Below are positions 1-64,000 of a DNA stretch of 64,000 nt, piece after piece (within the stretch, counting starts at the first letter, position 1; each line of letters opens with the position of its first letter). The notes beneath the pieces were generated by a model. That model did not search any database. It saw nothing but the letters and a program-made list of their open reading frames with translations, and was not told the DNA's origin. The stretch comes from a candidate division WOR-3 bacterium UBA2258 (GTDB taxonomy: Bacteria > Hydrothermota > Tepidihabitantia > Tepidihabitantales > Tepidihabitantaceae): positions 10,853-74,852 of the forward strand of contig DDXO01000025.1 of the NCBI GenBank assembly GCA_002347155.1, written 5' to 3'. Both the position numbers and the translations under genes were made by a program.

Positions 1-771
1 ACTCTGCCCGGCCGAATCCACGTTGCTCTTCACCCGGCAGATCATCATCTTTGCGTCGGGCGCGACTCCGCACTGAGTACCCGCGCTCCCGTCGCTGGCA
101 ACCGTTCCGGCGGTATGCGTACCGTGACCGTGCTGGTCCATCGGGTCATTGTCGTTGTTCTCGAAATCCCACCCGTGGTGCGGGTAGTTCGCGTCGGTCC
201 AGAGGTGGTCGGCGAGGTCCGGGTGGGTGTAGTCGCACCCGGTGTCGATATGGCCGCAGACCACGCCCTGCCCGGTGTACCCCAGGGCCCAGACTGCCGG
301 GGCGTCTATCTTGTCAACGCCCCAGGTTATCTCCTCGGTGCCCTCGTTCTGCTGCTCCGGTTCCGGCAGATCCGGGCAGTGCACCCGGTCATAATCTACG
401 TAGCTTGCCTCGGGCCGTTCCGCGAGTTGCTGGATGACCGCCGGCGTCGCCTCACAGTACACCGCGTTCACAACCCAGAACGTCTGGACGTTCTGTGCGT
501 CAGTAGAGGCCAGATACGCGAGTAAGCCGGCCTGCTGCTCGGCGGAGTACTCCCGCAGAATCCGTGCCACTTCCGCGCGGCGCTGGGGCCTGGGCATGCC
601 GTCAACCAAGCTGTTGAGCAGGTCCCGGTCGAACTGCTCCTCCAGCACGACGTGCACCGGCAGTCGCTCGTCTGCCTGTGCCTTGGTCAGGCGCTGCTGC
701 AACTCCGGGCCGATCAGCGCTAAGCTCATTCCGGCCAGCACCAGCACCAATATCACGACCATTCTCGTCAC
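1..771 (-). CDS. Subtilisin-like serine protease (peptidase S8), N-terminal part; 3' end runs off the left window edge
   Basis: Absent from the ORF track because there is no stop in the window. Reverse translation from GTG at 771 (GGAGG 5 nt upstream) gives a signal-like VTRMVVILVLVLAGMSLAL. It then shows GHIDTGCDYTHPDL (catalytic Asp motif) and HGHGTHTAGTVA (catalytic His motif). The frame stays open to base 1. Confidence 0.85.
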   Translation of the reverse strand, partial: MTRMVVILVLVLAGMSLALIGPELQQRLTKAQADERLPVHVVLEEQFDRDLLNSLVDGMPRPQRRAEVARILREYSAEQQAGLLAYLASTDAQNVQTFWVVNAVYCEATPAVIQQLAERPEASYVDYDRVHCPDLPEPEQQNEGTEEITWGVDKIDAPAVWALGYTGQGVVCGHIDTGCDYTHPDLADHLWTDANYPHHGWDFENNDNDPMDQHGHGTHTAGTVASDGSAGTQCGVAPDAKMMICRVKSNVDSAGQS

Positions 772-1026
772 TAATACCTCCGTGGTTATCGCGCCTGCCG
801 TCTCAGTGCAGAACCGCGGCCGGTTCGCTGCTCGCCGGACGCAGCTTCCTTAGTGCAATTGTAGCCATCGCGTGAGGCAAGTCAACGGCACGAGGAAGAG
901 GAGGCCGAATGAGGCTGAAGCTCCGGTCTGGAATTGCCGCAGGGCGACCGCATCGCGAGCGGAGTCAGGACTTGACCAGTCACTCTAACGTCCGGCTTCG
1001 GATTTGACGTCTGAGGCTGGCATTGA

Positions 1027-1054
1027 TTGACAATCCGGGCCTTTTCGCTATCGT
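1027..1054 (+). promoter_or_regulatory. Putative sigma70-type promoter of the rpsP operon
   Basis: TTGACA (1027-1032), 16 nt spacer, TATCGT (1049-1054). It lies about 25 nt upstream of the rpsP TTG start, which has a GAGGAG Shine-Dalgarno. Confidence 0.45.
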
Positions 1055-1079
1055 ATAGTTCCACAATGAGGAGAAAACC

Positions 1080-1421
1080 TTGCTCAGAATTCGATTAAGG
1101 CGTATGGGACTTCGGAACCGGCCCGCCTACCGGGTCGTCGTCATTGACTCGCGCAAGGCGCGCGACGGCGAGTACCTGGAGTCGGTCGGCCACTATGACC
1201 CGCGAACGAAGCTGCTGGAGTTGAAGACCGAGCGCATCGGGCACTGGGTCGCCAAGGGCGCCCAGACCTCGGACACGGTCGGCCGGCTCTTGAGCCGCTA
1301 CGCGCGGCAGCACGCGCCCGCGGCCGAAGTCGTGAACGGCGACAGCACGGCGGCACCCGTATCGACCGAGCCGGTTACCACATCCAAGGATGCGACACCC
1401 CCGGACACACCTAAGGAGTAG
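1080..1421 (+). CDS. rpsP: 30S ribosomal protein S16
   Basis: MLRIRLRRMGLRNRPAYRVVVIDSRKARDGEYLESVGHYDP is a typical S16 N-terminus. TTG start with SD. There is an A/P/T-rich C-terminal tail. Confidence 0.95.
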   Translation: MLRIRLRRMGLRNRPAYRVVVIDSRKARDGEYLESVGHYDPRTKLLELKTERIGHWVAKGAQTSDTVGRLLSRYARQHAPAAEVVNGDSTAAPVSTEPVTTSKDATPPDTPKE

Positions 1422-1424
1422 GCC

Positions 1425-1655
1425 ATGAAAGAGATGATCGAGCACATCGTGAAGGCGCTCGTCGACCACCCCGACCAGATCAAGGTTACCGAACTCGCCG
1501 GCGAGCGCACGCTTACCTACGAAGTCAAGGTCATGGCGGGCGACCAGGGCAAAGTGATCGGCCGGCAGGGCGCAACCATCGACGCGATCCGGGCGATTGT
1601 CCGCGCCGCTGCCCGCAAGCTCGACAAGCACGCCACGATCGACGTAATCGGCTAG
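1425..1655 (+). CDS. KH-domain RNA-binding protein (YlqC/UPF0109 family)
   Basis: 76 aa with VIGRQGATIDAIRAIV (GXXG KH motif). It occupies the usual position after rpsP. Confidence 0.85.
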   Translation: MKEMIEHIVKALVDHPDQIKVTELAGERTLTYEVKVMAGDQGKVIGRQGATIDAIRAIVRAAARKLDKHATIDVIG

Positions 1656-1687
1656 ACGGTCCGCGGACTCAAGCGCCATCACGACCA

Positions 1688-2422
1688 ATGCAGGCAGCCG
1701 TCATTACGTTGTTCCCCGACTACTTCCGCGGCCCGTTCGAATGCGGGCCGACGCGGGTCGCGCGGGCTGACGGCAAGCTCGCACTCAGTTTCGTCAATCC
1801 CCGGGACTTCACAAGCGACGCCCATCGCACCGTCGATGACTATCCGTTCGGAGGCGGCGCCGGCATGGTGATGAAGCCCGAGCCGCTCTCCGCCGCAATC
1901 GAGAGCGTGCGCCGGCCCACAAGTCTGGTCGTACTTCTAACGCCGCAGGGCGAGCGCTTCACCCAGCCGCTGGCCGAGGAACTCAGCCACGCCGACCATC
2001 TGGTGCTCGTCTGCGGCCGTTACAAGGGCGTCGACGAGCGCGTCCGCACACTGGTCGACCGCGAGGTCTCTGTCGGCGACTACGTGCTTGCCGGCGGTGA
2101 AGCGGCGGCCGTCGTCGTCATCGAGGCCGTTGCCCGGCTCCTACCCGGCGCGGTCGGCGACGAGGATTCGGTCGCGACCGATTCGTTCTCGGCCGGCATC
2201 CTCGACGCCCCCTACTACACGCGGCCGCGCGAGTTCCGCGGCCTCGAAGTACCGGAAGTTCTGGTGTCCGGCGACCATGCTTCGGTCGCCCGCTGGCGCC
2301 GGGAACAGGCTTTGAAAACAACCGCCCGACGCCGGCCTGAACTGCTGCGCAACGAGGTCCTGAGCGAATCCGAGCGCGAGTTCCTCTGCCGCGAACTTGA
2401 AAAGGAGACTATCAATGGCTAA
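1688..2422 (+). CDS. trmD: tRNA (guanine37-N1)-methyltransferase
   Basis: [30 protein letters not shown] and [13 protein letters not shown] are TrmD hallmarks. Confidence 0.95.
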
Positions 2423-2813
2423 GAAGGAAGCTGCCAAGGAAGCGAAAGCTGCCGCACCGGTTCGGCACGAGCCGGCCGAAATCCCGCCGCTCCGGCCCGG
2501 CGACACAGTCGCAGTCCACGTGCGAATCGTCGAGGGCGACAAGGAACGCATCCAGCTATTCCAGGGCACAGTCATCCAGATCCGCGGCGCCGGCCAAAAC
2601 AAGAGCTTCACGGTCCGCAAGGTGAGCCGTGGCTACGGTATCGAGCGCATTTTCCCCTACGACACGCCGGCCGTGGCCAAAGTCGAAGTCAAGCGTCACG
2701 GCAAAGTCCGCCGGGCCAAGCTCTACTATCTCCGCGGCCGGAGTGGCCGCGAGGCGATGCTGCACGAGCAGCGGAGTGAGGAACAACCTCGACCGGGAAC
2801 TGTGGCAGAGTAG
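2415..2813 (+). CDS. rplS: 50S ribosomal protein L19
   Basis: [32 protein letters not shown]...[16 protein letters not shown] matches L19. ATG at 2415 follows AAGGAG. The ORF-track start at 2397 is probably too early. Confidence 0.93.
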
Positions 2814-3384
2814 CACCCTCTTCTGCGGAGTAGACGAGGTGGGAAGAGGGGCTTTGGCCGGCCCGGTCGTGGCCGCCGCGGTTATCCTCCCACCGCACAC
2901 CGAGATTGACGGTGCGGACGATTCCAAGAAACTGACTCCCAACCGCCGCCTCGAACTGGAGGTGGAAATCAAGCGGCGCGCCCTGGCCTGGTCCGTCTCC
3001 GGCGCCAACCACCGCTATATCGAACTGCACAACATCGCCAACGCCGCGTTCCATGCCATGCGAACCGCGGTGGGACGGCTCAGCATCCAACCGGCGCTCG
3101 TGCTGGCCGACGGATTCGCGATTCCGGACATCGACATTCCCTGCCAGGGCATCATCGGCGGCGACGGAAAGAGCCTTTCCATCGCCTGTGCCTCAATCAT
3201 CGCCAAGGTCTTCCGCGACCGACTGATGACGAAGATGGCCGACTGCTATCCCGGGTACAGCTTCGAACGCCACGTCGGCTACGGCACCGCCGAGCACCTG
3301 CGGGCCTTGCGCGAGCTCGGCCCGTCCCCCATCCACCGCCGCACTTACGCGCCTATCCGCGAACTGACCGCGGCAAACCCGTGA
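2776..3384 (+). CDS. rnhB: Ribonuclease HII
   Basis: [27 protein letters not shown] and [14 protein letters not shown] are RNase HII motifs. The GTG start at 2776 was chosen because the upstream part of the ORF overlaps rplS. The exact start is uncertain. Confidence 0.88.
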
Positions 3385-3731
3385 AGCCCAAACCGCTGGG
3401 CCGAAGAGGAGAGGACCTGGCGGCATCGCACTTCCGAGGCATGGGCTGGGAAGTCCTCGAACGCAACTACCGGACCCGGCTCGGCGAAATCGACCTTGTC
3501 TGCCGTGACCACGACACCATCGTCTTCGTCGAGGTCAAGACCCGCACCAGCGCTGATATCGCCCGCCCCGACCAGTCGGTCACGCAGCGCAAACAGGCCA
3601 AGCTGCGCCGGCTGGTGGAGGAATACCTGGTAAAGCACAACCTCGAGTCGTCGGACGTGAGGTTCGACGTTCTCGGCGTCACGCTGGGAGACAGGCGCCC
3701 GGAGTACGAACACATCGCGGGAGCGCTCTAG
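3381..3731 (+). CDS. yraN: YraN family endonuclease (UPF0102)
   Basis: GRRGEDLAASHFRGMGWEVLERNYRTRLGEIDLVCRD..IVFVEVKTR. The GTGA start overlaps the rnhB stop. Confidence 0.85.
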   Translation: MKPKPLGRRGEDLAASHFRGMGWEVLERNYRTRLGEIDLVCRDHDTIVFVEVKTRTSADIARPDQSVTQRKQAKLRRLVEEYLVKHNLESSDVRFDVLGVTLGDRRPEYEHIAGAL

Positions 3732-5272
3732 TGCTGTCGCGCGTACTCTCGGCCTCGACCTTCGGCGTGGACGGCTACATCGTCACCGTCGAGACGGACA
3801 TCACCCACGGCCTCTCAGCCTTCAACATCGTCGGCCTGCCCGACGCCGCGGTCAAGGAATCGCAGCACCGGGTCCAGGCCGCGGTCAAGAACTCAGGGTT
3901 CAACTTCCCCAACCGCAGGATTACGGTCAACCTCGCGCCGGCCGACGTGAAGAAGGAAGGCCCGGGCTTCGACCTGCCGATGGCGGTCGGCATCCTTGCC
4001 GCCGCCGGCACAATCCAGCCGGGACCGCTCCGCGACCTCGGATTCCTCGGCGAACTCTCGCTCGACGGCTCGCTCCGGCCGGTCAAGGGCGCGGTCTCGA
4101 TGGCGGTGGCCGCCAAGCAGGCCGGCCTGCGGGGACTCGTGGTCCCCACCCAGAACGCGACCGAGGCAGCGATGGTCGAAGACCTGCCGGTCTACGCCGT
4201 GAGCTCGCTCATCGAGGCGGCCAACTTCGCCAACGGCGTCGCCGCGATTGAACCCACGCACACCGACGTCGCCGCGCTCTTCGCCCAGGCCGCGATTCAG
4301 CCCGTGGACCTCTCGGAGGTCCACGGCCACGAGCACGCCAAGCGCGCGCTCGAAATCGCGGCTGCCGGTGGCCACAACGCCTTGATGATCGGCCCGCCCG
4401 GCTCGGGCAAAACCATGCTCGCACGCAGGCTTCCGACCATCCTGCCGCCGATGACTTTGAACGAAGCCCTGGAAGCGACCCGAATCCACAGCGTGGTCGG
4501 CACGCTCTCGCCCAACCGGCCCCTGGTGGCGGTGCGGCCGTTCCGCTCTCCGCACCACAATGTCTCGGAATCAGGCGCCATCGGCGGCGGCACGGTTCCG
4601 CGTCCGGGCGAGGCCTCGCTTGCCCACAACGGTGTCCTCTTCCTTGACGAGCTCCCCGAGTTCCGGCGCGATGTGCTCGAGGCGCTCAGACAGCCGCTTG
4701 AAGACGGCGAGGTGACCATCGGCCGGGCCCGCTCGACCTTCACATTCCCGGCCCGGTTCATGCTGATCTGCGCCATGAATCCGTGTCCCTGCGGGTTCTC
4801 CGGCGACCCCCGCCACTCCTGTTCCTGCTCGCCGCCCAAAGTTCGCCACTACCGCAGCAAGATCTCGGGCCCTCTGCTCGACCGCATCGACATCCACATC
4901 GAGGTGCCGGCGCTCAAGTACGACGACATCTCGAACAGGCGGTCCGGCGAAGGCTCGAGCGCGGTCGCCGCGCGGGTGGCGAAGGCCCGCCGCACCCAGC
5001 TTGCCCGGTTTGCCTCGACCGGCACGCGCCACCCGGTATACTCCAACGCCCAGATGGGACCGCAGCTCATCCGCCGCTTCTGTCCGGTTTCCGCCCAGAG
5101 CGACGAAATCCTCCGGGCCGCAATAGACCGGCTCGGGCTCTCTGCCCGCGCCTACCACCGCGTGCTCAAAGTCGCCCGGACCATCGCCGACCTGGAGGGC
5201 AAGGAGAGTATTCAGCCTTCCCACATCACCGAGGCGGTCCAGTACCGCACGCTGGACAGAACGGCGTGGTGA
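3731..5272 (+). CDS. comM: YifB/ComM family Mg-chelatase-like ATPase
   Basis: 513 aa. It has an N-terminal Lon-like domain, Walker A GPPGSGKT, LFLDELPEF, and a C-terminal Mg-chelatase subunit ChlI-like region. Confidence 0.9.
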   Translation: MLSRVLSASTFGVDGYIVTVETDITHGLSAFNIVGLPDAAVKESQHRVQAAVKNSGFNFPNRRITVNLAPADVKKEGPGFDLPMAVGILAAAGTIQPGPLRDLGFLGELSLDGSLRPVKGAVSMAVAAKQAGLRGLVVPTQNATEAAMVEDLPVYAVSSLIEAANFANGVAAIEPTHTDVAALFAQAAIQPVDLSEVHGHEHAKRALEIAAAGGHNALMIGPPGSGKTMLARRLPTILPPMTLNEALEATRIHSVVGTLSPNRPLVAVRPFRSPHHNVSESGAIGGGTVPRPGEASLAHNGVLFLDELPEFRRDVLEALRQPLEDGEVTIGRARSTFTFPARFMLICAMNPCPCGFSGDPRHSCSCSPPKVRHYRSKISGPLLDRIDIHIEVPALKYDDISNRRSGEGSSAVAARVAKARRTQLARFASTGTRHPVYSNAQMGPQLIRRFCPVSAQSDEILRAAIDRLGLSARAYHRVLKVARTIADLEGKESIQPSHITEAVQYRTLDRTAW

Positions 5273-5278
5273 GGACAC

Positions 5279-5422
5279 CAATGACGAAGTCCGAAGTTCG
5301 GAGCCCGATTGAAACCCGAATGAGTCGCAATGTCCAATTCGAACTCCGGGTTTCGTGCTTCATTCGTCATTCGAGCTTCGGACTTCGAGCTTCCCCCACA
5401 CTCATTCGTCATCCGTGCTTCT
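5279..5422. repeat. Heptad-phased degenerate repeat array forming an imperfect inverted pair (dispersed family member)
   Basis: TTCG recurs at 5363, 5370, 5377, 5384 and 5391 (CATTCGT CATTCGA GCTTCGG ACTTCGA GCTTCCC). The left arm 5281-5304 is the reverse orientation (CGAA at 5285 and 5292). A T6 tract follows at about 5435. Confidence 0.8.
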
Positions 5423-5532
5423 AGCCCCGGGCTTTTTTGAGACCTCAATTCACGACCCTTGCGTCGAATATCGGTCTTTGTACACTTTGACCAGTTTGCG
5501 TACCACTATCAGGGCATAAGAGGAGCTACCAT

Positions 5533-6846
5533 ATGGACCTGGCTAACAAAATCCACGACCGAAAAGCGAAGGTTGGCGTCATCGGCATCGGCTACGTCGG
5601 CCTGCCCCTGAGTATCGAGATCGCCCGCGCCGGATTTGAGACCGTCGGCATCGACATCGACAAAGCCAAAGTCGAGGCGGTGCGCAAGGGCAAGAGCTTC
5701 ATCGGCGACGTCAAAGACGCAGAACTCGCTGAGGTCAGAGGCAAGTTCACAGCCACGACGAACTTCAAGGCCCTCGCCACCTGCGACATCGTGAACATCT
5801 GCGTACCAACCCCGTTCACCCCCTCGAAAGACCCGGACGTCACCTACATCGAAGAGGCGGGCCGCCAGGTCGCGAAGTACTTCAAACCCGGCCAGCTCGT
5901 GATCCTCCGCTCTACGACCTACCCCGAGACCACCGAGAAGGTACTCCAGCCCGTTCTCGAAAAGAACGGCCGCAAGGTCGGCCGCGACTACTACCTTTCC
6001 TTTGTACCCGAACGCATCGACCCGGGCAACCACAAGTTCAACACGCGGACCACGCCCGTCGTGGTCGGCGGCGTCACCAAGGCCTGCACCGACCTCACGG
6101 TCGATTTCTACTCCCGGTTCGTCGAGCGGGTCATCCCGGTCTCCTCGCCCCGCGTCGCCGAGATGTCCAAGCTGCTTGAGAACATCTTCCGCAGCGTCAA
6201 CATCGCCCTTGTCAACGAGATGGCGAAGATGTGCGAACGGATGGGCAACATCGACATCTGGGAAGTCATCAACGCGGCCTCGTCCAAGCCCTTCGGCTAC
6301 ATGCCCTTCTACCCCGGGCCCGGCATCGGCGGCCACTGCATTCTGATTGACCCCTACTACCTTGCCTGGAAGGCCCGCGAATATGACTTCCACTCCGACT
6401 TCATCGAGCTTGCGGCCGAGACCAACGAGTCAATGCCCTTCTACGTCGCCGACCGCATAGTTGAAACCCTGGGCACAAACGGCGTCGCCGCATCCGAGGC
6501 CAGACTCCTGATTCTCGGCGCCGCCTTCAAGGGCAACGTCGAAGACACGCGCCACTCTCCGGCCATCAAGGTGATGGAGCTCACCCAGGACAAAGTCAAG
6601 AGCATCGTCTACCATGACCCCTGGGTACCGGAGATTCACGTCAACGGCGGCAAATTCAAGTCAGTGCCGCTGACCGCGAAGGCGCTCCAGACCGCCGACT
6701 GCGTCGTCGTCTTAACCGACCACAAGTGCTTCGACTACGACTTCATCTTCGAACACAGCCGGCTGATTCTCGACGCCCGCAACGCCATCAAGCGCCGCGG
6801 CTCCCGGAAGCTGTTCACGCTCGGCAACCGCCCGGCCAGGCGCTGA
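5533..6846 (+). CDS. Nucleotide-sugar dehydrogenase (UDP-glucose/GDP-mannose dehydrogenase family, WbpA/WecC-like)
   Basis: N-terminal Rossmann motif VGVIGIGYVGLPLS. Family-typical GGHCI active-site region (PGPGIGGHCILID). 437 aa, with an AAGAGGAG SD. Confidence 0.85.
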   Translation: MDLANKIHDRKAKVGVIGIGYVGLPLSIEIARAGFETVGIDIDKAKVEAVRKGKSFIGDVKDAELAEVRGKFTATTNFKALATCDIVNICVPTPFTPSKDPDVTYIEEAGRQVAKYFKPGQLVILRSTTYPETTEKVLQPVLEKNGRKVGRDYYLSFVPERIDPGNHKFNTRTTPVVVGGVTKACTDLTVDFYSRFVERVIPVSSPRVAEMSKLLENIFRSVNIALVNEMAKMCERMGNIDIWEVINAASSKPFGYMPFYPGPGIGGHCILIDPYYLAWKAREYDFHSDFIELAAETNESMPFYVADRIVETLGTNGVAASEARLLILGAAFKGNVEDTRHSPAIKVMELTQDKVKSIVYHDPWVPEIHVNGGKFKSVPLTAKALQTADCVVVLTDHKCFDYDFIFEHSRLILDARNAIKRRGSRKLFTLGNRPARR

Positions 6847-6951
6847 CCGCCTTCGGCCGTCCGCCTCTCGGGACTCCTAACTTGTCCAGGACGTGGGCAG
6901 CTCAGCCGCACTTGTCCAGAATCCGGAATCCAGTCGGCAATTCGCCGGTGC

Positions 6952-6980
6952 TTGACAGACAAGGAAGACGGATGTCTAAT
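6952..6980 (+). promoter_or_regulatory. sigma70-type promoter of surface-protein paralog 1
   Basis: TTGACA, 17 nt spacer, TCTAAT. Almost identical blocks occur at 10036-10064 and 11679-11707. Confidence 0.65.
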
Positions 6981-7096
6981 CAGATTGATGGAATCGGGTA
7001 ATCGTAGCCCGGTGACCATCCCGGCATCCGGCAGCAACGGGAGGCCTGCTGGATGCTGCAGCAGAGATGCAGCCTCCAACTAGCAAAGGAGAGCAG

Positions 7097-9913
7097 ATGC
7101 CTAAGAAGGTGGCAGTCCTGACAACCATCGTCGCGATGCTCGCCGCGACCGGCTTAGCGAGCACCACGACCACCGCGGCCACACCGGCGCCCGGTCCGGC
7201 GGTGCCGGCGGCGCAGAGGACAAGCCCGGTGCCGGCGATGCAGACATCGGTAACGGGAAACACCGGCCGTCCTATCATCCAATGGGACAAGTTCTACGAT
7301 AGAAACGGCAATCCGCTGCCGGGCGGCCCGCAAGAAGGTGTTGCCCCCGACTCGCTCTACTGGAAGGACTTCAACAGCACCACGTACTTGAAGTCGTCGG
7401 CCAAGGTCCAGAGTCCTTCTCCAGCCAACCGCACTGCGATGTCGTTCCACGACGCCCAGTCCACGGTCTGCATGGACCCGTATGGGAACTATGTCTATGA
7501 GGTAAACGGCACCAATCTGTACCGGTTCAGCACGGTTGACGGCTCGATGACCACGTACACCCTGTCGTACTCGGGCGGGCTGGGATGCGCAACCGACGGT
7601 CAGTACATCTACCGCCCGGACGGGACGACGATGTACAAGTACACGATGACCGGCTCCTACGTCAACTCAACCACGACTGACTACTCTTGCGATGCGTATT
7701 CGGTATCGTGCTGCCGTGATACGGTCTGGTTCACAGACGACCGGTACAACGGAGTGAACATCTACGGCTATGCCTGTTCCAAGTTCACCGGCGGCAGCAT
7801 CACCCACGATGCCACGTGGAACGTCGGCACCGGCACCCTCGGCGTCGGCAACATCGCCTGGGACGGCGAGTACTTCTACCTGGCATGGATCGGCACCAGC
7901 CCCATCACGTTCAAGCGGTTCTACTCGGACAGAACGCTCTATTCGACCGGCACCGTGAGCATCGACCCGCGCAGCGTGATGTGTGCCGTGCCCTACCGAC
8001 GACAGGTGACGCAGGATTCACTCTACTGGAAGAGCTACTACAGCACCTCTCTCATCTACTCATCACCCAAAGCCCAGGATGTGACCCCGGCCCAGGCAAC
8101 TCCTTCTCCCTGGCAGTACGACCAGTCCCTGTCGTGCATGACCCCGGACGGCCACTTCCTTTTCGAGGTATACGGCACGAACCTGCGGCGAACCGACCTC
8201 TGGACCGGCGCGGTGAACAACTACACCCTGGCCGATGCCAGCGGCGGCGCATGTGGAACGGACGGTGAGTACGTCTACATCCCGAAAGGCACGACGACGC
8301 GCAAATACACGCTGGACGGGACCCTGATCAGCACGACCACGACTGACTACGCGCCGTGGGTGGACGCCAGCACCTTCGGCTTCGGAGTTGCCAACGACAC
8401 GGTCTGGCTCACCCCTGCCGAGGATGGCACGACCTGGTACGGCTATACCTGTTCGAAGTTCACCGGCGGCAGCATCACCCACGATGCGACGTGGACCACG
8501 GGCGGCGGCTCCGCTGCTGCTATGAGCGTGACCTACGACGGTCAGTACTACTACATGACCTGGGGCGGCTACGGCTCCAACACGTTCCGGCGTTTCTACC
8601 GTGACCGGACGCTCTTTTCGAGCGGCACCGTCAACCTCGACCCCCGGGGCGTGATGTGCGAGGCGGTGTGTCCGCTGATGATTGTGACTACCGACCTTCA
8701 GACCTACCGGACCGACTTGGCCGAGACCCTCAGGGTCGCGAGCGGCGGGACACTCGACCTTATCGGCACCCTCAGCTTGGACGTGAACGCGACATTCCCG
8801 GCAACCGCGTGGTACAACGACGGGTGCCGCGTGATACTTGAGTTCTCCGGCTCTCCCATTCCCGCCACGCCTGCTCTCATCGGTGACAGCCTGGCCAGGT
8901 TCGTCGACCTCGGCGGACGAGTTGTGACTGCGACGTGGGCCGACCAGATAGGCAACCTTGCCGGCCGCTACGTGGACCAATACATGCCGTTCACGATGCA
9001 GCCTCAGGCTGGCGTCGGGGGCACGATGAGCACGGTGCACAACCCGCTCCATCCGATAATGGACGGAGTGACCGCGCTGGCGGTGGACAACTACTTGACC
9101 GGCAACACGCACACTACACTGCGCAGCCCGAACTGCGTCTGTCTGGCCGAGTGGGACAGCAACAACCGCTCGGTCGCCGCCTACCTGGACAGCGCGGGCG
9201 TGCGGCTGGTATCTGTGGGCTTTGTACCGTTCAAGAATTGGTCCGGAGCCACTGGCCAGTGGGCGAGGCTCCTGGTCAATGCGATTCTCTGGGTCTGGCC
9301 GGGTATGCCAGCCGTCGGCGTAACCGCACCCGACACCGGTGACGTCTGGGTCGTCGGAACATCGCAGGACATCACGTGGACCGCGGCCAACGGGCCGATC
9401 ACCAAGGACTCGATTGTCTACAGCAACGACAACGGCGCGACCTGGAACTTCCTCGACAAGAACACTGGCTCGCGGACCAGCTACACCTGGAACCCGATAC
9501 CCAACACACCGAGCACGGACTGCTACGTCCGGGTATTCACCTGGAACGCAGTCGGGACGGGCTTCGGTACGTCCGGTAAGTTCGAAATCCAAGTGGGTGG
9601 CGGCATCGAACAGCCCGAGAACAACGCCCTGCCGCTCGCCTTCGCCCTGTACCAGCCCTACCCCAACCCGTCGGCTTCAGGCACACAAGTCCGCTACGCC
9701 CTGCCGCGCCCGGCCCGGGTCGAACTGCACGTCTACGACGTGACCGGCGCGCTGGTGCGTCGCCTCGTCGAAGGCACGCAGCCGGCCGGGTACCAGCACG
9801 CCTACTGGAACGGGTGCGACGACCGCGGCCGAGCTGTCGCGCCCGGCGTCTACTACTGCCGCTTCAAGTCTGGCGACTACGTCGCCACGCAGAAACTGGT
9901 CGTGCGCAGATAA
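7097..9913 (+). CDS. Secreted surface protein with T9SS-type C-terminal sorting domain (paralog 1 of 3)
   Basis: Start at ATG 7097 after AAAGGAG, with signal peptide MPKKVAVLTTIVAMLAATGLA. There are two copies of a roughly 230 aa Cys/Trp/Tyr-rich module, then a roughly 200 aa domain shared with paralog 2, then an Ig-like domain. The tail YQPYPNPSASGTQVRYALP...VELHVYDVTGALVRRL...GVYYCRF is typical of Por/T9SS CTDs. Confidence 0.85.
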   Translation: MPKKVAVLTTIVAMLAATGLASTTTTAATPAPGPAVPAAQRTSPVPAMQTSVTGNTGRPIIQWDKFYDRNGNPLPGGPQEGVAPDSLYWKDFNSTTYLKSSAKVQSPSPANRTAMSFHDAQSTVCMDPYGNYVYEVNGTNLYRFSTVDGSMTTYTLSYSGGLGCATDGQYIYRPDGTTMYKYTMTGSYVNSTTTDYSCDAYSVSCCRDTVWFTDDRYNGVNIYGYACSKFTGGSITHDATWNVGTGTLGVGNIAWDGEYFYLAWIGTSPITFKRFYSDRTLYSTGTVSIDPRSVMCAVPYRRQVTQDSLYWKSYYSTSLIYSSPKAQDVTPAQATPSPWQYDQSLSCMTPDGHFLFEVYGTNLRRTDLWTGAVNNYTLADASGGACGTDGEYVYIPKGTTTRKYTLDGTLISTTTTDYAPWVDASTFGFGVANDTVWLTPAEDGTTWYGYTCSKFTGGSITHDATWTTGGGSAAAMSVTYDGQYYYMTWGGYGSNTFRRFYRDRTLFSSGTVNLDPRGVMCEAVCPLMIVTTDLQTYRTDLAETLRVASGGTLDLIGTLSLDVNATFPATAWYNDGCRVILEFSGSPIPATPALIGDSLARFVDLGGRVVTATWADQIGNLAGRYVDQYMPFTMQPQAGVGGTMSTVHNPLHPIMDGVTALAVDNYLTGNTHTTLRSPNCVCLAEWDSNNRSVAAYLDSAGVRLVSVGFVPFKNWSGATGQWARLLVNAILWVWPGMPAVGVTAPDTGDVWVVGTSQDITWTAANGPITKDSIVYSNDNGATWNFLDKNTGSRTSYTWNPIPNTPSTDCYVRVFTWNAVGTGFGTSGKFEIQVGGGIEQPENNALPLAFALYQPYPNPSASGTQVRYALPRPARVELHVYDVTGALVRRLVEGTQPAGYQHAYWNGCDDRGRAVAPGVYYCRFKSGDYVATQKLVVRR

Positions 9914-9937
9914 GCACCGACCGGCAGCCAAATCACA

Positions 9938-9959
9938 GGGGCGGGCTTCGGCCCGCCCC
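9938..9959 (+). terminator. GC-rich stem-loop terminator after paralog 1
   Basis: GGGGCGGGC-TTCG-GCCCGCCCC: perfect 9-bp stem with a TTCG tetraloop, 25 nt after the stop. Confidence 0.6.
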
Positions 9960-10035
9960 GCCTTCATCCACACTCAACCCTCCACCTCCGGTATTGCACA
10001 TTGCACATTCCACGTTCTTTTCACGTAGTCAGACC

Positions 10036-10064
10036 TTGACAGACAGGGAAGACGGATGTCTAAT
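10036..10064 (+). promoter_or_regulatory. sigma70-type promoter of surface-protein paralog 2
   Basis: TTGACA, 17 nt spacer, TCTAAT. This is a duplicated cassette. Confidence 0.65.
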
Positions 10065-10181
10065 GAAGTTGATAAGACTCGGCGGTCATGGCCCAATGTC
10101 CGCACTCCGGCATCCGGCTGCAAGGGAGGCCGGCCGGATGCCACAGAAGCAGTGACGCCTCCCGCCAACGAAGGAGAACAG

Positions 10182-11564
10182 ATGCGCATGCGCCAGAAGG
10201 TGGTAGTTCTGACAGCTCTTATCGCGATGTTGTCGGGCGTGAACCATGCGAACACCAGCCCAGCGATTGGTGACGCCCGAAACGTGAAAGGCAGGGGTTG
10301 CGGCAGCAAAGTCATGGTATGCCATGCCGCGTTCTATCGCGACACGGTCGCAACCCTGTGCCAGATGCTTGTCGACTCATCCGACGGCAGGTTCACCTCG
10401 GCCGACACATACTACATCGGCAGCGGCGGGCACACCACCTTCCCGGTTACTGACTGGTACAACCAGGGCTGTCGGGCGATCCTGGCGTTCACGGAATACC
10501 CTCCGGCGGATACGACCGCGCTCGGCGACAGCCTTGGCCGCTTCATCCAACTGGGCGGTGGCGTGGTTGAGGCGGTGTTCGCGGACTGCACCCCCAATCA
10601 AATCAAGGGAGCCTGGCGCTCAACGTATGCTCCTTTCAGGGTCTCGTCACCATCCGGCACTCCGGGCTCAATGGGCACGGTCCGCCAGCCTTTCCACCCG
10701 ATGATGTCGGGCGTATCCGCAATCAGCGTGGGCGGCTTCCGCACCGGGAACAACAACGGCTCGCTCCGTGGCCCCAACTGCGTCAGCCTGGCCGAGTACA
10801 CAGATGCCGGGCTCTGCCTCGCCGCATGCTTCGACAGCGCCGGCGGGCGCGCCGCCTCCCTCGGCCTGTTCCCGCTGACCTACTGGCAGTCATCCGCCTC
10901 CGGCCAGTGGTGCCGGCTGATCGTGAACGCGCTGGACTGGACTGCGGTCGGGCCGAGCGTGGGCGTAACCGTGCCCAACGGCGGTGAGACCTGGCACGCC
11001 GACTCGGTCTACAACATCACCTGGACCCAGACCGACAACGGAGTCAAGGACTCGATATACTACTCGACCAACGGCGGATCGAGCTGGACCGGCGTGGCCT
11101 TTCTCGCCACGCCGCCGGCCCCGCTCCAGTACGCCTGGACCGTACCGGCCACCCCGACCACGCGGGCCCGGGTCAAGGTTGTAACCTGGAACGAAGACGA
11201 CGGCAGAGTCGAGGACGCAAGTAACGCCAACTTCACCATCGGGTCGTCCGGCGGCATCGAACAGCCCGAGAACAAAGCCCTGCCGCTCGCAATCGCCCTG
11301 TACCAGCCCTACCCCAATCCGCTCGCAACCGGTACCCAGCTACGCTACGCACTGCCGCTCCAGGCCCGGGTCGAACTCCACGTCTACGACGTGACCGGCG
11401 CGATGGTGCGTCGCCTCGTGGAAGGCACGCAGCCGGCCGGGTACCAGCGCGCCTACTGGAACGGCTGCGACGACCGCGGCCGGACTGCCGCGCCCGGCGT
11501 CTACTACTGCCGCTTCAAGGCCGGCGACTTCCAGGCAACGCAGAAACTGGTCATGCACAGATAA
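10182..11564 (+). CDS. Secreted surface protein with T9SS-type C-terminal sorting domain (short paralog 2 of 3)
   Basis: ATG 10182 after GAAGGAG, with signal peptide MRMRQKVVVLTALIAMLSG. It lacks the duplicated N-terminal modules but shares the central domain, the Ig-like domain and the CTD with paralogs 1 and 3. Confidence 0.85.
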   Translation: MRMRQKVVVLTALIAMLSGVNHANTSPAIGDARNVKGRGCGSKVMVCHAAFYRDTVATLCQMLVDSSDGRFTSADTYYIGSGGHTTFPVTDWYNQGCRAILAFTEYPPADTTALGDSLGRFIQLGGGVVEAVFADCTPNQIKGAWRSTYAPFRVSSPSGTPGSMGTVRQPFHPMMSGVSAISVGGFRTGNNNGSLRGPNCVSLAEYTDAGLCLAACFDSAGGRAASLGLFPLTYWQSSASGQWCRLIVNALDWTAVGPSVGVTVPNGGETWHADSVYNITWTQTDNGVKDSIYYSTNGGSSWTGVAFLATPPAPLQYAWTVPATPTTRARVKVVTWNEDDGRVEDASNANFTIGSSGGIEQPENKALPLAIALYQPYPNPLATGTQLRYALPLQARVELHVYDVTGAMVRRLVEGTQPAGYQRAYWNGCDDRGRTAAPGVYYCRFKAGDFQATQKLVMHR

Positions 11565-11587
11565 ACACAGACCGGCAGCCAAATCAC

Positions 11588-11609
11588 GGGGCGGGCTTCG
11601 GCCCGCCCC
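11588..11609 (+). terminator. GC-rich stem-loop terminator after paralog 2
   Basis: The same GGGGCGGGC-TTCG-GCCCGCCCC hairpin, followed by GCTTTCGC. Confidence 0.6.
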
Positions 11610-11678
11610 GCTTTCGCTCACACTCTACCCTCCACCTACGGTATTGCACATTCCACGTTCTTTTAACGTAGTCAGACC

Positions 11679-11707
11679 TTGACAGACAGGGAAGACGGAT
11701 GTCTAAT
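11679..11707 (+). promoter_or_regulatory. sigma70-type promoter of surface-protein paralog 3
   Basis: TTGACA, 17 nt spacer, TCTAAT. This is a duplicated cassette. Confidence 0.65.
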
Positions 11708-11823
11708 GAAGTTGGTAAGACCCGTTTGTCATGGCCCAATGTTCGCTCTTCGGCATCCGGCTGCAATGGAGGCCAGCCGGGTGCAGCGGCAGGCGTGACG
11801 CCTCCAGACACTAAGGAGGATAG

Positions 11824-14637
11824 ATGCAAGAGAAGGTGGTAGTTCTGGCAGTCCTGGTCACGATGCTGGCGACGTTCGGCTTCGCGACCACCAACAACCT
11901 GATCCCGGTGCCGGCTCTCGACCCGGTCACCCGGCCCGCCCGGCCGCCCGCGGTCCGGATCCCGGACCACGACAACACGTCTCGTCCGGTCGTTCACTGG
12001 GACAGGTTCTATGACACAAACGGCAACCCCGTGTCCACCGACCCGCAGGACAACGTCGGCGCTGACTCCCTCTTCTTCAAGCGGTACAGCGTGACCGACA
12101 CCCTTTATGGCTGCCCCAAGTCGCAGGTCCCGAACCCGTCACCGACGGCCTGCCGTACCGGATTTGCGTTTCTCGATGGTCAGACCCGGATCGGCATGGA
12201 CCCGGCCGGGACCTATCTCTACGAAGTGAACGGAACCTCGCTGTGCCGACACAACACCAGCACTGGGACCTACGTGTACTTCACTATCACCAACGGCAAC
12301 TCCGCCTGCCGCACCGACGGCAACTACCTGTACGTACCGGTAGGCGACGTCGTCTACCGTTACACCCTGACAGGTAGCCTGGTCAGCCAGACAACGCTCA
12401 ATATCACTCCCAATCAATGGAACTTCTCGCTCGCCAACGACACGGTATGGTGTGGCACCGACTCCATACTCCACGGCTACGCCTGCTCGAGATTCACCGG
12501 TGGCTCGATATCTGAAGACGCCACATGGAACGTCGGTACCGGCAGTTCTGCCCCCGCGTTTGTGACCTGGGACGGGCAGTACTACTACGTTGCCTGGAGC
12601 GGCTTCAGCAGCAACACATTCAAGCGGTTCAACGCCAATCGGACCCTGTCAGCCAGCGGTACAGTGAGCACCGATCCGCGCGGCTTGATGTGCACGGTCC
12701 GAGGCACGCGGCCGACGACGCAGGACTCACTCTACTGGAAGCTCTTCTCCAGCGCGACCAACCTCTACTCGTCGCCCAAAGCCGAGAGCGTGACTGCGGC
12801 CCAGCCGACGCCGTTTGCCTGGCAGTACACTCAGGCCGTGTCGTGCATGACCCCGGACGGCCACTACGTGTTCGAGGTGAACGGGACCAACATGCGGCGC
12901 ACCGACCTCATGACCGGCGCGGTGAACAACTACACCCTTGCCGATGCCAGCGGCGGTGCATGCGGAACTGACGGCGAGTACGTCTACGTCCCAAATGGGA
13001 CCACAACTCGGAAGTACTCCCTTACCGGGACGCTGGTTAGCTCTACCACGACTGACTACGCGCCGGCGGTCGGGGTCAGCACGTTCTGCTTCGGCGTTGC
13101 GAACGACACGGTCTGGATTTCACCCACCCTCCCCGGCGCGACCTGGTACGGCTACGCCTGCTCGAAGTTCACCGGCGGCAGTATCACGCACGATGCGACC
13201 TGGTCTACGGGCGGTGTGCAAAACTCAGCGATGACCGTTACCTGGGACGGCCGGCACTACTACATGGTCTGGGGCGGACAAGGCACCAACACGTTCAAGC
13301 GCTTCTACCGCGACCGGACCCTCTTCTCCGACGGAACCGTGACCGGCGACGCCCGGAGCGTCATGTGCAGGAAGGGCGACTACGCGGTGATGGTCTGTCA
13401 CGGCGAACCGGATACCGCGAACGTAACGAGTTTCCGACAACTGCTGGTTGACTCCGGCGGAACGAGGTTCGCCGCTGTTGATACCTACGACATCAGTACA
13501 GGCGGGCACGCCGCCTTCCCGGCGACTGACTGGTACAACCAGGGCTATCGGGCAATACTGACGTTCACCAACGATAACCCCGCGGATTCGGCCGCCCTGG
13601 GCGACAGCCTCGCCCGTTTCGTCCAACTAGGTGGCGGCGTGGTCGAGGCCGTGTTCGCCGACCAGACCGACAACTGCATCACGGGCGACTGGCGCTCCGG
13701 CTTCGCTCCGTTCACCGTACAGAGCACAGAGTATTCCGCAGGCTCGATGGGCACGGTCCACCAGCCGCTCCACCCGATCATGTCGGGAGTCACCGAACTC
13801 GCAACCGACAACTACCGCACGGGCAACACCCCCGGCACCCTGCGCAGCCCCAACTGCATCAGCCTAGCCGAGTACACGGACGCCAATCGCTGCCTCGCCA
13901 CGTGCTTCGACAGCGCCGGCCGGCGCGCTGCCTCCCTCGGCATGTTCCCGCTCACCTACTGCTACACGACGATTACCGGACAGTGGCTGCGCCTGCTGGT
14001 GAACGCCATCAACTGGGTCGCGGTCGGGCCCAGCATCGGCGTAACCGCGCCCAACGGCGGTGAAACCTGGAACGGCGGCTCGGTTCACAATATCACTTGG
14101 ACCCAGACCGACAACGGGGTCAGTGACTCAATCTACTACTCGACCGACGGAGGCGCGAGCTGGATCGGCGTGGCCCACTACCCCACGCCGCCCGACCCCC
14201 TCCAACACGCCTGGACCGTACCAAACACCCCGACGACCCAGGGCAGGGTCAAAGTCGTGACCTGGGATGAGAACGGCGGCCGGGTCGAGGACATAAGTGA
14301 CGCCGACTTCACCATCCCGGCGGTCGGCATCGAGCAACCCCGGAAGGACGCCCTGCCGCTCGCCTTCGCTCTATTCCAACCCTACCCCAACCCGTCAGCC
14401 TCAGGCGCACAAGTCCGCTACGCCCTGCCGCGCCCGGCCCGGGTCGAACTCCACGTCTACGACGTGACCGGCGCGCTGGTGCGTCGCCTCGTGGAAAGCA
14501 CGCAGCCAGCCGGGTACCGACGAGCCTACTGGAACGGCTGCGACGACCGCGGCCGGACTGCCGCGCCCGGCGTCTACTACTGCCGCTTCAAGGCGGGCGA
14601 CTTCCAGACCACGCAGAAGATGGTCGTGCGCAGATAG
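11824..14637 (+). CDS. Secreted surface protein with T9SS-type C-terminal sorting domain (paralog 3 of 3)
   Basis: 937 aa with the same architecture as paralog 1. TAAGGAGG SD, signal peptide and a conserved CTD. Confidence 0.85.
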   Translation: MQEKVVVLAVLVTMLATFGFATTNNLIPVPALDPVTRPARPPAVRIPDHDNTSRPVVHWDRFYDTNGNPVSTDPQDNVGADSLFFKRYSVTDTLYGCPKSQVPNPSPTACRTGFAFLDGQTRIGMDPAGTYLYEVNGTSLCRHNTSTGTYVYFTITNGNSACRTDGNYLYVPVGDVVYRYTLTGSLVSQTTLNITPNQWNFSLANDTVWCGTDSILHGYACSRFTGGSISEDATWNVGTGSSAPAFVTWDGQYYYVAWSGFSSNTFKRFNANRTLSASGTVSTDPRGLMCTVRGTRPTTQDSLYWKLFSSATNLYSSPKAESVTAAQPTPFAWQYTQAVSCMTPDGHYVFEVNGTNMRRTDLMTGAVNNYTLADASGGACGTDGEYVYVPNGTTTRKYSLTGTLVSSTTTDYAPAVGVSTFCFGVANDTVWISPTLPGATWYGYACSKFTGGSITHDATWSTGGVQNSAMTVTWDGRHYYMVWGGQGTNTFKRFYRDRTLFSDGTVTGDARSVMCRKGDYAVMVCHGEPDTANVTSFRQLLVDSGGTRFAAVDTYDISTGGHAAFPATDWYNQGYRAILTFTNDNPADSAALGDSLARFVQLGGGVVEAVFADQTDNCITGDWRSGFAPFTVQSTEYSAGSMGTVHQPLHPIMSGVTELATDNYRTGNTPGTLRSPNCISLAEYTDANRCLATCFDSAGRRAASLGMFPLTYCYTTITGQWLRLLVNAINWVAVGPSIGVTAPNGGETWNGGSVHNITWTQTDNGVSDSIYYSTDGGASWIGVAHYPTPPDPLQHAWTVPNTPTTQGRVKVVTWDENGGRVEDISDADFTIPAVGIEQPRKDALPLAFALFQPYPNPSASGAQVRYALPRPARVELHVYDVTGALVRRLVESTQPAGYRRAYWNGCDDRGRTAAPGVYYCRFKAGDFQTTQKMVVRR

Positions 14638-14660
14638 CCGCCGACCGGCACTCAAATCAC

Positions 14661-14682
14661 GGGGCGGGCTTCGGCCCGCCCC
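14661..14682 (+). terminator. GC-rich stem-loop terminator after paralog 3
   Basis: GGGGCGGGC-TTCG-GCCCGCCCC followed by GCTTTCTT. Confidence 0.65.
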
Positions 14683-15358
14683 GCTTTCTTGCCGAACCTG
14701 ACTTGGCGGAAGTATCGAAGGAAGGCGAGTCAGCGAGGCTTTCTTGCGGAGCGACCGCAACCTCAGCCCAGGCTTTTTGGTCATCGGCAAGTCGTCAGCT
14801 TTCGGGGTCAACCATCGCCTCTAAATATGTAGTATACTACATTCTCCCGCGCCCGCCGGTTCTTGTCTTAACTTCCGTATTCTCAATTCACTATTCACCG
14901 TTGCCTTCCCGCCCCCTCCTATGCCTCCCGCGCAGCTTCCCTTGTTTCCTCCGAAGCAGCAATCCGAGGAACTTCCCGAGGTACGACGGCAGCTACCTCT
15001 TCAACCATTTGCACCGCTATCTCGTCCGCTACCTTCCGAGTTGCGGTGCAGGCTCCTTGTTCGGTTCCTTGCCGAACGACAATCATCGCTACTTCCCACG
15101 GTCAATCCTGAGCCCCAGTCCACGTTCCCGTCCAAGCACCTTCCCAAACTCCTCTGCAGGCAACATGCCGAGCTGCCTAGCGAGCAGAAAGGAGAGCCGC
15201 GGCGCAAAATGCACGGCCCCCGCAAGTCGACACCGAAGCAGGTCAGGAGCTGGCGGCCATCCGGCATCTCACGTTGAAGACCGCAGATTGGCCGCGGCTT
15301 GACTCAGGGCAGCGGGATTCTAGACTGTGCGCAGCGTCCGCTGACCCAAGGAGGAACC

Positions 15359-16120
15359 TTGAACCGCTACCTGACCGTGCTGCTCTTCTGTGCTCCGCTT
15401 ATGGCCGGATGTGTTGTCTACAATGTCCAGGCCGACCGGCCGGAAACGAAGACTTGGCCTGTGGCCGGCGTCACGGCGATTGACGTTCGGGCCGACAATG
15501 GTGCCATCACCGTCCGCGCCAAGGCCGACACCATCGTGTCCGCCACGGTCACCAAGAGCTGCAAGGGCACGAACCACGCCGACGCGGAAGCTCATCTCGC
15601 CGATATCACGACCGGTGACTCGGTCTCCGGAACGACTCTCTACCTCTGGGGCAGAGTCCCGACTCCGAACACGCGCAGCTACAACACGGAATACTCCGTC
15701 TCCGCCCCGGCCGCCACCCTGCTCCGCATCGAAACCGCGAACGGCGCGGTCAACCTGGACAGCATGTCCGGCGCCGCCGCGGTCGTCGCTGCCAACGGCG
15801 CAGTGTCAACCATCGCTCACTCCGGCAGCATCAGTGTAGAGGCTGCCAACGGCGCCATCGACTGCGACGTGGCCGGGCTGGATACTGCCGAGGCCGCCGC
15901 CCTGCATTCGTCCAACGGACGCGTGACCCTCTATCTGCCCGCCGATGCTTCAATCGCCTTCGACATCAACACGAGCAACGGCAGCGCCAACATCGCGGGC
16001 TTCAGCAGCGTGAACTACTCGGTCAACGAGGCCAAGCGCAAGGTCGGCACCATCGGTACCGGCGCGGCGGCCGTGTCGCTCCGCTCCGAAAACGGGAACG
16101 TGACGATTCAGGCGAAGTAG
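15359..16120 (+). CDS. DUF4097-type beta-strand repeat lipoprotein (putative adhesin)
   Basis: TTG 15359 after AAGGAGG, with lipobox LMAGC. Repeated NG(A/R)(I/V) strand motifs are present (ADNGAITV, ETANGAVNL, AANGAVST, AANGAIDC, SSNGRVTL, TSNGSANI, SENGNVTI). Confidence 0.75.
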   Translation: MNRYLTVLLFCAPLMAGCVVYNVQADRPETKTWPVAGVTAIDVRADNGAITVRAKADTIVSATVTKSCKGTNHADAEAHLADITTGDSVSGTTLYLWGRVPTPNTRSYNTEYSVSAPAATLLRIETANGAVNLDSMSGAAAVVAANGAVSTIAHSGSISVEAANGAIDCDVAGLDTAEAAALHSSNGRVTLYLPADASIAFDINTSNGSANIAGFSSVNYSVNEAKRKVGTIGTGAAAVSLRSENGNVTIQAK

Positions 16121-16187
16121 CCGCCGGCGGCGGCGAGTGACCAGGTAGCAGTTCGCAGGTTGCAGGTGCCGGACGCGGCCGAGCGAG

Positions 16188-16661
16188 CTAGGCGCGAAAC
16201 CAGTCGCGGATGAACTGAACGAGTGCGGGCAGGGCTGCCCGCACTGCGGGCGACACGTCGGTGTTGAACTCCATCTGCTGCGGCTGGATGCCGAGGAGCT
16301 CAATGCTCGCCTTGGTCTCAAGCGCGAGCATCTCGACCGCGAGGTTCAGCGGCAGCGTGTGCGTGGAGAGAAGCCCATAGGATAGCTGTTCGATTTCCTC
16401 CCGGCTGAACAGCCGGAACTCGCCGGGCTCTCCCCCGAAGCTACAGCAGTCCACAATCAGTATGCGGGTTGGCTTACGGTCAGCTATCGGCTGGAGGAAG
16501 TTCTCGGGCGTGTTGCCGCAGTCCATGACGATGAGACTGGACGGCGACAACGGACTATGGGCGTTGGACGAATGACCGGTCTTCTGAAGCTCGTCGCAGA
16601 CAAGGCACCCGACCGCATCGTCTCCGCGCAGGCGATTACCGACCCCGAGTACGAGCAGCAC
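16188..16661 (-). CDS. Hydrogenase maturation protease (HycI/HyaD family)
   Basis: The N-terminus LVLGVGNRLRGDDAVG, an internal D-containing IVDC segment, and HTLPL are typical of NiFe-hydrogenase C-terminal endopeptidases. Confidence 0.75.
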   Translation of the reverse strand: MLLVLGVGNRLRGDDAVGCLVCDELQKTGHSSNAHSPLSPSSLIVMDCGNTPENFLQPIADRKPTRILIVDCCSFGGEPGEFRLFSREEIEQLSYGLLSTHTLPLNLAVEMLALETKASIELLGIQPQQMEFNTDVSPAVRAALPALVQFIRDWFRA

Positions 16662-16778
16662 TGGCGGTTCGTTGTCGGCGATTGAAGATTACCGGTTCGG
16701 GCTCGACCTCATCCGGTTCCGAGGAGTGGGGCGACACCGCCCGACATTCGCCACTCGGCTCTCGTCATTGGGCGATGT

Positions 16779-17705
16779 CTAGAGTCTGGCCCGCCACTGC
16801 TTGGCTTCGCGCACGTAGTGCGCGAGCCAGGGGACGTGGTCCTGATAGCATTCCCAGGCGATGACCCGGTCCAGCCGCTCCCGGGCTTCTTCGGTGTCGC
16901 CCATCCGGGCGTAGGCTTTGCCACAGACTATCCAGTTCTCCGCCACGCTGTATTTGTCCTGGGGAAAAGCCTTGGGCAGCACGGTGTCGAGTTCCGCTCC
17001 GGTCCGCACGGCGGCGTCGTAGCGGCCGGCCTCGAACTGGATGTCACGCGTCATGCGCCAGATGCATCGGTTGCCGGGATAGACGGCAAGCAGTCTCTGG
17101 CAGTAGCCGAGGGCGGCGTCGTAGTCGCCGTCGGCTTTGAGCATGTAGGCAAGCATGACCTGGGCCATGGGCTGCAGCAGCCCTTCCCGATCGGCCAGCG
17201 GTCTCACCGTCGCATATGCCTTGGTGCGGGAACCGAACAGCCGGATGCCGAGCGTATACCGGTCGGAGGTTGCCTTGAAGTACTCAATCATGCCGAGCCC
17301 GAATCTGGCGTCGGTCAGGGTCGAATCAATGGCCAGCGCCGCCTTGAGGTGCGGCGTCACGTCGAAGAGCACCCGCAGGGCAGACAGCGTCCGCCGCTGC
17401 CAGCCGAGGAAGCTGGAACGGTTGAGCTGCATCAAGCCTAAGTAGAAGTGGGCCTGCGCATCGCGCGGGTCCTCGGCCAGCCGCTGACGGCAGAGCCCGA
17501 CCACCTTGTCCGCCATCGTGAAGAATGAGTCCGCCAGCCAGCCCTTGCCTGAATCGAATACCAGAAGCTGGATGATATCCGCGTGCCAGTAGTACCCCAT
17601 CGGGTCGGTCGTATCGCGGGCAATCACCGCGGAAGTGAGCGCCATCGCCGAGTCGTACTGCTGGTGGTAACAGAGGTCCCGCGCCCGGATGATGTCGGCG
17701 TTCAT
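16779..17705 (-). CDS. TPR-like helical repeat protein (paralog A); true start probably upstream at 17756
   Basis: 308 aa from the ATG. Clearly homologous to 17951-18817 along its whole length. An in-frame signal-peptide-like extension lies upstream (see findings). Confidence 0.7.
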   Translation of the reverse strand: MNADIIRARDLCYHQQYDSAMALTSAVIARDTTDPMGYYWHADIIQLLVFDSGKGWLADSFFTMADKVVGLCRQRLAEDPRDAQAHFYLGLMQLNRSSFLGWQRRTLSALRVLFDVTPHLKAALAIDSTLTDARFGLGMIEYFKATSDRYTLGIRLFGSRTKAYATVRPLADREGLLQPMAQVMLAYMLKADGDYDAALGYCQRLLAVYPGNRCIWRMTRDIQFEAGRYDAAVRTGAELDTVLPKAFPQDKYSVAENWIVCGKAYARMGDTEEARERLDRVIAWECYQDHVPWLAHYVREAKQWRARL

Positions 17706-17950
17706 CGTCGGACGCGTTACGGACAGAATCAGCCCCAGTAGAACACTAACGTTCAGTAGTCCCCTCCCTGTCAGACGGAATGCCTTCGGGCAGAGCCGCG
17801 ACCGACGCGGCCGTTCGACTCGGTTTGGTACCTGCGACTCGGAGGTGCACCAGATTCACCTTACCGAACTGTGGTGCGCCGGTCAAGCAACGCCCGGGTG
17901 TCGGCCTCGTCTCCCGGCTTGTGCCGGCCGACCCGAGATCCCGAGCACCC

Positions 17951-18817
17951 TCAGGTCCGCAGCCTCCCCAGCCAGCGCCTGGCCTCGCGTACGTACTGCG
18001 TCAGCCACGGCACCTCGTCCTTGCAGTACTCCCAGGCAATGACGCGGGCGAACTTCACACGCGCGCTGTCGCTCTGGTCGGCCTGCGCGAATGCCTTGCC
18101 GCACACGACCCAGTTCTCGGCCAAGGCGTAACGGCTGCCGGGGCAGTCGCGGAGCACTGCCTGTTCGATGAAGCGACCGGTCGCCACCGCGTCCGACAAC
18201 CTGCCGCCCTGGTATTGCGCGTCGCGTATCATACGCAGCGCCGTACGGTTGCCCGTATACCGCTGCAGCACATCCCGGAGCCGCCGGACCGAGCCGTCGA
18301 CATCGCCGTCCTGCTTCAACATGTACGCGTGCAGGAACTGGGCCGCCGGCTGCAGCAGGCACTCGCTGTCGGCGACCGCCGCCACCAACTGATAGGCTTT
18401 GCTCTTAGAACCCAGCAGCCCCAGGCCTCCGATGTAGCGGTCCGCGCTCGCCTTGAAGTACTCGACGACGCCGAGGCCGAACCAGGCGTCGGTCAGTGAG
18501 GAGTCGATGGCCAGAGCCGCACGCAGATGCGGTGTGACGCGCAACAGCACCTGAAAAGCGGGGACAGCCCGCTGCTGCCAGCCGAGCATGTTCGCACGGT
18601 TGAGCTCGGTCATGCCCAGGTAGAAATGCGCCCGGGCATCGCCGGAGTTGCGACCAAGACGCCGGCGGGCCTTCGCGACCGCGCGGTCACTGAGCGCATA
18701 AAACGAGTCGATGAGCTGCTTGTTGCCCGTGTCATAGATCAGAAGCTGGACCACGCTCGCCTGCCAGTAGCAGGGAGCGGGGTCGGTCGGGTCGCGCCGC
18801 GACAGGGACTCGACCAC
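17951..18817 (-). CDS. TPR-like helical repeat protein (paralog B); true start probably upstream at 18934
   Basis: Homology to paralog A continues upstream of the ORF-track GTG start (DDLIRARDLCYRQEFDSALA versus ADIIRARDLCYHQQYDSAMA). Confidence 0.7.
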   Translation of the reverse strand: MVESLSRRDPTDPAPCYWQASVVQLLIYDTGNKQLIDSFYALSDRAVAKARRRLGRNSGDARAHFYLGMTELNRANMLGWQQRAVPAFQVLLRVTPHLRAALAIDSSLTDAWFGLGVVEYFKASADRYIGGLGLLGSKSKAYQLVAAVADSECLLQPAAQFLHAYMLKQDGDVDGSVRRLRDVLQRYTGNRTALRMIRDAQYQGGRLSDAVATGRFIEQAVLRDCPGSRYALAENWVVCGKAFAQADQSDSARVKFARVIAWEYCKDEVPWLTQYVREARRWLGRLRT

Positions 18818-18923
18818 GGCGAGGGCCGAGTCGAACTCCTGCCGGTAGCACAGGTCGCGGGCCCGGATGAGGTCATCGGCGGGGAGGGCCGATGCCGACG
18901 CGAGTGCCAGCGACAGCAGCAGG

Positions 18924-19310
18924 CTATATTTCAGCGGTCACCTCGATTTCGATTGCGACGCCCTTGGGCAGGGCTGCGACCTGCACGGTCGAGCGGGCCG
19001 GGAACGGCTCGCGGAAGTGGCGGGCGTACACCTCGTTGACCTTGCTGAACTGGCCCATGTCGGTCAGGAACACGGTAACCTTCACTGCCCGGCTCAGGTC
19101 GGTCCCGGCCGCGGCCAGCACCGCAGCGAGATTGGCGAACACCTGCTCGGTCTCCTTCACGATGTCACCGGTAACCATGCTGCCGGTGGCCGGGTCGATC
19201 GGTATCTGACCGGACGTGAAGACCAGGTTGCCGTACTGCACAGCCTGGCTGTAGGGGCCAATCGGCTTTGGCGCCTTGTCGGTGAGAATCGGTCTGCGTT
19301 CACTACTCAC
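18924..19310 (-). CDS. ridA: RidA/YjgF family reactive-intermediate deaminase
   Basis: APKPIGPYSQAV...SGQIP and a C-terminal VEIEV-like IEIEVTAEI. GTG at 19310 gives the normal size of about 128 aa. The ORF-track start at 19409 runs through hairpin-rich spacer. Confidence 0.85.
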   Translation of the reverse strand: MSSERRPILTDKAPKPIGPYSQAVQYGNLVFTSGQIPIDPATGSMVTGDIVKETEQVFANLAAVLAAAGTDLSRAVKVTVFLTDMGQFSKVNEVYARHFREPFPARSTVQVAALPKGVAIEIEVTAEI

Positions 19311-19413
19311 AGCTTGCCGCCTTTCGGTTGTTTGCCTGTGGACTGCGGCAGCAAGGCTGCCGCTTTTCCGGAAAAGCGGGAGCTGCGCTCCCGCACTCCA
19401 AGACCGCAATCGC

Positions 19414-20325
19414 TCACGATGCCAAGTTCCCGAGTGCTATCGAATAGAGCTTGGTTTCCGGCGAGTCGGCCCGCGACAGCATAACGATCGGCTTCCTCGC
19501 ACCGACGATGATGCCCGCGCCCTTTGCCCCGCCCAGGTACTGCAGCCCCTTGGCCAGGATGTTGCCGGTAGCCAGCGACGGCACCACCAGGATGTCAACG
19601 TTACCCGACACCTCGCTGGCAACCCGCTTGATCTTCGCGGCCTCGGGCGAAAACGCAATGTCCAGCGCGAGCGGTCCCTCAATCACTGCGTCGCCGAACT
19701 CGCCCTGGTCGCCCATCTTGGTTACAATCGCCCAGTCCAGGGTATCCGCGATGCCGAGCGTTATCTTCTCGACCGCAGAAAGCAGTGCCACCCTGGGACG
19801 AGCGATGCCGAGCATGCGCGCGAGCCCGACAGCGTTGCGCACGATGTCGGTCTTGCGCCGGAGGTCCAGCTCCGCGTTGATACCGCCGTCGGTGACAAAC
19901 AACACCTTCTTGTACGTCGGAAGCTCGAGCAGGGCAACGTGACTGAGAATCCGGTCGCCGCGCAGCCCGAGTCCCTCGTCGAGCACCCCGCGCATGAAAG
20001 TGGCCGTGTCGACCTGCCCTTTCATCAGGAAATCGCCCCTGGTGGCAGCGTCGGATATCGCCTGCCGGATTGACTCTGCCTGCGACGCTGTGTTGTGAAT
20101 CTCGAAGTCGGTGGCCGCGAACTTCTGGCTCTGGCAGATCGTCGCGATTCGCTGCTCGTCGCCGTAAAGCGCACCCTCGGCAATGCCGGCCTGCCTGGCC
20201 GCCCGCAGCGCCTCGACGGCAGCGCAGTCCTCAGCGCAGGCCACTACACAGCGACGCGAGCCGCGGGCTCTGGCCCGCGCCAGCAGGTCCTGGAAGTTGG
20301 CTATTGGCCCGGAATCAGCAGCCAT
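19414..20325 (-). CDS. ptb: Phosphate acyltransferase (phosphate butyryl/acetyltransferase family)
   Basis: 303 aa. MKGQVDTATFMRGVL, LFVTDGGIN, GPLALDIA and ILVVPSLATGNILAKGL match the Pta/Ptb fold family. Confidence 0.8.
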   Translation of the reverse strand: MAADSGPIANFQDLLARARARGSRRCVVACAEDCAAVEALRAARQAGIAEGALYGDEQRIATICQSQKFAATDFEIHNTASQAESIRQAISDAATRGDFLMKGQVDTATFMRGVLDEGLGLRGDRILSHVALLELPTYKKVLFVTDGGINAELDLRRKTDIVRNAVGLARMLGIARPRVALLSAVEKITLGIADTLDWAIVTKMGDQGEFGDAVIEGPLALDIAFSPEAAKIKRVASEVSGNVDILVVPSLATGNILAKGLQYLGGAKGAGIIVGARKPIVMLSRADSPETKLYSIALGNLAS

Positions 20326-21724
20326 AATAGAGGCTGAACTCCCACGGATGAGGCCGGCGGGCGACCGCCTCGACCTCGTCCATTTTCAGCTCGACCCACT
20401 TGTCGAGAATCTCCTTCGAAAAGACACCATCCTGGATCAGGTAGGCGCTGTCCCTCTGCAGTTCATCCAGTGCGCGCACGAGAGAAAACGGTACCGCCTT
20501 TCGGCCCTGCTCGCGCGAGTCGAGCCGTCCGTCTAGCGGCGACCCGGGGTCAACTTGGCGGCGGACTCCATCCAGGCCGGCCATCAACACTGCGGCCAGC
20601 GACAGGTAGGGATTGGCCGTGGCGTCGGGAATCCGGTACTCGAACGCCATCTCGGCAGCATTGTTGACGTACCCCGGAATCCGGATGGCGGCCGTGCGAT
20701 TGGCTACCGAAAAGAAGACCAGCACCGGCGCCTCGTACCCCGGCACGAGGCGGCGGTAGGAATTGGTGCTCGGGTTGGTCAGGGCGCACAGACTCGGCGC
20801 ATGGTCGAGAATCCCGCCGACAAAGCTGAGGGCCAGCTTCGACAGCCTGGCCGGCCCCTTCTCGTCCCCGAACAGCGATACGCCGTCCTCGCCGGCCCCG
20901 ACGCCCCGTCGCTCGCTCCCGTGCTTACGCAGGAAGAGGTGGAGATGCATGCCCGACCCGGCTTCGCCGAATATCGGCTTGGGCATGAACGTGGCACTCT
21001 TGTCGAACTTGAAGGCGAGGTTACGGACGAGGTACTTGCCGATCATGATGCCGTCGGCCGAGCGCATCGCGGGCAGGAATACCGGTTCGACCTCGACCTG
21101 CGAGTAACGGCCGCCCTCATGGTGGTGGTACTTAACCGGGACTCCACACCCGGCCATCAGCAGTGAAAGCTCGGACCGGAAGTCGGAACTCCGGTCGAAA
21201 GGCGGAGCGACGTGGTACGCCGGCCCCTTGAACAGCGAGACGCCCGAAGGGTCATCGTGCTTCAACTCGTCGGTTTCGATGCGGTAGGCAGCCGACGACT
21301 GGTCGGTCCAGAATTCAGCCTTATTGAAGAGGTAGAACTCGAATTCCGGCCTTACCATCACCTCGTCGGCGTGGGTCTCCTTCTTCAGGGCCGCCACCGC
21401 ACGCTGCAGAATTGCCCGCGGGTCGCGCTCGTATCTCCGCTGGCCGTCGCTCTCGTAGATCTCGGCAAAGCAAGAGATCGTCGGCTCCTGGGCAAACGGG
21501 TCAACAAAGGCCGAGTCGAGGTCCGGCTTCAGGAGCATGTCGCCGGCATCTACGGTCCGGAACCCGGCTACTGCCGAGCTGTCAAACCCGACGCCTTCAT
21601 TGACCGCATGCTCAAGCTGCTCAACCGGGAGAGTCACGTGCCGGAGCCGGCCGGTAAGATCCGAGTACTTAAGGTCAAAGAACCTGATGTCTTTCTCGAG
21701 AATGGCGTTTTCGATACGTTTCAC
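20315..21724 (-). CDS. glnA: Glutamine synthetase, type I
   Basis: 469 aa. FDLKYSDLTGRLRHVTLP, FMPKPIFGEAGSGMHLHLFL and NSYRRLVPGYEAP are GS-I signatures. Confidence 0.93.
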   Translation of the reverse strand: MKRIENAILEKDIRFFDLKYSDLTGRLRHVTLPVEQLEHAVNEGVGFDSSAVAGFRTVDAGDMLLKPDLDSAFVDPFAQEPTISCFAEIYESDGQRRYERDPRAILQRAVAALKKETHADEVMVRPEFEFYLFNKAEFWTDQSSAAYRIETDELKHDDPSGVSLFKGPAYHVAPPFDRSSDFRSELSLLMAGCGVPVKYHHHEGGRYSQVEVEPVFLPAMRSADGIMIGKYLVRNLAFKFDKSATFMPKPIFGEAGSGMHLHLFLRKHGSERRGVGAGEDGVSLFGDEKGPARLSKLALSFVGGILDHAPSLCALTNPSTNSYRRLVPGYEAPVLVFFSVANRTAAIRIPGYVNNAAEMAFEYRIPDATANPYLSLAAVLMAGLDGVRRQVDPGSPLDGRLDSREQGRKAVPFSLVRALDELQRDSAYLIQDGVFSKEILDKWVELKMDEVEAVARRPHPWEFSLYYGC

Positions 21725-22047
21725 GCCTGTAAGCTTGCCACAATGGGCCTGAAAGTCAACCCGACCGTCCCCGAAACAGACACTGGACCGACCACAAAGC
21801 CCACAGAGAGCACAGCGCGGCGGAGGCCTGCCGGTGCTTAGATGGTAGACAGGCGCAAGTCAGACGGCAAAGTGCAGATGCCAGAAGCCAGAATGCCCGA
21901 AGATGGCGGGGGTCGAACCAGGCTCGGCCTCCGCGACCGGACAAGTGCGGAAATCCTGCGCGGTCACGAGCGGCCGGACAACTATCCACGCCCCCATCCA
22001 TCACCAGGTAGCGCTGTCCCAACGGTCCCAAGCCCATCCGCAGTCGT

Positions 22048-22075
22048 TTGACTCAAGCGCTCGGGCTTCTAGAAT
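22048..22075 (+). promoter_or_regulatory. sigma70-type promoter of mnmG (short or absent leader)
   Basis: TTGACT, 16 nt spacer, TAGAAT, then 11 nt to TTG 22087. The same hexamers occur upstream of pepP. Confidence 0.55.
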
Positions 22076-22086
22076 CACCTCCAACC

Positions 22087-24027
22087 TTGAAGCACCAGGA
22101 AGCTCATGATGTGATTGTCGTCGGGGCCGGGCATGCCGGAACCGAGGCAGCGCTGGCCGCTGCCCGGATGGGCTGTTCGACCCTGCTCGTGACCCAGAAT
22201 CTCGACACCATCGGTCTGATGTCGTGCAACCCCGCGGTCGGCGGCATCGGCAAGGGGCAGCTCGTGCGCGACCTGGACGCGATGGGCGGCGCGATGGGGC
22301 AATTGACCGACAAGGCCGGTATCCACTTCCGCCAACTGAATACGAGCAAGGGACGGGCGGTGCGCTCGTCACGGGCGCAGGTTGACCGACAGCTCTACAG
22401 AAGACTGATGAAGCAGCTTCTTGAGGGGGCAGACGAAGTCAGAAGCGAGAAGCTGGATGCTGGAAGTCAGAAGTGGAAAAATGGAAAGGGAGAGGGGAAC
22501 GCAGTCAGGCTTTACCAAGGAACGGTGGCAAGGGTAGTGGTGCGGGGGAAGACGTGCGTGGGCGTTGAGACCGAGCTGGGAGAGCAGTTGCTGGCGAAGA
22601 CAGTGGTGCTCGCGCCGGGGACGTTCCTGAATGGCCTGGTCCACATCGGCCTCACGAGCTTCCCGGCCGGCCGCTTGGGCGAAGCCCCGGCACAGAGGCT
22701 CGGCGCGAACCTACGGGAGCTGGGCTTCAACATCGGCCGATTCAAGACCGGGACTCCGGCGCGGCTGGACATGCGGTCCTTGAACCTGAAGGCGATGCAC
22801 AAGCAGGACGGTGACGAGCCACCGGTGCCATTCTCGGACTGGACCGACGCGCCGCCACAGAACCGGGCAAGCTGCTACGTCACGTATACGAACGAGAAGA
22901 CGCACCGTATCGTCCGCTCCGGCCTCGCGCAATCGCCGCTGTACGCCGGCGTTATCAAGGGCCGCGGCGTGCGCTACTGCCCGTCCATCGAGGACAAGGT
23001 CGTGAAGTTCTCGGACCGCGACCGGCACCACATCTTCATCGAACCCGAGGGAACGGACACGGTCGAGTGCTATCCGAACGGCATCTCGACCAGCCTGCCG
23101 GTTCACCTTCAGCTACGGATGCTCCAGTCCATTGAAGGACTTGAGGAATGCCGGATGCTCCGGCCCGGATACGCAATCGAGCACGACTACTCGGACCCGA
23201 CCCAGCTCTATCCCACTCTGGAAACCCGACTCGTGCGTAACCTTTGCTTCGCTGGACAGATAAACGGCACTACCGGGTACGAGGAAGCCGCAGCACAGGG
23301 GCTTGTCGCCGGCGCCAATGCCGCGCTGCGCGTACTGGAGAAACCGCCACTCGTGCTGACCCGCGCCGACTCGTACATCGGGGTAATGATTGATGACCTC
23401 GTGACCAAGGGCACGGACGAGCCGTATCGGATGTTCACCGCTCGGGTCGAGTATCGCCTGCTCCTGCGCGAGGACAACGCGGACCTGCGCCTCGGCCCAC
23501 GCGCACATGAACTCGGCCTGCTCACGGATAAGCTGTTCAGCCGGATTCGGGAGAAGCAGAGGCAGTGTGAGCAGGCGACGAAGTGGCTCAACACGGCCCG
23601 GATCAAGGCCACGCCAAAGGTCAACCGCAGGCTAAAGGCACTAGGCACCACGGCGATTTCCGAGTCGGTTCCCGCTATTGAGCTACTGCGGAGGCCAGAG
23701 GTCTCCTGGAGTGACTTGATGTATACGGCCGAGAAGAACGGGGACAGTCCCACGCCGGCCCCCACCTCTGTTCACGAGATGGTTGAGCTTGAGGTGAAGT
23801 ACGAGGGCTACATTGAGCGGATGAGGCGGCAACTCGGCCAGTTCGAGGAGCTGGAATCCATCAGGATCCCCGAGCGGCTGGACTTCGGTCGCGTGCCCGG
23901 ACTCTCCAATGAGGTCCGCGAGAGGCTGACGCGCAACCGCCCGGCATCGGTCGGCATGGCCCAACGCATGCCCGGCGTGACGCCGGCAGCCGTCTTTGCA
24001 TTGATGGCATACCTCAGGAAGAAATGA
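22087..24027 (+). CDS. mnmG: tRNA uridine 5-carboxymethylaminomethyl modification enzyme MnmG (GidA)
   Basis: [22 protein letters not shown] (FAD motif), [21 protein letters not shown] and [17 protein letters not shown]. The start is uncertain (TTG 22087 or GTG 22111). The ORF-track start at 22048 coincides with the -35 box. Confidence 0.93.
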
Positions 24028-24139
24028 GGAATGACGAATCAACGAGGAAATGACCAAGTCCAAGCAATCAGGCCTTCATTCAGACACTCGGACTTCATTC
24101 GGAGTTCGAGCTTCGTGTTTCGGATGTCATGGAGGGCAT

Positions 24140-24820
24140 ATGGCTTCAACCACTAACCGCGAGGCTTTGGAGCAACTATGCCGGAATCGCGGCGCGGTCG
24201 GGTTTGGCGTCTGCCGACTTTCGGACATCAAGACCGACGATTTCCTCCTGCCGGAACAGACGATCCGCGACCTGCCTTTGGCCATCAGCATCGTACTTCA
24301 CCTCTCCCCTGCCGTGCTAGGGACCCTCGAAGGCCATCCGAACCAGTTGTACGAGCACCACTATCGGCAGGTTAACTTCGCGCTGGACCGGTTGGCACTG
24401 GACCTCGCCACGCTGATCCTGAATCTCGGCGCGCAGGCTTTGCCCATCGCGGCCTCGCAGCTCGTAGATTGGCAGAACCAGCGTGGTCATCTGTCGCACA
24501 AGCGCGTCGCAGTCGAAGCAGGCCTCGGCTGGCTGGGCAGGAACAACCTGCTCGTCACCCCCCGGTACGGCGCACAGGTTCGGCTGGTCACGGTCCTGAC
24601 CGACCTCGGGCTTGAGCCCAGCCACCCGCTTGAGAATGGCTGCGGCTCGTGTCGAGCCTGCATCGCTGCCTGCCCGGCCGAGGCCATTGGCGAGACCGCA
24701 GCCGAGTTCAGGCACCTCGACTGCTTCGCACTGCTCAAGGAGTTCCAGAGCAAACGCTACGTCAGCCAGTATATCTGTGGGCTGTGTGTACGGGCATGCG
24801 GCCCGGCGCATAACGCCTGA
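24140..24820 (+). CDS. QueG-like 4Fe-4S protein (epoxyqueuosine reductase family, short form)
   Basis: HKRVAVEAGLGWLGRNNLLVTPRYGAQVRLVTVLTDL and CGSCRACIAACPAEAI resemble QueG. ATG 24140 follows GGAGGG. Upstream ORF sequence is heptad repeat. Confidence 0.6.
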   Translation: MASTTNREALEQLCRNRGAVGFGVCRLSDIKTDDFLLPEQTIRDLPLAISIVLHLSPAVLGTLEGHPNQLYEHHYRQVNFALDRLALDLATLILNLGAQALPIAASQLVDWQNQRGHLSHKRVAVEAGLGWLGRNNLLVTPRYGAQVRLVTVLTDLGLEPSHPLENGCGSCRACIAACPAEAIGETAAEFRHLDCFALLKEFQSKRYVSQYICGLCVRACGPAHNA

Positions 24821-24884
24821 TGCTCTACGCCTGACGCTGACCGCGACTCCGGCGTGGACCGTCGTGCCTGAGGCGTCGAGCGTC

Positions 24885-27110
24885 CTATTTCGTGTAGCGG
24901 AACTCGCGCCCGACCGAGAAGAAGAAGGCCACGGTAGCGGGCCACCCCGCGGGTCTCAGGCCGAAATCCCCAGCGCCGACGACTAGCTGGACAGGGCCGA
25001 TCGGCGTGTTTGTGCGCGCACCGACGCCCACGCCCCAGTGCAGCAGAGACGGCACGTTCGGTATTGCCAGCAGGTCGCTCCACGGCGCGAATGTGCCCAC
25101 GTTGCCGATGAGTTGTGCGTAGACCGGATAGTCCTCCTCGCCAAACAGCCGAAACAGGCGCAAATCCGCGCCGAACCTCACGACAGCACGCTGGGCTGAA
25201 GTGAATTCGTCGGGCTCGAATCCGACGAACTCGGCGCCACCGGTCCGGAACTGCTCAGCCCAGGCCAGTTCGCCGAAGGACGCACCCACGTCCAGGCCCG
25301 GTCGGAGAAGCAGCCACGATGAAACCGGCAGCACCCGCTGGTGCGAGTAGCTCACGCGCGCGAACTGGCGTGTACCCCTCATGGCGCTGACCGAAGACCT
25401 GAGCTCAAGCCGCGACTCCGTGCCCGCAGTCGGGAAATCGACATCGCGAAACGTATTCTCCTCAAACCGGAAGCTCGGGCCGACGACCCACTCCGCACGG
25501 AGCGAATCGCGCAGGCTGCCGACCACCGCGTATGTTGCGCGGTACCCGTTCAGCCCGAAGACAAAGAAGGCATCACGGCCAACAACGTATCCGGCCTCGC
25601 CTACGCCGCCGCGATAGCCGACCGTGTAGACTCCCTGCCTCCGGCCCTGTTCGTAGTAGGACCTGTCGACCGAGCCCGCATAACCGTCCAGCCGGTAACC
25701 GAATGGTAGTCGGAATAACCGCGTACCGGTCAGCCCGAGCCGTACCTCATTCGGGTTTCCGAGGTCGAGCGCCATCCGCACGCCGGCGCCCGAGCCCCCG
25801 AGGTTGCCCTGGCCGACCTCCAGTCCGAGTGCCAGTCTGCCGGCGATGTCGTAGCGCAGCCCAAGCGAGTAGAACCCATAGGGCCGCTCATCCACCTCGA
25901 TGACGACATCGACTGAATCGCCCCCGACCGGCTCAAGCCGATAGTTGACGTTTTCGAAGAGCCCGGTGTTGAATAACCGTGTGAGGTCATCGATGAGTCG
26001 GCCGAACCGCAGCAAATCACCTTGCCTGGTTGACAGCTCGCCGCGAATGGTCCCTTCCCGGGTTACACGGAGGCCCTCAAACCGGACCGTTCGCACCACC
26101 GACGCCGGTCTCGGCACGACGACATTCCGGTGCCGCGATAGCGCACGCCCGTCAGTCAGCTCGCGGATGCGCGGCAGCGCGGCTTCCGCCGCCGATTCGC
26201 CGGCGGCCATCAGACCCGCAGCCTTGGTGAAGTCCGAATGGGTGAACGGGTCCACATTCGGTTCAATCAGCACGTCGGCCCGCTCTTTCTGCCGCTCCAG
26301 TTCACCCGGACTGACGAGGTCCATGCTGCGCGAAGTAACGTCAATCAGCGACACGCCGGTCTCCGGATTATGCTTCATCGTCAGCACAGCTATTCTCAGG
26401 TCAAGGTCCACATCGACGCTGTCAAGCGCGTCAACCGGCAGGAGCCACTGCACGCCGCCGTCCACGAGTTCCATGTCGCCCAGCTTCTCGGGCGCGAAGA
26501 CACCGGGAATCGCAATGCTGGCGCGGATGGCCTGCTCGAGCCGCACCTTTCTCATAACCACGAGCCTGCCGGACTTGAGGTCGACCGCAGCCGCCCGATA
26601 GGGAATGGGCAGGCTGTCCAGGTCAAAACCCGTATTATACCCGATGTTGGACAGGAGTTGCATCAGCAGGAACTCGACGTTCTGCAGGGGAACCATTCCA
26701 CCCGGAAGCGAGGGAATCAGGTTCTTGTGTCGAAGCCGGAGCACGTAGCGCTGCGCCTGCTGCCGTTCAGGAAGGTACTGGGCACCGAATGGGACGGCCG
26801 AGCTGAACAGCCGATCCCAGTCTGCGTTGAGCGCCAGGCTCTCTATCTGGAGGGCGCTGTAGCCGGCTGCATAGAGACCGCCGACCAGGGAACCCATGCT
26901 GGTCCCGGATATCGCGACGAACGGAATGCTCTCGCGCTCGAGCACCTTGAGTACCCCGATGTGCGCAAGCCCGAGCGCGGCGCCGCCCGACAGCGACAGC
27001 CCGATTCGCATCGGCCGTTCGATAGTGACCGGCTCCCGCTCAGGCTGCGCCCGGGCGCAGAGCACGAGCGCAACCAGCAAGACACCGACCGTTGTCCGCT
27101 TACCGCTCAC
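24885..27110 (-). CDS. Patatin-like phospholipase fused to POTRA and Omp85-type beta-barrel (PlpD-like, type Vd secretion architecture)
   Basis: Signal peptide, GGAALGLAHIGVL (oxyanion motif), GTSMGSLVG (GXSXG) and DGG. A POTRA-like segment follows (VRFEGLRVTREGTIRGEL). The C-terminal barrel ends in an aromatic-rich strand ...FFFSVGREFRYTK. Confidence 0.8.
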   Translation of the reverse strand: MSGKRTTVGVLLVALVLCARAQPEREPVTIERPMRIGLSLSGGAALGLAHIGVLKVLERESIPFVAISGTSMGSLVGGLYAAGYSALQIESLALNADWDRLFSSAVPFGAQYLPERQQAQRYVLRLRHKNLIPSLPGGMVPLQNVEFLLMQLLSNIGYNTGFDLDSLPIPYRAAAVDLKSGRLVVMRKVRLEQAIRASIAIPGVFAPEKLGDMELVDGGVQWLLPVDALDSVDVDLDLRIAVLTMKHNPETGVSLIDVTSRSMDLVSPGELERQKERADVLIEPNVDPFTHSDFTKAAGLMAAGESAAEAALPRIRELTDGRALSRHRNVVVPRPASVVRTVRFEGLRVTREGTIRGELSTRQGDLLRFGRLIDDLTRLFNTGLFENVNYRLEPVGGDSVDVVIEVDERPYGFYSLGLRYDIAGRLALGLEVGQGNLGGSGAGVRMALDLGNPNEVRLGLTGTRLFRLPFGYRLDGYAGSVDRSYYEQGRRQGVYTVGYRGGVGEAGYVVGRDAFFVFGLNGYRATYAVVGSLRDSLRAEWVVGPSFRFEENTFRDVDFPTAGTESRLELRSSVSAMRGTRQFARVSYSHQRVLPVSSWLLLRPGLDVGASFGELAWAEQFRTGGAEFVGFEPDEFTSAQRAVVRFGADLRLFRLFGEEDYPVYAQLIGNVGTFAPWSDLLAIPNVPSLLHWGVGVGARTNTPIGPVQLVVGAGDFGLRPAGWPATVAFFFSVGREFRYTK

Positions 27111-27882
27111 GGCTGACGGGCTTTCCTGTCTGTACCTTCTGACTTCTGCGTTCTGGAATCCGGCGTCTGACTTCGGTTGAGGCCCGCCCGAGTTTCTCTT
27201 TCACTTCCTGCTCGCTGAGCCGCCTCCACTTGCCTGAGGGCAAGTCGCCGAGACGCAGCCCGGCAATCCTGACCCGTTTCAGCCGCACGATCCCGCACCC
27301 CAGCGCCTCGAGCATTCTTCGCAACTGCCGCTTTCGTCCCTCGGCCAAAACGACGCTCAGGCGATTCGACCCGATGGGCGTGGCGCGTACCGCGTGGGAT
27401 GGACCATCGTACAACTGCACGCTCTTCTGCAGGCGCCTGCACAGCTCCGGTCCAACCGGTCGGTCGAGCTCGACTTCGTACTCCTTCTCCTTCTCGTAGC
27501 GCGGGTGGGTCAACTCCAGCGCAAGGTCGCCGTCGTTCGTCAACAGCAGCAACCCCTCGGAATCGCGGTCCAGCCGACCCACGGGATACAGCCGGTATGG
27601 CAAGTCGACAAGTTCCGTAACAAGCCACCCTTCCTCTCTGCCGCGAAAGCAGGCACTGAGGTACCCGGCCGGCTTGTTGACCGCCACGACGACCTTCTCG
27701 GTTTCCGGCTTCACCTCCCGGCCGCGGTATTCGACTCGGTCATCGCCGGGAGTCACCGACTGGCCCAACCTCGCCGATGCGCCGTTGACGCGAACACGCC
27801 CGGCCTCAATCAACTCCTCGCAGTGACGGCGCGAGCCGATGCCACAGGACGCGAGGTACTTCTGCAATCGCTCCGGCTTCAT
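27100..27882 (-). CDS. Pseudouridine synthase, RsuA/RluB family
   Basis: N-terminal S4 domain (RLQKYLASCGIGSRRHCEELIEAGRVRVNG) and catalytic motif YPVGRLDRDSEGLLLLTNDG. ATG 27882 sits 8 nt after a TTGACA-N16-TACCTT promoter. Confidence 0.88.
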   Translation of the reverse strand: MKPERLQKYLASCGIGSRRHCEELIEAGRVRVNGASARLGQSVTPGDDRVEYRGREVKPETEKVVVAVNKPAGYLSACFRGREEGWLVTELVDLPYRLYPVGRLDRDSEGLLLLTNDGDLALELTHPRYEKEKEYEVELDRPVGPELCRRLQKSVQLYDGPSHAVRATPIGSNRLSVVLAEGRKRQLRRMLEALGCGIVRLKRVRIAGLRLGDLPSGKWRRLSEQEVKEKLGRASTEVRRRIPERRSQKVQTGKPVSRER

Positions 27883-27966
27883 GTATGTCAAAGGTAGCGG
27901 ACGCCTGCCGCATGTCAAACCTCACCGGGGCAAGACATCTCAGCCTCTCGTCTGTATAATGGTCAT

Positions 27967-28845
27967 GTGGAGTGCCGCGCCTGCCCCTTTGACTGTGGTG
28001 TTGACCGCTCCGTGAAACTCGGAGTCTGCCGCGCAACCGACCGGTTCGAGATAGCACTCGCCCAGCTCCATCACTGGGAAGAACCGCCGATCTCCGGGAC
28101 CCGCGGGTCCGGCACCATCTTCTTCAGCCACTGCAACCTCCGCTGCAGGTTCTGCCAGAACTGCGACATCTCGCAACAGGGCAAGGGTCGAGAAGTCACG
28201 CCCGTACGGCTGCTGGCCATCATGCAGGAACTCGAGCAGCAGGGCGCACACAACATCAATCTCGTGTCGCCGACTCACTACTCGGAACATCTCCTCCCAA
28301 TCCTGGAGAGTGCCCGCGCCAGGCTGAGGATTCCCATCGTCTGGAACTCAAACGGGTACGAGAAGGCGGAGACGCTCGTCCGCTTTGAAGGTCTGGTACA
28401 GGTCTATTTGCCCGACCTCAAGTACCATTCGGACGAACTCGCCCGCGCCTGCTCGTCCGCGCCTGACTACTTCCGATACGCCTCTGCAGCTATCATCGAG
28501 ATGAAACGGCAGGTGGGTCGGAACCGTTACGACGAACACGGAGTCATCGAGAAAGGCCTCATCATCCGACACCTTGTGCTGCCTGGCCAGACCGATGACA
28601 GCAAGCAACTTCTCAAGTGGATTCACGACGAACTCGGACCACGCACCAGCATCAGCTTGATGTCTCAGTACTACCCGGTTCACAGTGCCGCCGAACTTCC
28701 GGGCATGAACCGCCGTTTGTCTCCTGACGAGTACGAGAACGTCCGGCGCCGGTTCGAGGAACTGGGCTTCGAGGAGGGTTTCGCGCAGCAGTTGTCATCA
28801 GCCAAGCGCGAGTACACCCCCGAGTTCGACGGAAAGGGCGTGTAG
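27967..28845 (+). CDS. Radical SAM protein, PflX-like (pyruvate formate-lyase activase-related)
   Basis: CNLRCRFCQNCDIS (CX3CX2C) and a Cys-rich N-terminus. 292 aa. TATAAT lies 6 nt upstream of the GTG. Confidence 0.75.
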   Translation: MECRACPFDCGVDRSVKLGVCRATDRFEIALAQLHHWEEPPISGTRGSGTIFFSHCNLRCRFCQNCDISQQGKGREVTPVRLLAIMQELEQQGAHNINLVSPTHYSEHLLPILESARARLRIPIVWNSNGYEKAETLVRFEGLVQVYLPDLKYHSDELARACSSAPDYFRYASAAIIEMKRQVGRNRYDEHGVIEKGLIIRHLVLPGQTDDSKQLLKWIHDELGPRTSISLMSQYYPVHSAAELPGMNRRLSPDEYENVRRRFEELGFEEGFAQQLSSAKREYTPEFDGKGV

Positions 28846-28895
28846 CGCGCATCGTTCTTTGACGTCCATCCATCTTACCGGTAGCATATGAGTTT

Positions 28896-30335
28896 ATGTG
28901 TGGCGTGATCGGACTCCTGTCCCGGCGTGAGGCCGGCACGCGCCTGGTCGAAGGCCTGCTGGCGCTTCAGCACCGTGGCCAGGACTCGGCCGGTGTCCTG
29001 ACGTCCGACGGCACGTTCCACCTGAAGAAGGGCAACGGTACCGTCGCGCACGTGTTCAACCCCAAGAACCTCGGGCGCCTTGCCGGCAACCATGGCATCG
29101 GCCAAGTCCGCTACCCGACGATCGGCCCCGGCTCGGTCGAAGACGCGCAGCCCTTCTACGTCAACCACCCGTTCGGCATCGCCATGGTTCACAATGGTAA
29201 CGTCACCAATTACGCCGACCTGCGCCGTGAGTTGATGCTGAGGGACTTCCGTCAGCTCATCAGCTTCTCGGACGTCGAGCCGATACTGAACGTGTTTGCC
29301 GAGGAATTGGACCGGACGGATCTCGGCCGCTTCGCGCCAGCCTCGGTGTTCAAAGCCGTCGAGGGCGTGTTCCGACGTGTCCAGGGAGCCTATTCGGTGG
29401 TCGCGCTCATTCACCAACGGGGAATCCTCGCGTTCCGCGATCCCTGCGGCATCCGGCCGCTCGTCTTCGCGCGGGCGCGCGACGAGTTCGCGTTCGCGTC
29501 AGAGAGCGTAGCACTCGACCGCCTCGGATTCCACAACTTCACCGATGTGAAGCCCGGCGAGGCTGTCTTCGTAGACTCCAAGAGCAAAGTCTACCGTCAC
29601 CAGGTGCGGCCCGGCACGCCGCGTCCCTGCATCTTCGAGTTCGTGTACTTCGCCCGACCGGACTCGGTGATTGACGGCATCGAAGTCTACCAGGCCAGGC
29701 TGAGGCTCGGCGAACGCCTCGCGGTTGAGGTCGCACGTCAGGGAGTGAAACCCGACGTCGTCATACCGGTACCGGACACGGCCCGCGCCGCCGCCACCTC
29801 GCTCGCCTCGGCTCTAGGCCTCGAGCAGCGCGAGGGCCTCATCAAGAACCGCTACATCGCGCGGACGTTCATAATGCACGGACAGGATCGCCGCGCCCTG
29901 TCGGTTCGCCAGAAACTCAATCCGGTACGTTCCCAGGTTGCGGGCAAAAACGTCCTGCTGGTCGACGACTCGATTGTACGCGGTACGACATCGAGGGAGA
30001 TCGTCCAAATGGTCCGAGGCGCCGGCACGCGCAGGGTATTCCTGGCGATAACGGCTCCTCCGCTCCGCTGCCCCTGCGTGTACGGCATCGACATGATGAC
30101 GCGCGGCGAGTTCGTTGCCAAGGACCGCACGGCCGAACAGGTCCGACGAGCCGTCGGCGCGGACGCACTCATCTATCAGACCTATCAGGGCCTTGTCGAG
30201 GCCGTAGCCGGCCCTCGCCCCTCGTCCCTCATCCCTCGCTCCTTCTGCACCGCCTGCTTCGACGGCAAGTACCCGACCGGCGTGACCGTACGCTACCTCG
30301 CTCAGATGGAACGCGAGCGCCAGCGCTGGTCGTAG
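28896..30335 (+). CDS. purF: Amidophosphoribosyltransferase (copy 1)
   Basis: MCGVIGL (Ntn Cys), LQHRGQDSAGV, FEFVYFARPDS, DDSIVRGTTS, and the C-terminal FCTACFDGKYP. Confidence 0.92.
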   Translation: MCGVIGLLSRREAGTRLVEGLLALQHRGQDSAGVLTSDGTFHLKKGNGTVAHVFNPKNLGRLAGNHGIGQVRYPTIGPGSVEDAQPFYVNHPFGIAMVHNGNVTNYADLRRELMLRDFRQLISFSDVEPILNVFAEELDRTDLGRFAPASVFKAVEGVFRRVQGAYSVVALIHQRGILAFRDPCGIRPLVFARARDEFAFASESVALDRLGFHNFTDVKPGEAVFVDSKSKVYRHQVRPGTPRPCIFEFVYFARPDSVIDGIEVYQARLRLGERLAVEVARQGVKPDVVIPVPDTARAAATSLASALGLEQREGLIKNRYIARTFIMHGQDRRALSVRQKLNPVRSQVAGKNVLLVDDSIVRGTTSREIVQMVRGAGTRRVFLAITAPPLRCPCVYGIDMMTRGEFVAKDRTAEQVRRAVGADALIYQTYQGLVEAVAGPRPSSLIPRSFCTACFDGKYPTGVTVRYLAQMERERQRWS

Positions 30336-30406
30336 CGGAGGGTCGGCCCGGCAGCGGGTGCGCGGCCGCTTTTGACTTTGCCGCTGCCGACCGCTAACAT
30401 TCAGCC

Positions 30407-31837
30407 ATGTGTGGTATCGTCGGCTTGATGGCCAGGCACGAGGTCGGGGCCGACCTCGTTGAGGGTCTGCTTGCGCTTCAGCACCGTGGTCAGGACTCGG
30501 CCGGCGTCCTGACGTCCGACGGCACGTTCCATCTGAAGAAAGGTAATGGCACGGTCGGCCGTGTCTTCAACGAGAAGAACCTCTCGCGCCTGACCGGCTC
30601 GGCCGGCATCGGCCACGTTCTCTATCCGGCCTGCGGTCCCGGCTCGGCCGAGGATGCTCAGCCGTTCTACGTCAATCACCCGTTCGGCATCGCCATGGCC
30701 CACAACGGCAACGTCACCAATTACCTCGACCTCCGCCGCGAACTGATGTGCAAGGACTTCCGCCAACTCACCAGCCTGTCCGACGTCGAATCGATACTCA
30801 ACGTATTCGCTGAGGAGTTGGACCGGACGAATCTCCGCCGGTTCGCGCCGGCCTCGGTATTCAAAGCGGTCGCGGGCGTGTTCAGACGTGTCCGCGGGGC
30901 CTACTCGGTCATCGCGCTCATCCACAACCGCGGCCTGCTTGCGTTCCGCGACCCCTACGGCATCCGGCCGCTCACCTACGCGCGGGAAGGGCGCGACTTT
31001 GCGTTTGCCTCGGAGAGCGTCGCCTTTGACCGGCTCGGGTTCCACAAGTTCACCGATGTGAAGCCCGGTGAAGCGGTGTTTGTTGACTTTGACGGCAAGG
31101 TCCACCGGCGACAGGTGCAGCGTGGTACTCCACGGCCCTGCATCTTCGAATTCGTCTATATCGCCCGACCTGACTCCGTCATCGACGGCATCGACGTTTA
31201 CGAAGCCCGGTTGCGCCTTGGCGGACGGCTGGCGGCAGAGGTCGCGCGCCAGGGAGTCAGGCCGGACGTCATCGTGCCCGTGCCCGACACTGCCCGCCCG
31301 GCGGCGAGCGCGCTCTCCTCGGCACTCGGGGTCGAACTCCGCGAGGGCCTGATCAAGAACCGGTACATCGCCCGGACTTTCATCATGCACGGCCAGGAAC
31401 GGCGCATCCTCTCGGTCCGCCAGAAGCTGAACCCGGTTCGCTCCCAGGTACAGGGCAGGAACGTGATGCTCGTCGACGACTCGATCGTCCGCGGCACGAC
31501 CTCGCGCGAAATCGTCCAGATGGTACGCGACGCTGGCGCACGCAGGGTCTTTCTCGCCATAACCGCGCCGCCGCTCCGATTCCCGTGCGTCTACGGCATT
31601 GATATGATGACGCGCGGTGAGTTCGCGGCAAAGAACCGGACTGCCGAACAGGTCCGGGAGTTCGTCGGCGCCGACGCCCTGATCTATCAGACCTACGAAG
31701 GTGTGGCCGCCGCGGTGCGCGGTGACACGGCAGTACCGGGGTTCTGCACCGCCTGCTTTGACGGCAAGTACCCGACCGGCGTAGCCCGGCGCTACCTCGC
31801 GCAGATGGAACGCGAGCGCCGGCGCTGGACCATGTAG
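30407..31837 (+). CDS. purF: Amidophosphoribosyltransferase (copy 2, tandem paralog)
   Basis: MCGIVGL and the same motif set. Collinear with copy 1 with high identity by eye. Confidence 0.92.
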   Translation: MCGIVGLMARHEVGADLVEGLLALQHRGQDSAGVLTSDGTFHLKKGNGTVGRVFNEKNLSRLTGSAGIGHVLYPACGPGSAEDAQPFYVNHPFGIAMAHNGNVTNYLDLRRELMCKDFRQLTSLSDVESILNVFAEELDRTNLRRFAPASVFKAVAGVFRRVRGAYSVIALIHNRGLLAFRDPYGIRPLTYAREGRDFAFASESVAFDRLGFHKFTDVKPGEAVFVDFDGKVHRRQVQRGTPRPCIFEFVYIARPDSVIDGIDVYEARLRLGGRLAAEVARQGVRPDVIVPVPDTARPAASALSSALGVELREGLIKNRYIARTFIMHGQERRILSVRQKLNPVRSQVQGRNVMLVDDSIVRGTTSREIVQMVRDAGARRVFLAITAPPLRFPCVYGIDMMTRGEFAAKNRTAEQVREFVGADALIYQTYEGVAAAVRGDTAVPGFCTACFDGKYPTGVARRYLAQMERERRRWTM

Positions 31838-31966
31838 CCGACCCGTGTTTTTCGAGCCCGGGACGTGCCCCACTAGACTCAGTCGCCGGCGCCGGGACGG
31901 CGCCGGCCTCATCAGACCAGACCATCCGACATCGCCGTCGTTTTCCGGCGGCAACCAGGAGGACCT

Positions 31967-33058
31967 TTGGCGCTAACCTGCATTGTCGCGCTGCTCTTCT
32001 GCACCCTCGCCCCGCCCGGCGACGTCGCAGCGCGTGACGTTCCGAATGACGAAGGCGGGAAGATCGTTGTGACATGGACGCGCTCGCCTGACCCAAGCGT
32101 AGTCAGCTACCGCGTGCTGCGCCAGGCCGAAGGCGCTGCCGAGTGGGATACACTCGGCATCGCCGGGCGGCTCGCCTCGCGCTACTTTGACGAAGAAGCA
32201 CCAAACGGTACGCGGTACCGGTACAAGGTCGTGGCCGAAGCCGATACCCTGCACGGCGAGTCCGAAACGTCCGGGTACGCCCAGGCAGCGCCACAGTGGT
32301 TCAACACCGGCCGCATCCCGACGATGATTGGCGCCGCGATTATCTTTCTGATCTTCCTCTACACATTCGAGCGGGCCAGGCGCGGAGCCAAGATGTTCAT
32401 CCGGCGTATCGCCGGCCTGGACGCGGTAGAGGAAGCGCTGGGGCGCGCCACGGAAATGGGCCGACCCACGCTTTACGTTCCCGGTCTGTCATCGATCGAC
32501 GACGTCGCCACCATTGCCTCGCTCAATATCCTGGGCGAGGTCGCCAAGAAGACCGCCAAGTTCGGCACGCCGCTGATCGTCCCCAACCGCGACCCAATCG
32601 TCTACACGGTGGCGCGCGAGGTCGTCAAAGAGTCCTACGCGGCGGTCGGCCGGCCCGACGCTTTCAACCCCGACTCGGTCTTCTACGTGACCGACCAGCA
32701 GTTCGCCTACGCCGCTGCGGTCGACGGCATCATGCTCCGGGAGAAGCCGGCAACCAACTTCCTCATCGGCATGTTCTGGGCCGAGTCCCTGATTCTGGCC
32801 GAAACCGGCGCCATCTCCGGCGCGGTCCAGATTGCCGGCACCGACGCGGTCAGCCAGCTCCCGTTCTTCATCACCGCCTGCGACTACACCCTCATCGGCG
32901 AAGAGCTCTACGCCGCGTCGGCCTACATCTCGCGCGAGCCGCTCCGACTCGGCGCCATCAAGGGCCAGGACTACAACAAGCTGGTAATTCTCGCCCTGAT
33001 GCTAGGCGGCACCCTGCTCGCGTTGGCGGCAAACATCCGCATCACCGACGTCCTCTAA
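31967..33058 (+). CDS. Membrane protein with N-terminal FN3-like domain, function unknown
   Basis: TTG start after AGGAGG, with a signal peptide. An FN3-like segment is present (KIVVTWTRSPDPSVVSYRVLR...GTRYRYKVVA), followed by TM helices flanking a conserved soluble region. Confidence 0.7.
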   Translation: MALTCIVALLFCTLAPPGDVAARDVPNDEGGKIVVTWTRSPDPSVVSYRVLRQAEGAAEWDTLGIAGRLASRYFDEEAPNGTRYRYKVVAEADTLHGESETSGYAQAAPQWFNTGRIPTMIGAAIIFLIFLYTFERARRGAKMFIRRIAGLDAVEEALGRATEMGRPTLYVPGLSSIDDVATIASLNILGEVAKKTAKFGTPLIVPNRDPIVYTVAREVVKESYAAVGRPDAFNPDSVFYVTDQQFAYAAAVDGIMLREKPATNFLIGMFWAESLILAETGAISGAVQIAGTDAVSQLPFFITACDYTLIGEELYAASAYISREPLRLGAIKGQDYNKLVILALMLGGTLLALAANIRITDVL

Positions 33059-33067
33059 GGAGACGCG

Positions 33068-33733
33068 ATGAAACGAAAACTACCACTGCTGATTGTGCTG
33101 GTGACAGGCATCTTCGGCGTCCTGACCTACATCATCCCGCACCCGGTAGTCCAGACGACCGACTCCGTCATCCGCAACGACATACTCCGCATCATCGGTG
33201 CGTTCAGCCTCGTGCTCGGCATCGGCTCGATCCTGCGCCACCATTTCATCAAAATCAAGCGCAAGTCCGAGAACTGGGGCTACAGTTGGATAACGGTAGT
33301 CGCTCTCTTCGTTAGCGCTGTTATCGGCCTGTTCGGCGGCATCGACCCGACCCGGCCCGGCATACTGCCGACACACATCGGTGGCTTCTCGTTCCACATC
33401 CAGTCACTCTTCACCGGCCTGATCGTTCCGCTCGGCTCGACGATGTTCGCGTTGCTCGCCTTCTTCATGGCCTCGGCCTCGTACCGTGCCTTCCGTGCCC
33501 GCAACTTCGAGGCGACGCTGCTGCTTATCTCCGCCTTCATACTGATGCTCGGCGCGATGCCGCTCACCCGCCTGCTGGTCAAGGAACTGCCCTCGTTTGC
33601 CGAGTGGATCCTGGCGGTACCGAACACCGCGGCCAAGCGCGGCATCGGTTTCGGCATCAGTCTTGGTATCCTCGCCACATCGCTCAAGATCATACTCGGC
33701 ATCGAGCGCGGCTGGCTCGGAGGAGGTGAGTGA
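33068..33733 (+). CDS. Polytopic membrane protein, function unknown
   Basis: 221 aa with about 6 hydrophobic helices. It begins 10 nt after the previous gene. Confidence 0.7.
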   Translation: MKRKLPLLIVLVTGIFGVLTYIIPHPVVQTTDSVIRNDILRIIGAFSLVLGIGSILRHHFIKIKRKSENWGYSWITVVALFVSAVIGLFGGIDPTRPGILPTHIGGFSFHIQSLFTGLIVPLGSTMFALLAFFMASASYRAFRARNFEATLLLISAFILMLGAMPLTRLLVKELPSFAEWILAVPNTAAKRGIGFGISLGILATSLKIILGIERGWLGGGE

Positions 33734-34641
33734 TGGCGGCGCAATCCGGTGCCAAGAGGCACACCTTCTGGGAAATCCTCCAGCGCATTGACCGACGGTG
33801 GATTTATCTCGTCGTCTGGCTCGTCGTCATGGTACCGCTCATCAAGCCCTTCCCGGTCAAGCCGGTCGCCTCGCCGCCGGTGCAGCAGATGTTCAACTAC
33901 ATCGACACCATGCCCGAAGACAAGGCGCTCCTCATCTCGGTCGACTACTCGCCCGACACCCAGGCTGAACTGCACCCTATGACCATCGCGCTGCTGCGCC
34001 ACGCCTTTGCCACGCGCCGCCGCGTCGGCCTGGTTGCGACCTACGTCTATGGCCTCGGCCTGGCCGAGGACGCTTTGCGCGAGGTGAAACGCGAGTTCGA
34101 CTCGGTCGCCACCAGCCACGAGGATTCGATCATCAGCGGCGAGGACTTCGTCTTCTGGGGCTGGACCACACCGCTCCTGACGATGATGCTCGGGATGGGC
34201 GAGAAGATAACCAACGTCTTCCCGGTCGACTACTACGGCGCGCGGACCGAATCGCTGCCCATGACCCGGCACGTCAAGAACTACAACGACGTCGGCATCC
34301 TCGTCTCCATCGCCGGCTCCTCGATGCCGATATCCTGGGTAGCCTACGCCCAGACTCAGTTCGGACTCCGCATCGGCTGCGGCACGACCGCGGTTTCGGC
34401 AGCCGACTTCTACACCTATCTCAACTCCGGCCAGTTTACCGGCATGCTGGCCGGCATGAGGGGCGCCGCCGAGTACGAAGAGCTTGTCCGCGAGAAGATG
34501 GCGCAGATGGACATGAACTGGCACGTCCGGAACCGCGGTACCGAGGCAATGTCCTCCCAGACCGCCGCCCACATCGCCATCATCCTATTCATCATCGTCG
34601 GCAACATCGGGTACTTTGCCACCCGAAGGAGGAAGTCATGA
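33730..34641 (+). CDS. Bitopic membrane protein with large central domain, function unknown
   Basis: 303 aa. ATGA overlap with the previous gene. It has N- and C-terminal TM helices. Confidence 0.7.
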   Translation: MMAAQSGAKRHTFWEILQRIDRRWIYLVVWLVVMVPLIKPFPVKPVASPPVQQMFNYIDTMPEDKALLISVDYSPDTQAELHPMTIALLRHAFATRRRVGLVATYVYGLGLAEDALREVKREFDSVATSHEDSIISGEDFVFWGWTTPLLTMMLGMGEKITNVFPVDYYGARTESLPMTRHVKNYNDVGILVSIAGSSMPISWVAYAQTQFGLRIGCGTTAVSAADFYTYLNSGQFTGMLAGMRGAAEYEELVREKMAQMDMNWHVRNRGTEAMSSQTAAHIAIILFIIVGNIGYFATRRRKS

Positions 34642-34705
34642 GACACGCGAATCCGCTGCCCGTCATTCGTCATTCGGACTTCGTCCTTCGGAATCGGAGG
34701 TCCTC

Positions 34706-35335
34706 ATGAGCCTCTCCCCTGACCCCTGGGTCTGGATCGCGGCCATACTTACTCTGGCCGTCTTCTCTTTCCTCTACCGCGAGAATCCCTTCTATCGCGC
34801 GGCCGAGCACCTCTTCGTCGGCGTGTCTAACGGCTACTTCATCACCTTCACCTGGCACCGAATTCTCGTCCCGAGCCTCATCGACCCGGTCGGCCACGGC
34901 CAGAAGCTCTGGCTGATTGCGGTCGCCTTTGTCGGCGCGCTCTACTTCACCCGATTCATCCCGAAGATCTCGTGGCTGGTCCGGATACCGATCGCCATCT
35001 TTCTGGGCTACGGTTCCGGCATGTCGCTGCTGCGGTCGATTGAGGCGGGAATCATCGAGCAGGTCAAGGCGACAGTCGTCACCCGCGCGATGTTCGCCAA
35101 CTGGCAGACCGGACTCTGGGCGATCATCATCCTCATCGGCGTCATCTGCACGGTCACCTACTTCTTCTTCTCGGCCGAGCGCAAGGGCGTACTCAAACCG
35201 GTCAGCTACGCCGGCATCGTATTCGTCATGGTCGGGTTCGGCGCGTCGTTCGGTTACACCGTAATGGCCCGCATCTCTCTCTTCATCGGCCGACTCCAGT
35301 TCCTCCTGGGCGACTGGCTGGGGCTAATCAGGTAA
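34706..35335 (+). CDS. Polytopic membrane protein, function unknown
   Basis: ATG 34706 after GGAGG (MSLSPDPWVWIAAILTLAVF). The upstream part of ORF 34616 is heptad repeat. Confidence 0.7.
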   Translation: MSLSPDPWVWIAAILTLAVFSFLYRENPFYRAAEHLFVGVSNGYFITFTWHRILVPSLIDPVGHGQKLWLIAVAFVGALYFTRFIPKISWLVRIPIAIFLGYGSGMSLLRSIEAGIIEQVKATVVTRAMFANWQTGLWAIIILIGVICTVTYFFFSAERKGVLKPVSYAGIVFVMVGFGASFGYTVMARISLFIGRLQFLLGDWLGLIR

Positions 35336-35356
35336 GGTACCAGTAACCAGGTACCA

Positions 35357-35776
35357 GTGACCAGTCAGCGGAACCGGACAGGCGCTGGTTCGGCGGCCGG
35401 GAAGACGCGGCAGGACCTAGTTGAGAGAACTTCGCGGTTTGGCGTGGATGTCATCACCTTCGCACGAACAGTCAAAGCTGACGCCGTAACGCGTCCGCTC
35501 GTCTCTCAATTGGTTCGGGCGGCGACGAGCGTCGGGGCTAACTACTCAGAGGCGAACGAAGCCGAATCGCGCCTCGACTTCAAGCACAAGATCAGCATCT
35601 GCGCGAAAGAGGCGCGCGAAACTCAGCACTGGTTGCACATGCTCGCGGCCGCATACCCTGAACACAAAACCAGGGCGCGCGGCCTGTGGTCAGAAGCCAA
35701 GGAGTTAACCCTCATCTTCGGTGCCATCGTCCGTTCCTGCCGGACCCCGCGCGACGAGACGGACAACAGAACCTGA
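35357..35776 (+). CDS. Four-helix-bundle protein (23S rRNA intervening-sequence protein family)
   Basis: QLVRAATSVGANYSEANEAESRLDFKHKISICAKEARETQHWLHML is characteristic of this family. Confidence 0.8.
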   Translation: MTSQRNRTGAGSAAGKTRQDLVERTSRFGVDVITFARTVKADAVTRPLVSQLVRAATSVGANYSEANEAESRLDFKHKISICAKEARETQHWLHMLAAAYPEHKTRARGLWSEAKELTLIFGAIVRSCRTPRDETDNRT

Positions 35777-35841
35777 GCGGCCGGACCGTCACGGTCCGCT
35801 ACTGGAAACTGGACACTGGAGACTGGTACCTGCGCGCGACC

Positions 35842-36378
35842 CTAGTCGCGCAGGTAGGCTCTCCAGCAGAACACGGCCCCGCCCGCCGTCACAAGCAGGC
35901 CAAGACCTACTACTGCCGCCGCTGCTATCCCGGCACTCTGCATCGTCAGTGCGGGCAGGGTTACGCTGACGGGTACATAGCGCCCGAGCAGTCCCGCAAT
36001 TCCGCGCTCGAGCGGGGTGCGGAAGAGCCAAACGGCGCCGGCGAGCAGCGGCGCCAGAGCCAGCGACCACCACGGGCTGAACACGAACACGCGCTGCCTC
36101 GGCAAAGACCGCATCACCTTCTCGCTGAATCCCGGCTGCGGGTCCAGCACCGGCTGATGATCAAGGGTTGAGACGACAGCAGTCATTAACGCCAACTCAT
36201 GCTGGCACTCTCCGCACTCAACCAGGTGGGCGTCGAACAGCCGCCGGCTCTCCGGTTCCAGTTCGCGCGTCACATAGTCCTGTAACCGGCTCCGCAGAAG
36301 TTCACAGCCCGCACCGCTTCCGCTTCTCTCTATCCCTCTGTCCCTCTGTCCCTCTGTCCCTTTCTCTCTCATTGCCAC
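35842..36378 (-). CDS. Anti-sigma factor (zf-HC2 type) with C-terminal TM segments
   Basis: CELLRSRLQDYVTRELEPESRRLFDAHLVECGECQHEL (HX3CX2C). It overlaps the stop of the upstream sigma gene. The N-terminal codons are encoded by an 8-mer repeat. Confidence 0.8.
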   Translation of the reverse strand: MAMREKGTEGQRDRGIERSGSGAGCELLRSRLQDYVTRELEPESRRLFDAHLVECGECQHELALMTAVVSTLDHQPVLDPQPGFSEKVMRSLPRQRVFVFSPWWSLALAPLLAGAVWLFRTPLERGIAGLLGRYVPVSVTLPALTMQSAGIAAAAVVGLGLLVTAGGAVFCWRAYLRD

Positions 36379-36935
36379 ATCACCTCTTTCAGGTTATCCC
36401 ATCCGACCCGCTCCAGGAGCCGCGTCTTCAGCACGGCCCGGGCGCGGTGGATATGAGCCTTGATTGTGCCCATCGGCTTGTGGGTCAGCTTCGCAATCTC
36501 CTCATAAGACAGGCCGTTGAAATGATAGAGCGTCAGCGCGGCGCGGTAGTCATCCGGCAGCTTGCTGACCTCCTCCTGTATCGTCGCCTGGATGTCCCGG
36601 TTGCGGAACTCCTGAACCGGGCCCTCGACCGGCACACCCATCGCCTCGTCTAGCTCCACCTCGGGCTTTCGCTTCCGCAGCTCGCTGATGCAGGTATTAT
36701 AGCAGATGCGGTAGAGCCACGACGAGAACTTGGATTCGCCCTTGAAGCCGGGCAGGGCGGCCCACGCCTTGATGAAAGACTCCTGGGCCGCGTCCTCGGC
36801 CCGTCCCGGGTCCTTCATCAACCGGCGTGACATTGAATACAGCATTCCTTTGTAGCGTTCGACCAGCACCCCAAACGCCTGTTCGTCGCCCCGCGCTGAG
36901 CGGCTCACCAGGACATCTTCGGATGCAGTCTCCAT
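36369..36935 (-). CDS. ECF-type RNA polymerase sigma factor
   Basis: 188 aa. Region 2 (FSSWLYRICYNTCISELRKR) and region 4 (YRAALTLYHFNGLSYEEIAKLTHKPMGTIKAHIHRAR). Confidence 0.9.
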   Translation of the reverse strand: METASEDVLVSRSARGDEQAFGVLVERYKGMLYSMSRRLMKDPGRAEDAAQESFIKAWAALPGFKGESKFSSWLYRICYNTCISELRKRKPEVELDEAMGVPVEGPVQEFRNRDIQATIQEEVSKLPDDYRAALTLYHFNGLSYEEIAKLTHKPMGTIKAHIHRARAVLKTRLLERVGWDNLKEVMWQ

Positions 36936-37018
36936 CTGTCTCTACATAGGACGTCGGTCTGCCTCGAATGTTACACCCGGCGCAACAAACAAGCAAGCAG
37001 CGACGTCAAACCGGCGAC

Positions 37019-37261
37019 ATGCAGCAAACGAAGCTACGAGAAAGACTTGTGGAGGTCGGCCTCCTGAGCACGCTGGTCCTGCTCGGGACTTTCGTCGTCC
37101 TCGGCGTAACCGCGCCCAAGACAGACCGTGGCGCGGCCGGCGTGATGCCGGAGATAGTCTGCACCGCCGACCGGGCCAGCTTCATTGTAGAAGAAATCGT
37201 AATCCGCGCGTCGCGTCCAAGCGCAGGCGCGTTCGCGCAGTTGTCGGGAATCAACAAGTGA
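37019..37261 (+). CDS. Small hypothetical membrane-anchored protein
   Basis: MQQTKLRERLVEVGLLSTLVLLGTFVVLGV is a single TM helix. Divergent from the ECF sigma gene. Weak evidence. Confidence 0.4.
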   Translation: MQQTKLRERLVEVGLLSTLVLLGTFVVLGVTAPKTDRGAAGVMPEIVCTADRASFIVEEIVIRASRPSAGAFAQLSGINK

Positions 37262-37273
37262 GAGGAGCCTGAC

Positions 37274-37696
37274 ATGACCCCATCTGCCTTCCTGGATTCG
37301 GCGACCGGAATCGTGGTCGTCACGCTGATATTCGCGCCAGCAATACTCGCCATCATCGCCATTCTGGCAATCGTTCTTGCGGTCGTAAGCCGGCGCCACA
37401 AGGAACGCATGAAGATGATAGAACAAGGCATGGTGCCGCCTCCGCCCCGCCAGCAGAAGGGCAACTACTACGGCCTGCTTATCACCGGAGCGATACTCTT
37501 TGCCTTCGGGCTCGCCCTGTTCGCGGGCGAGATGGCCGGGCAGGGCAGGGACTACACCGGCGGATTCATCTTCGGGTTCATCGGTCTCGCCATGCTCGCC
37601 TGCTTCGCCATCATCCGCGTAGCTCGCAAGAACGAGCAAACCGAGAGGACCAACGAGTACCAGCCCCCGCCTGCGCCATTGCCACCGCAGCCCTAA
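37274..37696 (+). CDS. Hypothetical membrane protein with Pro-rich C-terminus
   Basis: 140 aa with three hydrophobic helices. GAGGAG SD upstream. Confidence 0.6.
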   Translation: MTPSAFLDSATGIVVVTLIFAPAILAIIAILAIVLAVVSRRHKERMKMIEQGMVPPPPRQQKGNYYGLLITGAILFAFGLALFAGEMAGQGRDYTGGFIFGFIGLAMLACFAIIRVARKNEQTERTNEYQPPPAPLPPQP

Positions 37697-37718
37697 AACA
37701 CAAGACCTGGACACACAC

Positions 37719-37738
37719 GGGGCGGCTTCTGCCGCCCC
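37719..37738 (+). terminator. GC-rich stem-loop terminator
   Basis: GGGGCGGC-TTCT-GCCGCCCC, 23 nt after the stop at 37696. Confidence 0.6.
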
Positions 37739-37975
37739 GCTGCTCGTCCTGCGCGACCGCCATCACCCGTCACCCATTGGTGCATCTCGCGTTCGCAGGC
37801 AAGCACCCGACGCGGTGCTATTGGCCGCTGGTTGTCAGCAGTGAACCGTCTGCGGTGGTCAGGTTGAAAGGACGAATCAAATGGAGCACTGCAGTCGGGA
37901 AGTATGAGGCCTTGCCGGACAAGGTTCAGGCATCCTAGCAAGTCATGGTCTTGACTCACGGCTCAGGCGCGTATG

Positions 37976-38332
37976 CTACTCGCCGTGGATGCGAACTTGG
38001 TGCTCTTCCACAATCCAGAGTCGTCCGGTGACTGCCTCGCTCGTGAGCAGTCGGATGATACGGGCAATCACCCTCAGGACTCTGGCCTTGTCCTGCCTTG
38101 TCAGACGGAGTACGACGAAACCCGGGTAGCGGTCGGGCGGATAAGCCTGAATGTCCGCGAAATCAAGGTCAAGCGTGACCAGCACGCGACCTTCGCGCTG
38201 GCACACCGACCCGATCGTCGTGTCCACAGAACCGCTCAGTCGCTGCTCGCCGACCGTCACTGCTTCGTGTCCGGCAGCCCGCAGCAGGTCTGCCGCCTCG
38301 GTCGGGAGGTTCTCGTCGGTCTTGAACTTCAT
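37976..38332 (-). CDS. DUF5615-family PIN-like putative toxin
   Basis: MKFKTDENLPTEAADLLRAAGHEAVTV... is typical of DUF5615. It lies 9 nt downstream of its DUF433 partner. Confidence 0.8.
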   Translation of the reverse strand: MKFKTDENLPTEAADLLRAAGHEAVTVGEQRLSGSVDTTIGSVCQREGRVLVTLDLDFADIQAYPPDRYPGFVVLRLTRQDKARVLRVIARIIRLLTSEAVTGRLWIVEEHQVRIHGE

Positions 38333-38340
38333 CCGCCGGC

Positions 38341-38598
<258 letters not shown>

Positions 38599-38763
38599 TC
38601 AAGCCGACGCGGACGGACCCACTAGCGCAGCGGGACGTACGGAGCGGAGTCTTCCTCCAAAGCCGCCAAGGCCGGGGTCGTTCACTGGAAACTGAGAACT
38701 GGCACCGGGAGACACGCGGCTGCCGGCTTCAACCATTGGCCGTCAGATGTCAGCCGTGAACCG

Positions 38764-39054
38764 TCAGCGGTCGCTGGATGCAGACAACGGGTCGAGCGGA
38801 GCTATGCAGCCGGGAGGGATGCGGCCATCCCTAATCAGGTCCTCGGCATCCTGGCGAGTCGTAATCCGGGGTATTTCGTGACACTCGGTAGCCACAACTT
38901 GCCCCTCACTGTTTCGCTTGTGCATCAACATGAAGACCGAGCAGGTCAGTCTCACAGTCTCGTTCGGGTTCTGTTCGATCACGTGGTGGAGTTCAGGATC
39001 ATCAGACTGACTCACCGCCGCCGAGGCCGATAGATCGGATTCCATCGCGGACAT
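38764..39054 (-). CDS. Hypothetical protein (island orphan)
   Basis: 96 aa ORF. Its first codons (ATGTCCGCGATG) are the conserved leader of the repeated island promoter cassette. Confidence 0.45.
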   Translation of the reverse strand: MSAMESDLSASAAVSQSDDPELHHVIEQNPNETVRLTCSVFMLMHKRNSEGQVVATECHEIPRITTRQDAEDLIRDGRIPPGCIAPLDPLSASSDR

Positions 39055-39088
39055 GGTGGTACATCTCGCCGACGTTCCTGTTTGTCCC

Positions 39089-39490
39089 TCAATCCACGAC
39101 CACGAGTCCTGCCCGTTTCACGTAGTCCTGGATGTCGCAATCGCTGATTGCCTGCAAGAGTTCGCAGTCGAGACGACTCACTTTGCCGGGTGCCGTTTCC
39201 ACAGGAACGCGGCCGTGGTCGTTGTCTACGGACCAACATCCGAACACATGCACCAACGTTCCGGCGTACCAGATTTCGTGCTCCCAGAACAGACCGCTTG
39301 AGCCCATTATCTTGGCCGTCCACTCCGGCGGCGTTCGTCTGCGTGACCATTCGTCCGGATGACTGACTACCCTGACATTCAGGTCACTCTTGAGAACCAA
39401 TGTCAGGTCCCCGCTACGTGGGGCACGTATCCAGTCGTTACGGGTATAAGAGGACTTCCTGACTTCTGCGATCAGTTCGTCGTACTTCAT
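39089..39490 (-). CDS. Hypothetical protein (island orphan)
   Basis: 133 aa. ATG preceded by GAAGGAG. No recognisable motif. Confidence 0.6.
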   Translation of the reverse strand: MKYDELIAEVRKSSYTRNDWIRAPRSGDLTLVLKSDLNVRVVSHPDEWSRRRTPPEWTAKIMGSSGLFWEHEIWYAGTLVHVFGCWSVDNDHGRVPVETAPGKVSRLDCELLQAISDCDIQDYVKRAGLVVVD

Positions 39491-39556
39491 ACTGACTCCT
39501 TCGAGGCTGGCAGCGACCCGCCGCCTGATGACTTCTGGGACTGCCGGTCTGGCACG

Positions 39557-40399
39557 CTAAAGTCCATTCCGTTCTTGCTTCCTGCGAGCGTTGTCCGAGG
39601 CGGTTCGGAACGTCATGACCACACGCTCGGCGACTTTGCCTATTTCGTCGGCAGTGAGATGAGGAAACTGCCCCGTGTCCTGTTGGTCGTCATATGGCTC
39701 GAAGAAGTCCGACGGAGCCACGTCATCTTCAACGAGGAACCCCCATGCTTTCTGCGAAAGATACGCCTCGCGGTGGGCGGCGTTATACAAGGCCAGCGCG
39801 AGGTGTGCCAGAGGCAGTCCCGTCGGAAGACACTCAGCGCGCCCCACCACTATGTCGTTGACTCTCTCCGCGAACCGCAGCATGGATTTGGGCCCGACAT
39901 CTTGGCAGTCCATCATGCAGTCCATCGCTTCCTCCAAGCGGACCATGGCGGACTCCGCTTCTCGCGCGCTGCTATCGATGACCGACGGCTGCTTCGGTTC
40001 GGTCAGTGCGGCCTCGTTCCGGAACCGCGGGACACCGTGAGCAAGGAGGCTGGCGGTGCAAGCAAGGCTCCACCGTAGGTCGGCGAGAACGTGTTCGAGT
40101 CGGCCCTTCTGCACGACGACCTTCACGGAACTCGCACCCGTGTATACGAAATAGGCACCGTATGAATGCAACCAGAGGATACGTTCGGCCGGAACTGACT
40201 GGCCCCAATACGCCAGTACGTCCTTTGCGGCGGTAGCGCAGGACCCAACAGATTCGGCAAGTGGCCCGGCGGCCAACCAAGAAGGTGTTGCCACAGGGAG
40301 GCTGCCCTCACGTATCATTCGCACCTCTTCGTCGGTGAGCACCCCTTGGAGCGCAGCCCAGCCGTCTGGTGATATGGTAGCAGGGACAAAGGACGGCAA
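39557..40399 (-). CDS. Hypothetical protein (island orphan)
   Basis: 280 aa. TTG start preceded by GAGGAG. It lies downstream of promoter cassette copy 1. Confidence 0.6.
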   Translation of the reverse strand: MPSFVPATISPDGWAALQGVLTDEEVRMIREGSLPVATPSWLAAGPLAESVGSCATAAKDVLAYWGQSVPAERILWLHSYGAYFVYTGASSVKVVVQKGRLEHVLADLRWSLACTASLLAHGVPRFRNEAALTEPKQPSVIDSSAREAESAMVRLEEAMDCMMDCQDVGPKSMLRFAERVNDIVVGRAECLPTGLPLAHLALALYNAAHREAYLSQKAWGFLVEDDVAPSDFFEPYDDQQDTGQFPHLTADEIGKVAERVVMTFRTASDNARRKQERNGL

Positions 40400-40449
40400 G
40401 TCCTTGTCTCCTCTACGTTGAAGCCGATGGTTCGGACTTCATCGCGGAC

Positions 40450-40477
40450 ATGGTAGCGGCCGGGCACATCATGTCAA
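40450..40477 (-). promoter_or_regulatory. Island promoter cassette, copy 1
   Basis: On the minus strand: TTGACA (40477-40472), 16 nt spacer, TACCAT (40455-40450). It sits within a roughly 45-bp block repeated at 42799-42826 and 45109-45136. Confidence 0.6.
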
Positions 40478-40559
40478 ACGTGCGGGCGGGTCGGGACGCG
40501 GCCTCTGCCATTGACGGCACCGCCATATAGGAGACTGTCCCTCATTCCGCCCGGTTTGA

Positions 40560-41159
40560 CTACTCCGTCGCGCCACATTTCCTTAGAAGGTCGACCACAT
40601 CCGCGTGGCCCATCGTAGCAGCGAGAAGCAGCGGGGTGTTCCCGTTGTCGGCCTTCACGTTCACATCTGCACCCTTGGCAACGAGGAGCTCGACCACGTT
40701 CTTGTGGCCGAACGCGGCGGACCAATGTAGCGGCGTCAACCCCGCATTGGTTCTAGCGTTCACGTTGGCACCCTTGGTGACAAGGAGGTCGGCGACAGCG
40801 TCGCGGCCCTTGCGTGCGGCCCAGTGTAACGGGGTCCGACCAGACTTGGTTCTCGCATCCACCTCTGCGCCCGCCACGATGAGGAGCAGAGTCAAGTCCG
40901 TCCGATCCTTCTGGGCGGCATAATGCAGCGGGGTCAGACCTAGGCGATCCGTTGCGTTCACATTGGCACCCTTGGCAATGAGGGCTTCGACCACGTCATA
41001 TTGGCCCTTCACAACAGCCACATGCAGCGTGGAGTATCCGAGGAGGATGCGTGCGTTCATGTCTGCACCGCAACCCGCCCAGACGGCAAACATCAGCGAG
41101 GCCCCCATTACAGCTGCTAGAGGCCTGAGTCTACGTCCGCGCACTACTACTATCGGCAT
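40560..41159 (-). CDS. Ankyrin-repeat lipoprotein
   Basis: ATG 41159 after AGAGGAG, with lipobox-like VWAGC. It has five ankyrin repeats (G.TPLH.AA..G...VV.LL...GA.VN). Confidence 0.8.
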   Translation of the reverse strand: MPIVVVRGRRLRPLAAVMGASLMFAVWAGCGADMNARILLGYSTLHVAVVKGQYDVVEALIAKGANVNATDRLGLTPLHYAAQKDRTDLTLLLIVAGAEVDARTKSGRTPLHWAARKGRDAVADLLVTKGANVNARTNAGLTPLHWSAAFGHKNVVELLVAKGADVNVKADNGNTPLLLAATMGHADVVDLLRKCGATE

Positions 41160-41285
41160 CGCTCTCCTCTCTTTGCGGGCCACCGCCCACCGCGTACAGC
41201 GCAACGGTGGAACACGTCATATCTAACGCGTGGGGAATCTCGGACGTGGTCGTCGTCCATCGACGCCCGCTTTCATATGCCCCAG

Positions 41286-42719
41286 TTACCTGCCCCAGTT
41301 CCTGTACGTGGCTGCGTTCTGGCCAGCTTCGGCACGGAGCTTGGCGTCAAATATGCTGTCATCTCTGACACGCGCGAGAACGGCTGCCACTAAGCGGTTG
41401 TACCTACCTATATCGGCCTCGGAGGCGAAGTAGACGCCTGCCTCCGTGGCGTCATAGGCCCCGCGTCGAGCTAGCAAGAAGACCAATAGGCTGTCAGATG
41501 CTGCGAAGATGCGTCGCTGGAGTTCAAACCTCATCTTGGTCTTGGCGCGCGCCTCCGTGTTCCCTCTGTATCCCGCCATCACATCCCGCTTTGTCGCTTG
41601 CGGAAGGTCCAACCCGGCTAGAGTGCTGTCCATTGCAGCGACACGACGGTCAGCGAGCGTTTCGTACCTGTCCATCACCCCTACAGCCATTCGTAGGCGA
41701 CGTCGGCCCTCCAGTAGTGCGGACTCCGATCCGAACTTGGATGGCGAGAGCAGAGCATCGAGGCCGAGACGCCCGAGTTCGGCGTTCGCGCTCTCCACAT
41801 CACACTGAAACTGGCCTGCGAAGGCATCAATGCACCGCGCGAGCTCCGCGTATTGACCGTAGGTGTCGGCTCCTCCGGAGCTGGGGTTGACCTTGTGCTT
41901 GTCGACCCCGACTGCCTGCGTCACGTCACCCAGGTGCGATATGATCGCCCGTTCGGCAGGGTCGACCGAACTCGACCGCAACTCGGCCAGCGCGGTTGGG
42001 TTGAGACGCAGAACCTCATCTAGGAGCCGCTCGTTGGACGAGTCCACCAAGTAGGTCGCGAATCGGTATGAACCCCACACCAAAAGCCCGATAGATGACC
42101 AGAATATGAGAGTCGCCCAGCGCCTGCGTTTGAACAAGAAACGCCAAGCCAGCACAAGACCTGCAAGTAGCAGTCCGGGCCACAGGAGGGACCCTACGAG
42201 TTGGCCGAGCGAGTAACCGGGGTTCGGGTTTCGTCGGAGCGCGCGACACAGCACCAGTGTGCTGATCAACGTGTTCTCGGTGTCGTGAGGGCCGGCGTGT
42301 GTCTCGTCCAACACTCGAAGCGGCCAAGGCGACGCGAGGTACTCCTTGAGCACCTCGTTTATGGTTGAGTTGCCCGACAAGGAACCCACGGTGGGAGCGC
42401 TCACGAGAAACAGGACTCCGGCGGCCACGAGTACGATGACGCCCGCCCAGCGCATCCAACCCTTGGGACTCTTGTTCGGTTCCGACGTGGAAGTCACCTG
42501 CAGGGTCTTGCGCCCACAGGACGCAGGAGAGCGAGCCACACCGGCCTCGCCTCTCGCACGATGCCACAGTTCTGTCGTGCCGAGCTCGTGCCATTCGTTG
42601 TCACCGAAGACGATTTGAGACTGCACTTGGACGTCCGGTCCCAGCCGACCAGCAGCCACCTCTTCTTCGACTTTGGCGAGAGCAAGCTCTCTGGTTGCTC
42701 CCGAGGTCCTGACAAGCAT
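41286..42719 (-). CDS. Membrane protein with N-terminal GYF_2-like domain, function unknown
   Basis: 477 aa. The N-terminal roughly 55 aa segment (GRLGPDVQVQSQIVFGDNEWHELGTTELW) resembles GYF_2/DUF4339. Four TM helices and a long helical C-terminal domain follow. Confidence 0.65.
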   Translation of the reverse strand: MLVRTSGATRELALAKVEEEVAAGRLGPDVQVQSQIVFGDNEWHELGTTELWHRARGEAGVARSPASCGRKTLQVTSTSEPNKSPKGWMRWAGVIVLVAAGVLFLVSAPTVGSLSGNSTINEVLKEYLASPWPLRVLDETHAGPHDTENTLISTLVLCRALRRNPNPGYSLGQLVGSLLWPGLLLAGLVLAWRFLFKRRRWATLIFWSSIGLLVWGSYRFATYLVDSSNERLLDEVLRLNPTALAELRSSSVDPAERAIISHLGDVTQAVGVDKHKVNPSSGGADTYGQYAELARCIDAFAGQFQCDVESANAELGRLGLDALLSPSKFGSESALLEGRRRLRMAVGVMDRYETLADRRVAAMDSTLAGLDLPQATKRDVMAGYRGNTEARAKTKMRFELQRRIFAASDSLLVFLLARRGAYDATEAGVYFASEADIGRYNRLVAAVLARVRDDSIFDAKLRAEAGQNAATYRNWGR

Positions 42720-42798
42720 CTTACCTCACTCCTTCTCCCTGAGATCTTGGGGTACTTTAGCCGCTGTTTCCGTCAAGGGTCCAGACTCCGTCGCGGAC

Positions 42799-42826
42799 AT
42801 GGTAGCGGTAGGGCGCATCATGTCAA
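42799..42826 (-). promoter_or_regulatory. Island promoter cassette, copy 2
   Basis: TTGACA (42826-42821), 16 nt spacer, TACCAT (42804-42799) on the minus strand. Confidence 0.6.
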
Positions 42827-42917
42827 ACGCACGGGCACCGAGAGAACCGCCTTGGCCCGCGGAGCCTCACACTGCGTCACCGCTTCTCTGCCAGACAGGC
42901 CCGGCCGCCAGTCGCCC

Positions 42918-43187
42918 CTAGCGCTCGAACCGTTTCATCACTCTGTTGACGGACTTCCCGTCGACTTTGACCTTCGCTACGGCCCGGCCATAGACATCCC
43001 TAGCCTGCGTGTCGACGACAACGGCTTTGTTGAGGATGAGCTTCTTGAGCGCTGCTGTGGCCTGCGCCGCGCCCCGTGTTCCGACCTCGGGTGTGTCCAC
43101 ATCGGCCAAACGCACCGGCCTCTTTCTACTCGCCGTCTTGAACGTGTCACCGTCTATAACCTGTGTGACGGTCTCTCTTCTAGGCAT
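42918..43187 (-). CDS. Mini staphylococcal-nuclease (SNase/thermonuclease) homolog
   Basis: ATG 43187 after GGAGGT. VIDGDTF, VRLADVDTPE and DVYGRAVAKV correspond to the SNase OB-fold core with Ca-binding and catalytic positions. Only 89 aa. Confidence 0.7.
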   Translation of the reverse strand: MPRRETVTQVIDGDTFKTASRKRPVRLADVDTPEVGTRGAAQATAALKKLILNKAVVVDTQARDVYGRAVAKVKVDGKSVNRVMKRFER

Positions 43188-43203
43188 AGTACCTCCTGGT
43201 AGG

Positions 43204-43383
43204 CTACCTATTGCACTCGCCGCACTTCGTCTTGGCTTTGCACTCGTTGCAGAGGTCACGACCGCCACCCGAAGCCGGCTTGCTGCTGCGGACATCTGGA
43301 TTTTCCACCAGCGTCGGCCAGTTGGAGCAGTTCGTGCACCAGTGCCATGTATCACTGTTCTTGCGCTTACGGTATTCGGGCAT
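43204..43383 (-). CDS. Small Cys-rich zinc-ribbon protein
   Basis: ATG 43383 after AAAGGAG. MPEYRKRKNSDTWHWCTNCSNWP...CNECKAKTKCGECNR carries two CXXC pairs plus extra Cys residues. Confidence 0.65.
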   Translation of the reverse strand: MPEYRKRKNSDTWHWCTNCSNWPTLVENPDVRSSKPASGGGRDLCNECKAKTKCGECNR

Positions 43384-43572
43384 AGTCAACTCCTTTCGGA
43401 CGGAGGTCTTGGGCACATCCACTTCTGCGGCTTCAAGGACGGCCGTGGGTGCGGATTCCTTAGCGAAGCTAAAGGGCCGCAAGAGGCGCGTCTCGAATCG
43501 GATGGCGCGCGGTGGACGGTGCCGAGTTGCGAAGAACCGCAGCCTACCATCTGAAGACCGCTCATGCTCCGG

Positions 43573-45054
43573 CTAGCCGACGCAACGTTCGAGTTCACGT
43601 GTCACACCTTCCAGACTCTCGACCGCTGTCTGACAATCTGGGTCTAGCTCGATGGCCCTCTGATAGAAGCGCTGAGCGCTGCGAAGGTGCTCAATGGTGA
43701 CCTCAGGCGCGGGTGGGTCCATCTCTGTCGGCACGTCCGCACCGAAGGCTCTGACCATCTTGTAGGTTGCCCGATGCACGTCAGCCGCGTTGGCAAGTAG
43801 CTCGTGCAAGTTGCCCTTCAATTCCCACCCTTCTGCGTCAGCAGGAGCCAGGCGAATCACCTCATCGGTTGTTCCCTCTGCCTCCTTGAATCGGCCAACC
43901 ATCATCTGCGCGAACCCCAACCCCTTCCAGACCTCGGGATTCTCGGGCGCCAGGGCAGTCGCTCTAGTAAGGCAGTTAAGCGCTTCCCTACCCCGTTCCA
44001 GACGCAGCAGAGCATCTCCCTTGACCAAGCATGCCTCTGGATCTTGCAGGCAGCACTCGCTCGCCAACGTTGAGAGCGCGCCTTCGTGGTCGCCTGTCAG
44101 TTCCTGGATTCTGCCCAGCTTGATCCTCAGGCTTCCATCGGTGGGGCGAAGCTCAATTGCGCGCGCATAGTGCGGCACCGCGTCTCTGAACCGCTTCCGC
44201 GCAACCTGGCAGTCACCCTTGGCCTGCAACGCCACTACCAGACTGGGGCACAACCGCAGCGCGTCATCGTAGCCGCGGATGGCGTCCTCGTGACGGTCCG
44301 CTCCTGCCAACCTATGTGCCCGATGGACGTGGGCCACGATGTACTCGGGGGCGATGGCAACTGCCTCATCGTACTTCTGAAGACTAGCGTCCTCTTGAGT
44401 CTTGTCGCCAGCCCTGCGCAGCGTCTCCGCCTTGTCCAGCTTCTCCCGCAAACAGGCTTCCTTCGCGTGATCGACGTGCGCGCGGTAGATGTCACCTCGC
44501 ACATGGCTCATCTCTGACGAGTACAGCGTGGAAAGGACATCAGAGTCTTTCAGGGACTTCCGTCTTCCTGGTTCGACTCCGGTGTCGTAGAAGAAAAAAA
44601 GCCTGTGAATAACGGCCATCTTCTGGGCCAGCAGTTCATGTACTTCCGGTGAGACTTCCGGATGGCGAAGCCTAGAGACCTCCGAGAGGGCTTCGTGCGG
44701 TGACATGCCCATGTCGACGCAGCGATCGTAGGTCCGCATCATCGCCCTGTAGTCACGCGCCGAGCTGAATGCACCGGCGACCATCGTGGCAAGAGCGACT
44801 AGACCAAAGCACAGGGCGCCAAGCACCACTCCCGCTAGTCCGAAGTACCACTTGACAGCCAGCAGGAACCCGATGCCAGCCATGAGGACAATGAGACTGG
44901 GTGTAAGGGACGGACCTCCAGAGGTCGCGGGTCGTTGGGCCGGGAACCTGAGGCGAACGTACGAGACTGAAGCGAGGACGATTCCAGTTGCCCAGAGTAC
45001 GACCGCGGGCACCAGCCAAATGGCGTCAATCCACCCCGGAAGACTTGGCTCCAT
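43573..45054 (-). CDS. Membrane-anchored TPR-repeat protein
   Basis: 493 aa. Three to four N-terminal TM helices are followed by multiple TPR-like repeats (AIELRPTDGSLRIKLG, ATALAPENPEVWKGLG, AIELDPDCQTA). Confidence 0.75.
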   Translation of the reverse strand: MEPSLPGWIDAIWLVPAVVLWATGIVLASVSYVRLRFPAQRPATSGGPSLTPSLIVLMAGIGFLLAVKWYFGLAGVVLGALCFGLVALATMVAGAFSSARDYRAMMRTYDRCVDMGMSPHEALSEVSRLRHPEVSPEVHELLAQKMAVIHRLFFFYDTGVEPGRRKSLKDSDVLSTLYSSEMSHVRGDIYRAHVDHAKEACLREKLDKAETLRRAGDKTQEDASLQKYDEAVAIAPEYIVAHVHRAHRLAGADRHEDAIRGYDDALRLCPSLVVALQAKGDCQVARKRFRDAVPHYARAIELRPTDGSLRIKLGRIQELTGDHEGALSTLASECCLQDPEACLVKGDALLRLERGREALNCLTRATALAPENPEVWKGLGFAQMMVGRFKEAEGTTDEVIRLAPADAEGWELKGNLHELLANAADVHRATYKMVRAFGADVPTEMDPPAPEVTIEHLRSAQRFYQRAIELDPDCQTAVESLEGVTRELERCVG

Positions 45055-45108
45055 CTAGTTCCACTCCCTCCGTGTCAACGTGGGCTGACGCTTGCTTTCA
45101 TCGCTCAC

Positions 45109-45136
45109 ATGGTAGCGGCCGGGGAAATCATGTCAA
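45109..45136 (-). promoter_or_regulatory. Island promoter cassette, copy 3
   Basis: TTGACA (45136-45131), 16 nt spacer, TACCAT (45114-45109) on the minus strand. Confidence 0.6.
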
Positions 45137-45164
45137 ACGCGCGGGCGTGCTGCGCAGGGCGTCG

Positions 45165-46334
45165 TCATTCGTCCGCCATGCGGCGGTAGCGTTCGAAGTC
45201 GTCCTGGTCGTGCTGAGGCTTGACTGTGAGGATGGCCTGCATGATGTCGGCGAGTTCGATGAACCGAGGCACGGTAACTGCGATGCGTGCCGCTTCTTTG
45301 ACCACAAGTTCAATCTCCGCGCAGGTGTAGTTCTCGGTCATCTGGGCACAGGCCAGCAGGTCGATCCTCAACTGCGGCCTGTCGTCGAGGTAAAGCCGGA
45401 ATAGCTCAACGCGGGCCTCGAGGTCAGGCGGGCCGACGTAGATCTTCTTGTCGAGTCTGCCCGGCCGTCGCGCGGCTTCGTCCACTTTGTTGGGCAGGTT
45501 GGTAGCGCCCACGACCAGTATTCGAGACTGCCCGGCGTTCTCCAGTTGCTTCAGGAACTCCGCCACCTCGGCCGCATAGTGGTACCACAGGTCAGTGCCG
45601 TTGCGGGCGGGTAGGAAGGTATCTATCTCATCAAGGAAGAGCAACGTGGGCGCTTTGTCGCGCGCCTCTTGGAACATCTTGCCGATGAGGCCCTGCGTGC
45701 CGTGAACGTAGGTACTGGCGATGTCCGACCCGCGCACCTCACGGAAGTTGAATCCGAGCCGTGCCGCCAGCTTGCGGGCGATGTAGGTCTTGCCGCAACC
45801 GGGCGGCCCGTACAGCAGGATTCCGTTGGGAAGGCCGATGCCGAACTGACGGTAGCGGTCCGGCTGGCGGATCGGCATGAGGACGTCGCGTTCGAGCATC
45901 CCCTTCAGTTCGTGCATCCCGGCCACGCCGGGCCACGCGTTTGCCGCATCAACGACATGTTCAGTGCCGCTGGGCGCGCTCGCGCCGGGCATGTTCAGGG
46001 TCTTCATCAACCACTCCTTTGTCACCATCGATTCGGGGTCGCCCGGGCTGAGTTCGGTCTCCAGGCATAGCCACGCCAGCGCCTCGGAATACCAGCCCCA
46101 TTCACGCAGCAACTGAATCCGCAGTGCCAGAGCGAGCCGCCGTTCGGCGGCGAACGTCGGGTCGTCGCGGAAGAGCGGCCAGCGCTGGTCCATCATCCGG
46201 TCAAGGAACCTGAGCGCCCCCCGCTTGCGGCCCCTGGCGAGTTGCTCCGCCAGCTTGCTTCTCCAATTGTCGGGTATCTGTCCATTCGATAGAGTGCGTG
46301 GAACCGGATGCCGGACGCTCGCCGTGCGCCGCAT
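45165..46334 (-). CDS. Classic-clade AAA+ ATPase (CDC48/FtsH-like module) with novel N-terminal domain
   Basis: Walker A GPPGCGKT, Walker B LLFLDEID, and second region of homology VVGATNLPNKVDEAARRPGRLD. ATG 46334 lies 1 nt after the TGA of the upstream gene. Confidence 0.85.
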   Translation of the reverse strand: MRRTASVRHPVPRTLSNGQIPDNWRSKLAEQLARGRKRGALRFLDRMMDQRWPLFRDDPTFAAERRLALALRIQLLREWGWYSEALAWLCLETELSPGDPESMVTKEWLMKTLNMPGASAPSGTEHVVDAANAWPGVAGMHELKGMLERDVLMPIRQPDRYRQFGIGLPNGILLYGPPGCGKTYIARKLAARLGFNFREVRGSDIASTYVHGTQGLIGKMFQEARDKAPTLLFLDEIDTFLPARNGTDLWYHYAAEVAEFLKQLENAGQSRILVVGATNLPNKVDEAARRPGRLDKKIYVGPPDLEARVELFRLYLDDRPQLRIDLLACAQMTENYTCAEIELVVKEAARIAVTVPRFIELADIMQAILTVKPQHDQDDFERYRRMADE

Positions 46335-46335
46335 G

Positions 46336-47391
46336 TCAATCGCCTGCGCGATGAGCCGGCGTTCGGGCTTCGGGGCTCTGATTGCCAATCATCTTGAATA
46401 TATCCAGTTGCCCTCGTGTCGAGGCGAGTTGCAGAATCTCGCCCACGTGCCCGACCGGCACAATCTTCATCGGCCAGTCCTGAAGGAACGGCTGTGCCTT
46501 CGCCTCGTCCGCGTTCTCGCTGGGGAGGAACACTTCCCGAATGCCACCGCGGGCGGCTGCGTGCAGACGCTGGGGGACATCGCCGACCGGCAACAGACGG
46601 CCGTCTGTGCTGACCCTGCCCGCTATCGCCGTGCCGCGTCGCAGCGGGACGCCGGTCAACGCCGAGACCAGGCCCACGGTAACCGCTGCCCCAAGCGTGT
46701 CGGACTGAACCGGTATGTCCCCAATCTCAGCAATGACGACAACGTCGGTCAGTTCCAGGGACGCGGCCGCGAACCCCAACTCTGAGACGTGTGCCCTGAC
46801 GTACGCAACAGCGGCGCCGACGCTCTCAGACATGACGCGTCCCACCGCACCGGTCGGAATGACTTCGCCCCTGCCGGTCATGGTAAGGGCTTCAATGCGC
46901 ACGGGCATGTCCACTCCGGCGGCCAGGCCCATGACCACGCCCACCTGAACCCGAGCTGCGGCCGGGATGTTCGCGACTTGCGCAGTCGTGGACAGAACCG
47001 GCACCGGCCGCTCGACCGCAGGGCCTCGCTGCTCGTCGAGATGCTCACGGACTTCTGGCGCTTCGGCCAACTGTGCCACAGATGCGGACGCCCCTTGGCT
47101 AATGAGCAAGCCGGGCGGCTTGGATTCAGGTGGATCAACCTCCCGGCGAATGAACAACGGGGCTTCATCCGCACGCGACCGCCCGGATAGGAAGACGGAC
47201 GAATCGGCGGCCATCGAAACGTCCCCGCCGAGGCGTACCCACCGGTCGACTTCGTCCCTACTGAACAACCAGAGCTTGCCCCTCTTGTGAGCGGGCAACC
47301 CGCGCTTGTCTATCCAGCGGTATACAGTGTAACGCTTGACGCCGAGATAGCCTGCAACGTCGTCGACCGAGAGCCATCGATGGTCAGCCAT
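46336..47391 (-). CDS. Excisionase-type HTH fused to a Lon-protease-like (S16) C-terminal domain with substituted catalytic dyad
   Basis: N-terminus LSVDDVAGYLGVKRYTVYRWIDKRGLPAHKRGKLWLFSRDEVDRWV (HTH_17-like). The C-terminus ...GAAVTVGLVSALTGVPLRRGTAIAGRVSTDGRLLPVGDV..LHAAARGGIREVFLPSEN aligns with the Lon proteolytic domain. Confidence 0.8.
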   Translation of the reverse strand: MADHRWLSVDDVAGYLGVKRYTVYRWIDKRGLPAHKRGKLWLFSRDEVDRWVRLGGDVSMAADSSVFLSGRSRADEAPLFIRREVDPPESKPPGLLISQGASASVAQLAEAPEVREHLDEQRGPAVERPVPVLSTTAQVANIPAAARVQVGVVMGLAAGVDMPVRIEALTMTGRGEVIPTGAVGRVMSESVGAAVAYVRAHVSELGFAAASLELTDVVVIAEIGDIPVQSDTLGAAVTVGLVSALTGVPLRRGTAIAGRVSTDGRLLPVGDVPQRLHAAARGGIREVFLPSENADEAKAQPFLQDWPMKIVPVGHVGEILQLASTRGQLDIFKMIGNQSPEARTPAHRAGD

Positions 47392-47463
47392 TGGCTATCA
47401 ACAACCAAGAAGCTCGCTGGCGTGTCGACGCAGTCGTGTCTTCATAGTTAAACATATGGCCTC

Positions 47464-47492
47464 ATGATAATATCATAGATACTTGATGTCAA
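47464..47492 (-). promoter_or_regulatory. Promoter with overlapping palindromic operator for the HTH-Lon-like/AAA+ pair
   Basis: On the minus strand: TTGACA (47492-47487), 17 nt spacer, TATCAT (47469-47464). The -10 is half of the perfect 13-bp palindrome ATGATAATATCAT (47464-47476), in an AT-rich spacer. Confidence 0.6.
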
Positions 47493-48703
47493 GCTTTGTT
47501 TATCTATATGCTATTTTGACTACTATACAGGCTGAACAGATTCAGAGTCCCATCGCTGTGATATCTTTACCGACGGCAGATGGCTATCGATGGGCAGACT
47601 GGTATGGGATCGAGCGTGTGATCGTTCGTGCGGCCTGACCTGCTCAGCCGGTCAGCTATCTCATGGCTGTGGAATATACTGACGACATGCCAGACTCACT
47701 GGAGACCGCAGATGCAGGCAGAGTCTCGTAACCTTTTGTTTTTCAGGTGTATACGTCACCAGCTAGAAGCCAATCAGCATTGGGCTTGGCCGAGAGTGGC
47801 ACTCTCGGGTTCACTGAGGAAACCAATGGGGGAGTGACCCCCGGGGTCGTCCCCGGAGTGGTTCGGGGATTGAATCGGCAACAGAATCGAAGAGCGACCT
47901 CTTGAGTGAGTCTAAGAGTCACTCTTGGAATGACTTAGGGACTGAATAGGCAACTGAATCAACCTATGAATCGTAGACTCAGGTCCCGAGCGAGTCGTAG
48001 AGTGAATCTGCAAGTCAATCGGCGGTTCAGTTTAGGAGTGAGTCTATGAGTCACCCATGGATCGAGTCGGGAATTGAGTTGCGGATTGAACCGTGGGATG
48101 AATTGTGGGCTGAATTGCCGAATGCCAATCATAGCGACGGTTCGGTTTCAGCTCGTGGTTTTGCTCCGCATGGTCCGTCGGATTCTGAGCCCGGTGTTTA
48201 GAGAAGCTCATGTAACCATTGCATCGCTGGCTCAAGTGCGTGCAATCGGTCGGCTGCTGGCCGTAGGCTGTCGGCTGTAAGCTGTCTTGGAACCTGCCGC
48301 CTTCGCCCAGGACCGCCCGCGCCGCGTCAGGAATCGACTGCTGCGTCTCCGGGAAATCGATTCTGTGATGCTGTGTCTTGCCATCGGCCGGAAACAGGGG
48401 CAGCGTTCCTCGTCGGTCCTTATCTATCTGGGTCCGATACGCCGCCTTGCCGGCGGGCTTCGGGGTGCCGTGCGTGTCATAACCTGCAAACGGCCATTGA
48501 GGCGAATGACGACCGAATAACGAAGTCCTGACTCCCAGTTGACTGCTGCCCATTCGCACCTCATTCGGCCCTCGTGCTTCGAGCTTCGTCATTTCCCGGG
48601 TTGGCTGCCGCATTGACATGCCGTCCGCGCCTGCTACCATCTTGGCGACGTGAGCGGCCGAGCCGACCCGGGTCGCCATCGGCTAGCTCAAGAGGAGAAA
48701 GTC

Positions 48704-49618
48704 ATGAAGCTCGAAAACCTGTCGCAGGGCCGGCTGAACACGACCCTGATGGGCGTGGTCAAAGCCGTGCTCGACTACTACCACCTGGTCTCAAGTGATG
48801 CGTGGGCGTTCGGCGGTTCCGGCCACGCATTCCTCATAAACATCCACGAGCAGATCTGCCCGAGCGGACCGTACTGCTGGAAGTACGATGGCTTCCAGAA
48901 GCTGCTCCGTAACCTGGGGCTGGAGATGACCGACCTCGGGTTCTACCACTCAGGGAGCGCGCCCGAGGAACGTGCCGCGGTCGAGCAGAAACTGAAGCAC
49001 GCCCTCGACTCAGGAATCCCCTGCTCGCTCGTGAACATGGAGCACCAGGTCATCTCCGGGTACGACGACAAGACCTTCTTCACGGGCCAACCGTGGGGTG
49101 ACTGCTGCGGCGGATTTCCGCCCGCGACCCTCACCTTCGGCTCCTGGCAGGAGATGAAGGACGAAGTACACGTGAACTTCTTCACGTTCGGCAAACTCAG
49201 GCCGGCAGACGACCGGACAGCAGTGCGGGACAGCCTCAGCTACGCGCTCGACCTGTTCCGACACCCGGAGCAGCACAGCCTTGAGCACTACGGCATCGGC
49301 CCGATTGCCTACGACAACTGGACCCGCGCCGTGGCCGAGCACGGCTCGTCCCACGGCAACTGGTGGAACGGAACCGTCTGGTCGGAATGTCGGGCCATGG
49401 CCTCCGGTTACTTCGCCGAGGTCGGACAGAAGCTCGGAGCCGTGGCCGGTCAGGCCGACGAGCTGAGCAGGGCATACAAGGAAATCGCCGACCTCTTGTC
49501 CAGGGCGGCAGACAAGTCGCTGGAGTCGACCGCGAAAGCGGCGCTCCTGACCGAGACGAAGGAGAAAGAAGCCAGGGCCGTCAACAGAGTCGAATCCCTG
49601 CTCGCGGCGCTGGCCTAG
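48704..49618 (+). CDS. Hypothetical protein
   Basis: ATG 48704 after AGAGGAGAAAG. 304 aa with no motif I can name. Confidence 0.65.
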   Translation: MKLENLSQGRLNTTLMGVVKAVLDYYHLVSSDAWAFGGSGHAFLINIHEQICPSGPYCWKYDGFQKLLRNLGLEMTDLGFYHSGSAPEERAAVEQKLKHALDSGIPCSLVNMEHQVISGYDDKTFFTGQPWGDCCGGFPPATLTFGSWQEMKDEVHVNFFTFGKLRPADDRTAVRDSLSYALDLFRHPEQHSLEHYGIGPIAYDNWTRAVAEHGSSHGNWWNGTVWSECRAMASGYFAEVGQKLGAVAGQADELSRAYKEIADLLSRAADKSLESTAKAALLTETKEKEARAVNRVESLLAALA

Positions 49619-49643
49619 AATCGGGACGGTCAGCGCGCCTCAT

Positions 49644-49671
49644 TTGACTCTCCGTTGACTTCCCTTAGAAT
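49644..49671 (+). promoter_or_regulatory. sigma70-type promoter of pepP (leaderless geometry)
   Basis: TTGACT, 16 nt spacer, TAGAAT, then 8 nt to ATG 49680. No SD. Confidence 0.6.
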
Positions 49672-49679
49672 ACGTTCTT

Positions 49680-50738
49680 ATGTCTAAGCGCATTGAGCGG
49701 TTACGCGGGCTGCTCCGCCGCGAGAAGCTGGACGGGCTCGTGGTCGTCAACCTGCCGAACATACGCTACCTGTGCGGCTACACCGGCTCGAACGGGTTGA
49801 TGCTTGTCACCCGCCGCGACGCCTGGTTCTACACCGACTTCCGCTATCAGGAGCAGGCCCGGACCGAGGTGAAGGGCTGCCGCAAGCGCGTCCTTACCCG
49901 CGACCTCGTCTCCCACCCGCCGCCGGAGTGGCTGCGGCCTTTCGGCCGCCTCGGCGTCGAGGAAAACCACGTGACGCTCAGCCGCTTCGCCCAGTTCCGG
50001 AAGCGCTTCCGCAAAGCCAGGCTGGTCAAAGCCGGGGACCTCGTGCTGGAGCTGCGCCGGACCAAGGAGCGGGCTGAGGTCGAGACGATTACCGCGGCTC
50101 AGCGGGTAACCGACCGCGTGTTCAGAGACGTGCTCAAGATGGTGAAGCCGGGCGTGCGGGAGCGCGACCTGGCCCTCGAAGTCGAATTCCAGTTCCGCAA
50201 ACACGGCGAGGTGGCGTTCGATTCCATCGTCGCGTCCGGTCCGAATGCGGCCAAGCCCCACGCCGGGTTCAGCGACCGAAAACTCAGGAGAGGGGATGCG
50301 CTCACCTTCGATATCGGCTGCCGGGTCCGCGGGTACTGCTCGGACATGACCCGGACGGTATTTGTCGGCAGGGCCCCGGCCGAGCTGCGGAGGGTCTACG
50401 AGATTGTCCACGAGGCCCAACGCCGCGCCCTCGACACCATCAAGCCGGGCGCATCGGCCAGGACCGTGGATGCCGCAGCCCGCGACTACATCAGCGAGCA
50501 GGACTTCGGCGAGCAGTTCGGCCACAGCCTGGGCCACGGCGTGGGCATCGAGGTCCACGAACTGCCGGCGCTGGCCGCTACCGGCAAGGATACACTCGCG
50601 CCCGGCGACGTAGTCACGGTCGAGCCCGGCATCTACCTGCCGGGTACCGGCGGCGTCCGCATCGAAGACATGGTGCACATCACGAGAACCGGTTACACCA
50701 ACCTGACCCGGAGTCCGAAGCGGCTCATCGAGCTCTAG
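49680..50738 (+). CDS. pepP: Xaa-Pro aminopeptidase (M24B family)
   Basis: Creatinase-like N-domain plus the M24 metal ligand pattern (FDSIVASGPNAAKPH, DIGCRVRGYCSDMTRT, GHSLGHGVGIEVHE, VEPGIY, RIED). Confidence 0.88.
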   Translation: MSKRIERLRGLLRREKLDGLVVVNLPNIRYLCGYTGSNGLMLVTRRDAWFYTDFRYQEQARTEVKGCRKRVLTRDLVSHPPPEWLRPFGRLGVEENHVTLSRFAQFRKRFRKARLVKAGDLVLELRRTKERAEVETITAAQRVTDRVFRDVLKMVKPGVRERDLALEVEFQFRKHGEVAFDSIVASGPNAAKPHAGFSDRKLRRGDALTFDIGCRVRGYCSDMTRTVFVGRAPAELRRVYEIVHEAQRRALDTIKPGASARTVDAAARDYISEQDFGEQFGHSLGHGVGIEVHELPALAATGKDTLAPGDVVTVEPGIYLPGTGGVRIEDMVHITRTGYTNLTRSPKRLIEL

Positions 50739-50771
50739 CCGGGTCCGGTCTGACCAAGAACAGGATGTAGG

Positions 50772-51329
50772 ATGATTACCCCCAACGAATTCAAGTCCGG
50801 AGTGCTCATCAAGTTCAAGGACGGCATCTACCAGGTCATTTCCTACTCGCGCAGTCGTACCGCGCAGCGCCGCGCCCGGGTCCTGGCCAAGCTCCGTAAC
50901 ATCAAGACCGGAGTACAGATTGAGGAGAGCTTCGAATCCGAGGCGAAGTTCGAAGAGGTCGAGATGGAGCGGAAGAAAGCGCAGTACCTCTACCACGACC
51001 ACGTCGGGTACCATTTCATGGATACGTCCAGCTACGAGCAGTTCGCCCTGACCGAGGAGCAGCTCGGCGACAGCGCGCTCTACCTGAGCGACGGCCTCGA
51101 AATCGACGTCTCCTACATGGAGGGCCAGCCGGTCAGCGTCGAGCCTCCGATGTTTATTGTGCTCGAAGTCGCCGAGACCGAGCCGAATTTCCGCGGGGAC
51201 ACTGCGACCGGCGGCGGCAAGCCGGCCAAGCTCGCCACCGGCCTCTCAGTAAGCGTGCCGTTCTTCGTGAAGACCGGAGACAAGGTGAGAATCGACACCC
51301 GGACCAACACGTATGTCGAGCGCGCCTAG
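50772..51329 (+). CDS. efp: Elongation factor P
   Basis: 185 aa. Typical EF-P three-domain sequence ending ...GDKVRIDTRTNTYVERA. Confidence 0.93.
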   Translation: MITPNEFKSGVLIKFKDGIYQVISYSRSRTAQRRARVLAKLRNIKTGVQIEESFESEAKFEEVEMERKKAQYLYHDHVGYHFMDTSSYEQFALTEEQLGDSALYLSDGLEIDVSYMEGQPVSVEPPMFIVLEVAETEPNFRGDTATGGGKPAKLATGLSVSVPFFVKTGDKVRIDTRTNTYVERA

Positions 51330-51490
51330 AGGCGTGGCCCGCAAATGACAAGGCTCGAAGCTCGCACTGTCGGACAGGGACCGCTGAGGTCAATGCCGAT
51401 TGAAGCCCGCATCGGCAACGACCAATTGTGGATTCGGACTTCGTCATTCAATCGTCATTCGTCATTCGGACTTCGAGCTTCCTCCTAGCC

Positions 51491-52843
51491 ATGTCTCTTC
51501 CCTTTAAGAAGGTCCTGATCGCCAACCGCGGCGAGGTGGCGCTGCGCATCATCCGTGCCTGCCGCGAACTGGGCGTGCCGTCTGCCCTGGTCTACTCCGA
51601 GGCCGACCGCGACTCCCTGCCCGTGCTCATTGCCGACGAGGCGGTCTGCATCGGACCATCACCGGCCCCGGACAGCTACACCAACGTCTCGCGCATCCTG
51701 TCGGCTGCCGAGATCACCAAGGCCGACGCGCTCCACCCGGGCTACGGCTTTCTCTCTGAATCGCCGGAGTTCATCGAGGCGACTGAATCCTGCAAGATGA
51801 CGTTCATCGGTCCGACCGTCGAAACCCTGAGGCTGGCGAGGGACAAGGTTCGCATGCGGCAGCTCGCAAGCGGAGCCGGCCTGTTGGTTGTGCCCGGCTC
51901 CGAAGGTGAGGTCGCGGCTGCGGCTGATGCCGCCAAGCTGGCCGGCGAACTCGGCTATCCGGTCCTCGTCAAGGCTGCAGCCGGCCGCGGAGGCATCGGC
52001 ATGCGGCTCGTGAAACGGGACAAGGACATCGAGACCGGATTCCGCATGTGTCAGGCCGAAGCAAAGGCTGCTCTCGGTGACGGCCGGGTCTACATCGAGA
52101 AGCACCTGACCAACGCCCGCCACGTCGAAGTCCAGCTTCTGGCCGACCGCAAGGGCAACGTCGCGTTCCTGCCTGAGCGCGACTGCTCGGTCCAGTTCCG
52201 GTACCGAAAGCTGCTTGAGGAAAGCCCGTCCCCGGCGGTCAACGCCGAACTCCGCAGTACACTCGGGCACCGGGCCTTGGCAATCGGCCGGGCCGTGGGA
52301 TTGACCAACTGCGGGACGGTCGAATTCCTGATGGACGACAAGGAGAACTGCTTCTTCCTTGAGATCAACTGCCGACTGCCGATCGAGCACGCGGTCACGG
52401 AGGCGGTCACGGGTATTGACATCGTCCAGCACCAGCTTCTCTCGGCTGCCGGCGAGGATCTCGCGCTGCCGGCCGAACCGTCCGAGCCCCGGGGCAATGC
52501 AGTCGAGTGTCGCATCAACGCCGAGGACCCGGATGCCGGGTTTGAGCCGAGCTCCGGCCTCGTTACCGACGTGCGGATGCCGGGCGGGCCCGGCATCAGG
52601 GTAGACTCGTACCTCGCGCCCGGCTACGTGATACCGCCGCTCTACGAACCGTTGGTGGCCAAGGTCATCGCCTGGGCACCGGACCGGCCTCAGGCAATCG
52701 CGCGGATGGCCCGGGCTCTGAACGAGACCGCCGTCACCGGGGTAGCGACGACAATCCAGCTCCACCGCCGGCTGATGGAGAGCGGACGGTTCCGGCGCGG
52801 CAAACTCGGTATCGGCATGCTGGACGAGGAGCTGGCCGCGTGA
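51491..52843 (+). CDS. accC: Biotin carboxylase (acetyl-CoA carboxylase subunit)
   Basis: FKKVLIANRGEVALRIIRACRELG, HPGYGFLSE and the ATP-grasp core. ATG 51491; the upstream ORF part is heptad repeat. Confidence 0.92.
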   Translation: MSLPFKKVLIANRGEVALRIIRACRELGVPSALVYSEADRDSLPVLIADEAVCIGPSPAPDSYTNVSRILSAAEITKADALHPGYGFLSESPEFIEATESCKMTFIGPTVETLRLARDKVRMRQLASGAGLLVVPGSEGEVAAAADAAKLAGELGYPVLVKAAAGRGGIGMRLVKRDKDIETGFRMCQAEAKAALGDGRVYIEKHLTNARHVEVQLLADRKGNVAFLPERDCSVQFRYRKLLEESPSPAVNAELRSTLGHRALAIGRAVGLTNCGTVEFLMDDKENCFFLEINCRLPIEHAVTEAVTGIDIVQHQLLSAAGEDLALPAEPSEPRGNAVECRINAEDPDAGFEPSSGLVTDVRMPGGPGIRVDSYLAPGYVIPPLYEPLVAKVIAWAPDRPQAIARMARALNETAVTGVATTIQLHRRLMESGRFRRGKLGIGMLDEELAA

Positions 52844-53553
52844 AAATCAGCGTTGCACACGTTCCCCGCCAGTTCGCCGGCGCCGAGCCAGGTGCGGCGG
52901 TCGTGATGATTGATGTGTTTCGCGCCTCGACCACGATTGCCGCGGCGCTGGCCGGCGGCGCGCGGTTCGTACTGCCGGTTACGGACGTGGAGCAGGCGGT
53001 CAAACTGGCCGAGCCCTACACCGAGAACGAAGTCCTGCTCGGCGGCGAGCGCGAGTGCGAACGCATCGAGGGATTCCAACTCGGCAACTCCCCGCGGGAA
53101 TACACGCGGGAAGTCGTAGCCGGGAAGGTCGTCATTCTGACCACGACCAACGGCACCCAGGCGCTCGCCGCGGCCAAGGACGCCGACACCGTTCTCATCG
53201 GCAGCTTCGTCAACTTCAGCGCGGTTGCCGATGCGATCGCCGGACGCGAAGCCGTCACCATCCTGTGCGCGGGCAACAACGGCCGATTGAGCCTCGAGGA
53301 CTACGCTTGTGCGGGTGGGCTGGTGAACCAGCTTGCGAAGGGGCAATCCCGTCTCGATGACGCTGCGCTGGCTGCCCGCGCAGCCTACCGAAGCCTGAGG
53401 ACCGACCTCGCCCGAGTCCTGACTTCAACCGAACATGCCCTGCGGCTCGCCGGCCTCGGGTTTCGTACAGACCTGGACTTCGCCCTCAAAGTCGATTCGC
53501 TGCCGGTAGTGCCCGTTATGAGCGAAAACAGAATCGCTACCCTGCCAACTTGA
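52840..53553 (+). CDS. 2-phosphosulfolactate phosphatase family protein (ComB-like)
   Basis: VVMIDVFRASTTI, LGGERECERIEGFQLGNSP and ILTTTNGTQAL match the ComB family. GTGA overlap with accC. Confidence 0.7.
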   Translation: MKISVAHVPRQFAGAEPGAAVVMIDVFRASTTIAAALAGGARFVLPVTDVEQAVKLAEPYTENEVLLGGERECERIEGFQLGNSPREYTREVVAGKVVILTTTNGTQALAAAKDADTVLIGSFVNFSAVADAIAGREAVTILCAGNNGRLSLEDYACAGGLVNQLAKGQSRLDDAALAARAAYRSLRTDLARVLTSTEHALRLAGLGFRTDLDFALKVDSLPVVPVMSENRIATLPT

Positions 53554-53727
53554 CTTGTTGCCGGTGCATCCTAGGATTATCCATTGAAACGGCTTTGCTG
53601 GTTCGTCATCACCAAAGGACCGTACCGTGCGCTCGCGGATGGCGCAACCGCACTGCGACACGTTCCCACGAGCATGAGCACAGGATGTGAACGAGTCTTG
53701 TCAGAAAGCCGGACGCGGAGCTGGTAG

Positions 53728-54636
53728 TTGACGGCGCTGCTGACCCGCATCCTGCGACGCACTAACGCCGAGCCGGCTGCCGGCCTTGTTCCCTTCGGCC
53801 CGGACTACGCTCTTGCGGGCGACCGCCTGACGGTCAACTCCGGCCCGCTCGCCGGTTTCGTCCTGCGTATCGAGCGCCGCGTGTCGGACACCAAGGCCGA
53901 CTTCGCGTTCTTCGAAGAATTCGACGCCGACGCGCCGATGTCCGCGCCCCGACCGCCGGCAGTTGCGCACCCGGTCGCCCATTGCCACTTCGACCGTGAC
54001 CCCGACGCCGGCACCGAGACGCTCTGGAGCATTTTCGTCCGGTCTGATTTCCGGCAAATGGGCCTGACCTCGCTGCTGGTACGGCTCACGTTCCGCGAAT
54101 TGCTGGCTACCGGCCGGCGCCACTGGTTCGAAATCCGCAAGCTGATGCAGGTGGACACCGAAGGCCGCAGTCAGGCCCAGGCTCCGGGTAACCCGAAGCC
54201 CGAGAACCCGCAGTTACCCCGCGTTTCGCTTCATAACCTCGGCCTGGGTCTGGTCGCTCTGCGGCTCGGGTTCAGGCCGGAACCGGACCTCGAGCGCCTG
54301 CTGGCTCCGGGCAACGTTAAGGCAGTGCAGACCATCCCGCCTGACCCGCCGAGCCCGCCCGGCCTGCTCGTCCGTCTCGAAAGCCTGCCCGGCCTTCTGG
54401 TCGCTGCACTGCTGGACACCGAAGCCGGGAAACCGCTGACCGACGCCCGCGAGTATGAACGGTTCGTCAGCCCGAAGCAGCTCCTCCGACAGGCGTTCGC
54501 CGGCCAGGCGGTTATCGGCAACATCAACTATATCCTGTCGCGCGCGGCCATCCAGACGTTCGCCGCACGGCTGGCAAAGAACCACGCCGAGTTCAGGCAT
54601 ATCACCGCCGTGCTCCACCGCGGAGCCCAGCACTGA
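53728..54636 (+). CDS. Hypothetical protein (possible degenerate GNAT-like core)
   Basis: 302 aa, TTG start. VRSDFRQMGLTSLLVRLTFRELL is vaguely acetyltransferase motif-A-like. Otherwise unknown. Confidence 0.55.
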   Translation: MTALLTRILRRTNAEPAAGLVPFGPDYALAGDRLTVNSGPLAGFVLRIERRVSDTKADFAFFEEFDADAPMSAPRPPAVAHPVAHCHFDRDPDAGTETLWSIFVRSDFRQMGLTSLLVRLTFRELLATGRRHWFEIRKLMQVDTEGRSQAQAPGNPKPENPQLPRVSLHNLGLGLVALRLGFRPEPDLERLLAPGNVKAVQTIPPDPPSPPGLLVRLESLPGLLVAALLDTEAGKPLTDAREYERFVSPKQLLRQAFAGQAVIGNINYILSRAAIQTFAARLAKNHAEFRHITAVLHRGAQH

Positions 54637-55283
54637 TGCCGGCCAAGCTGAGGCTTGAAGCGCACCGGTCTCTGGAGATATCTGCCGCCGCGCTCAGTCC
54701 TGCGTTCGGCTGCGGCCTGATGCTGCGCAACCTGCCGCGCTTCAACGCCTCCGACCCCCTGCACAACTCCATGGCCAATTACGGCTACGAGAACCTGTTC
54801 GCCGACAAGGCAGCGCAGAAAACCATCGAGAACTCGGGCCTCCTGAAGCAATTCTATGACATCGCGTTTGCCAGCAAGACCCCGCTGCGGCAGAACTTCA
54901 AGAGCGTCTACGGCCACCACGAAGTCTTCATGGCGATTGACGCAACCGCCAAGAGCGCCTGGTTCGTCGCCGACCCGGCCAACCGCATGGCGCTGGCTAA
55001 CTACTACCGCGACGCCCTGGGGCTCAGCCTCAAGCCGCTCGGTGTTATGCTGCTTGGCTCCACTGTCCGCCTCACTTCTGCCGGCTGGCAGAATCTGTAT
55101 GACCTACTCAGCGACAAGTTCTTCAGTGCCCACCCGGGCATCCAGCGCATCGAGATTCTGGGCGTCGAAGGCGGAGCTCGCTATCGGGCCGGCACGCTCG
55201 GAATCGGCGCCAGCCTGTTGAACCTCCGGGATTTTCCGGAAGTCGTGGCAACAGTCGGGGCGGCTTTTCGCAGCGCGACCTAA
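54636..55283 (+). CDS. Hypothetical protein
   Basis: 215 aa. The start abuts the previous stop. No recognisable motif. Confidence 0.55.
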   Translation: MPAKLRLEAHRSLEISAAALSPAFGCGLMLRNLPRFNASDPLHNSMANYGYENLFADKAAQKTIENSGLLKQFYDIAFASKTPLRQNFKSVYGHHEVFMAIDATAKSAWFVADPANRMALANYYRDALGLSLKPLGVMLLGSTVRLTSAGWQNLYDLLSDKFFSAHPGIQRIEILGVEGGARYRAGTLGIGASLLNLRDFPEVVATVGAAFRSAT

Positions 55284-55295
55284 GCACCCGCGCCT

Positions 55296-55850
55296 ATGGC
55301 CGACGAACCCCACAGCTTCATTACCGGCAACCTCTGGCTGAAACTCAAAGAAGACGTTCGCGACTTCCTGGTCTTCAACGCCGAGGACCTCGCCTGCGCT
55401 GCTTATTACCATATCCGCCGGGTCCTGCTGACCCAGCCCGGCTGGACCTGCCGCGCCAATCCGCCGCTTTCGCACGAAAACCAGCCGCCGCTGCCCGCCC
55501 CTGACCTGGCCTTGTTATCGAACGGAAAACTGAACGCGCTCTTCCAGCTGGAATTCCATCTCACGCCCGGCATGGCCGGCGGCTTCCCGACCGCGGTGAT
55601 GAACGAACGGATGGAGTCTCTGCGCCGGGCCGTGGACGAAGCCGACCAGCCGCGCGTTGCCGACTCCGGCCGGGTCGGCCGCGGGTACCTGGTTGCCGTC
55701 TACGACACCCAGGAGGCGTGGTTCTATCCTGACCAGGCAGCCTGGGACCGGCAGTCCTGCTTCTGGCTGCCGGTCAACTGCCGTGACTTCGCCGACTACT
55801 CCGACTGGCGCCAGAAATGGGACCGGATTGCCCGGATATCACCCCGCTAG
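55296..55850 (+). CDS. Hypothetical protein
   Basis: 184 aa, 12 nt after the previous gene. No recognisable motif. Confidence 0.55.
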   Translation: MADEPHSFITGNLWLKLKEDVRDFLVFNAEDLACAAYYHIRRVLLTQPGWTCRANPPLSHENQPPLPAPDLALLSNGKLNALFQLEFHLTPGMAGGFPTAVMNERMESLRRAVDEADQPRVADSGRVGRGYLVAVYDTQEAWFYPDQAAWDRQSCFWLPVNCRDFADYSDWRQKWDRIARISPR

Positions 55851-56030
55851 TGAGGTGTAAGCGAGATACCTCGACAATACGGGAGGCCACGCCGGTGCGG
55901 GTTGAGCATGTCATTCTGAACGAAGTGAAGAATCGTCGGCTCCGAAGACTCTTCGCCCTACGGCTCAGAGAGACAGACCTGCGCGGTGTTGTCGGATGTG
56001 AAGAGCCGTTAGTCACAGGACACTAGTACG

Positions 56031-57791
56031 TTGAAAACAGCGGTCCCGAGACGGATCGAGCGCACCCGAGCCTGCATCGTGCTGCTGGCTCACTGCCTCG
56101 CATGCACCCTGGCCGGCGTCCCGATAATGACGGTTGACCAGCTCAAACCCGGCATGAAAGGCACCGGACGGTCGGTCTTCTTCGGCACCGAAGTCAAGGA
56201 ATTCGGGATCGAGGTCGTTGACATCATGCACAACGTCTCCCCGCGCGGCGACCTGATCCTCTGCCGCCTGTCGGGACAGGGCCTGGAGCAGTCCGGCGTC
56301 GCTGCCGGCATGTCGGGCAGCCCGGTCTACATCGACGGCAAGCTTATCGGCGCGGTCGCATATGCATGGAGCTTCGCCAAGGAACCGCTCGCCGGCGTCA
56401 CGCCGGCGGCCGAGATGCTGCGGATGTGGGACGAACCGGACCGTCCGGAGGGTTCGCGCTCGGGTCGCAGGTCGGGCGGCGCCGGGGCTGCCGGATTCTC
56501 GGCCCTGCCGCTGCCTGTGGCTCTGTCCGGACTCACTCCCGCGCTGGCAGAACTGGTGGAACCGGAGCTGCGAAAGTTCGGCTTCGCGCCGGTGGCTGCT
56601 GCGGGCAGCGCTGCCGGTGCGTTCGACACTGCCGACCTGGTCCCGGGCGCGGCAGTCGGCGTCGCCCTGATTGACGGCGACGTCCGCCTCTCCGGCATCG
56701 GCACGTTGACCTGCCGCGACGGCAACCGGATACTCGCATTCGGCCACCCGATGCTGCTGGCCGGCAACGTCCGGATGCCGCTGGTCGGCGGCGTGATCCA
56801 CTCCGTCGTGCCGTCGGTCGCGGTCTCCTTCAAGCTCTTCTCTCCGAGCGCCCCGCTCGGCACTGTCAACCAGGACCGACTGACCGGCATCGCGGGCAAC
56901 ATCGGCCCGGTGCCTGACATGCTGCCGGTGACTGCTATCGTGTCGTCGCCGTCCGGTCTCGACACCTACCGGTTCCGCGTTATCGAACAGGAAGACATGG
57001 GCCCCATGCTGATTTCCGCCGGCCTGGCCGACGTCGTGTACCAGACCGAGGGGAATCTCGAGGAGATGACCTTGGCCTCCCGCATGACTGTCCGCTTCTC
57101 CTCTTCGGGAACCCCGCCCCCGGCCCCCAGTCCGGCGCCCCCTCCTTTGGTAATCGAGCACGTTTTCAGCGGTGCTAATCCCGCTGCCATGCTGTTCCGC
57201 TCAGCGGGCAACGAACTCGGTGCCCTCTTCGGCAATCAGTTCCTTCCCGCGCCGATTGCGGCGGTCGAGTTCAATATCCGGTTCACGCCGGGCCGCGACC
57301 TCACCTACCTGCTCTCGGCGCGGCCGCAGCTCGCGCGGGTGCGTCCGGGCGATTCGCTCCGGGTTACCCTCGGGCTGCGCGACTACCGCGGAGCCGACTC
57401 CGATACCGTAGTGACGATCCACATTCCCGAACTAACTCCGGAAGGACGACTGCGGATTATCCTCGCCCCGCCCGACTCCCTGCTGGTGCTCGAGGCCATG
57501 CGCGCACCGGCCCGACTCCGGCCCGAGTCATTTGCCGGACTGGTCGAACTCCTCTCGCAGACCGGCCGGGAGAACGAACTGGTGGCCGCCGGCTTCAATT
57601 CCAGACCCGGCTTGACCCTCGCCGGCAAAGAACTCCCCTCTCCGCCGCCCTCGTTGCGCTCGGTCCTGCTCAATCCCCGGTCCGACGAGCAGGTCGCGCC
57701 GACCAGCGACAGCCCGGTCTTCCGCCAGACATTCAGCCTCGGCCGCGTCATCTCCGGGGTGGCGCGGATCGACGTGGAGGTAAAACGATGA
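56031..57791 (+). CDS. SpoIVB-like peptidase S55 domain protein
   Basis: Signal peptide, then GMSGSPVYIDGKLIGAVAYAW. This closely resembles the SpoIVB catalytic-Ser region (GMSGSPI...GAVTHVF). Confidence 0.7.
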   Translation: MKTAVPRRIERTRACIVLLAHCLACTLAGVPIMTVDQLKPGMKGTGRSVFFGTEVKEFGIEVVDIMHNVSPRGDLILCRLSGQGLEQSGVAAGMSGSPVYIDGKLIGAVAYAWSFAKEPLAGVTPAAEMLRMWDEPDRPEGSRSGRRSGGAGAAGFSALPLPVALSGLTPALAELVEPELRKFGFAPVAAAGSAAGAFDTADLVPGAAVGVALIDGDVRLSGIGTLTCRDGNRILAFGHPMLLAGNVRMPLVGGVIHSVVPSVAVSFKLFSPSAPLGTVNQDRLTGIAGNIGPVPDMLPVTAIVSSPSGLDTYRFRVIEQEDMGPMLISAGLADVVYQTEGNLEEMTLASRMTVRFSSSGTPPPAPSPAPPPLVIEHVFSGANPAAMLFRSAGNELGALFGNQFLPAPIAAVEFNIRFTPGRDLTYLLSARPQLARVRPGDSLRVTLGLRDYRGADSDTVVTIHIPELTPEGRLRIILAPPDSLLVLEAMRAPARLRPESFAGLVELLSQTGRENELVAAGFNSRPGLTLAGKELPSPPPSLRSVLLNPRSDEQVAPTSDSPVFRQTFSLGRVISGVARIDVEVKR

Positions 57792-59887
57792 AAGGACCAA
57801 GTTGCAGGGACGAAGGACAGAACCTCCGCGAGGTCGAGCGATTCAGCTCCGCCATTCGTCATTCGTCATTCCTCATTCGGACTTGTCTTGTCCTTTGTAC
57901 TCTGTCCTTGGCACTTGCCTCGGTTTGGACGACTGACGGCACTGACAGCCTGCTCCAGCAACTCGACCGCATCGAGTTCAAGAACGTCTCCATTCACCGC
58001 CAGGGAACCGTCACACTGGCACCGGCTCTCACGGCCGGAACCCTGGACGACGCGGCTGCTGTCTGGCAGACAGCGACCGACCGCAGTGGAAACGTCTATC
58101 TGGCCACCGGGAACCAGGGCCGTCTCTACCGAATCCGTCCACCATCACTCGTCCCCCGTCGCTCATCCCCCGACCTGGTTTTCGACTCCGGGGCCGGCGA
58201 GATCCTCGCACTGACCTCAGACGCGGCCGGCACCATCTACTTTGGCACTACTCCTGGAGGGGAAATCTACCGGGTCCGTCCCGGCGGCAAACCCGAGCTC
58301 CTCTGCTCTACCGGTGAGAGCTACATCCACAGCATCATCGCTGCTCCGACCTCTGGGGCAATCCTCGCTGCCACCGGCGAGCACGGCAAGCTCCTGCGTA
58401 TCTCGTCCACAGGTAGGACAACCGAGGTCTTCACCGCGCGCCAAGCGCACCTGACCGCGTTGACGTGGCTGGTTCCGGGCAAAGAGCTTCTGGTCGGGAC
58501 ATCGCCCGACGGCATCGTGTATCGCCTCAGCTTCACCGCCGGCGACGAACGCCCCGGGGTCTCGGTTCTCTACGACACACCGCTCAATGAAGTCCGAGCC
58601 ATCGCTGCGGACGCTTCCGGCCGCGTCTACATCGGCGCCAACGCCGGTGACGACACTGACTCGGAATCGTCCCGGGCCGTGGTGTACTTCATCGACCGGT
58701 CTGGTGTGCGCCGCTGGCAGTGGTCTGCACCCGACTCCACCGTCTTCGCCCTGGCCCTGACCGACCTGCCCGAACCGCCGCGCCTGCTTGTCGCAACGGG
58801 CGGCAAAGCCATGGTCTACGAACTCGACACACTCGGACGCATGTCGGTACGCTACCGGCTCAGAGAAACCCAGGCCCTCTGCGTCACGCCGCTCCGCTCT
58901 GGAGTCCGCCTCGGCACCGGCAACCCGGGTAAGCTCTACGAAGCCGGCCCCAACTACGCCGACTCAGGCTTCATCACCTCATCGTCGTACGACTGCACCA
59001 ACCCGGCGCGGTTCGGCACGCTCTCGTATCGCGCAGATGTGCCGGCCGGAACCGGTTTGGCCTTCGAGACCCGGTCCGGCAACTCCGAGAAGCCGGACTC
59101 AACCTGGAGTGAGTGGAGTCAGGCCGCCCCGCAGATAGCATCTCCGTCCCGTCGGTACATACAGTGGCGCTGCCGCATGCGCACGTCATTCCCCAATCTC
59201 ACCCCAAAGCTCAGTCGGGTCGATGTCTACTTCCGCTCGGCCAATCTCGCCCCGGTCATCAGGAGAATCGAGATTGCCCAGCCCACGCTCGACGACGCCA
59301 CAAAGGGCACAAACAAGCCAACGCGCCAGGTCACCTGGGATGCAACCGACCCGGATTCCGACTCGCTCTCCTTCGAGGTCTTCTTCCGTGAGGAACGGGA
59401 GACCTTGTGGCTGAAGGTAGGACGCGACATCACCGACAGCCGCTTCGAACTCGACACACGGTCCCTGCCTGACGGCTGGTACGAACTGAAGCTCGTGGCA
59501 AGCGACCAACCGACCGAGCCGGCCGGGGCCGCTCTCACCGCCGAGCGAGTCAGCCGGCCGTTCGTGATCGACAATACCGCACCTGTCATCACCGGCCTTA
59601 CCTCCTCCCTCCTCTCTCCTCCCTCGCCCCTCCTCTGTCGAATCAGCTTCTTTGCCCGGGATGCCCTCTCCCCGATTGCCGCCGCCCGGGTATCGTTCAA
59701 TGCCGGCGACTGGGTCACGCTCGAACCCCAGGACCACATCTTCGATTCCGGCACAGAGGCATTCTCCGCCGACGTCCGTCTTCCGTCCGCGGTCCTCGGT
59801 CTTCCGTCCTTTGTCGTCAGCGTCTGGGTCGCCGACGCGCAAGGCAATGTCGGCGCAGCGCGCACTACCGTGCGTGCCAAGGACTAA
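57788..59887 (+). CDS. Secreted beta-propeller-like repeat protein
   Basis: ATGA overlap with the S55 gene. Recurrent blade-like motifs (GNQGRLYRI, GGEIYRVRPGG, GEHGKLLRIS, SPDGIVYRLS, GGKAMVYELD, GNPGKLYEAG) and C-terminal Ig/FN3-like segments. Confidence 0.65.
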   Translation: MKGPSCRDEGQNLREVERFSSAIRHSSFLIRTCLVLCTLSLALASVWTTDGTDSLLQQLDRIEFKNVSIHRQGTVTLAPALTAGTLDDAAAVWQTATDRSGNVYLATGNQGRLYRIRPPSLVPRRSSPDLVFDSGAGEILALTSDAAGTIYFGTTPGGEIYRVRPGGKPELLCSTGESYIHSIIAAPTSGAILAATGEHGKLLRISSTGRTTEVFTARQAHLTALTWLVPGKELLVGTSPDGIVYRLSFTAGDERPGVSVLYDTPLNEVRAIAADASGRVYIGANAGDDTDSESSRAVVYFIDRSGVRRWQWSAPDSTVFALALTDLPEPPRLLVATGGKAMVYELDTLGRMSVRYRLRETQALCVTPLRSGVRLGTGNPGKLYEAGPNYADSGFITSSSYDCTNPARFGTLSYRADVPAGTGLAFETRSGNSEKPDSTWSEWSQAAPQIASPSRRYIQWRCRMRTSFPNLTPKLSRVDVYFRSANLAPVIRRIEIAQPTLDDATKGTNKPTRQVTWDATDPDSDSLSFEVFFREERETLWLKVGRDITDSRFELDTRSLPDGWYELKLVASDQPTEPAGAALTAERVSRPFVIDNTAPVITGLTSSLLSPPSPLLCRISFFARDALSPIAAARVSFNAGDWVTLEPQDHIFDSGTEAFSADVRLPSAVLGLPSFVVSVWVADAQGNVGAARTTVRAKD

Positions 59888-60004
59888 GTACCAAGGACAA
59901 AGGACTAATCAAGACGGCAAGTGGTGAATTCAAAGGTCGGACCTTGCCAATTTGTCCTTTCCGGTTTGCCTTGTCCTTGGTCCTCTGTACTTAGCGCTTT
60001 CGCC

Positions 60005-60424
60005 GTGAGCATCCCCTATCGCCTCCTCGAACACACCTCCGATATCAAGGTTGAAATCTACGGCGCGGACCTCGACGAGCTCTTCACCAACGCGGCAACC
60101 TGTCTCTCTGACCTGACTCTGAACCTTAACAAAGTCCGGGAAACTCAATCTGTGCCGGTGTCACTCTCGTCGGCCGACCTACCCGAGCTCTTCCTCGACT
60201 GGCTGCGCGAACTCCTCTTTCTCTTCTCGACCCGCTCACTTGCGATTCGCCGGGTCGAAATCCACTCAATCGAGCCGACCAGTATCAAGGCAACGATCTT
60301 TGCTGAGGTTTTCGACCAGGAGCGGCACGGACTCAAGGTCGAAGTCAAGACCCCGACCTACCACCAGTACCGCATCGACCAGACCGCCGAGGGCTACCGC
60401 GCCACCGTCATCCTCGACGTCTAG
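60005..60424 (+). CDS. Archease
   Basis: YRLLEHTSDIKVEIYGADLDELFTNAA at the N-terminus and KTPTYHQYRIDQ near the C-terminus. GTG 60005 gives the normal size of about 139 aa. Confidence 0.8.
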   Translation: MSIPYRLLEHTSDIKVEIYGADLDELFTNAATCLSDLTLNLNKVRETQSVPVSLSSADLPELFLDWLRELLFLFSTRSLAIRRVEIHSIEPTSIKATIFAEVFDQERHGLKVEVKTPTYHQYRIDQTAEGYRATVILDV

Positions 60425-60595
60425 CCCCCATCGCCAAATGGGGACGCTATCCATTTCGTCCCTGCTCGCTTGCAGGCCACACGACTCATCACCCCTACCC
60501 TCTCCTGAAACGAGGAGGGGAACTGCGAACGACGCTGCTCCGTTATCTGCGAAGTCTGCTTGGTCCGCGGGTGGTGTGAAGGCCGGCGCGCCGGG

Positions 60596-61762
60596 TCAGG
60601 TTCGCCGTTTCCAGATGGGCGAGATGGAACGGAGCCGAGCCACTACCTTCTCGAAAACCTCGATGGTATAGTCTATCTCGCTCTCGGTGTTGCCCGGCCC
60701 GAGTGACATGCGCACCGGCGAGTTGGCAAACAGCGGCGGAATGCCGATTGCCTTGATGGTCGGCGACGGCTCGCCGCTCCCGGTCGAGCAGGCCGAGCCC
60801 GAGGCTACGGCCACGCCCTCCATATCGAGGTTCACGAGCAGGGCCTCGCCTTCCACGTAGCCCACGCACACGTGGCAGACGTTCGGCACGCGCCGGGTCG
60901 GATGGCCGTCCACGATGATCTCCGGCACGCGCGCGATAATCGCCTGCTCCAGCTTGTCGCGCAGCCTGCGCTCGTGCTCGGCGTTCCGTTCCCACTCGAC
61001 GGCCAGTATCTCGCAGGCCCTGGCCAGTCCCGCGATGCCGATGATGTTCTCAGTCCCGCCGCGCAGCCCCTTCTCCTGGTGGCCGCCATGCACCAGCGGG
61101 AATACCGTCGTGCCCTCGCGGATGTAGAGCGCGCCCACGCCCTTCGGCCCCTGCAGCTTGTGTGCGGAAATCGTGAGCAGGTCGACGCCCAGCTCGTTCA
61201 CGTCCACCCGGACCTTGCCTGCCGCCGCGACCGCGTCGGTGTGGCTGGTCACCCCGGCTTCACGGCAGATGCGGGCAATCTCGGGTACCGGCTCGATGGT
61301 CCCGATTTCGTTGTTCGCAAGCATCACCGATACAAGTACGGTCTCCGGCGTCAACGCACGCTTGACCTCATCCGGGTCTACGAGTCCGTACCGGTCAACG
61401 GGCAGGTATGTCGCGCGGAACCCCAGCGACTCAAGATAGCGGCAACTTTCAAGCACCGCGCTGTGCTCGATTGAACTGCAGATGACGTGCCTTCCCTGCT
61501 CGGCCCGCGCCAGGGCCGTGCCCTTCACCGCCCAGTTGTCCGATTCGCTGCCGCCGCCCGTGAAGCAAACCTCCTCCGGGCGCGCGCCGAGGAAAGCAGC
61601 CACCTGTTCCCGCGCCGCCGCCATCGGCTCGGCGCATTCCCGGCCGAAGCTGTGGATGTTGGAAGGATTGCCGAACATCCCGTGCAGGTAAGGCTCCATC
61701 GCCGCCGCCACGCGCGGGTCGATGGGCGTCGTCGAGTTATTGTCGAGGTAGACCGGGGGCAC
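60596..61762 (-). CDS. Cysteine desulfurase (NifS/IscS family)
   Basis: VYLDNNSTTPIDPRV, SAHKLQGPKGVGALYIR (PLP Lys) and SGSACSTGS (active Cys). GTG 61762 was chosen because further upstream overlaps lspA. Confidence 0.9.
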   Translation of the reverse strand: MPPVYLDNNSTTPIDPRVAAAMEPYLHGMFGNPSNIHSFGRECAEPMAAAREQVAAFLGARPEEVCFTGGGSESDNWAVKGTALARAEQGRHVICSSIEHSAVLESCRYLESLGFRATYLPVDRYGLVDPDEVKRALTPETVLVSVMLANNEIGTIEPVPEIARICREAGVTSHTDAVAAAGKVRVDVNELGVDLLTISAHKLQGPKGVGALYIREGTTVFPLVHGGHQEKGLRGGTENIIGIAGLARACEILAVEWERNAEHERRLRDKLEQAIIARVPEIIVDGHPTRRVPNVCHVCVGYVEGEALLVNLDMEGVAVASGSACSTGSGEPSPTIKAIGIPPLFANSPVRMSLGPGNTESEIDYTIEVFEKVVARLRSISPIWKRRT

Positions 61763-61770
61763 GCGGGCTG

Positions 61771-62313
61771 CTACTCCCCTTCGGCCGTCACCGCCGTCGG
61801 CGTGGTCTCGGCCTTGGCGGGCCTGCGCAGCAATTCCCGGCCCAATAGCATCACCACACCGCAGAATACAAAGGCGTCGGCGAAGTTGAACACCGGCCAC
61901 GGGCTGATGGTAAGCCGGTTGAAGAGCACCACCGGGTGTCCGGGCAGCTCAACGACAAGAAAGTCGATAACGTAGCTCAGCCCGACCCGGTCAATCACAT
62001 TGCCGAGTGCGCCGCTGAGAATGAGACCGAATGCGGCTGAAGACCACCTGTCGCCTGCGCGGAGGCCGTACCAGACCACGAGCGCGGCAGCCGACAGCGG
62101 CAATACGAGGTACATGAAAGGCGGCCCGTAGTTCAGGCTGAAGAGACCGTGAGGGTTCATCGCGTACGTGACCTTCACCACATCACCGATCAGGTGTAGA
62201 TCGCGCCCGCCGCTGAACGCCCCGGAGCTGAACAGCCCGTGCACAATCAGCTTGGGAATCCGGTCGAGGACCAGCCCGACAATCGCGGCCCAGATGAAGA
62301 ACTTGCGGTTCAC
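61771..62313 (-). CDS. lspA: Lipoprotein signal peptidase (signal peptidase II)
   Basis: 180 aa, four TM helices. GALGNVIDR and FNFADAFV are LspA motifs. Confidence 0.9.
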   Translation of the reverse strand: MNRKFFIWAAIVGLVLDRIPKLIVHGLFSSGAFSGGRDLHLIGDVVKVTYAMNPHGLFSLNYGPPFMYLVLPLSAAALVVWYGLRAGDRWSSAAFGLILSGALGNVIDRVGLSYVIDFLVVELPGHPVVLFNRLTISPWPVFNFADAFVFCGVVMLLGRELLRRPAKAETTPTAVTAEGE

Positions 62314-62557
62314 CGCAAAAGCCTATCTCTGCCTGAGCGGAGAGTCAAGGAACGGATACCAGGCGCGAAGCTCGAAGTACGAATGACGGTTGAATGACGA
62401 AATCCGAAAGCCGAACTCGTCGATGTCCGGGGCAGAGTATCAGCCGCGTTCATCTGCGTTAACTCGGTGGCCCCTGTCCTGCAGCGTATCTGTGGTTCGT
62501 CCTCCTCGTTCGGCCTCCAGTCGTCATTCGAGCTTCGTCATTCGATCTTCCTCTCGA

Positions 62558-62585
62558 TTGACACCCCCTCGCGTGGTTCTATAAT
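62558..62585 (+). promoter_or_regulatory. Consensus sigma70-type promoter of nnr
   Basis: TTGACA, 16 nt spacer, TATAAT, then 11 nt to ATG 62597. No SD. Confidence 0.65.
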
Positions 62586-62596
62586 CATCTGCCGCT

Positions 62597-64000
62597 ATGC
62601 AGCGTCTTGTCACCGCCGCTCAGATGCAGGAGCTCGACCGCCGGACCATTGCCGACCACAAGATCCCTGGCCTGACGCTGATGGAAAACGCCGGCCGGGG
62701 CGTGGTCGAGTCCATGGAGAAACGTCTCGGCAGCCTGGCCGGAAGCGAGCCGCTGGTCGTCTGCGGCAAAGGCAACAACGGCGGCGACGGGTTTGTGGTT
62801 ACACGGCTGCTCCTGGCAAAGGACGCGAAGCCGGACTGCATCCTGCTTGGCAAAGGCGCAGACCTCGTCGGCGATGCGCTCATCAACTACAAGCGACTCG
62901 CGGACGCAGGCTTCAAGGTGCGCGAGGTCTCGACTCGCACCGACATCGGGCCGCTCTTCCAGAACCGCAAAGTGGTTGTCGACGCCATATTCGGCACCGG
63001 CCTGACCCGCGCTCCGGCCGGGCTTGCCGCCGAGACCATCAAACTCATCAATTCCTCCGGCTCGTATGTCGTCGCTGTCGACCTGCCCTCCGGGCTTGCG
63101 TCCGACACCGGCGTGACGTACGAACCGTGCGTCCGCGCCGACCTGACCGTAACGATGGCCCTGCCCAAACTCGGGCTCTGGCTCTACCCGGGCCGCGCCC
63201 TTGCCGGTTCAGTCGAAGTCGTCGACATCGGCATAAAGACAAAGGACGAAGGACGATCAGAGACCAGGGACGAAGGACCGGACGCGTTCCTGCTCGACGC
63301 CGCGCATATCCGCGCGATTCTCCCGCGGCGCAAGCCGGACGGCAACAAAGGGACCTTCGGCCGGGCATTGATCATCGCCGGCTCGCGCGGTTACAGCGGC
63401 GCGGCCATACTCGCGGGCCGGGCCGCGGTTCACTCCGGCTGCGGCACCGTCCATCTCGCGGTGCCGGAGGGTGTTCTCGACACCATCGCCGCGTGCGTGG
63501 TCGAAGCGGTCAAGACCGCCCTGCCGCAAACCGACACCCGGGCCCTGTCTCCGGCCGCGCTGGAACTACTGCTCGAGGCCAGCGCCGGCGCGCAGTCCGC
63601 CGCCATTGGTCCGGGCATCGGCACCGACCGCCGCACCCAGAAGCTCGAACTCGGTTTTCTCGCCGAGGTCGGGACACCGACGGTCATCGATGCCGACGGT
63701 GTCAACAATCTCATCGGCCGGCTTGCCGTGCTCCCGCGCATCAAAGCTCCGCTCGTGCTCACACCCCACCCCGGCGAGTTCGCACGCCTTACCGGGCTCA
63801 AACCTGCGGACGTGAACGCCGACCGGGTCGGCCTGTCCCGCACGTTCGCGGCCATGCACGAAGTCGTGCTCGTGCTCAAAGGGGCATCCACCGTGATTGC
63901 CGCTCCGGACGGCCGGGCCTTTGTCAATCCGACCGGCAACTCCGGCCTTGCCTCCGGCGGTACCGGCGACGTCCTGACCGGGCTCATCACCGGGCTGCTC
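62597..64000 (+). CDS. nnr: Bifunctional NAD(P)H-hydrate repair enzyme Nnr (epimerase/dehydratase), 3' end beyond window
   Basis: Absent from the ORF track (no stop in window). Translation gives MQRLVTAAQMQELDRRTI, VVCGKGNNGGDGFV, DAIFGTGL and VDLPSG (YjeF_N), then GTFGRALIIAGSRGYSGAAILAG and TPHPGEF (YjeF_C). The frame is open to 64000. Confidence 0.9.
   Translation, partial: MQRLVTAAQMQELDRRTIADHKIPGLTLMENAGRGVVESMEKRLGSLAGSEPLVVCGKGNNGGDGFVVTRLLLAKDAKPDCILLGKGADLVGDALINYKRLADAGFKVREVSTRTDIGPLFQNRKVVVDAIFGTGLTRAPAGLAAETIKLINSSGSYVVAVDLPSGLASDTGVTYEPCVRADLTVTMALPKLGLWLYPGRALAGSVEVVDIGIKTKDEGRSETRDEGPDAFLLDAAHIRAILPRRKPDGNKGTFGRALIIAGSRGYSGAAILAGRAAVHSGCGTVHLAVPEGVLDTIAACVVEAVKTALPQTDTRALSPAALELLLEASAGAQSAAIGPGIGTDRRTQKLELGFLAEVGTPTVIDADGVNNLIGRLAVLPRIKAPLVLTPHPGEFARLTGLKPADVNADRVGLSRTFAAMHEVVLVLKGASTVIAAPDGRAFVNPTGNSGLASGGTGDVLTGLITGLL

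Follow-up and report, generated by a model that had tools for sequence, protein, structure and literature searches.

Phased heptamer arrays at gene boundaries of a candidate division WOR-3 bacterium: inverted architecture and association with a four-helix-bundle protein gene

The 64,000-nt stretch of contig DDXO01000025.1 analysed here as a whole (hereafter, the window) comes from a candidate division WOR-3 bacterium and carries, mostly in non-coding DNA, short arrays of tandem seven-nucleotide units (Table 1). Purine-rich arrays are designated here as R-type and pyrimidine-rich arrays as F-type, and their inverted pairs as R- and F-arms. One such pair (35336-35833) encloses a gene of the PF05635/TIGR02436 four-helix-bundle family and constitutes the sole complete copy of the element in the window. 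No tRNA or tmRNA genes were found in the window, in which three large proteins carry FlgD_ig/Por_Secre_tail C-termini, a trait that would suit an FCB-group or WOR-3-like bacterium.

Table 1. Heptamer arrays and associated features of the window.
Feature	Position	Strand	Units and context
R-arm, ORF-less hairpin element	5281..5304	+	Purine-rich units AATGACG AAGTCCG AAGTTCG; begins 9 nt past the comM-like stop codon (5270-5272)
F-arm, same element	5345..5422	+	TTCGnnn units CATTCGT, CATTCGA, GCTTCGG, ACTTCGA and similar; unchanged in L001 and L002; separate GC hairpin and T-run directly 3' of the element, at 5424-5441
CGCnnnC heptamer array	6836..6880	+	Spans the UDP-glucose dehydrogenase stop codon
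ATTGCAC x3	9993..10013	+	In a duplicated terminator/promoter module
GCAGnTn array	16141..16172	+	Between convergent genes; without partner arm
GCCAGAA-type array	21874..21902	+	Divergent glnA/mnmG spacer
GAAGnnn array	22434..22500	+	Within mnmG (gidA)
R-arm, loop, F-arm	24030..24128	+	GAATGAC GAATCAA and further units, then TTCGGAG TTCGAGC TTCGTGT; fills the spacer from mnmG to the next gene; R-arm degenerate
CAGAAGn array	27128..27178	-	C-terminal tail of pseudouridine synthase (RluB-like) gene
Solitary F-type array	34661..34697	+	CGTCATT x2, CGGACTT, CGTCCTT; in a 64-nt operon spacer, ending at GGAGG ahead of the next start codon
Left arm of complete element	35336..35369	+	ACCAGTn x4
Four-helix-bundle protein gene	35357..35776	+	PF05635/TIGR02436
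Right arm of complete element	35796..35833	+	ACTGGnn x4, complementary to the left arm
8-mer variant	36313..36370	-	CTCTGTCC x4; first ~20 codons of anti-sigma ORF, preceding its zf-HC2 domain (residues 23-57)
Weak arrays	38683..38777	+	ACTGGAA/ACTGAGA, from the unit family that also makes up the complete element's right arm, and GTCAGnn
TTCGnnn F-type array	48550..48597	+	Ends 16 nt ahead of a TTGACA-16-TACCAT promoter-like site
Weak R-arm, loop, strong F-arm	51343..51485	+	AATGACA AGGCTCG AAGCTCG; CGTCATT x3, CGGACTT, CGAGCTT; between efp and accC, ending 6 nt before the accC start
R-arm, loop, F-arm	57790..57912	+	AAGGACn; CATTCGT x3, then TTGTCCT-type; within the orf699 reading frame
R-arm, loop, F-arm	59876..59993	+	AAGGACT AAGTACC AAGGACA AAGGACT, R-arm including the orf699 TAA stop; F-arm TTGTCCT-type
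R-arm, 75-nt loop, F-arm	62366..62552	+	CGAAGCT CGAAGTA CGAATGA and further units; F-arm TCGTCATTCGAGCT x2; divergent lspA/nnr spacer, F-arm ending 6 nt before a perfect TTGACA-16-TATAAT promoter
AAGGACG-type array	63229..63278	+	Within nnr, in the part encoding the YjeF_N/Carb_kinase interdomain linker

The seven-nucleotide phase is clearly visible in the 6.6 kb of non-coding DNA of the window, where the lag-7 self-match reaches 0.312 over a baseline of about 0.26, with harmonics at lags 14 (0.292) and 21 (0.281); in coding DNA the lag-7 value is 0.260 and period 3 alone is visible. Calling arrays as 21-nt windows with at least 14, 15 or 16 lag-7 matches, with dinucleotide shuffles as the null, yielded 13, 10 and 7 intergenic arrays, respectively, versus 0.25, 0.05 and 0.01 in the shuffles. 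This excess of about 50-fold bears out the strict 7-nt phase claimed in a preliminary description of this DNA, according to which the lack of any excess over shuffled sequence would have disproved it. No other period is enriched, since the remaining lags between 5 and 11 give zero or one intergenic array. Over the whole window, at a threshold of at least 16 matches in 21, lag 7 returns 14 regions, lag 14 eight, lag 12 three and most others none to two, and TRF reports period 7 at 19 places. The units are thus arranged head to tail over lengths greater than expected by chance and are mostly non-coding, the two traits by which LSSR and STRR are recognized.

Thirteen of the loci listed in the preliminary description were recovered by the lag-7 scan or by TRF (38683-38777 weakly), and at 62366-62552 each method detects a single arm, the scan flagging the left one and TRF the right one, as period 14. 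The 8-mer variant proved to be real (36328-36361, period 8, 4.2 copies, 96% matches in TRF). The sequence of the index locus (5279-5422) is the same in two more independent assemblies (the L001/L002 set), of which the first comes from Logan or ENA and the second from the other of these sources, so that the arrays are not an assembly artefact, and their contiguous 7-nt units set them apart, as already stated, from CRISPR, with its repeats of 23-50 nt and unique spacers. On the other hand, the claim that different loci have different cores holds in part only: the cores are variable, but TTCGnnn, AAGGACn, CCAGTnn and GAAGnnn are common to several loci, and these same units recur in other phyla.

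Inverted arms are present at six window loci, and in all six they follow the fixed order of purine-rich arm, loop and pyrimidine-rich arm (R->F), the F->R order being found in none; many arrays start no more than about 10 nt after a stop codon. The long imperfect hairpins proposed for these pairs are supported by predicted folding to varying degrees, with z-scores of -4.0 (5270-5450), -3.3 (59870-60010), -2.7 (57786-57915), -1.9 (62340-62570), -1.4 (51340-51489) and -0.25 (24022-24139), and the solitary or unpaired arrays at 34642-34705 (z +0.16) and 16121-16187 fold no better than shuffles. In the alignment of the 59876-60004 stem, compensatory changes affect 0 of 28 pairs; the arms are conserved and contain no double changes, and hence covariation speaks neither for nor against pairing. 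The same architecture was found well beyond this genome. A single array pattern of 19 bases, for which about 4 chance occurrences are expected in 596 Gb (an estimate that assumes equal base frequencies), retrieved at least 120 loci from other phyla, and CATTCGT-type units in R->F architecture occur in at least ten phyla. Among the matches listed, neighbouring arrays are ordered R->F in 71 cases and F->R in none, a partner complementary to the F-arm is located 5' of it in 78 of 130 cases but 3' of it in just 3, and the elements begin at a median of 9-10 nt 3' of the upstream stop codon, in agreement with the location just past stop codons at gene boundaries that had been described for the window.

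The two arms of the complete element had previously been listed as separate arrays (35331-35369 and 35801-35832). The left arm begins immediately 3' of the upstream gene's stop codon, and the likely GTG start (35357) of the enclosed gene falls within this arm. The product of the enclosed gene is assigned to PF05635, matches TIGR02436 (E 2.5e-20) and has PDB 2RLD as its closest solved structure (E 1.8e-12). In the predicted minimum free energy fold of the 521-nt RNA, positions 35335-35373 pair with 35793-35835 across some 430 nt (z -4.5). The element therefore resembles the intervening sequences (IVS) of 23S rRNA in having terminal inverted repeats as an enclosing stem and a PF05635/TIGR02436 ORF in the loop. 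It is not, however, inserted in helix 25 or 45 of a 23S rRNA gene, as its neighbours are protein-coding and Rfam at gathering thresholds gives no match to rRNA or any other family in the whole window. The CCAGTnn units of its arms also differ from the TTCGnnn and AAGGACn units that abound in the window.

Arrays lie on both sides of the gene in 23 of 23 PF05635 loci examined, which span at least eight phyla in addition to plasmids and viral contigs. The set comprises the window copy, three loci retrieved with the array pattern, six found through protein homologues, ten plasmids of Cyanobacteriota, Bacteroidota, Chloroflexota and Spirochaetota, and three viral contigs. Lag 7 ranks top among lags 4-12 in 40 of the 46 flanks, being best in both flanks at 18 of the 23 loci and in one flank only at L143, L153, L186 and L188. 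Some loci deviate from the common pattern: L185 has mixed 7/9-nt units, the two arrays of L183 are in direct rather than inverted orientation and the arms of an ORF-carrying Pseudanabaena locus come in F...R order. Stretches of 50 kb from two plasmids served as controls; all five period-7 arrays in the Treponema plasmid stretch are within 340 nt of the four-helix-bundle gene, and two of the four arrays in the Euhalothece plasmid stretch flank such a gene, the other two sharing its flanking unit. Homologues that are 77-85% identical have CCAGTnn arms in syntenic and non-syntenic contexts alike, indicating that the gene moves along with its arms. Protein identity amounts to 60-76% across the named matches from WOR-3, Parcubacteria, Planctomycetes and Microgenomates, and the gene is located at sites as varied as cas2/cas1, RND adaptor gene/RND permease gene and ftsW/murG. 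Judging from these sequences, the cross-phylum identity and the varied gene neighbourhoods may be read as signs of horizontal spread. The gene is nevertheless scarce with respect to the arrays, with four copies in approximately 1.07 Mb (window and loci) versus hundreds of arrays, and an HMM of the homologues detected no gene relics, but only the four intact genes, in six-frame translations of this DNA.

A minority of arrays lie in frame within genes (mnmG, the nnr linker and the orf699 N-terminus), where they can be maintained because three units amount to seven codons. Compared with the matched solved MnmG proteins, the mnmG product has 22 additional residues, encoded in frame by the array, as is apparent residue by residue against the E. 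coli-type chain 3cp2. In orf699, the N-terminus encoded by the array consists of a charged stretch followed by a hydrophobic one, and its reading frame is kept in 13 relatives with six different lengths. Hence, the suggestion that arrays artificially inflate ORF N-termini applies to some cases, but not to orf699 or to the MnmG insertion.

Based on these results, it seems reasonable to postulate, with a probability of about 0.5, that the arrays belong to widespread palindromic tandem-heptamer elements of the IVS type, most of which lack an ORF, and represent their arms, half-arms and decayed remnants. The complete form would be a cassette of about 0.5 kb in which two complementary heptamer arrays surround a small four-helix-bundle gene, and it is likened to ORF-carrying 23S rRNA IVSs because of their shared arm-gene-arm architecture. 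The ORF-less forms, far commoner, would measure 100-200 nt and consist of a purine-rich arm separated by a loop from a pyrimidine-rich one; they lie directly after stop codons and in intercistronic spacers, and their RNA is predicted to fold into long imperfect hairpins. By analogy with rRNA IVSs, these stems are probably RNase III substrates, and their cleavage would render insertions tolerable in operons and might define the ends of mRNAs or uncouple cistrons. Gain and loss of whole units (7n), of which two cases are given below, would account for core diversity. With four genes to hundreds of arrays, we infer, rather than observe, the descent of ORF-less arrays from ORF-carrying elements, and the same applies to mobility. 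Elements found at orthologous positions in relatives (protein identity 71-81%) look vertically inherited, not mobile. No target-site duplication is recognizable between a filled and an empty site (L135 versus L130), the elements show neither defined termini nor a transposase, and no RAYT or other transposase is annotated among the called and scanned genes of the window. A broader and more tentative proposal, possible but doubtful, is that the S23p/Avd-like four-helix-bundle protein is the dedicated partner of the arrays, binding them and driving their spread or maintenance, in which case STRR, long SSRs and rRNA IVS stems would all be traces of a single ancient family of non-transposase mobile elements spread by horizontal transfer.

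An alternative that we regard as unlikely is that the arrays are plain heptanucleotide SSRs in the sense of Mrazek (2007), generated neutrally at weakly constrained sites by a slippage bias towards 7 nt, with a secondary link to the gene. The documented over-representation of heptamers in many phyla is congruent with this explanation, as are the number of different units and their weak shared consensus, since an EM motif search of all pyrimidine-rich units gave an information content of 3.9 versus 3.4 +/- 0.21 in the nulls, and of 3.28 versus 3.03 +/- 0.14. Whole-unit indels point in the same direction. In a second strain, with 48 SNPs over 21 kb, the covered arrays do not change in length and the sole indel is a 14-nt duplication at 6841, corresponding to two tandem units of the CGCnnnC array, and the paralogous copy of the ATTGCAC array in 11565-11823 is exactly one unit (7 nt) shorter; no 7-nt indels were seen among metagenome loci, in a comparison of few closely related ones. 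Furthermore, arrays within genes occupy tolerant parts of the proteins, and the orthologous spacer of L127, L132 and L133 contains a mosaic of unrelated direct arrays and lacks a hairpin. Slippage does not, however, predict the strict R->F order (78 versus 3 and 71 versus 0, among the matches listed), starts some 10 nt after stop codons or identical units and architecture in ten or more phyla, with at least 120 matches versus about 4 expected by chance. Neither does it fit with arms that are nearly invariant around a variable loop, as observed for 59876..59993 in 6 relatives (proteins 72-81% identical), with an internal 63-nt in-frame insertion in mnmG, which cannot grow in 7-nt steps, or with array-poor replicons in which arrays occur only at the four-helix-bundle gene.

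It is rather improbable, in our view, that the arrays are bound by a protein that recognizes single-stranded nucleic acid over a 7-nt footprint, be it a cold-shock protein, ribosomal protein S1 or the four-helix-bundle protein, and that would tune translation or RNA structure at gene junctions with the R-arm as a competing anti-sequence. CspB binds heptanucleotides, one protein per heptamer, and prefers the pyrimidine-rich GTCTTTG/T with C at position 3 (PMC1904285), a preference that the F-units GTCCTTT, GTCATTC and GACTTCG partly fit. A Csp or S1 has also been proposed by MacGregor for TAACTGA repeats upstream of start codons, and the F-arms ending at 34697, 51485, 24128 and 59993 stop 6-20 nt ahead of start codons. 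In a similar vein, F-type arrays outnumber R-type arrays (66 versus 17) in relatives oriented by gene strand. The weak motif reported above, however, lends no support to a single sequence-specific binder, and among the cross-phylum matches listed the well-formed arm is on the antisense strand about as often as on the sense strand (24 versus 17). In addition, the arrays at 48550 and 62495 lie upstream of promoters and thus outside the transcripts of those promoters.

We consider it improbable that the hairpins bear no relation to mobile elements and have been selected by the host as 3' end elements, either (bidirectional) terminators devoid of a U-tract or REP-like mRNA stabilizers. The start of the elements shortly after stop codons suits such a role, and so does the orientation of the flanking genes, which among the matches listed is co-directional in 41 spacers, convergent in 19 and divergent in 5. 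Canonical terminators are not enriched in the two window stretches scanned (1-20000 and 44001-64000), with 12 found versus 12-13 in shuffles, and the R->F order places a pyrimidine-rich 3' arm on both strands, from which a weak RNA:DNA hybrid could be expected. Nevertheless, no intrinsic terminator coincides with an array in those stretches and no T-run follows the F-arms; the element at 5281-5422 already has its own GC hairpin and T-run directly after it, and others lie between tightly coupled genes, within ORFs or upstream of promoters. Both the 7-nt period and the gene association would also be left unexplained. Of the earlier suggestion of a terminator or REP-like RNA structure, it is the REP-like half that comes close to the IVS-type reading favoured here. 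Finally, phase-variable contingency tracts, in which unit gain and loss would switch neighbours such as orf699, have precedents elsewhere, as heptamer tracts make neuO and the hmw promoters phase-variable in other bacteria and heptamer number is strain-dependent in Coxiella, and the 14-nt indel at a stop codon would suit them too, but this idea, raised in the preliminary description, is very improbable for imperfect units with just 2-4 near-identical copies, arrays that are identical in two or three assemblies (including the strain with 48 SNPs), an orf699 N-terminal region always in frame in relatives and neighbours that are mostly housekeeping genes.

Heptanucleotide tandem repeats have reportedly been known since 1990, as STRR, and were said in 2007 to be the most over-represented class of long SSR in many bacteria, yet to our knowledge they have no accepted origin or function. 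Likewise, we know of no role for the S23p "four helix bundle protein" family, which is very widespread and turns up in odd places. If the IVS-type reading is correct, these two old puzzles would meet, and the association at 23 of 23 loci provides a testable hypothesis for both, namely whether the protein binds or mobilizes the arrays and whether RNase III cuts the stems. In practical terms, arrays distort gene calls, giving rise to spurious small ORFs and to N-terminal extensions that may be false or real, add peptide segments to conserved proteins and break assemblies.

Several known systems share features with these elements. REP/BIME/REPIN sequences are likewise high-copy and extragenic, form mostly inverted pairs folding into hairpins near stop codons, with occasional intragenic copies, and have genome-specific sequence flavours; however, a single arm in the window is a direct array that does not by itself form a stem-loop, the loops vary greatly in length and the partner gene encodes a four-helix-bundle protein instead of a RAYT (Y1) transposase. 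The CGTC- and GTAG-tagged REP classes were rejected on structural grounds, as the units are not palindromes of 20-40 nt. No GTAG or CGTC tag was seen in the required position, CGTC occurring inside CGTCATT units and not as a terminal unpaired tag. MITEs have comparable inverted arms, but the ORF associated here is not a known transposase. Rickettsia palindromic elements (RPE) are palindromic repeats that also occur in frame within conserved protein genes, as arrays do here in mnmG, the nnr linker and the orf699 N-terminus, but their sequences are unrelated to those of the window and they show no heptamer periodicity. RPE are mentioned in PMC3733652.

The view that no described element class has this architecture must be abandoned, for heptamer arrays are not in themselves new to bacterial intergenic DNA: they have been described as long SSRs (Mrazek 2007), as cyanobacterial STRR (Mazel 1990), as GGGAATC repeats (Rehm 2015), in Geobacter (Aklujkar 2009) and as TAACTGA repeats (MacGregor 2015), and those of Xanthomonas and Geobacter include inverted pairs. 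LSSR and STRR share with the arrays of the window their tandem 7-nt units, a mostly intergenic location near gene starts and ends, the coexistence of several unit families per genome and a scattered phylogeny, although they have been treated as SSRs or regulator sites. No report of R->F order, stop-codon adjacency or a four-helix-bundle link was found in the literature on heptamer arrays, and literature searches with the array sequences themselves returned nothing relevant. The closest parallel to the complete element is the 23S rRNA IVS with an S23p ORF of Coxiella burnetii and Leptospira, which has the same terminal inverted repeats, long stem and PF05635 ORF in the loop. In Coxiella, a 28-bp inverted-repeat stem holds the S23p ORF in its loop and contains two to three tandem GACAGAT heptamers, strain-dependent in number, at the first of which RNase III cuts (PMC4990558); these heptamers abut the ORF start, as they do in 35336-35833. 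The element described here differs in lying between protein-coding genes, and not in helix 25 or 45, in having arms made up wholly of heptamer arrays and in that most window copies lack the ORF. What is new with regard to known heptamer arrays is the fixed R->F architecture, one complete ORF-carrying element and the general association with four-helix-bundle genes.

The heptamer arrays of the window are real and non-random. The 7-nt period noted in the preliminary description is in excess: in 21-nt windows of intergenic DNA, 13, 10 and 7 arrays reach at least 14, 15 or 16 lag-7 matches, against 0.25, 0.05 and 0.01 in dinucleotide shuffles, and lags 5, 6, 8, 9, 10 and 11 yield 0-1 arrays each. 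Non-coding DNA (6.6 kb) matches itself at frequencies of 0.312, 0.292 and 0.281 for lags 7, 14 and 21, over a baseline of about 0.26; the coding DNA displays a period-3 pattern only. Tandem Repeats Finder (TRF) returned 19 period-7 rows and several period-14 rows, all on these arrays. The loci first listed were found again by the lag-7 scan or by TRF, except for 38683-38777, where the array signal is weak, and 62366-62552, each arm of which was picked up by one method only; the 8-mer array is also real. An assembly artefact can be dismissed, since two further independent assemblies have the index locus (5279-5422) with every base the same.

The source contig's gene calls and Pfam labels were projected onto the window and every spacer was read. 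Six loci share one architecture: a purine-rich arm (R; with units like CGAATGA, CGAAGTC and AAGGACA), a 40-75 nt loop and then a complementary pyrimidine-rich arm (F; TCATTCG, GACTTCG, TTGTCCT). At the index locus, AATGACG, AAGTCCG and AAGTTCG precede the loop, and TTCGTGC, TTCATTC, GTCATTC, GAGCTTC, GGACTTC and GAGCTTC follow it. The opposite order, F to R, was found at no window locus and, because R to F reads identically on either strand, the order belongs to the element and not to the strand. Folding z-scores of the six loci range from -4.0 to -0.25; the two solitary or unpaired arrays tested (34661-34697 and 16141-16172) fold no better than shuffles. Arrays in the window start 0-20 nt past a stop codon or include it, several F-arms end 6-20 nt ahead of the next start codon, and arrays end 6 nt before a promoter-like TTGACA-16-TATAAT at 62558 and 16 nt before TTGACA-16-TACCAT at 48613.

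Coordinates of heptamer elements and other repeats in the window
Feature	Coordinates	Remark
R-loop-F locus	5281-5422	
R-loop-F locus	24030-24128	
R-loop-F locus	51343-51485	
R-loop-F locus	57790-57912	
R-loop-F locus	59876-59993	
R-loop-F locus	62366-62552	
Array after comM-like gene		9 nt past stop
Array after mnmG		3 nt past stop
Array after efp		14 nt past stop
Array at end of orf699		TAA within AAGGACTAA
Array at end of UDP-glucose dehydrogenase gene		TGA within CGCTGAC
Arrays around four-helix-bundle gene	35336-35369; 35796-35833	ACCAGTn; ACTGGnn
Period-7 stretches in orf699	59593-59639; 59766-59818	CCTCCTC; TCCGTCC
Tandem purF-like genes	28896-30335; 30407-31837	78% DNA identity
Period-7 stretch in first purF-like gene	30202-30246	CCCTCGC-type
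Module after three paralogues	9914-10055; 11565-11823; 14638-14702	
Copies of GGACATGGTAGCGGCCGGGCACATCATGTCAAACG	40400-40559; 42720-42917; 44884-45164; 27883-27966	

Other repeats accompany these arrays. After each of three large paralogues with FlgD_ig / Por_Secre_tail C-termini comes a common module, CCGACCGGCAGCCAAATCAC and then a perfect hairpin GGGGCGGGC-TTCG-GCCCGCCCC, which after the first two only extends into a shared promoter-like stretch, CTTGACAGACAGGGAAGACGG. A motif of about 45 nt, GGACATGGTAGCGGCCGGGCACATCATGTCAAACG, recurs upstream of minus-strand genes and reads on that strand as a TTGACA ... TACCAT promoter. Three copies lie within a lower-GC stretch (38.6-48 kb) of unannotated ORFs and SNase, TPR, AAA and HTH-Lon_C genes, which may be an island or defence region. 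At 47392-48700, a comparatively AT-rich non-coding stretch of 652 nt is followed by a called 211-aa ORF (48044-48679, minus strand) that has no Pfam match, abounds in tandem repeats of 7, 11 and 12 nt and could be a spurious call.

Arrays also occur inside genes. In MnmG, residues 107-132, encoded by a run that begins GAAGTCA, GAAGCGA, GAAGCTG, GATGCTG, GAAGTCA and GAAGTGG, take the place of four amino acids in the E. coli-type protein (PDB 3cp2). In Nnr, the linker joining the two domains holds an AAGGACG array, and the C-terminal tail of an RluB-like protein is encoded in part by a CAGAAGn array. The most telling case is orf699 (57788-59887), in which an entire R-loop-F element separates the conserved protein body from a start ATG overlapping the stop codon of the gene upstream (GGAGGT-N7-ATGA). 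Its R-arm encodes a charged stretch, MKGQSSKDKGQN, and its F-arm a hydrophobic one, CFVLCTLSFAL. The start-to-body distance takes six lengths (120, 126, 132, 147, 156 and 171) and is a multiple of three in 13/13 related loci, so that array peptides, formerly regarded as mere inflation of ORF N-termini, are not always that. One relative, L135, is devoid of the element; its N-terminus is short and hydrophobic. Two more period-7 stretches lie towards the C-terminal end of orf699, and the first of two tandem amidophosphoribosyltransferase (purF-like) genes has one just ahead of its conserved CxxCF motif.

Comparisons between strains, paralogues and relatives indicate that the elements are old, change by unit turnover and show no hypervariability between strains. 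Against 48 SNPs over about 21 kb, a second strain has every array unchanged, the sole indel being a 14-nt tandem duplication of two whole units (CGCTGAC CGCTATC) that spans a stop codon, and one of two paralogous promoter modules has exactly one ATTGCAC unit more than the other. Relatives at 71-81% protein identity retain hairpin elements at both orf699 ends; across seven sequences, the window's and those of six relatives, the two arms hardly vary and the loop does, with compensatory changes in 0/28 stem pairs. In three other relatives, direct heptamer arrays unrelated to one another make up the corresponding spacer as a patchwork.

The same design is widespread. The pattern TCATTCGTCATTCGNNCTTCG matched at least 120 loci in 185,579 species genomes, chance expectation being about 4 on an estimate that assumes equal base frequencies. 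The matches listed come from Verrucomicrobiota, Planctomycetota, Chloroflexota, Acidobacteriota, Cyanobacteriota, Bacteroidota, Gemmatimonadota, Lentisphaerota, WOR-3 and a CPR bin, and have the R-loop-F design of the window. Among them, neighbouring arrays run R to F in 71 cases and F to R in none, the best complementary partner of the F-arm lies upstream in 78/130 and downstream in 3/130, and, by rough ORF-based contexts, elements are co-directional (41), convergent (19) or divergent (5) and start a median 9-10 nt past the upstream stop codon. Copies within one genome have nearly identical arms and loops unlike in length and sequence. Genomes with one heptamer unit family usually have several, and CATTCGT-type elements adjoin long perfect arrays (CCACCAT x6, GACCTCT x9 and CCCCAAA x3) at loci in a CPR bin (L015, about 4700-4760), L036 (3562-3640) and L089.

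One pair of complementary arrays in the window encloses a four-helix-bundle gene of the 23S rRNA intervening sequence (IVS) protein family (PF05635/TIGR02436). In the 521-nt RNA of this element the arms pair across about 430 nt (folding z -4.5). The family match begins at residue 23 of the 139-aa ORF, which makes GTG 35357, within the left array, the likely start. Homologues in three pattern-selected loci are each flanked by arrays on both sides. Loci were also sampled without array selection: two through exact-protein look-up, ten plasmid matches (Planktothrix, Nostoc, Anabaena, Chondrinema, Chlorohelix, Bernardetia, Euhalothece, Pseudanabaena and Treponema), four more homologue loci and three viral contigs. 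Tandem arrays lie on both sides of the gene in 23/23 four-helix-bundle loci, and lag 7 ranks first among lags 4-12 in 40/46 flanks and in both flanks of 18 loci; it does so in one flank only at L143, L153, L186 and L188, units are mixed (7/9 nt) at L185, and the arrays of L183 are direct, not inverted. In the 14 loci computed, the duplex between the arms has an energy of -42 to -119 kcal/mol. As controls, 50 kb of the Treponema plasmid contain five stringent period-7 arrays, every one within 340 nt of the gene, and of the four in 50 kb of the Euhalothece plasmid two flank it, the remaining two sharing their unit.

The gene lies between cas2 and cas1, in opposite orientation, on the Nostoc and Anabaena plasmids (L164/L165), between an RND adaptor gene and an RND permease gene, and, in the dcw cluster at L185 (Microgenomates GCA_016188915, 3001-3381), between ftsW and murG; at L185 and L164/L165 the host gene clusters are otherwise conserved around it. 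Protein identity is 60-76% among named matches from WOR-3, Parcubacteria, Planctomycetes and Microgenomates, and higher, up to 91%, for matches that carry no phylum label. Homologues 77-85% identical to the window protein have the same CCAGTnn arms in syntenic and non-syntenic contexts alike. This cross-phylum identity, the varied gene contexts and the shared arms suggest that gene and arms behave as one unit moved between lineages.

We put at about one half the probability that the arrays are arms and remnants of IVS-type palindromic elements, few copies of which would carry the four-helix-bundle gene and most would not. The ORF-less copies would derive from ORF-carrying ones, and the elements would be, or once have been, mobile. 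Their transcribed stems might be RNase III substrates, a step we hold more tentatively, and cutting would explain how insertions are tolerated within operons and rRNA. The main counter-evidence is that about 1.07 Mb contain hundreds of arrays and no more than four such genes, and that the commonest window units are unlike the arms of the single complete copy. There are three candidate reasons for the R to F order, which is invariant in ORF-less copies: a loop ORF on either strand may draw its ribosome-binding and start signals from the purine-rich arm, AATGACG units place TGA in all three frames before the stem, and a pyrimidine-rich arm at the 3' end may make the RNA:DNA hybrid weaker.

The preliminary description knew of no described class for these arrays, which do fall in a known, albeit unexplained, one: heptamer arrays are documented as over-represented SSRs, with slippage as the proposed cause, and inverted pairs are recorded in Xanthomonas and Geobacter. 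The literature searched, coverage of which was incomplete, nowhere mentions that four-helix-bundle genes and heptamer arrays are generally linked, which does not show that such a report is lacking elsewhere. The closest parallel is the 428-nt IVS in the 23S rRNA of Coxiella burnetii (Warrier et al. 2016, PMC4990558), which has a 28-bp terminal inverted-repeat stem, an S23p (PF05635) ORF in the loop and, just ahead of it, two or three tandem GACAGAT heptamers depending on the strain, RNase III cutting at the first of these. The element at 35336-35833 is alike in design and differs in location. To our knowledge the fixed architecture is new, as is the consistent association with the IVS protein family, and the two make the function of both the arrays and the family testable.

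Follow-up and report, generated by a model that had tools for sequence, protein, structure and literature searches.

Three adjacent genes for secreted surface proteins in an uncultured WOR-3 bacterium share an untranslated leader of about 115 nt. Each leader runs from a promoter-like pair (TTGACA / TGTCTAAT) through a GC-rich hairpin, P2, with GGAGGC in its loop, to a GCCUCC segment, the Shine-Dalgarno (SD) sequence and the AUG. It is probably a lineage-specific cis-acting 5′ leader, about 110–125 nt long, of WOR-3 genes for T9SS surface proteins, and would set translation initiation through competing pairings. The GCCUCC segment, here called the anti-SD, may be shared between two partners. 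Paired with the loop, it would close an H-type pseudoknot and leave the SD free; paired with the SD, it would mask the SD. We give this reading a little under an even chance, and the evidence for it is conservation and complementarity, not covariation or experiment.

Three leaders precede three paralogous genes

The window, that is the whole 64-kb stretch of DNA analysed, carries leaders at 6981–7096, 10065–10181 and 11708–11823, where the original prediction had placed them (Table 1). As it also claimed, an SD look-alike is read in every loop: GGAGGC forms the end of the 10–11-nt P2 loop in all three window copies. Its complement, expected about 25 nt past the loop, is located 26 nt downstream in each of them as GCCTCC. 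On the + strand of the window, the composite pattern GGAGGC-N18-40-GCCTCC-N6-30-GGAG has 3 matches, against 0.02 in shuffles.

Table 1. Positions of the leader elements and of the downstream genes in the window
Feature	Position	Strand	Remarks
Promoter-like element, copy 1	6952–6980	+	TTGACA 6952–6957, 17-nt spacer, TG + TCTAAT 6973–6980
Promoter-like element, copy 2	10036–10064	+	Exact pattern match
Promoter-like element, copy 3	11679–11707	+	Exact pattern match
Leader 1, variable 5′ part with predicted hairpin P1	6986–7020	+	RNAfold
P2, copy 1	7023–7057	+	5′ arm 7023–7034, 11-nt loop 7035–7045, 3′ arm 7046–7057; stem 7024–7034 / 7046–7056, 11 bp, one G.U included
P2, copy 2	10109–10142	+	5′ arm 10109–10120, loop 10121–10130, 3′ arm 10131–10142; stem 10109–10120 / 10131–10142, 12 bp, one U.G included
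P2, copy 3	11752–11785	+	5′ arm 11752–11763, loop 11764–11773, 3′ arm 11774–11785; stem 11753–11763 / 11774–11784, 11 bp, one G.U included
Loop GGAGGC	7040–7045 (copy 1), 10125–10130 (copy 2), 11768–11773 (copy 3)	+	
Linker, copy 1	7058–7071	+	14 nt, sequence variable
Anti-SD GCCUCC	7072–7077 (copy 1), 10157–10162 (copy 2), 11800–11805 (copy 3)	+	
SD and start codon, gene 1	AAGGAG 7086–7091 (GGAG 7088–7091); ATG 7097–7099	+	ORF in frame
SD and start codon, gene 2	GGAG 10173–10176; ATG 10182–10184	+	
SD and start codon, gene 3	GGAGG 11815–11819; ATG 11824–11826	+	
Gene 1	7097–9913	+	938-aa secreted protein, T9SS type A C-terminal sorting domain
Gene 2	10182–11564	+	460-aa paralogue without the N-terminal duplicated region
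Gene 3	11824–14637	+	937-aa paralogue

Each leader opens with a 29-nt promoter-like element, TTGACAGACA(A/G)GGAAGACGGATGTCTAAT, which has 3 matches in the window where 0 are expected; a variable stretch of 35–40 nt separates it from P2 in the three window copies. Its −35 hexamer matches the consensus. A generic sigma-70 scan misses the element owing to the C at position 2 of its second hexamer. Transcription is inferred to begin at this element, a few bases past TGTCTAAT. A full-length alignment shows CTTGAC and TGT(C/T)TAAT kept in all further copies described below, with a diverging spacer between them. A conserved spacer acting as an operator was considered and rejected: the spacer diverges at loci L018, L020 and L083, and its identity within the window therefore reflects close relationship. 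The window sequence is present in no RNA run, and the DNA runs that contain it belong to a hydrocarbon metagenome.

The three genes are paralogues with 51–57% mutual identity. Each begins with a signal-peptide-like stretch and ends in a FlgD_ig / T9SS type A sorting domain, with TIGR04183 above its cutoff (for gene 1, Pfam FlgD_ig at 1.5e-10 and TIGR04183 at 37 bits against a cutoff of 23). No further domain and no matching solved structure were found for them. The MAGs that contain their closest relatives carry the label candidate division WOR-3, now phylum Caldifarciminota. SD sequences are used on many genes of the host. Within the window, a gene 3′ end, a terminator and the next leader make up one duplicated block, such that 9800–10215 resembles 11450–11860. 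Copy 1 resembles copies 2 and 3 only from the −35 element onward.

Homologous copies are confined to one cargo protein family

Further copies were sought by three routes. Species-representative genomes were scanned with the proteins as a guide; genomes and metagenomes were scanned for the promoter pattern, picked to avoid bias on the RNA part; and contigs encoding homologues of the proteins were looked up. The original prediction had proposed a covariance model of the leader copies; such a model was built from seven copies and run on the contigs from all three routes. Two broad DNA-pattern scans returned mostly chance matches in GC-rich genomes and gained only L083 and L218. The covariance-model searches found 19 copies, 18 of them distinct and the window included, in WOR-3-type metagenome contigs. 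GCA_035505375.1 and GCA_964485845.1 are among the MAGs with the leader. The window has three copies, L018 four in a tandem array, and L026 and L031 two each. Single copies are present at L001, L003, L015 (identical to one L026 copy), L016, L020, L032, L083 and L218.

Every copy (19/19) lies directly upstream of a member of one T9SS cargo protein family, and the leader-bearing genes often stand in tandem arrays. Neither the rest of the 64-kb window nor related contigs totalling about 420 kb yielded a further copy with the covariance model. The leader is absent from the distant paralogues at L021, L025, L030 and L033, and the leaders at L021 and L025 are unrelated to it. Its distribution is narrow. 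Rfam 15 gives no match in the whole window at the gathering threshold, and at E ≤ 10 the sole match in 6900–11900 is a spurious mir-449 that lies elsewhere than in the leaders. The statement that the leader belongs to no known riboswitch or leader family agrees with these searches at both thresholds.

Conserved blocks are separated by diverged linkers of fixed length

The layout of SD, anti-SD and anti-anti-SD is conserved and non-random, with majority fractions of 0.89–0.99 in its blocks, but the covariation that was claimed along with it proves weaker. The majority fraction is 0.99 in the loop GGAGGC (5 of 6 columns invariant), 0.97 in GCCUCC (4 of 6), 0.92 in the 5′ arm of P2 (8 of 12), and 0.89 in both the 3′ arm (4 of 12) and the SD (3 of 6). 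The corresponding values are 0.70 for the 14-nt linker and 0.77 for the spacer between anti-SD and SD, each with none of 14 columns invariant. Lengths are fixed. The gap from loop to anti-SD measures 26 nt in 15 of 17 sequences and 25 nt in two, the linker from P2 to the anti-SD 14 nt (13 nt in two of the 18 distinct sequences), the distance from anti-SD to SD about 10 nt, and that from SD to AUG 4–5 nt. This conservation spans genomes in which the downstream proteins are only 40–70% identical. That the linkers have diverged in sequence yet kept their length, between blocks that are near-invariant, argues for selection on these blocks and on their geometry. The better conservation of the 5′ arm than of the 3′ arm hints at sequence-specific recognition or at another pairing partner.

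GCCUCC is complementary to the loop and to the SD

An unbiased scan for column runs with pairing potential in at least 80% of the sequences ranks GGAGGC/GCCUCC first, followed by the P2 core, a slipped P2 register (19–23/33–37) and CUCC/GGAG. The loop:anti-SD helix of 6 bp is 98.1% paired among the 18 distinct sequences; 4 of its 6 pairs are invariant, and no pair has changed on both sides. The anti-SD:SD helix, CUCC/GGAG(G), comprises 4–5 bp, is 92.5% paired and shows no covariation. Where the anti-SD reads GCCUCU, at L020 and L026:10483, a G.U pair is retained in both helices. Uncompensated breaks of the two helices come from the loop GGCGGC in L031:2938 and from GCCCCC in L018:9915. C35 and G62 are invariant; they are mutual partners in the loop:anti-SD helix and have no partner in the anti-SD:SD helix. 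A further covarying pair had been reported to flank GGAGGC/GCCTCC, as G-C in the second leader and T-A in the third. The first leader has G/A there, and the two columns (29–68) are unpaired in 14 of 16 sequences; we regard the pair as a chance coincidence.

The mean duplex energy is -12.6 kcal/mol for loop:anti-SD and -8.3 kcal/mol for anti-SD:SD. The SD is mostly paired in the predicted nested ensemble, with a mean unpaired probability of 0.0–0.37 in 14 of 17 distinct leaders. Opening it is predicted to cost 3.8 kcal/mol on average in that ensemble and 2.4 kcal/mol when anti-SD and loop are blocked. The predicted effect on SD accessibility averages about 1.5 kcal/mol and is inconsistent between copies; it is modest because the anti-SD:SD helix has only 4–5 bp across a 10-nt loop.

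Pairing of loop and anti-SD in a nested, non-pseudoknot form would require melting of P2 in the window copies, at a cost of 6–10 kcal/mol, so that only a pseudoknot would allow it there. In the other subfamily, an upstream CAGCCG offers the 5′ arm an alternative partner, which lowers the cost to 0–6 kcal/mol. The loop is complementary to a downstream segment with loop lengths permissive for an H-type pseudoknot: L1, L2 and L3 of the putative pseudoknot would measure 4–5, 0 and 13–14 nt. We estimate that this geometry is compatible with a classical H-type pseudoknot of coaxially stacked helices. Covariation of the kind that supports the pseudoknot helix in H-type riboswitches was not found in the copies.

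Hairpin P2 is stable in the window and variable among homologues

In the window, P2 folds at -23.1 kcal/mol in copy 1 (z = -3.24 against shuffles), -24.7 kcal/mol in copy 2 (z = -3.91) and -21.4 kcal/mol in copy 3 (z = -3.67). In copies 2 and 3 the folding energy of the whole leader is unexceptional (z = -0.66 and -0.90, respectively). Over all copies, the stability of P2 ranges from -10.5 to -28.3 kcal/mol, and at L018:9915 and L083 it does not exceed that of shuffles.

The stem had been described as maintained through compensatory changes, and one column pair given as A-T, T-G and T-A is indeed A-U, U.G and U-A across the three window copies. The description does not carry over to the homologues. 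Among the 18 distinct sequences P2 is 90.2% paired, and two-sided changes occur at 3 pairs, each in one sequence, against 21 non-canonical cells. Eight of these cells fall at pair 14–46, seven at 16–44 and four at 22–38, and they are mostly A.C or C.A. Non-compensatory changes in further homologues, which the original prediction had named as evidence against its claim, are thus present at the outer stem and at pair 22–38. The covariation score is 0.101; shuffles score 0.085 ± 0.007, and 13 of 500 reach the observed value. Pairing without exception is limited to the inner 5 bp, UCCGG/CCGGA, and most of these pairs never vary. Mismatches of the A.C type are about as frequent as G.U, and therefore no strand asymmetry is seen. 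The better-conserved 5′ arm, together with the tolerance of A.C mismatches, suggests an additional player, a protein or an alternative partner.

Other structures in the leader

Several other structures were tried and set aside. An intrinsic terminator or attenuator is rejected, as no U-run follows the 3′ arm, where the sequence reads GCUGCAGCAG, CACAGAAG or AGCGGCAG; a terminator scan likewise found nothing within the leaders. An AUG lies in the 3′ arm, 8 nt past the loop GGAGG; in 7 of 17 copies ACG or GCG stands in its place. A regulatory uORF from this AUG was rejected, since start and frame vary and the length runs from 3 to at least 49 codons. P1 was not established as a conserved helix; it differs between subfamilies, and its consensus in 10 copies reaches only -2.9 kcal/mol. 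A helix of the 5′ arm and the last part of the linker (columns 12–17 / 57–62) reaches 81% pairing, where slid controls reach 8–51%, but its central pair is unpaired in 10 of 16 sequences and it shows no covariation. Of a helix between the 5′ arm and the start-codon region (columns 13–18 / 91–96), CAU:AUG alone is solid. A hairpin between CGGCUG of the 5′ arm and a CAGCCG upstream of it is well formed in the subfamily outside the window and absent from the window copies, and is therefore not general.

Discussion

Competition for GCCUCC can be pictured as follows. Transcription would start a few bases past TGTCTAAT, and P2 would then fold, with the SD look-alike GGAGGC exposed where its loop meets the 3′ arm. 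The GCCUCC 26 nt further on would be captured by the loop through 6 bp. Since GGAGGC abuts the 3′ arm, P2 and the resulting helix would be stacked in the manner of a classical H-type pseudoknot. Alternatively, GCCUCC would pair through 4–5 bp with the real SD about 10 nt downstream. With GCCUCC held by the loop the SD would be free (ON), and with GCCUCC released the SD would be masked (OFF or dampened). We infer both the formation of the pseudoknot and its effect on translation; the trigger may be temperature, a protein, a ligand or the 30S subunit.

Competition between an anti-SD and an anti-anti-SD beside the ribosome-binding site, possibly in a pseudoknot, is a well-known principle. In the timP mRNA, a 5′-UTR pseudoknot helps to free a sequestered SD with neither ligand nor processing (PMC13000454). 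In timP of the timPR type I toxin system of Enterobacteria, as in the leader proposed here, a pseudoknot in the 5′ UTR and alternative pairings decide the access to the SD (PMC13000454). The two differ in sequence, host and gene class. In timP a stable stem-loop holds the SD until a long-range interaction opens it, whereas the SD partner in the WOR-3 leader is a short CCUCC, for which the looped SD look-alike would compete; the timP mechanism has been shown experimentally, and the WOR-3 leader is known from its sequence. A weak imperfect helix over the SD, here the predicted CUCC/GGAG(G) of 4–5 bp, is also a feature of SD-sequestering RNA thermometers. ROSE and fourU thermometers and the anti-antisense activation of rpoS resemble the leader in having a weak helix over the SD and a third element that can compete for the anti-SD. 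Their sequence motifs differ, and the competitor in rpoS is an sRNA acting in trans.

A constitutive booster that performs no switching is the alternative to which we give most weight, unlikely as it is. The exposed GGAGG would then serve as a decoy or standby site for the 30S subunit, similar to STAB-SD, and together with the stable hairpin or pseudoknot would protect the mRNA, which codes for an abundant surface protein, from 5′ decay. The look-alike is an SD-like GGAGG in a 5′ UTR and appears to be unused for initiation, as the AUG after it and the start, frame and length of the uORF are not conserved. A −35 hexamer identical to the consensus would also suit strong expression of secreted surface proteins, whose genes are often in tandem. 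STAB-SD is established for cry3A of Bacillus thuringiensis, where a non-initiating GGAGG in the 5′ UTR likewise precedes the gene of a highly expressed protein (PMC4113751). However, the cry3A element is single-stranded, lies near the 5′ end, works with RNase J1 in a member of the Bacillota, and needs no anti-SD. The WOR-3 look-alike stands in a hairpin loop well inside the leader, about 40–65 nt from the predicted 5′ end, and has a conserved complement in cis. That GCCUCC would compete with the 16S rRNA for the loop GGAGGC, and a stabiliser leaves it unexplained. The stability of the hairpin is not conserved either.

A CsrA/RsmA-type repressor, or another RNA-binding protein, has a somewhat smaller chance of accounting for the leader. 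GGA in a hairpin loop combined with GGA at the SD is the layout of CsrA targets, such as hag of B. subtilis and glgC of E. coli. Bound as a dimer to one A(N)GGA in the loop and to another overlapping the SD, the protein would span the two sites and thereby block the ribosome. Two such motifs, one in the hairpin loop and one at the SD, are present about 46 nt apart; with a permitted distance of 10–60 nt they are found in all copies except L031:2938, which has the loop GGCGG. The loop sequence is CAAC-A-GGAGG (window copies: AAGGGA, AAUGGA or ACGGGA), and that around the SD is (A)ACAGGGAGG or AAGGAG, which gives (A/C)(A/G/U)GGA in the loop and AAGGA or AGGGA at the SD. Conservation of sequence rather than of pairing, with the 5′ arm better conserved, fits recognition by a protein. 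The near-invariant GCCUCC (0.97), on the other hand, is left without a role, and CsrA leaders such as those of hag and glgC, while alike in having a loop GGA and, some tens of nucleotides downstream, a second GGA that overlaps the SD, need no conserved CCUCC between the two sites. A tblastn search with the CsrA of E. coli and B. subtilis gave no match in the window and 34 related loci, which at 424 kb amount to far less than a whole genome. No paper connecting CsrA to WOR-3 was found in the literature searched.

A riboswitch for a small ligand appears improbable. The hairpin and pseudoknot would form its aptamer, and the ligand would stabilise the capture of the anti-SD as an ON switch. Second-messenger riboswitches do control surface proteins. 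The core is compact (about 45 nt), with invariant unpaired GCAA and GGAGGC and a linker of fixed length, and its putative pseudoknot has a geometry like that of the small H-type riboswitches. The preQ1-II/III, SAM-II, SAM-V and fluoride riboswitches are small as well, and in them a hairpin loop pairs with a 3′ tail beside the ribosome-binding site. Ligand turns expression OFF in these families because the pseudoknot contains the SD itself, and they have a conserved ligand pocket; the WOR-3 pseudoknot would hold the anti-SD and follow ON logic. Against a riboswitch, no Rfam match is obtained even at E ≤ 10, and the leader is confined to a single paralogous, non-metabolic gene family of a narrow clade. 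The stem is poorly kept in some copies, and nothing offers a clue toward a ligand.

Equally improbable is the absence of any RNA function, with the similarity stemming from recent tandem duplication or gene conversion of promoter-proximal DNA, or from a DNA operator, an inverted repeat bound by a transcription factor: the duplicated block of the window (9800–10215 / 11450–11860), hairpin arms that form an 8–10 bp inverted repeat, and G.U and A.C mismatches of equal frequency with no strand preferred would suit it, but the leader is conserved across MAGs with proteins 40–70% identical, its conservation is block-wise with diverged linkers of fixed length, copy 1 resembles the others solely from the −35 element on, and the relation of loop GGAGGC, GCCUCC and SD would be meaningless at the DNA level.

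The reading in which loop and SD share GCCUCC can be carried one step further. The leader could represent a new class of ON-logic sensor, in which a signal stabilises the capture of the anti-SD by the SD look-alike and so couples the synthesis of T9SS surface proteins to that signal. We consider this quite unlikely. Candidate signals could be a second messenger, a small ligand, or a free 30S subunit bound to the decoy GGAGG.

The arrangement has no Rfam family and was not found in literature searches. What sets it apart is a conserved copy of the SD, placed in a hairpin loop as a competitor in cis, before the genes of a T9SS cargo family in an uncultured phylum. If a protein site or a stabiliser accounts for it instead, it would be an ordinary lineage-specific leader. 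If the competing pairings are real, the leader would be a compact form of translational control in which an SD copy encoded in cis in a hairpin loop competes for the anti-SD through a pseudoknot. It would then rank among the earliest regulatory RNAs to be described from WOR-3, an uncultured phylum, and would provide a handle on the control of a multi-copy family of T9SS-secreted surface proteins.

Conservation and alternative pairings of the leader hairpin

In the alignment of all leader copies found (A8; 19 copies, 18 distinct), the mismatches within P2, the GC-rich hairpin of the leader, are almost all A·C or C·A and fall at columns 14–46, 16–44 and 22–38. The same three column pairs are affected in several lineages, for instance in the metagenome copies L018:4295–4385, L032:7915–8006 and L083:3241–3331. 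Conservation is clearly higher in the 5′ arm than in the 3′ arm. Tolerance of A·C wobbles, an alternative partner, or recognition by a protein are possible explanations for this pattern of mismatches and asymmetry.

GGCAUC in the 5′ arm is the complement of GAUGCC, which covers the start-codon region (nt 7023–7028 with nt 7096–7101 in the window; columns 13–18 with 91–96). This pairing reaches 6 bp in copy 1 and in L016, and is general across the copies only for CAU:AUG; 15 of 17 copies have C at position +4. In the subfamily outside the window (L015, L016, L018, L026, L031 and L032), CAGCCG just 5′ of P2 is complementary to CGGCUG in the 5′ arm, and the two can form a hairpin of 6–9 bp that is mutually exclusive with P2 (e.g., L018:1829–1851). 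Once this hairpin is formed, the loop GGAGGC and the downstream GCCUCC can pair as an ordinary nested helix, and the MFE structure of L018:1790 contains both elements. The window copies do not have this upstream alternative.

The 3′ arm of each window copy carries a start-like codon (see the table), positioned exactly 8 nt past the loop GGAGG, a perfect spacing between Shine-Dalgarno sequence and start. Copy 1 thereby has a uORF of 22 codons, and copies 2 and 3 have one of 5 codons each. The codon and its short uORF are probably incidental, since the codon is not kept in the other copies; ACG or GCG takes its place in 7 of 17.

Positions of features in the window
Feature	Copy or gene 1	Copy or gene 2	Copy or gene 3
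Start-like codon in P2 3′ arm	ATG, 7050–7052	ATG, 10136–10138	GTG, 11779–11781
Terminator-like hairpin after gene	9938–9959	11588–11609	14660–14683

The tandem gene array

Each of the three tandem paralogous T9SS-cargo genes (nt 7097–14700) has a separate promoter-like element and is followed by the same GC-rich, terminator-like hairpin, GGGGCGGGCTTCGGCCCGCCCC. A block comprising the 3′ end of a gene, this hairpin and the next leader is duplicated nearly whole (nt 9800–10215 and 11450–11860), which hints at recent duplication or gene conversion. In L018, at least five genes of this kind follow one another.

In the long paralogues (nt 7097–9913 and 11824–14637), the N-terminal half (residues ~60–520) consists of a ~230-aa unit that is duplicated internally and whose repeated motifs include MDPxGxYxYEVNGTxLxR, TDGxYxYxPxG, NDTVW, YGYACSKFTGGSITHDATW and WDGQYYY...NTFKRFYRDRTL. 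This half had no match in Pfam, NCBIfam or PDB, and is wholly absent from gene 2 (460 aa).

The gene behind the L020 leader (L020:9389–12193) is apparently split into ORFs of 199 aa and 730 aa (P0006) separated by 12 nt, probably by a frameshift or nonsense change, in a pseudogene or through an assembly error.

The conserved second promoter hexamer (nt 6975–6980 and equivalents) reads TCTAAT or TTTAAT and follows a TG. Although the A that normally occupies position 2 is missing, the hexamer is invariant throughout the copies, and may bear on promoter recognition in the WOR-3 phylum.

Follow-up and report, generated by a model that had tools for sequence, protein, structure and literature searches.

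An excisionase-type HTH fused to a Lon fold with an altered dyad, encoded beside a CDC48-like AAA+ ATPase: probably an undescribed regulatory or defence module

Organization, promoter and conservation of the gene pair

The window, a 64,000-nucleotide stretch of DNA from a WOR-3 bacterium, contains on its minus strand two adjacent genes, of which the first (gene 1) encodes a protein with an HTH_17 domain joined by a linker to a Lon-type protease fold, and the second (gene 2) a CDC48-like AAA+ ATPase with its own N-terminal domain (Table 1). A single C separates the TGA of gene 1 (46338-46336) from the ATG of gene 2 (46334-46332). This one-base spacing recurs in four homologous loci (L002, L004, L015 and L019), and in another (L012) the two genes overlap. 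The promoter of the operon, recovered by a promoter scan as TTGACA-17-TATCAT at 47492-47464, retains 11 of the 12 consensus bases; its -35 TTGACA is invariant in an alignment of 11 homologous upstream regions, and the A and the final T of its -10 hexamer are kept in the homologous promoters. Searches with Rfam returned no match in the 5' leader, nor anywhere in 43000-49000. The pair is a self-contained two-gene operon with a sigma-70 promoter.

Table 1. Features of the gene pair, in coordinates of the window
Feature	Position	Strand	Remark
-35 hexamer TTGACA of the operon promoter	47487..47492	-	Promoter scan
13-bp perfect palindrome ATGATAATATCAT	47464..47476	.	Overlaps the -10; specific to this window; doubtful operator
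-10 hexamer TATCAT, 17-nt spacer	47464..47469	-	Promoter scan
5' leader, ~70 nt, from -10 to start codon	47392..47463	-	
Conserved block CATATGTTTAACTATGA	47442..47458	-	Directly 3' of the -10; candidate operator for the HTH
Gene 1, HTH-linker-pseudo-Lon protein, 351 aa	46336..47391	-	
HTH_17 (excisionase/MerR-like) DNA-binding domain, residues 6-53	47233..47376	-	
Disordered, unconserved linker, residues 57-142 (roughly 90 residues)	46966..47223	-	pLDDT <50
LonA-derived protease-fold domain, residues 147-323	46423..46953	-	
Thr232 codon ACG, position of Lon nucleophile Ser679	46696..46698	-	Preceded by invariant Asp231
Arg275 codon CGT, position of Lon catalytic Lys722	46567..46569	-	
C-terminal motif GQLD(I/M)FKMxG after the Lon fold	46384..46413	-	Candidate docking peptide
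TGAcATG junction	46332..46338	-	Indicates translational coupling of genes 1 and 2
Gene 2, N-domain + CDC48-like AAA+ ATPase, 389 aa	45165..46334	-	
Five-helix TPR-like N-domain, residues 13-113	45996..46298	-	Common to the whole ATPase family
Walker A GPPGCGKT, residues 176-183	45786..45809	-	Invariant
Pore-loop-1 YVHG, residues 209-212	45699..45710	-	H211 and G212 invariant; Y209 and V210 nearly so
Walker B Asp235-Glu236	45627..45632	-	Invariant

An earlier sequence-only reading had noticed both the own promoter of the pair and the perfect 13-bp palindrome over its -10, and had taken the palindrome for the site of autoregulation by the HTH. The promoter and the palindrome are indeed present, but the palindrome was rejected as evidence for an operator, because it is absent from 10 homologous promoters (L002, L004 and L015-L022) and perfect palindromes with arms of at least 6 are common in the window (57, versus ~43 in shuffles). 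Alignment of the upstream regions points to a different candidate: -35, -10 and a series of TAT(G) blocks phased at 10 bp are kept across 11 loci, with invariant T residues at 47464, 47454 and 47444 (in alignment A3 of the 11 loci T97, T107 and T117 are invariant, and T105, A106, G108 and A116 nearly so). These phased blocks may constitute the operator recognized by the HTH of gene 1.

Genes 1 and 2 lie next to each other in 10/10 informative loci, i.e. those with enough DNA, and the pairing holds down to 32% identity in gene 1, with junctions that are either coupled or overlapping; they are obligate neighbours. No third gene is common to the loci in an all-against-all BLASTP of the 10, and the flanks differ in every locus. 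The genes downstream of the pair in the window, coding for TPR/TM, SNase-like and ankyrin proteins, were excluded from the system because this comparison shares only the pair and because the next downstream gene, the TPR gene, has its own promoter (45136-45109). The more AT-rich accessory island that the pair had been thought to head is only a dip in GC, from ~0.64 to 0.59-0.62, and the comparison of loci lends no support to the pair as its head.

The gene pair is rare, with ~33 protein clusters in 5.8 billion, all of them metagenomic; the distant clade gained two of its clusters in a third homology search, which scored a subset of the candidates. The only genome-resolved host is a WOR-3 bin. 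No restriction-modification, CBASS or similar system adjoins the pair, whose flanks are metabolic or accessory. The loci bearing it lie outside recognisable defence islands, with only TA-like genes nearby; this, like its absence from viral, phage-family and plasmid collections, counts against the reading that we favour below. There were no matches in IMG/VR viral contigs, no full-length relative in plasmid collections and no phage-family (PHROG) counterpart beyond generic domains. Nor is there a tRNA, an integrase or an attachment-type repeat near the pair in the window, or an integrase beside it in any related locus examined. An origin from a mobile element or phage was rejected on the strength of the missing IMG/VR and plasmid relatives, the generic PHROG matches and the lack of tRNAs. 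No reverse transcriptase occurs in the window region, where the combination of RT and ncRNA that defines a retron is lacking. No described system matches the pair in PADLOC, NCBIfam, Pfam or the literature searched, as had been suspected from the letters alone.

A Lon fold with an altered dyad

Residues 6-53 of gene 1 match HTH_17 (PF12728; 60.5 bits against a cut-off of 27) and the excisionase domain model TIGR01764 (58.2 against 28.8 bits), and the PHROG excisionase families match as well, the PHROG matches being to generic domains only. This HTH is the best-conserved part of the protein (65-94% identity across loci), and the linker that follows falls to 8-20% identity in distant members and reaches no more than 55-57% even among the closest. 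Residues 147-323 match Lon_C (PF05362) with 113.9 bits against a cut-off of 21.1, and the profile of this domain matches 1rr9 with 114 bits. An AlphaFold model of the C-terminal half superimposes on the E. coli Lon proteolytic domain with an rmsd of ~2.5 A, and Foldseek gives target-normalised TM values of 0.80-0.85 against 3wu3, 3wu6 and 1rr9. The fusion of an excisionase-type HTH to a homolog that adopts the Lon fold, which had been proposed by eye together with the one-base gap between the genes, is therefore upheld.

LonA (MEROPS S16) is the best match in both sequence and structure, with 33-37% identity between the protease domains. In gene 1, however, the fused HCLR-clade AAA+ module and the Lon N-domain of LonA are missing and HTH_17 and the linker stand in their place. 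A Pfam profile search finds no ATPase domain in gene 1, and all equivalog models of full-length Lon fall well short of their cut-offs (e.g. 94.9 versus 891). Lon carries its AAA+ N-terminal to the protease domain of the same chain, but here a distinct gene encodes the ATPase, which is of the classic clade. The Lon-like domain changes rapidly, showing 27-57% identity where the ATPase core shows 69-86%, and is the fastest-evolving folded part of the gene pair. Beyond it, where the tails were aligned as well, Q328, L329 and F332 are invariant, and the conserved GQLD(I/M)FKMxG motif that contains them may serve as a docking peptide.

The nucleophile position is occupied by Thr232, as the sequence-only reading had it, both in profile alignments to 1rr9 and 6on2 and in a MAFFT alignment; some members have Ser, so that a hydroxyl residue is found in every member. 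The same reading had assigned Pro to the position of the catalytic Lys, which proved to be a register error of two residues. In E. coli Lon, Lys722 is the second K of GGLKEK, 43 residues past Ser679 (PMC9569914), and by this residue count the call of Pro was rejected. The spacing of the dyad positions is the same in gene 1, where Arg275 lies at Thr232 + 43 and aligns with Lys722 without gaps. The substitution reads as Ser/Lys to Thr/Arg, not Thr/Pro, because Pro273 falls opposite Lys720, which is not catalytic. At the Lys722 position the close clade has Arg without exception, and the two distant loci have Arg (L012) or Met (L014); Lys occurs at this position in no family member, the two divergent loci included, and no intact Ser-Lys dyad could be placed in any of them, so that the earlier call of a non-canonical dyad holds.

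In LonA, Thr704 positions Lys722. The equivalent residue is Ala257 in the window and Ala, Val or Thr across the family, which adds the loss of Thr704 to the differences from the LonA dyad. The residue preceding the nucleophile position, Asp231, follows the habit of LonB and LonC, unlike LonA, which has Pro (PMC9569914). Arg275, Asp231 and Asp271 are all invariant in the close clade. The fold has been kept and the Ser-Lys chemistry most likely lost; the conserved Thr/Ser and Arg of the close clade could instead reflect a retained, altered chemistry and not a dead site.

The ATPase, its wider family and known systems

Gene 2 matches PF00004 (AAA) with 112.6 bits and AAA_lid_3 with 29.8 bits, and has a second region of homology with two Arg residues, all hallmarks of the classic clade. 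Across 30 aligned sequences the Walker A and B motifs, sensor-1 Asn279, Arg290, Arg293 and the aromatic-hydrophobic pore loop stay unchanged, Y209 and V210 of the loop nearly so. Among solved structures gene 2 comes closest to the D2 rings of AFG2, VAT and p97; Lon itself is recovered only at E = 0.003. We assign gene 2 to the AAA+ of the classic clade (CDC48/FtsH/proteasomal type), with its ATPase motifs intact. In this respect the earlier description stood, but its N-domain of roughly 170 unrecognisable residues turned out to have ~130 and to be shared by a whole family, rather than being an orphan. It is all-helical, and relatives give weak TPR_14 matches over the same region; a whole-protein Foldseek search returned the AAA module only, and the class of the N-domain stays 'five-helix, TPR-like'. 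The C-terminus lacks a penultimate Tyr and reads as having no proteasome-type HbYX docking motif.

The family defined by this N-domain and the CDC48-like AAA+ module, with ~50% identity over ~93% of the length, is far larger than the set of ATPases paired with a Lon-like protein and extends over several phyla. Nearest to gene 2 stand the ATPase genes of helicase-methylase loci, which share its N-domain and ~50-56% identity. Family members are found without a Lon-like partner, mostly beside genes for an HKD-SNF2 helicase and a type IIG methyltransferase: in four independent loci the ATPase directly follows the HKD-SNF2 helicase and the type IIG RE/MTase, one of these loci having a HEC-01 system embedded, and a fifth has DISARM-like genes nearby. 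In addition, the ATPase is fused to WYL domains (P0192 and P0238) and, in a distant relative of gene 2 seen on three contigs (P0257), to a retron-type RT (RT_II-A, 270 bits), at whose locus Rfam gave no match. A supposed HU-Lon_C fusion (P0049) was rejected: it comes from reading through neighbouring lon and hupB genes and is not a relative. Neither PADLOC 2.0 nor NCBIfam has a specific model for the family. The best explanation of these contexts is that gene 2 represents one branch of an ATPase family that has spread horizontally and usually operates as part of defence loci. The split, order-inverted Lon machine of the sequence-only reading is not supported: gene 2 is not a Lon remnant or a detached Lon module, because its family is independent and occurs, without a Lon-like partner, in defence loci.

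Several known systems resemble the pair in part: 1) BrxL of type 1 BREX works in defence and carries HTH-like domains, an AAA+ module and a Lon domain that is inactive (PMC12839542). The kinds of modules are the same, including a Lon fold without the Ser-Lys dyad, and gene 1 matches the BrxL structure PDB 8eil at E = 3.6e-4. BrxL, in contrast, is one chain with a different module order and an MCM-type ATPase instead of a CDC48-like one; its models score far below threshold (TIGR02653, 29.6 versus 628; PADLOC BrxL, 34.6 bits), and the flanking ORFs scanned contain no BREX genes (PglX, PglZ, BrxC). 2) IetAS consists of an AAA-ATPase antitoxin and an S8 serine-protease toxin acting in plasmid addiction and anti-phage defence (PMC13069673). 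It too has two genes, for a classic-clade AAA ATPase of ~370-390 aa and a protein of a serine-protease family, and PADLOC IetA is the best defence-library match of gene 2 (101 bits, AAA module only). However, NCBIfam IteA (NF042959) reaches only 96.3 on gene 2 against a cut-off of 510, the protease-like partner of gene 2 has the S16 (Lon) fold, with an HTH and a lost Lys, rather than a subtilisin fold, the gene order is reversed, the N-domains are unrelated, and no S8 domain occurs in the window genes scanned.

3) The Hma-type loci with HKD-SNF2 and type IIG genes supply the closest relatives of gene 2, and the embedding of HEC-01 has been described for Hma (bioRxiv 10.1101/2024.01.29.577857). 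Membership in Hma was rejected, given that HmaB is an m5C methyltransferase (PMC8565338), unlike the type IIG methylase of the ATPase-family loci, and that PADLOC HmaC is not among the matches to these ATPases, HmaA matching the neighbouring helicases; in the window gene 2 is accompanied by neither a helicase nor a methyltransferase. 4) CapH/CapP and the WYL regulators BrxR and CapW are HTH regulators of defence systems with protease or sensor modules; here too a DNA-binding protein with a signal-related domain lies upstream of an adjacent defence effector and controls it. Their folds are unrelated to gene 1, while the WYL domain of the regulators BrxR and CapW is the one also fused directly to the gene 2 family. 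5) The model for the HTH protein MAD1 of MADS (NF047737) stays below its cut-off, at 68.9 versus 80, and mad8 matches in the P-loop only (28 bits). Membership in IetA, BrxL, MAD1 or full-length Lon was rejected, all scores being below thresholds, as was MANTIS MtsA, a BrxC-like ATPase of another clade and size.

Possible roles of the pair

Rather than a split Lon protease, the pair is probably a regulatory or defence module of an undescribed kind. The reading that we favour, with a probability of about 0.4, is a pseudo-Lon protein that serves as regulator or sensor, controls its own expression and is coupled to an unfoldase of a defence family. The HTH-pseudo-Lon protein would bind its own promoter at the conserved phased TAT(G) blocks and repress the operon, and would hold the ATPase or be remodelled by it. 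The QLDMFKM tail or the linker of gene 1 might engage the N-domain or the pore of the ATPase; docking through the tail is a guess. The Lon-like domain would most likely form rings and/or sense, in the manner of the inactive Lon domains in BrxL and RadA, rather than act as a protease. RadA and ComM also re-use the Lon fold without Ser-Lys chemistry beside an ATPase. This analogy with DNA rings such as those of BrxL and RadA is weakened because AAA+ of the classic clade act on proteins. Gene 1 would play the part of regulator, sensor or antitoxin-like protein, with the ATPase as effector, a layout matched by operons in which an HTH antitoxin precedes an effector and also by IetAS. The fast evolution of the Lon-like domain beside a conserved HTH fits a sensor or scaffold whose DNA target is conserved and does not fit an enzyme under constraint.

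The alternative in which gene 1 is a lineage-specific transcription factor, using its Lon-like domain for oligomerisation or ligand binding, and gene 2 a housekeeping or stress chaperone-type AAA+ with no role in conflict, would suit the metabolic or accessory flanks free of adjacent restriction-modification, CBASS or similar systems, the absence from viral contigs and plasmids, and a WOR-3 bin as the only genome-resolved host. We consider it unlikely in view of the patchy, very rare distribution with flanks that differ per locus, the fast evolution of the non-DNA-binding half of gene 1, and the closest ATPase relatives, which are defence-locus components and fusions to retron RT and WYL.

A two-chain, DNA-tethered ATP-dependent protease, in which a hexamer of the AAA+ would sit on a hexameric ring of the Lon fold as in HslUV or ClpXP, appears more doubtful still. 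Its chemistry would have to rely on a Thr/Ser nucleophile and Arg275, perhaps aided by Asp231 or Asp271, and its targets would be DNA-bound or phage proteins. The retained fold at 33-37% identity to LonA protease domains, the hydroxyl at the nucleophile position of every member, the three residues invariant in the close clade, the intact unfoldase with its conserved pore loop and the translational coupling of the genes are all compatible with it. It has to contend, however, with the complete lack of Lys and a Met in L014, the Ala, Val or Thr at the Thr704 position, the poor suitability of Arg as a general base, the Lon-like domain being the fastest-evolving folded part, an ATPase family that elsewhere works without a protease partner, and the missing HbYX motif; the stacking of rings is itself a guess. 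Scarcely credible is a role in excision or recombination directionality as a module of a mobile element, which the excisionase fold of HTH_17 with its TIGR01764 and PHROG excisionase matches might suggest, in the face of the missing integrases, tRNAs, attachment-type repeats and viral-contig matches and of a gene 1 that is a 351-aa fusion instead of a small stand-alone protein beside an integrase.

The autoregulated regulator or sensor that we prefer could be taken further, to a new immune or addiction module in which a disabled, fast-evolving Lon ring is a DNA-tethered sensor or bait gating a CDC48-like unfoldase effector; for instance, phage factors that are aimed at the Lon of the host or inhibit it might be drawn to the ring as a decoy. 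We regard this extension as improbable. If true, it would mean that an unnamed, widespread ATPase family serves defence as a common effector or remodeller whose sensors can be exchanged, the same ATPase module having been taken up by restriction systems of the helicase-methylase kind, by a retron-type RT and by WYL sensors. The pair would add a route by which the Lon fold is re-used, as a separate chain fused to a DNA-binding domain, and it offers a small two-gene system for asking what role unfoldases play in conflict systems. The more useful result is possibly the family of gene 2 itself, an uncharacterised group of CDC48-like AAA+ ATPases with a TPR-like N-domain.

Domain composition and active site

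The sequence-only reading of this gene pair proved largely right, apart from one register error. Pfam searches recovered HTH_17 (residues 6-53, 60.5 bits) and Lon_C (residues 147-323, 113.9 bits) in gene 1, to which the full-length Lon models of NCBIfam gave only partial, sub-threshold matches. An AlphaFold prediction from 20 family members displays a confident HTH, a disordered segment (residues 57-142) and a confident α/β domain; the last matches the proteolytic domain of E. coli Lon in Foldseek (target-normalised TM 0.80-0.85, 33-37% identity). Both approaches agree with the proposed fusion of an HTH to a homologue of the Lon proteolytic domain. The protein also has a conserved C-terminal motif, GQLD(I/M)FKMxG. 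The same type of HTH combines with a different signalling domain as well, because a 465-aa Ser/Thr protein kinase (P0089) carries a C-terminal HTH_17 56% identical to that of gene 1.

The active site was aligned by matching the family profile to 1rr9 and 6on2 and by a separate MAFFT alignment, and the two agree without gaps. Ser679, Thr704, Lys720 and Lys722 of E. coli Lon correspond respectively to Thr232, Ala257, Pro273 and Arg275. The Thr at the nucleophile position and the substitution of the dyad had been correctly recognized, but the catalytic Lys had been equated with Pro because the initial K of GGLKEK was used. A count from Ser679 instead places Lys722 43 residues later, at the second K; LonA and LonBA are reported to have this Ser-Lys spacing (PMC9569914). 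In place of a Thr/Pro pair, the window protein therefore has Thr and Arg at the dyad positions. Members of the close family carry either Thr or Ser at position 232, with Asp231, Asp271 and Arg275 invariant; the divergent loci L012 and L014 (32-35% identity) have Ser at the nucleophile position and Arg or Met at the Lys position. An Asp before the nucleophile is the habit of LonB and LonC, whereas LonA has Pro (PMC9569914). Judged from these alignments, the site departs at the least from the canonical one, and the simplest reading is that it is not proteolytic. Conservation of Thr/Ser and Arg at the dyad positions would also suit a protease with altered chemistry, a reading opposed by the absence of the catalytic Lys from every aligned family member, L012 and L014 included.

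Gene 2 contains the AAA domain PF00004 (112.6 bits) and AAA_lid_3. Its top NCBIfam models are CDC48, PAN and FtsH, with Lon reached only at E = 0.003, which upholds its earlier placement in a CDC48/FtsH-type group rather than in Lon's clade; the nearest solved structures are AFG2, VAT and p97 D2. Walker A, Walker B (Asp235-Glu236), sensor-1 Asn279, Arg290, Arg293 and the YVHG pore loop are invariant in a 30-sequence alignment, and by these motifs gene 2 seems to encode a functional unfoldase. Five helices span residues 13-113 and are followed by a disordered segment (residues 115-132).

Operon organization and promoter

Reading both ORFs confirmed that a single base separates the TGA of gene 1 from the ATG of gene 2. 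The predicted promoter of the pair was also recovered, at near-consensus and with a leader of ~70 nt before gene 1. The gene directly downstream, coding for a membrane protein with TPR repeats, has its own promoter, and the pair is therefore a two-gene operon.

Coordinates of the pair, its promoter and related features
Feature	Location	Strand	Description
Gene 1	46336-47391	-	ORF, 351 codons, stop TGA
Gene 2	45165-46334	-	ORF, 389 codons, start ATG
Operon promoter	47492-47464	-	TTGACA-17-TATCAT
Promoter of next downstream gene	45136-45109	-	separate from the pair's promoter
Invariant T residues	47464, 47454, 47444		spaced exactly 10 bp
TAT(G) blocks	47442-47470		exactly 10 bp apart
Low-GC region	47500-48650		~1.1 kb, GC 0.553
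Palindrome	47790-47808		19 bp
Tandem repeats	48087-48286		12-14 bp
ECF sigma factor	36369-36935	-	
DUF5615	37976-38515	-	PIN-like, 77 bits
Ankyrin-repeat protein	40560-41204	-	
SNase-like ORF	42918-43482	-	34 bits; overlaps Cys-rich 92-aa ORF
Inserted ORF	L018:2673-3200		175 aa
Disrupted ATPase gene	L001:9024-10185		frames 9024-9449 and 9421-10170
Three-part loci	L006:1-7137, L013:1-6803, L026:1-8146, L027:1-8134		helicase, RE/MTase, AAA+
P0257	L024:411-2471		RT-ATPase fusion, 686 aa

An alignment of 11 homologous upstream regions shows conservation of the -35 and -10 elements and of a block immediately following them (window sequence CATATGTTTAACTATGA), with invariant T residues in exact 10-bp phase. 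TAT(G) blocks with this spacing, overlapping the -10 and start region, are likewise kept. The 13-bp palindrome from which autoregulation had been argued is present, but it sits in the variable spacer, is not kept in the homologous promoters and has counterparts that are not rare in the window. Autoregulation by the conserved HTH of gene 1 is plausible, and the phased repeats would be a better candidate site for it than the palindrome.

GC in the window is lowest in the region upstream of the promoter, which includes a 19-bp palindrome and short tandem repeats and gave no Rfam matches. The accessory stretch that holds the pair also encodes a DUF5615 PIN-like protein, the probable toxic partner in a toxin-antitoxin pair. 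Further genes of the window specify an ECF sigma factor, an ankyrin-repeat protein and a small SNase-like nuclease (PADLOC 'SNc+LTD', 22 bits).

Distribution of the pair and of the wider ATPase family

A search of 5.8 billion proteins gave ~31 clusters close to gene 1, all metagenomic, and ~33 with two added from a distant clade. The occurrences of gene 1 among GTDB representative genomes are confined to a WOR-3 bin and a single unclassified bin; searches of IMG/VR and plasmids did not find it. The adjacency of the two genes recurs elsewhere: the ATPase gene directly follows the gene 1 homologue in all loci with enough downstream DNA (10/10), and in most cases the one-base spacer recurs or the two ORFs overlap. 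Apart from this pair, an all-against-all BLASTP comparison of ORFs from 10 loci detected no common genes. Identity across loci is 65-94% for the HTH, 8-57% for the linker, 27-92% for the Lon-like domain and 69-90% for the ATPase core; the Lon-like domain descends to ~55% where the ATPase core is still 77-86%, and by this measure the Lon-like half is the fast-evolving folded part of the pair. At one locus (L018), an ORF with a hydrophobic N-terminus and an HNH-like motif (VDHIVPLSRGG...EPEHHQKT) is inserted between the two genes. At another (L001), the ATPase gene matches in two overlapping frames, a frameshift that either marks it as a pseudogene or comes from an error of assembly.

The N-domain plus AAA+ architecture of gene 2 is common (~50% identity over ~93% of the length), its N-domain alone finding 75 cluster representatives, and a Lon-like gene is absent from the loci of these wider relatives. 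Hence, of the proposed split, order-inverted Lon machine, the domains, the substituted state of the dyad and the pairing stand, but the interpretation of the ATPase as a detached Lon module is rejected. In four independent loci (L006/L007, L013, L026 and L027) the ATPase immediately follows an HKD-SNF2 helicase and a type IIG restriction-methyltransferase (PDLC03628, up to 1013 bits); in L006 a HEC-01 system (HEC-01A/B) is embedded between these genes. This layout is shared with Hma, known for its helicase-methylase-ATPase order (PMC8565338; 10.1101/2024.01.29.577857), but the families differ, and the PADLOC Hma ATPase model is not among the matches to these ATPases. One further relative lies near DISARM-like genes and one in a non-defence context.

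In P0192 and P0238 (495 aa) the N-domain plus AAA+ module is preceded by a fused WYL domain; the P0192 locus has an RNase_H_2 gene upstream. P0257, also found in L025, joins a retron-type reverse transcriptase (PADLOC RT_II-A, 270 bits, full length) to a gene 2-type N-domain and CDC48-like AAA+ module. Two samples yielded three contigs with this fusion, and Rfam detected no retron RNA upstream of it. To our knowledge, no retron type with such an N-domain plus AAA+ effector has been described. PADLOC recognized the gene 2 family only through a generic match of IetA to its AAA portion. MANTIS MtsA was rejected as a relative, being an unrelated BrxC-like ATPase.

Functional interpretation

The module is rare and, as first supposed, has no described counterpart in the searched libraries and literature. 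Its components recall both BrxL, which contains HTH-like domains, an AAA+ module and an inactive Lon domain (PMC12839542), and IetAS, a toxin-antitoxin and defence pair of an AAA-ATPase and a serine protease (PMC13069673). It is best classed with these known themes, namely inactive Lon domains with ATPases and two-gene conflict modules of an ATPase and a protease-like protein. With the HTH gene first, translational coupling and its own promoter, the pair has the layout in which an autoregulated antitoxin or regulator precedes an effector. We prefer to view the HTH-pseudo-Lon protein as a regulator or sensor that is bound to DNA, is probably oligomeric and would control, or be remodelled by, a defence-family unfoldase; its C-terminal motif and the clade-specific N-terminus of the ATPase may be the contact points. 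Against a defence role, the examined neighbourhoods of the pair contain no defence islands. As a lead, the wider ATPase family is of more consequence than the pair itself.
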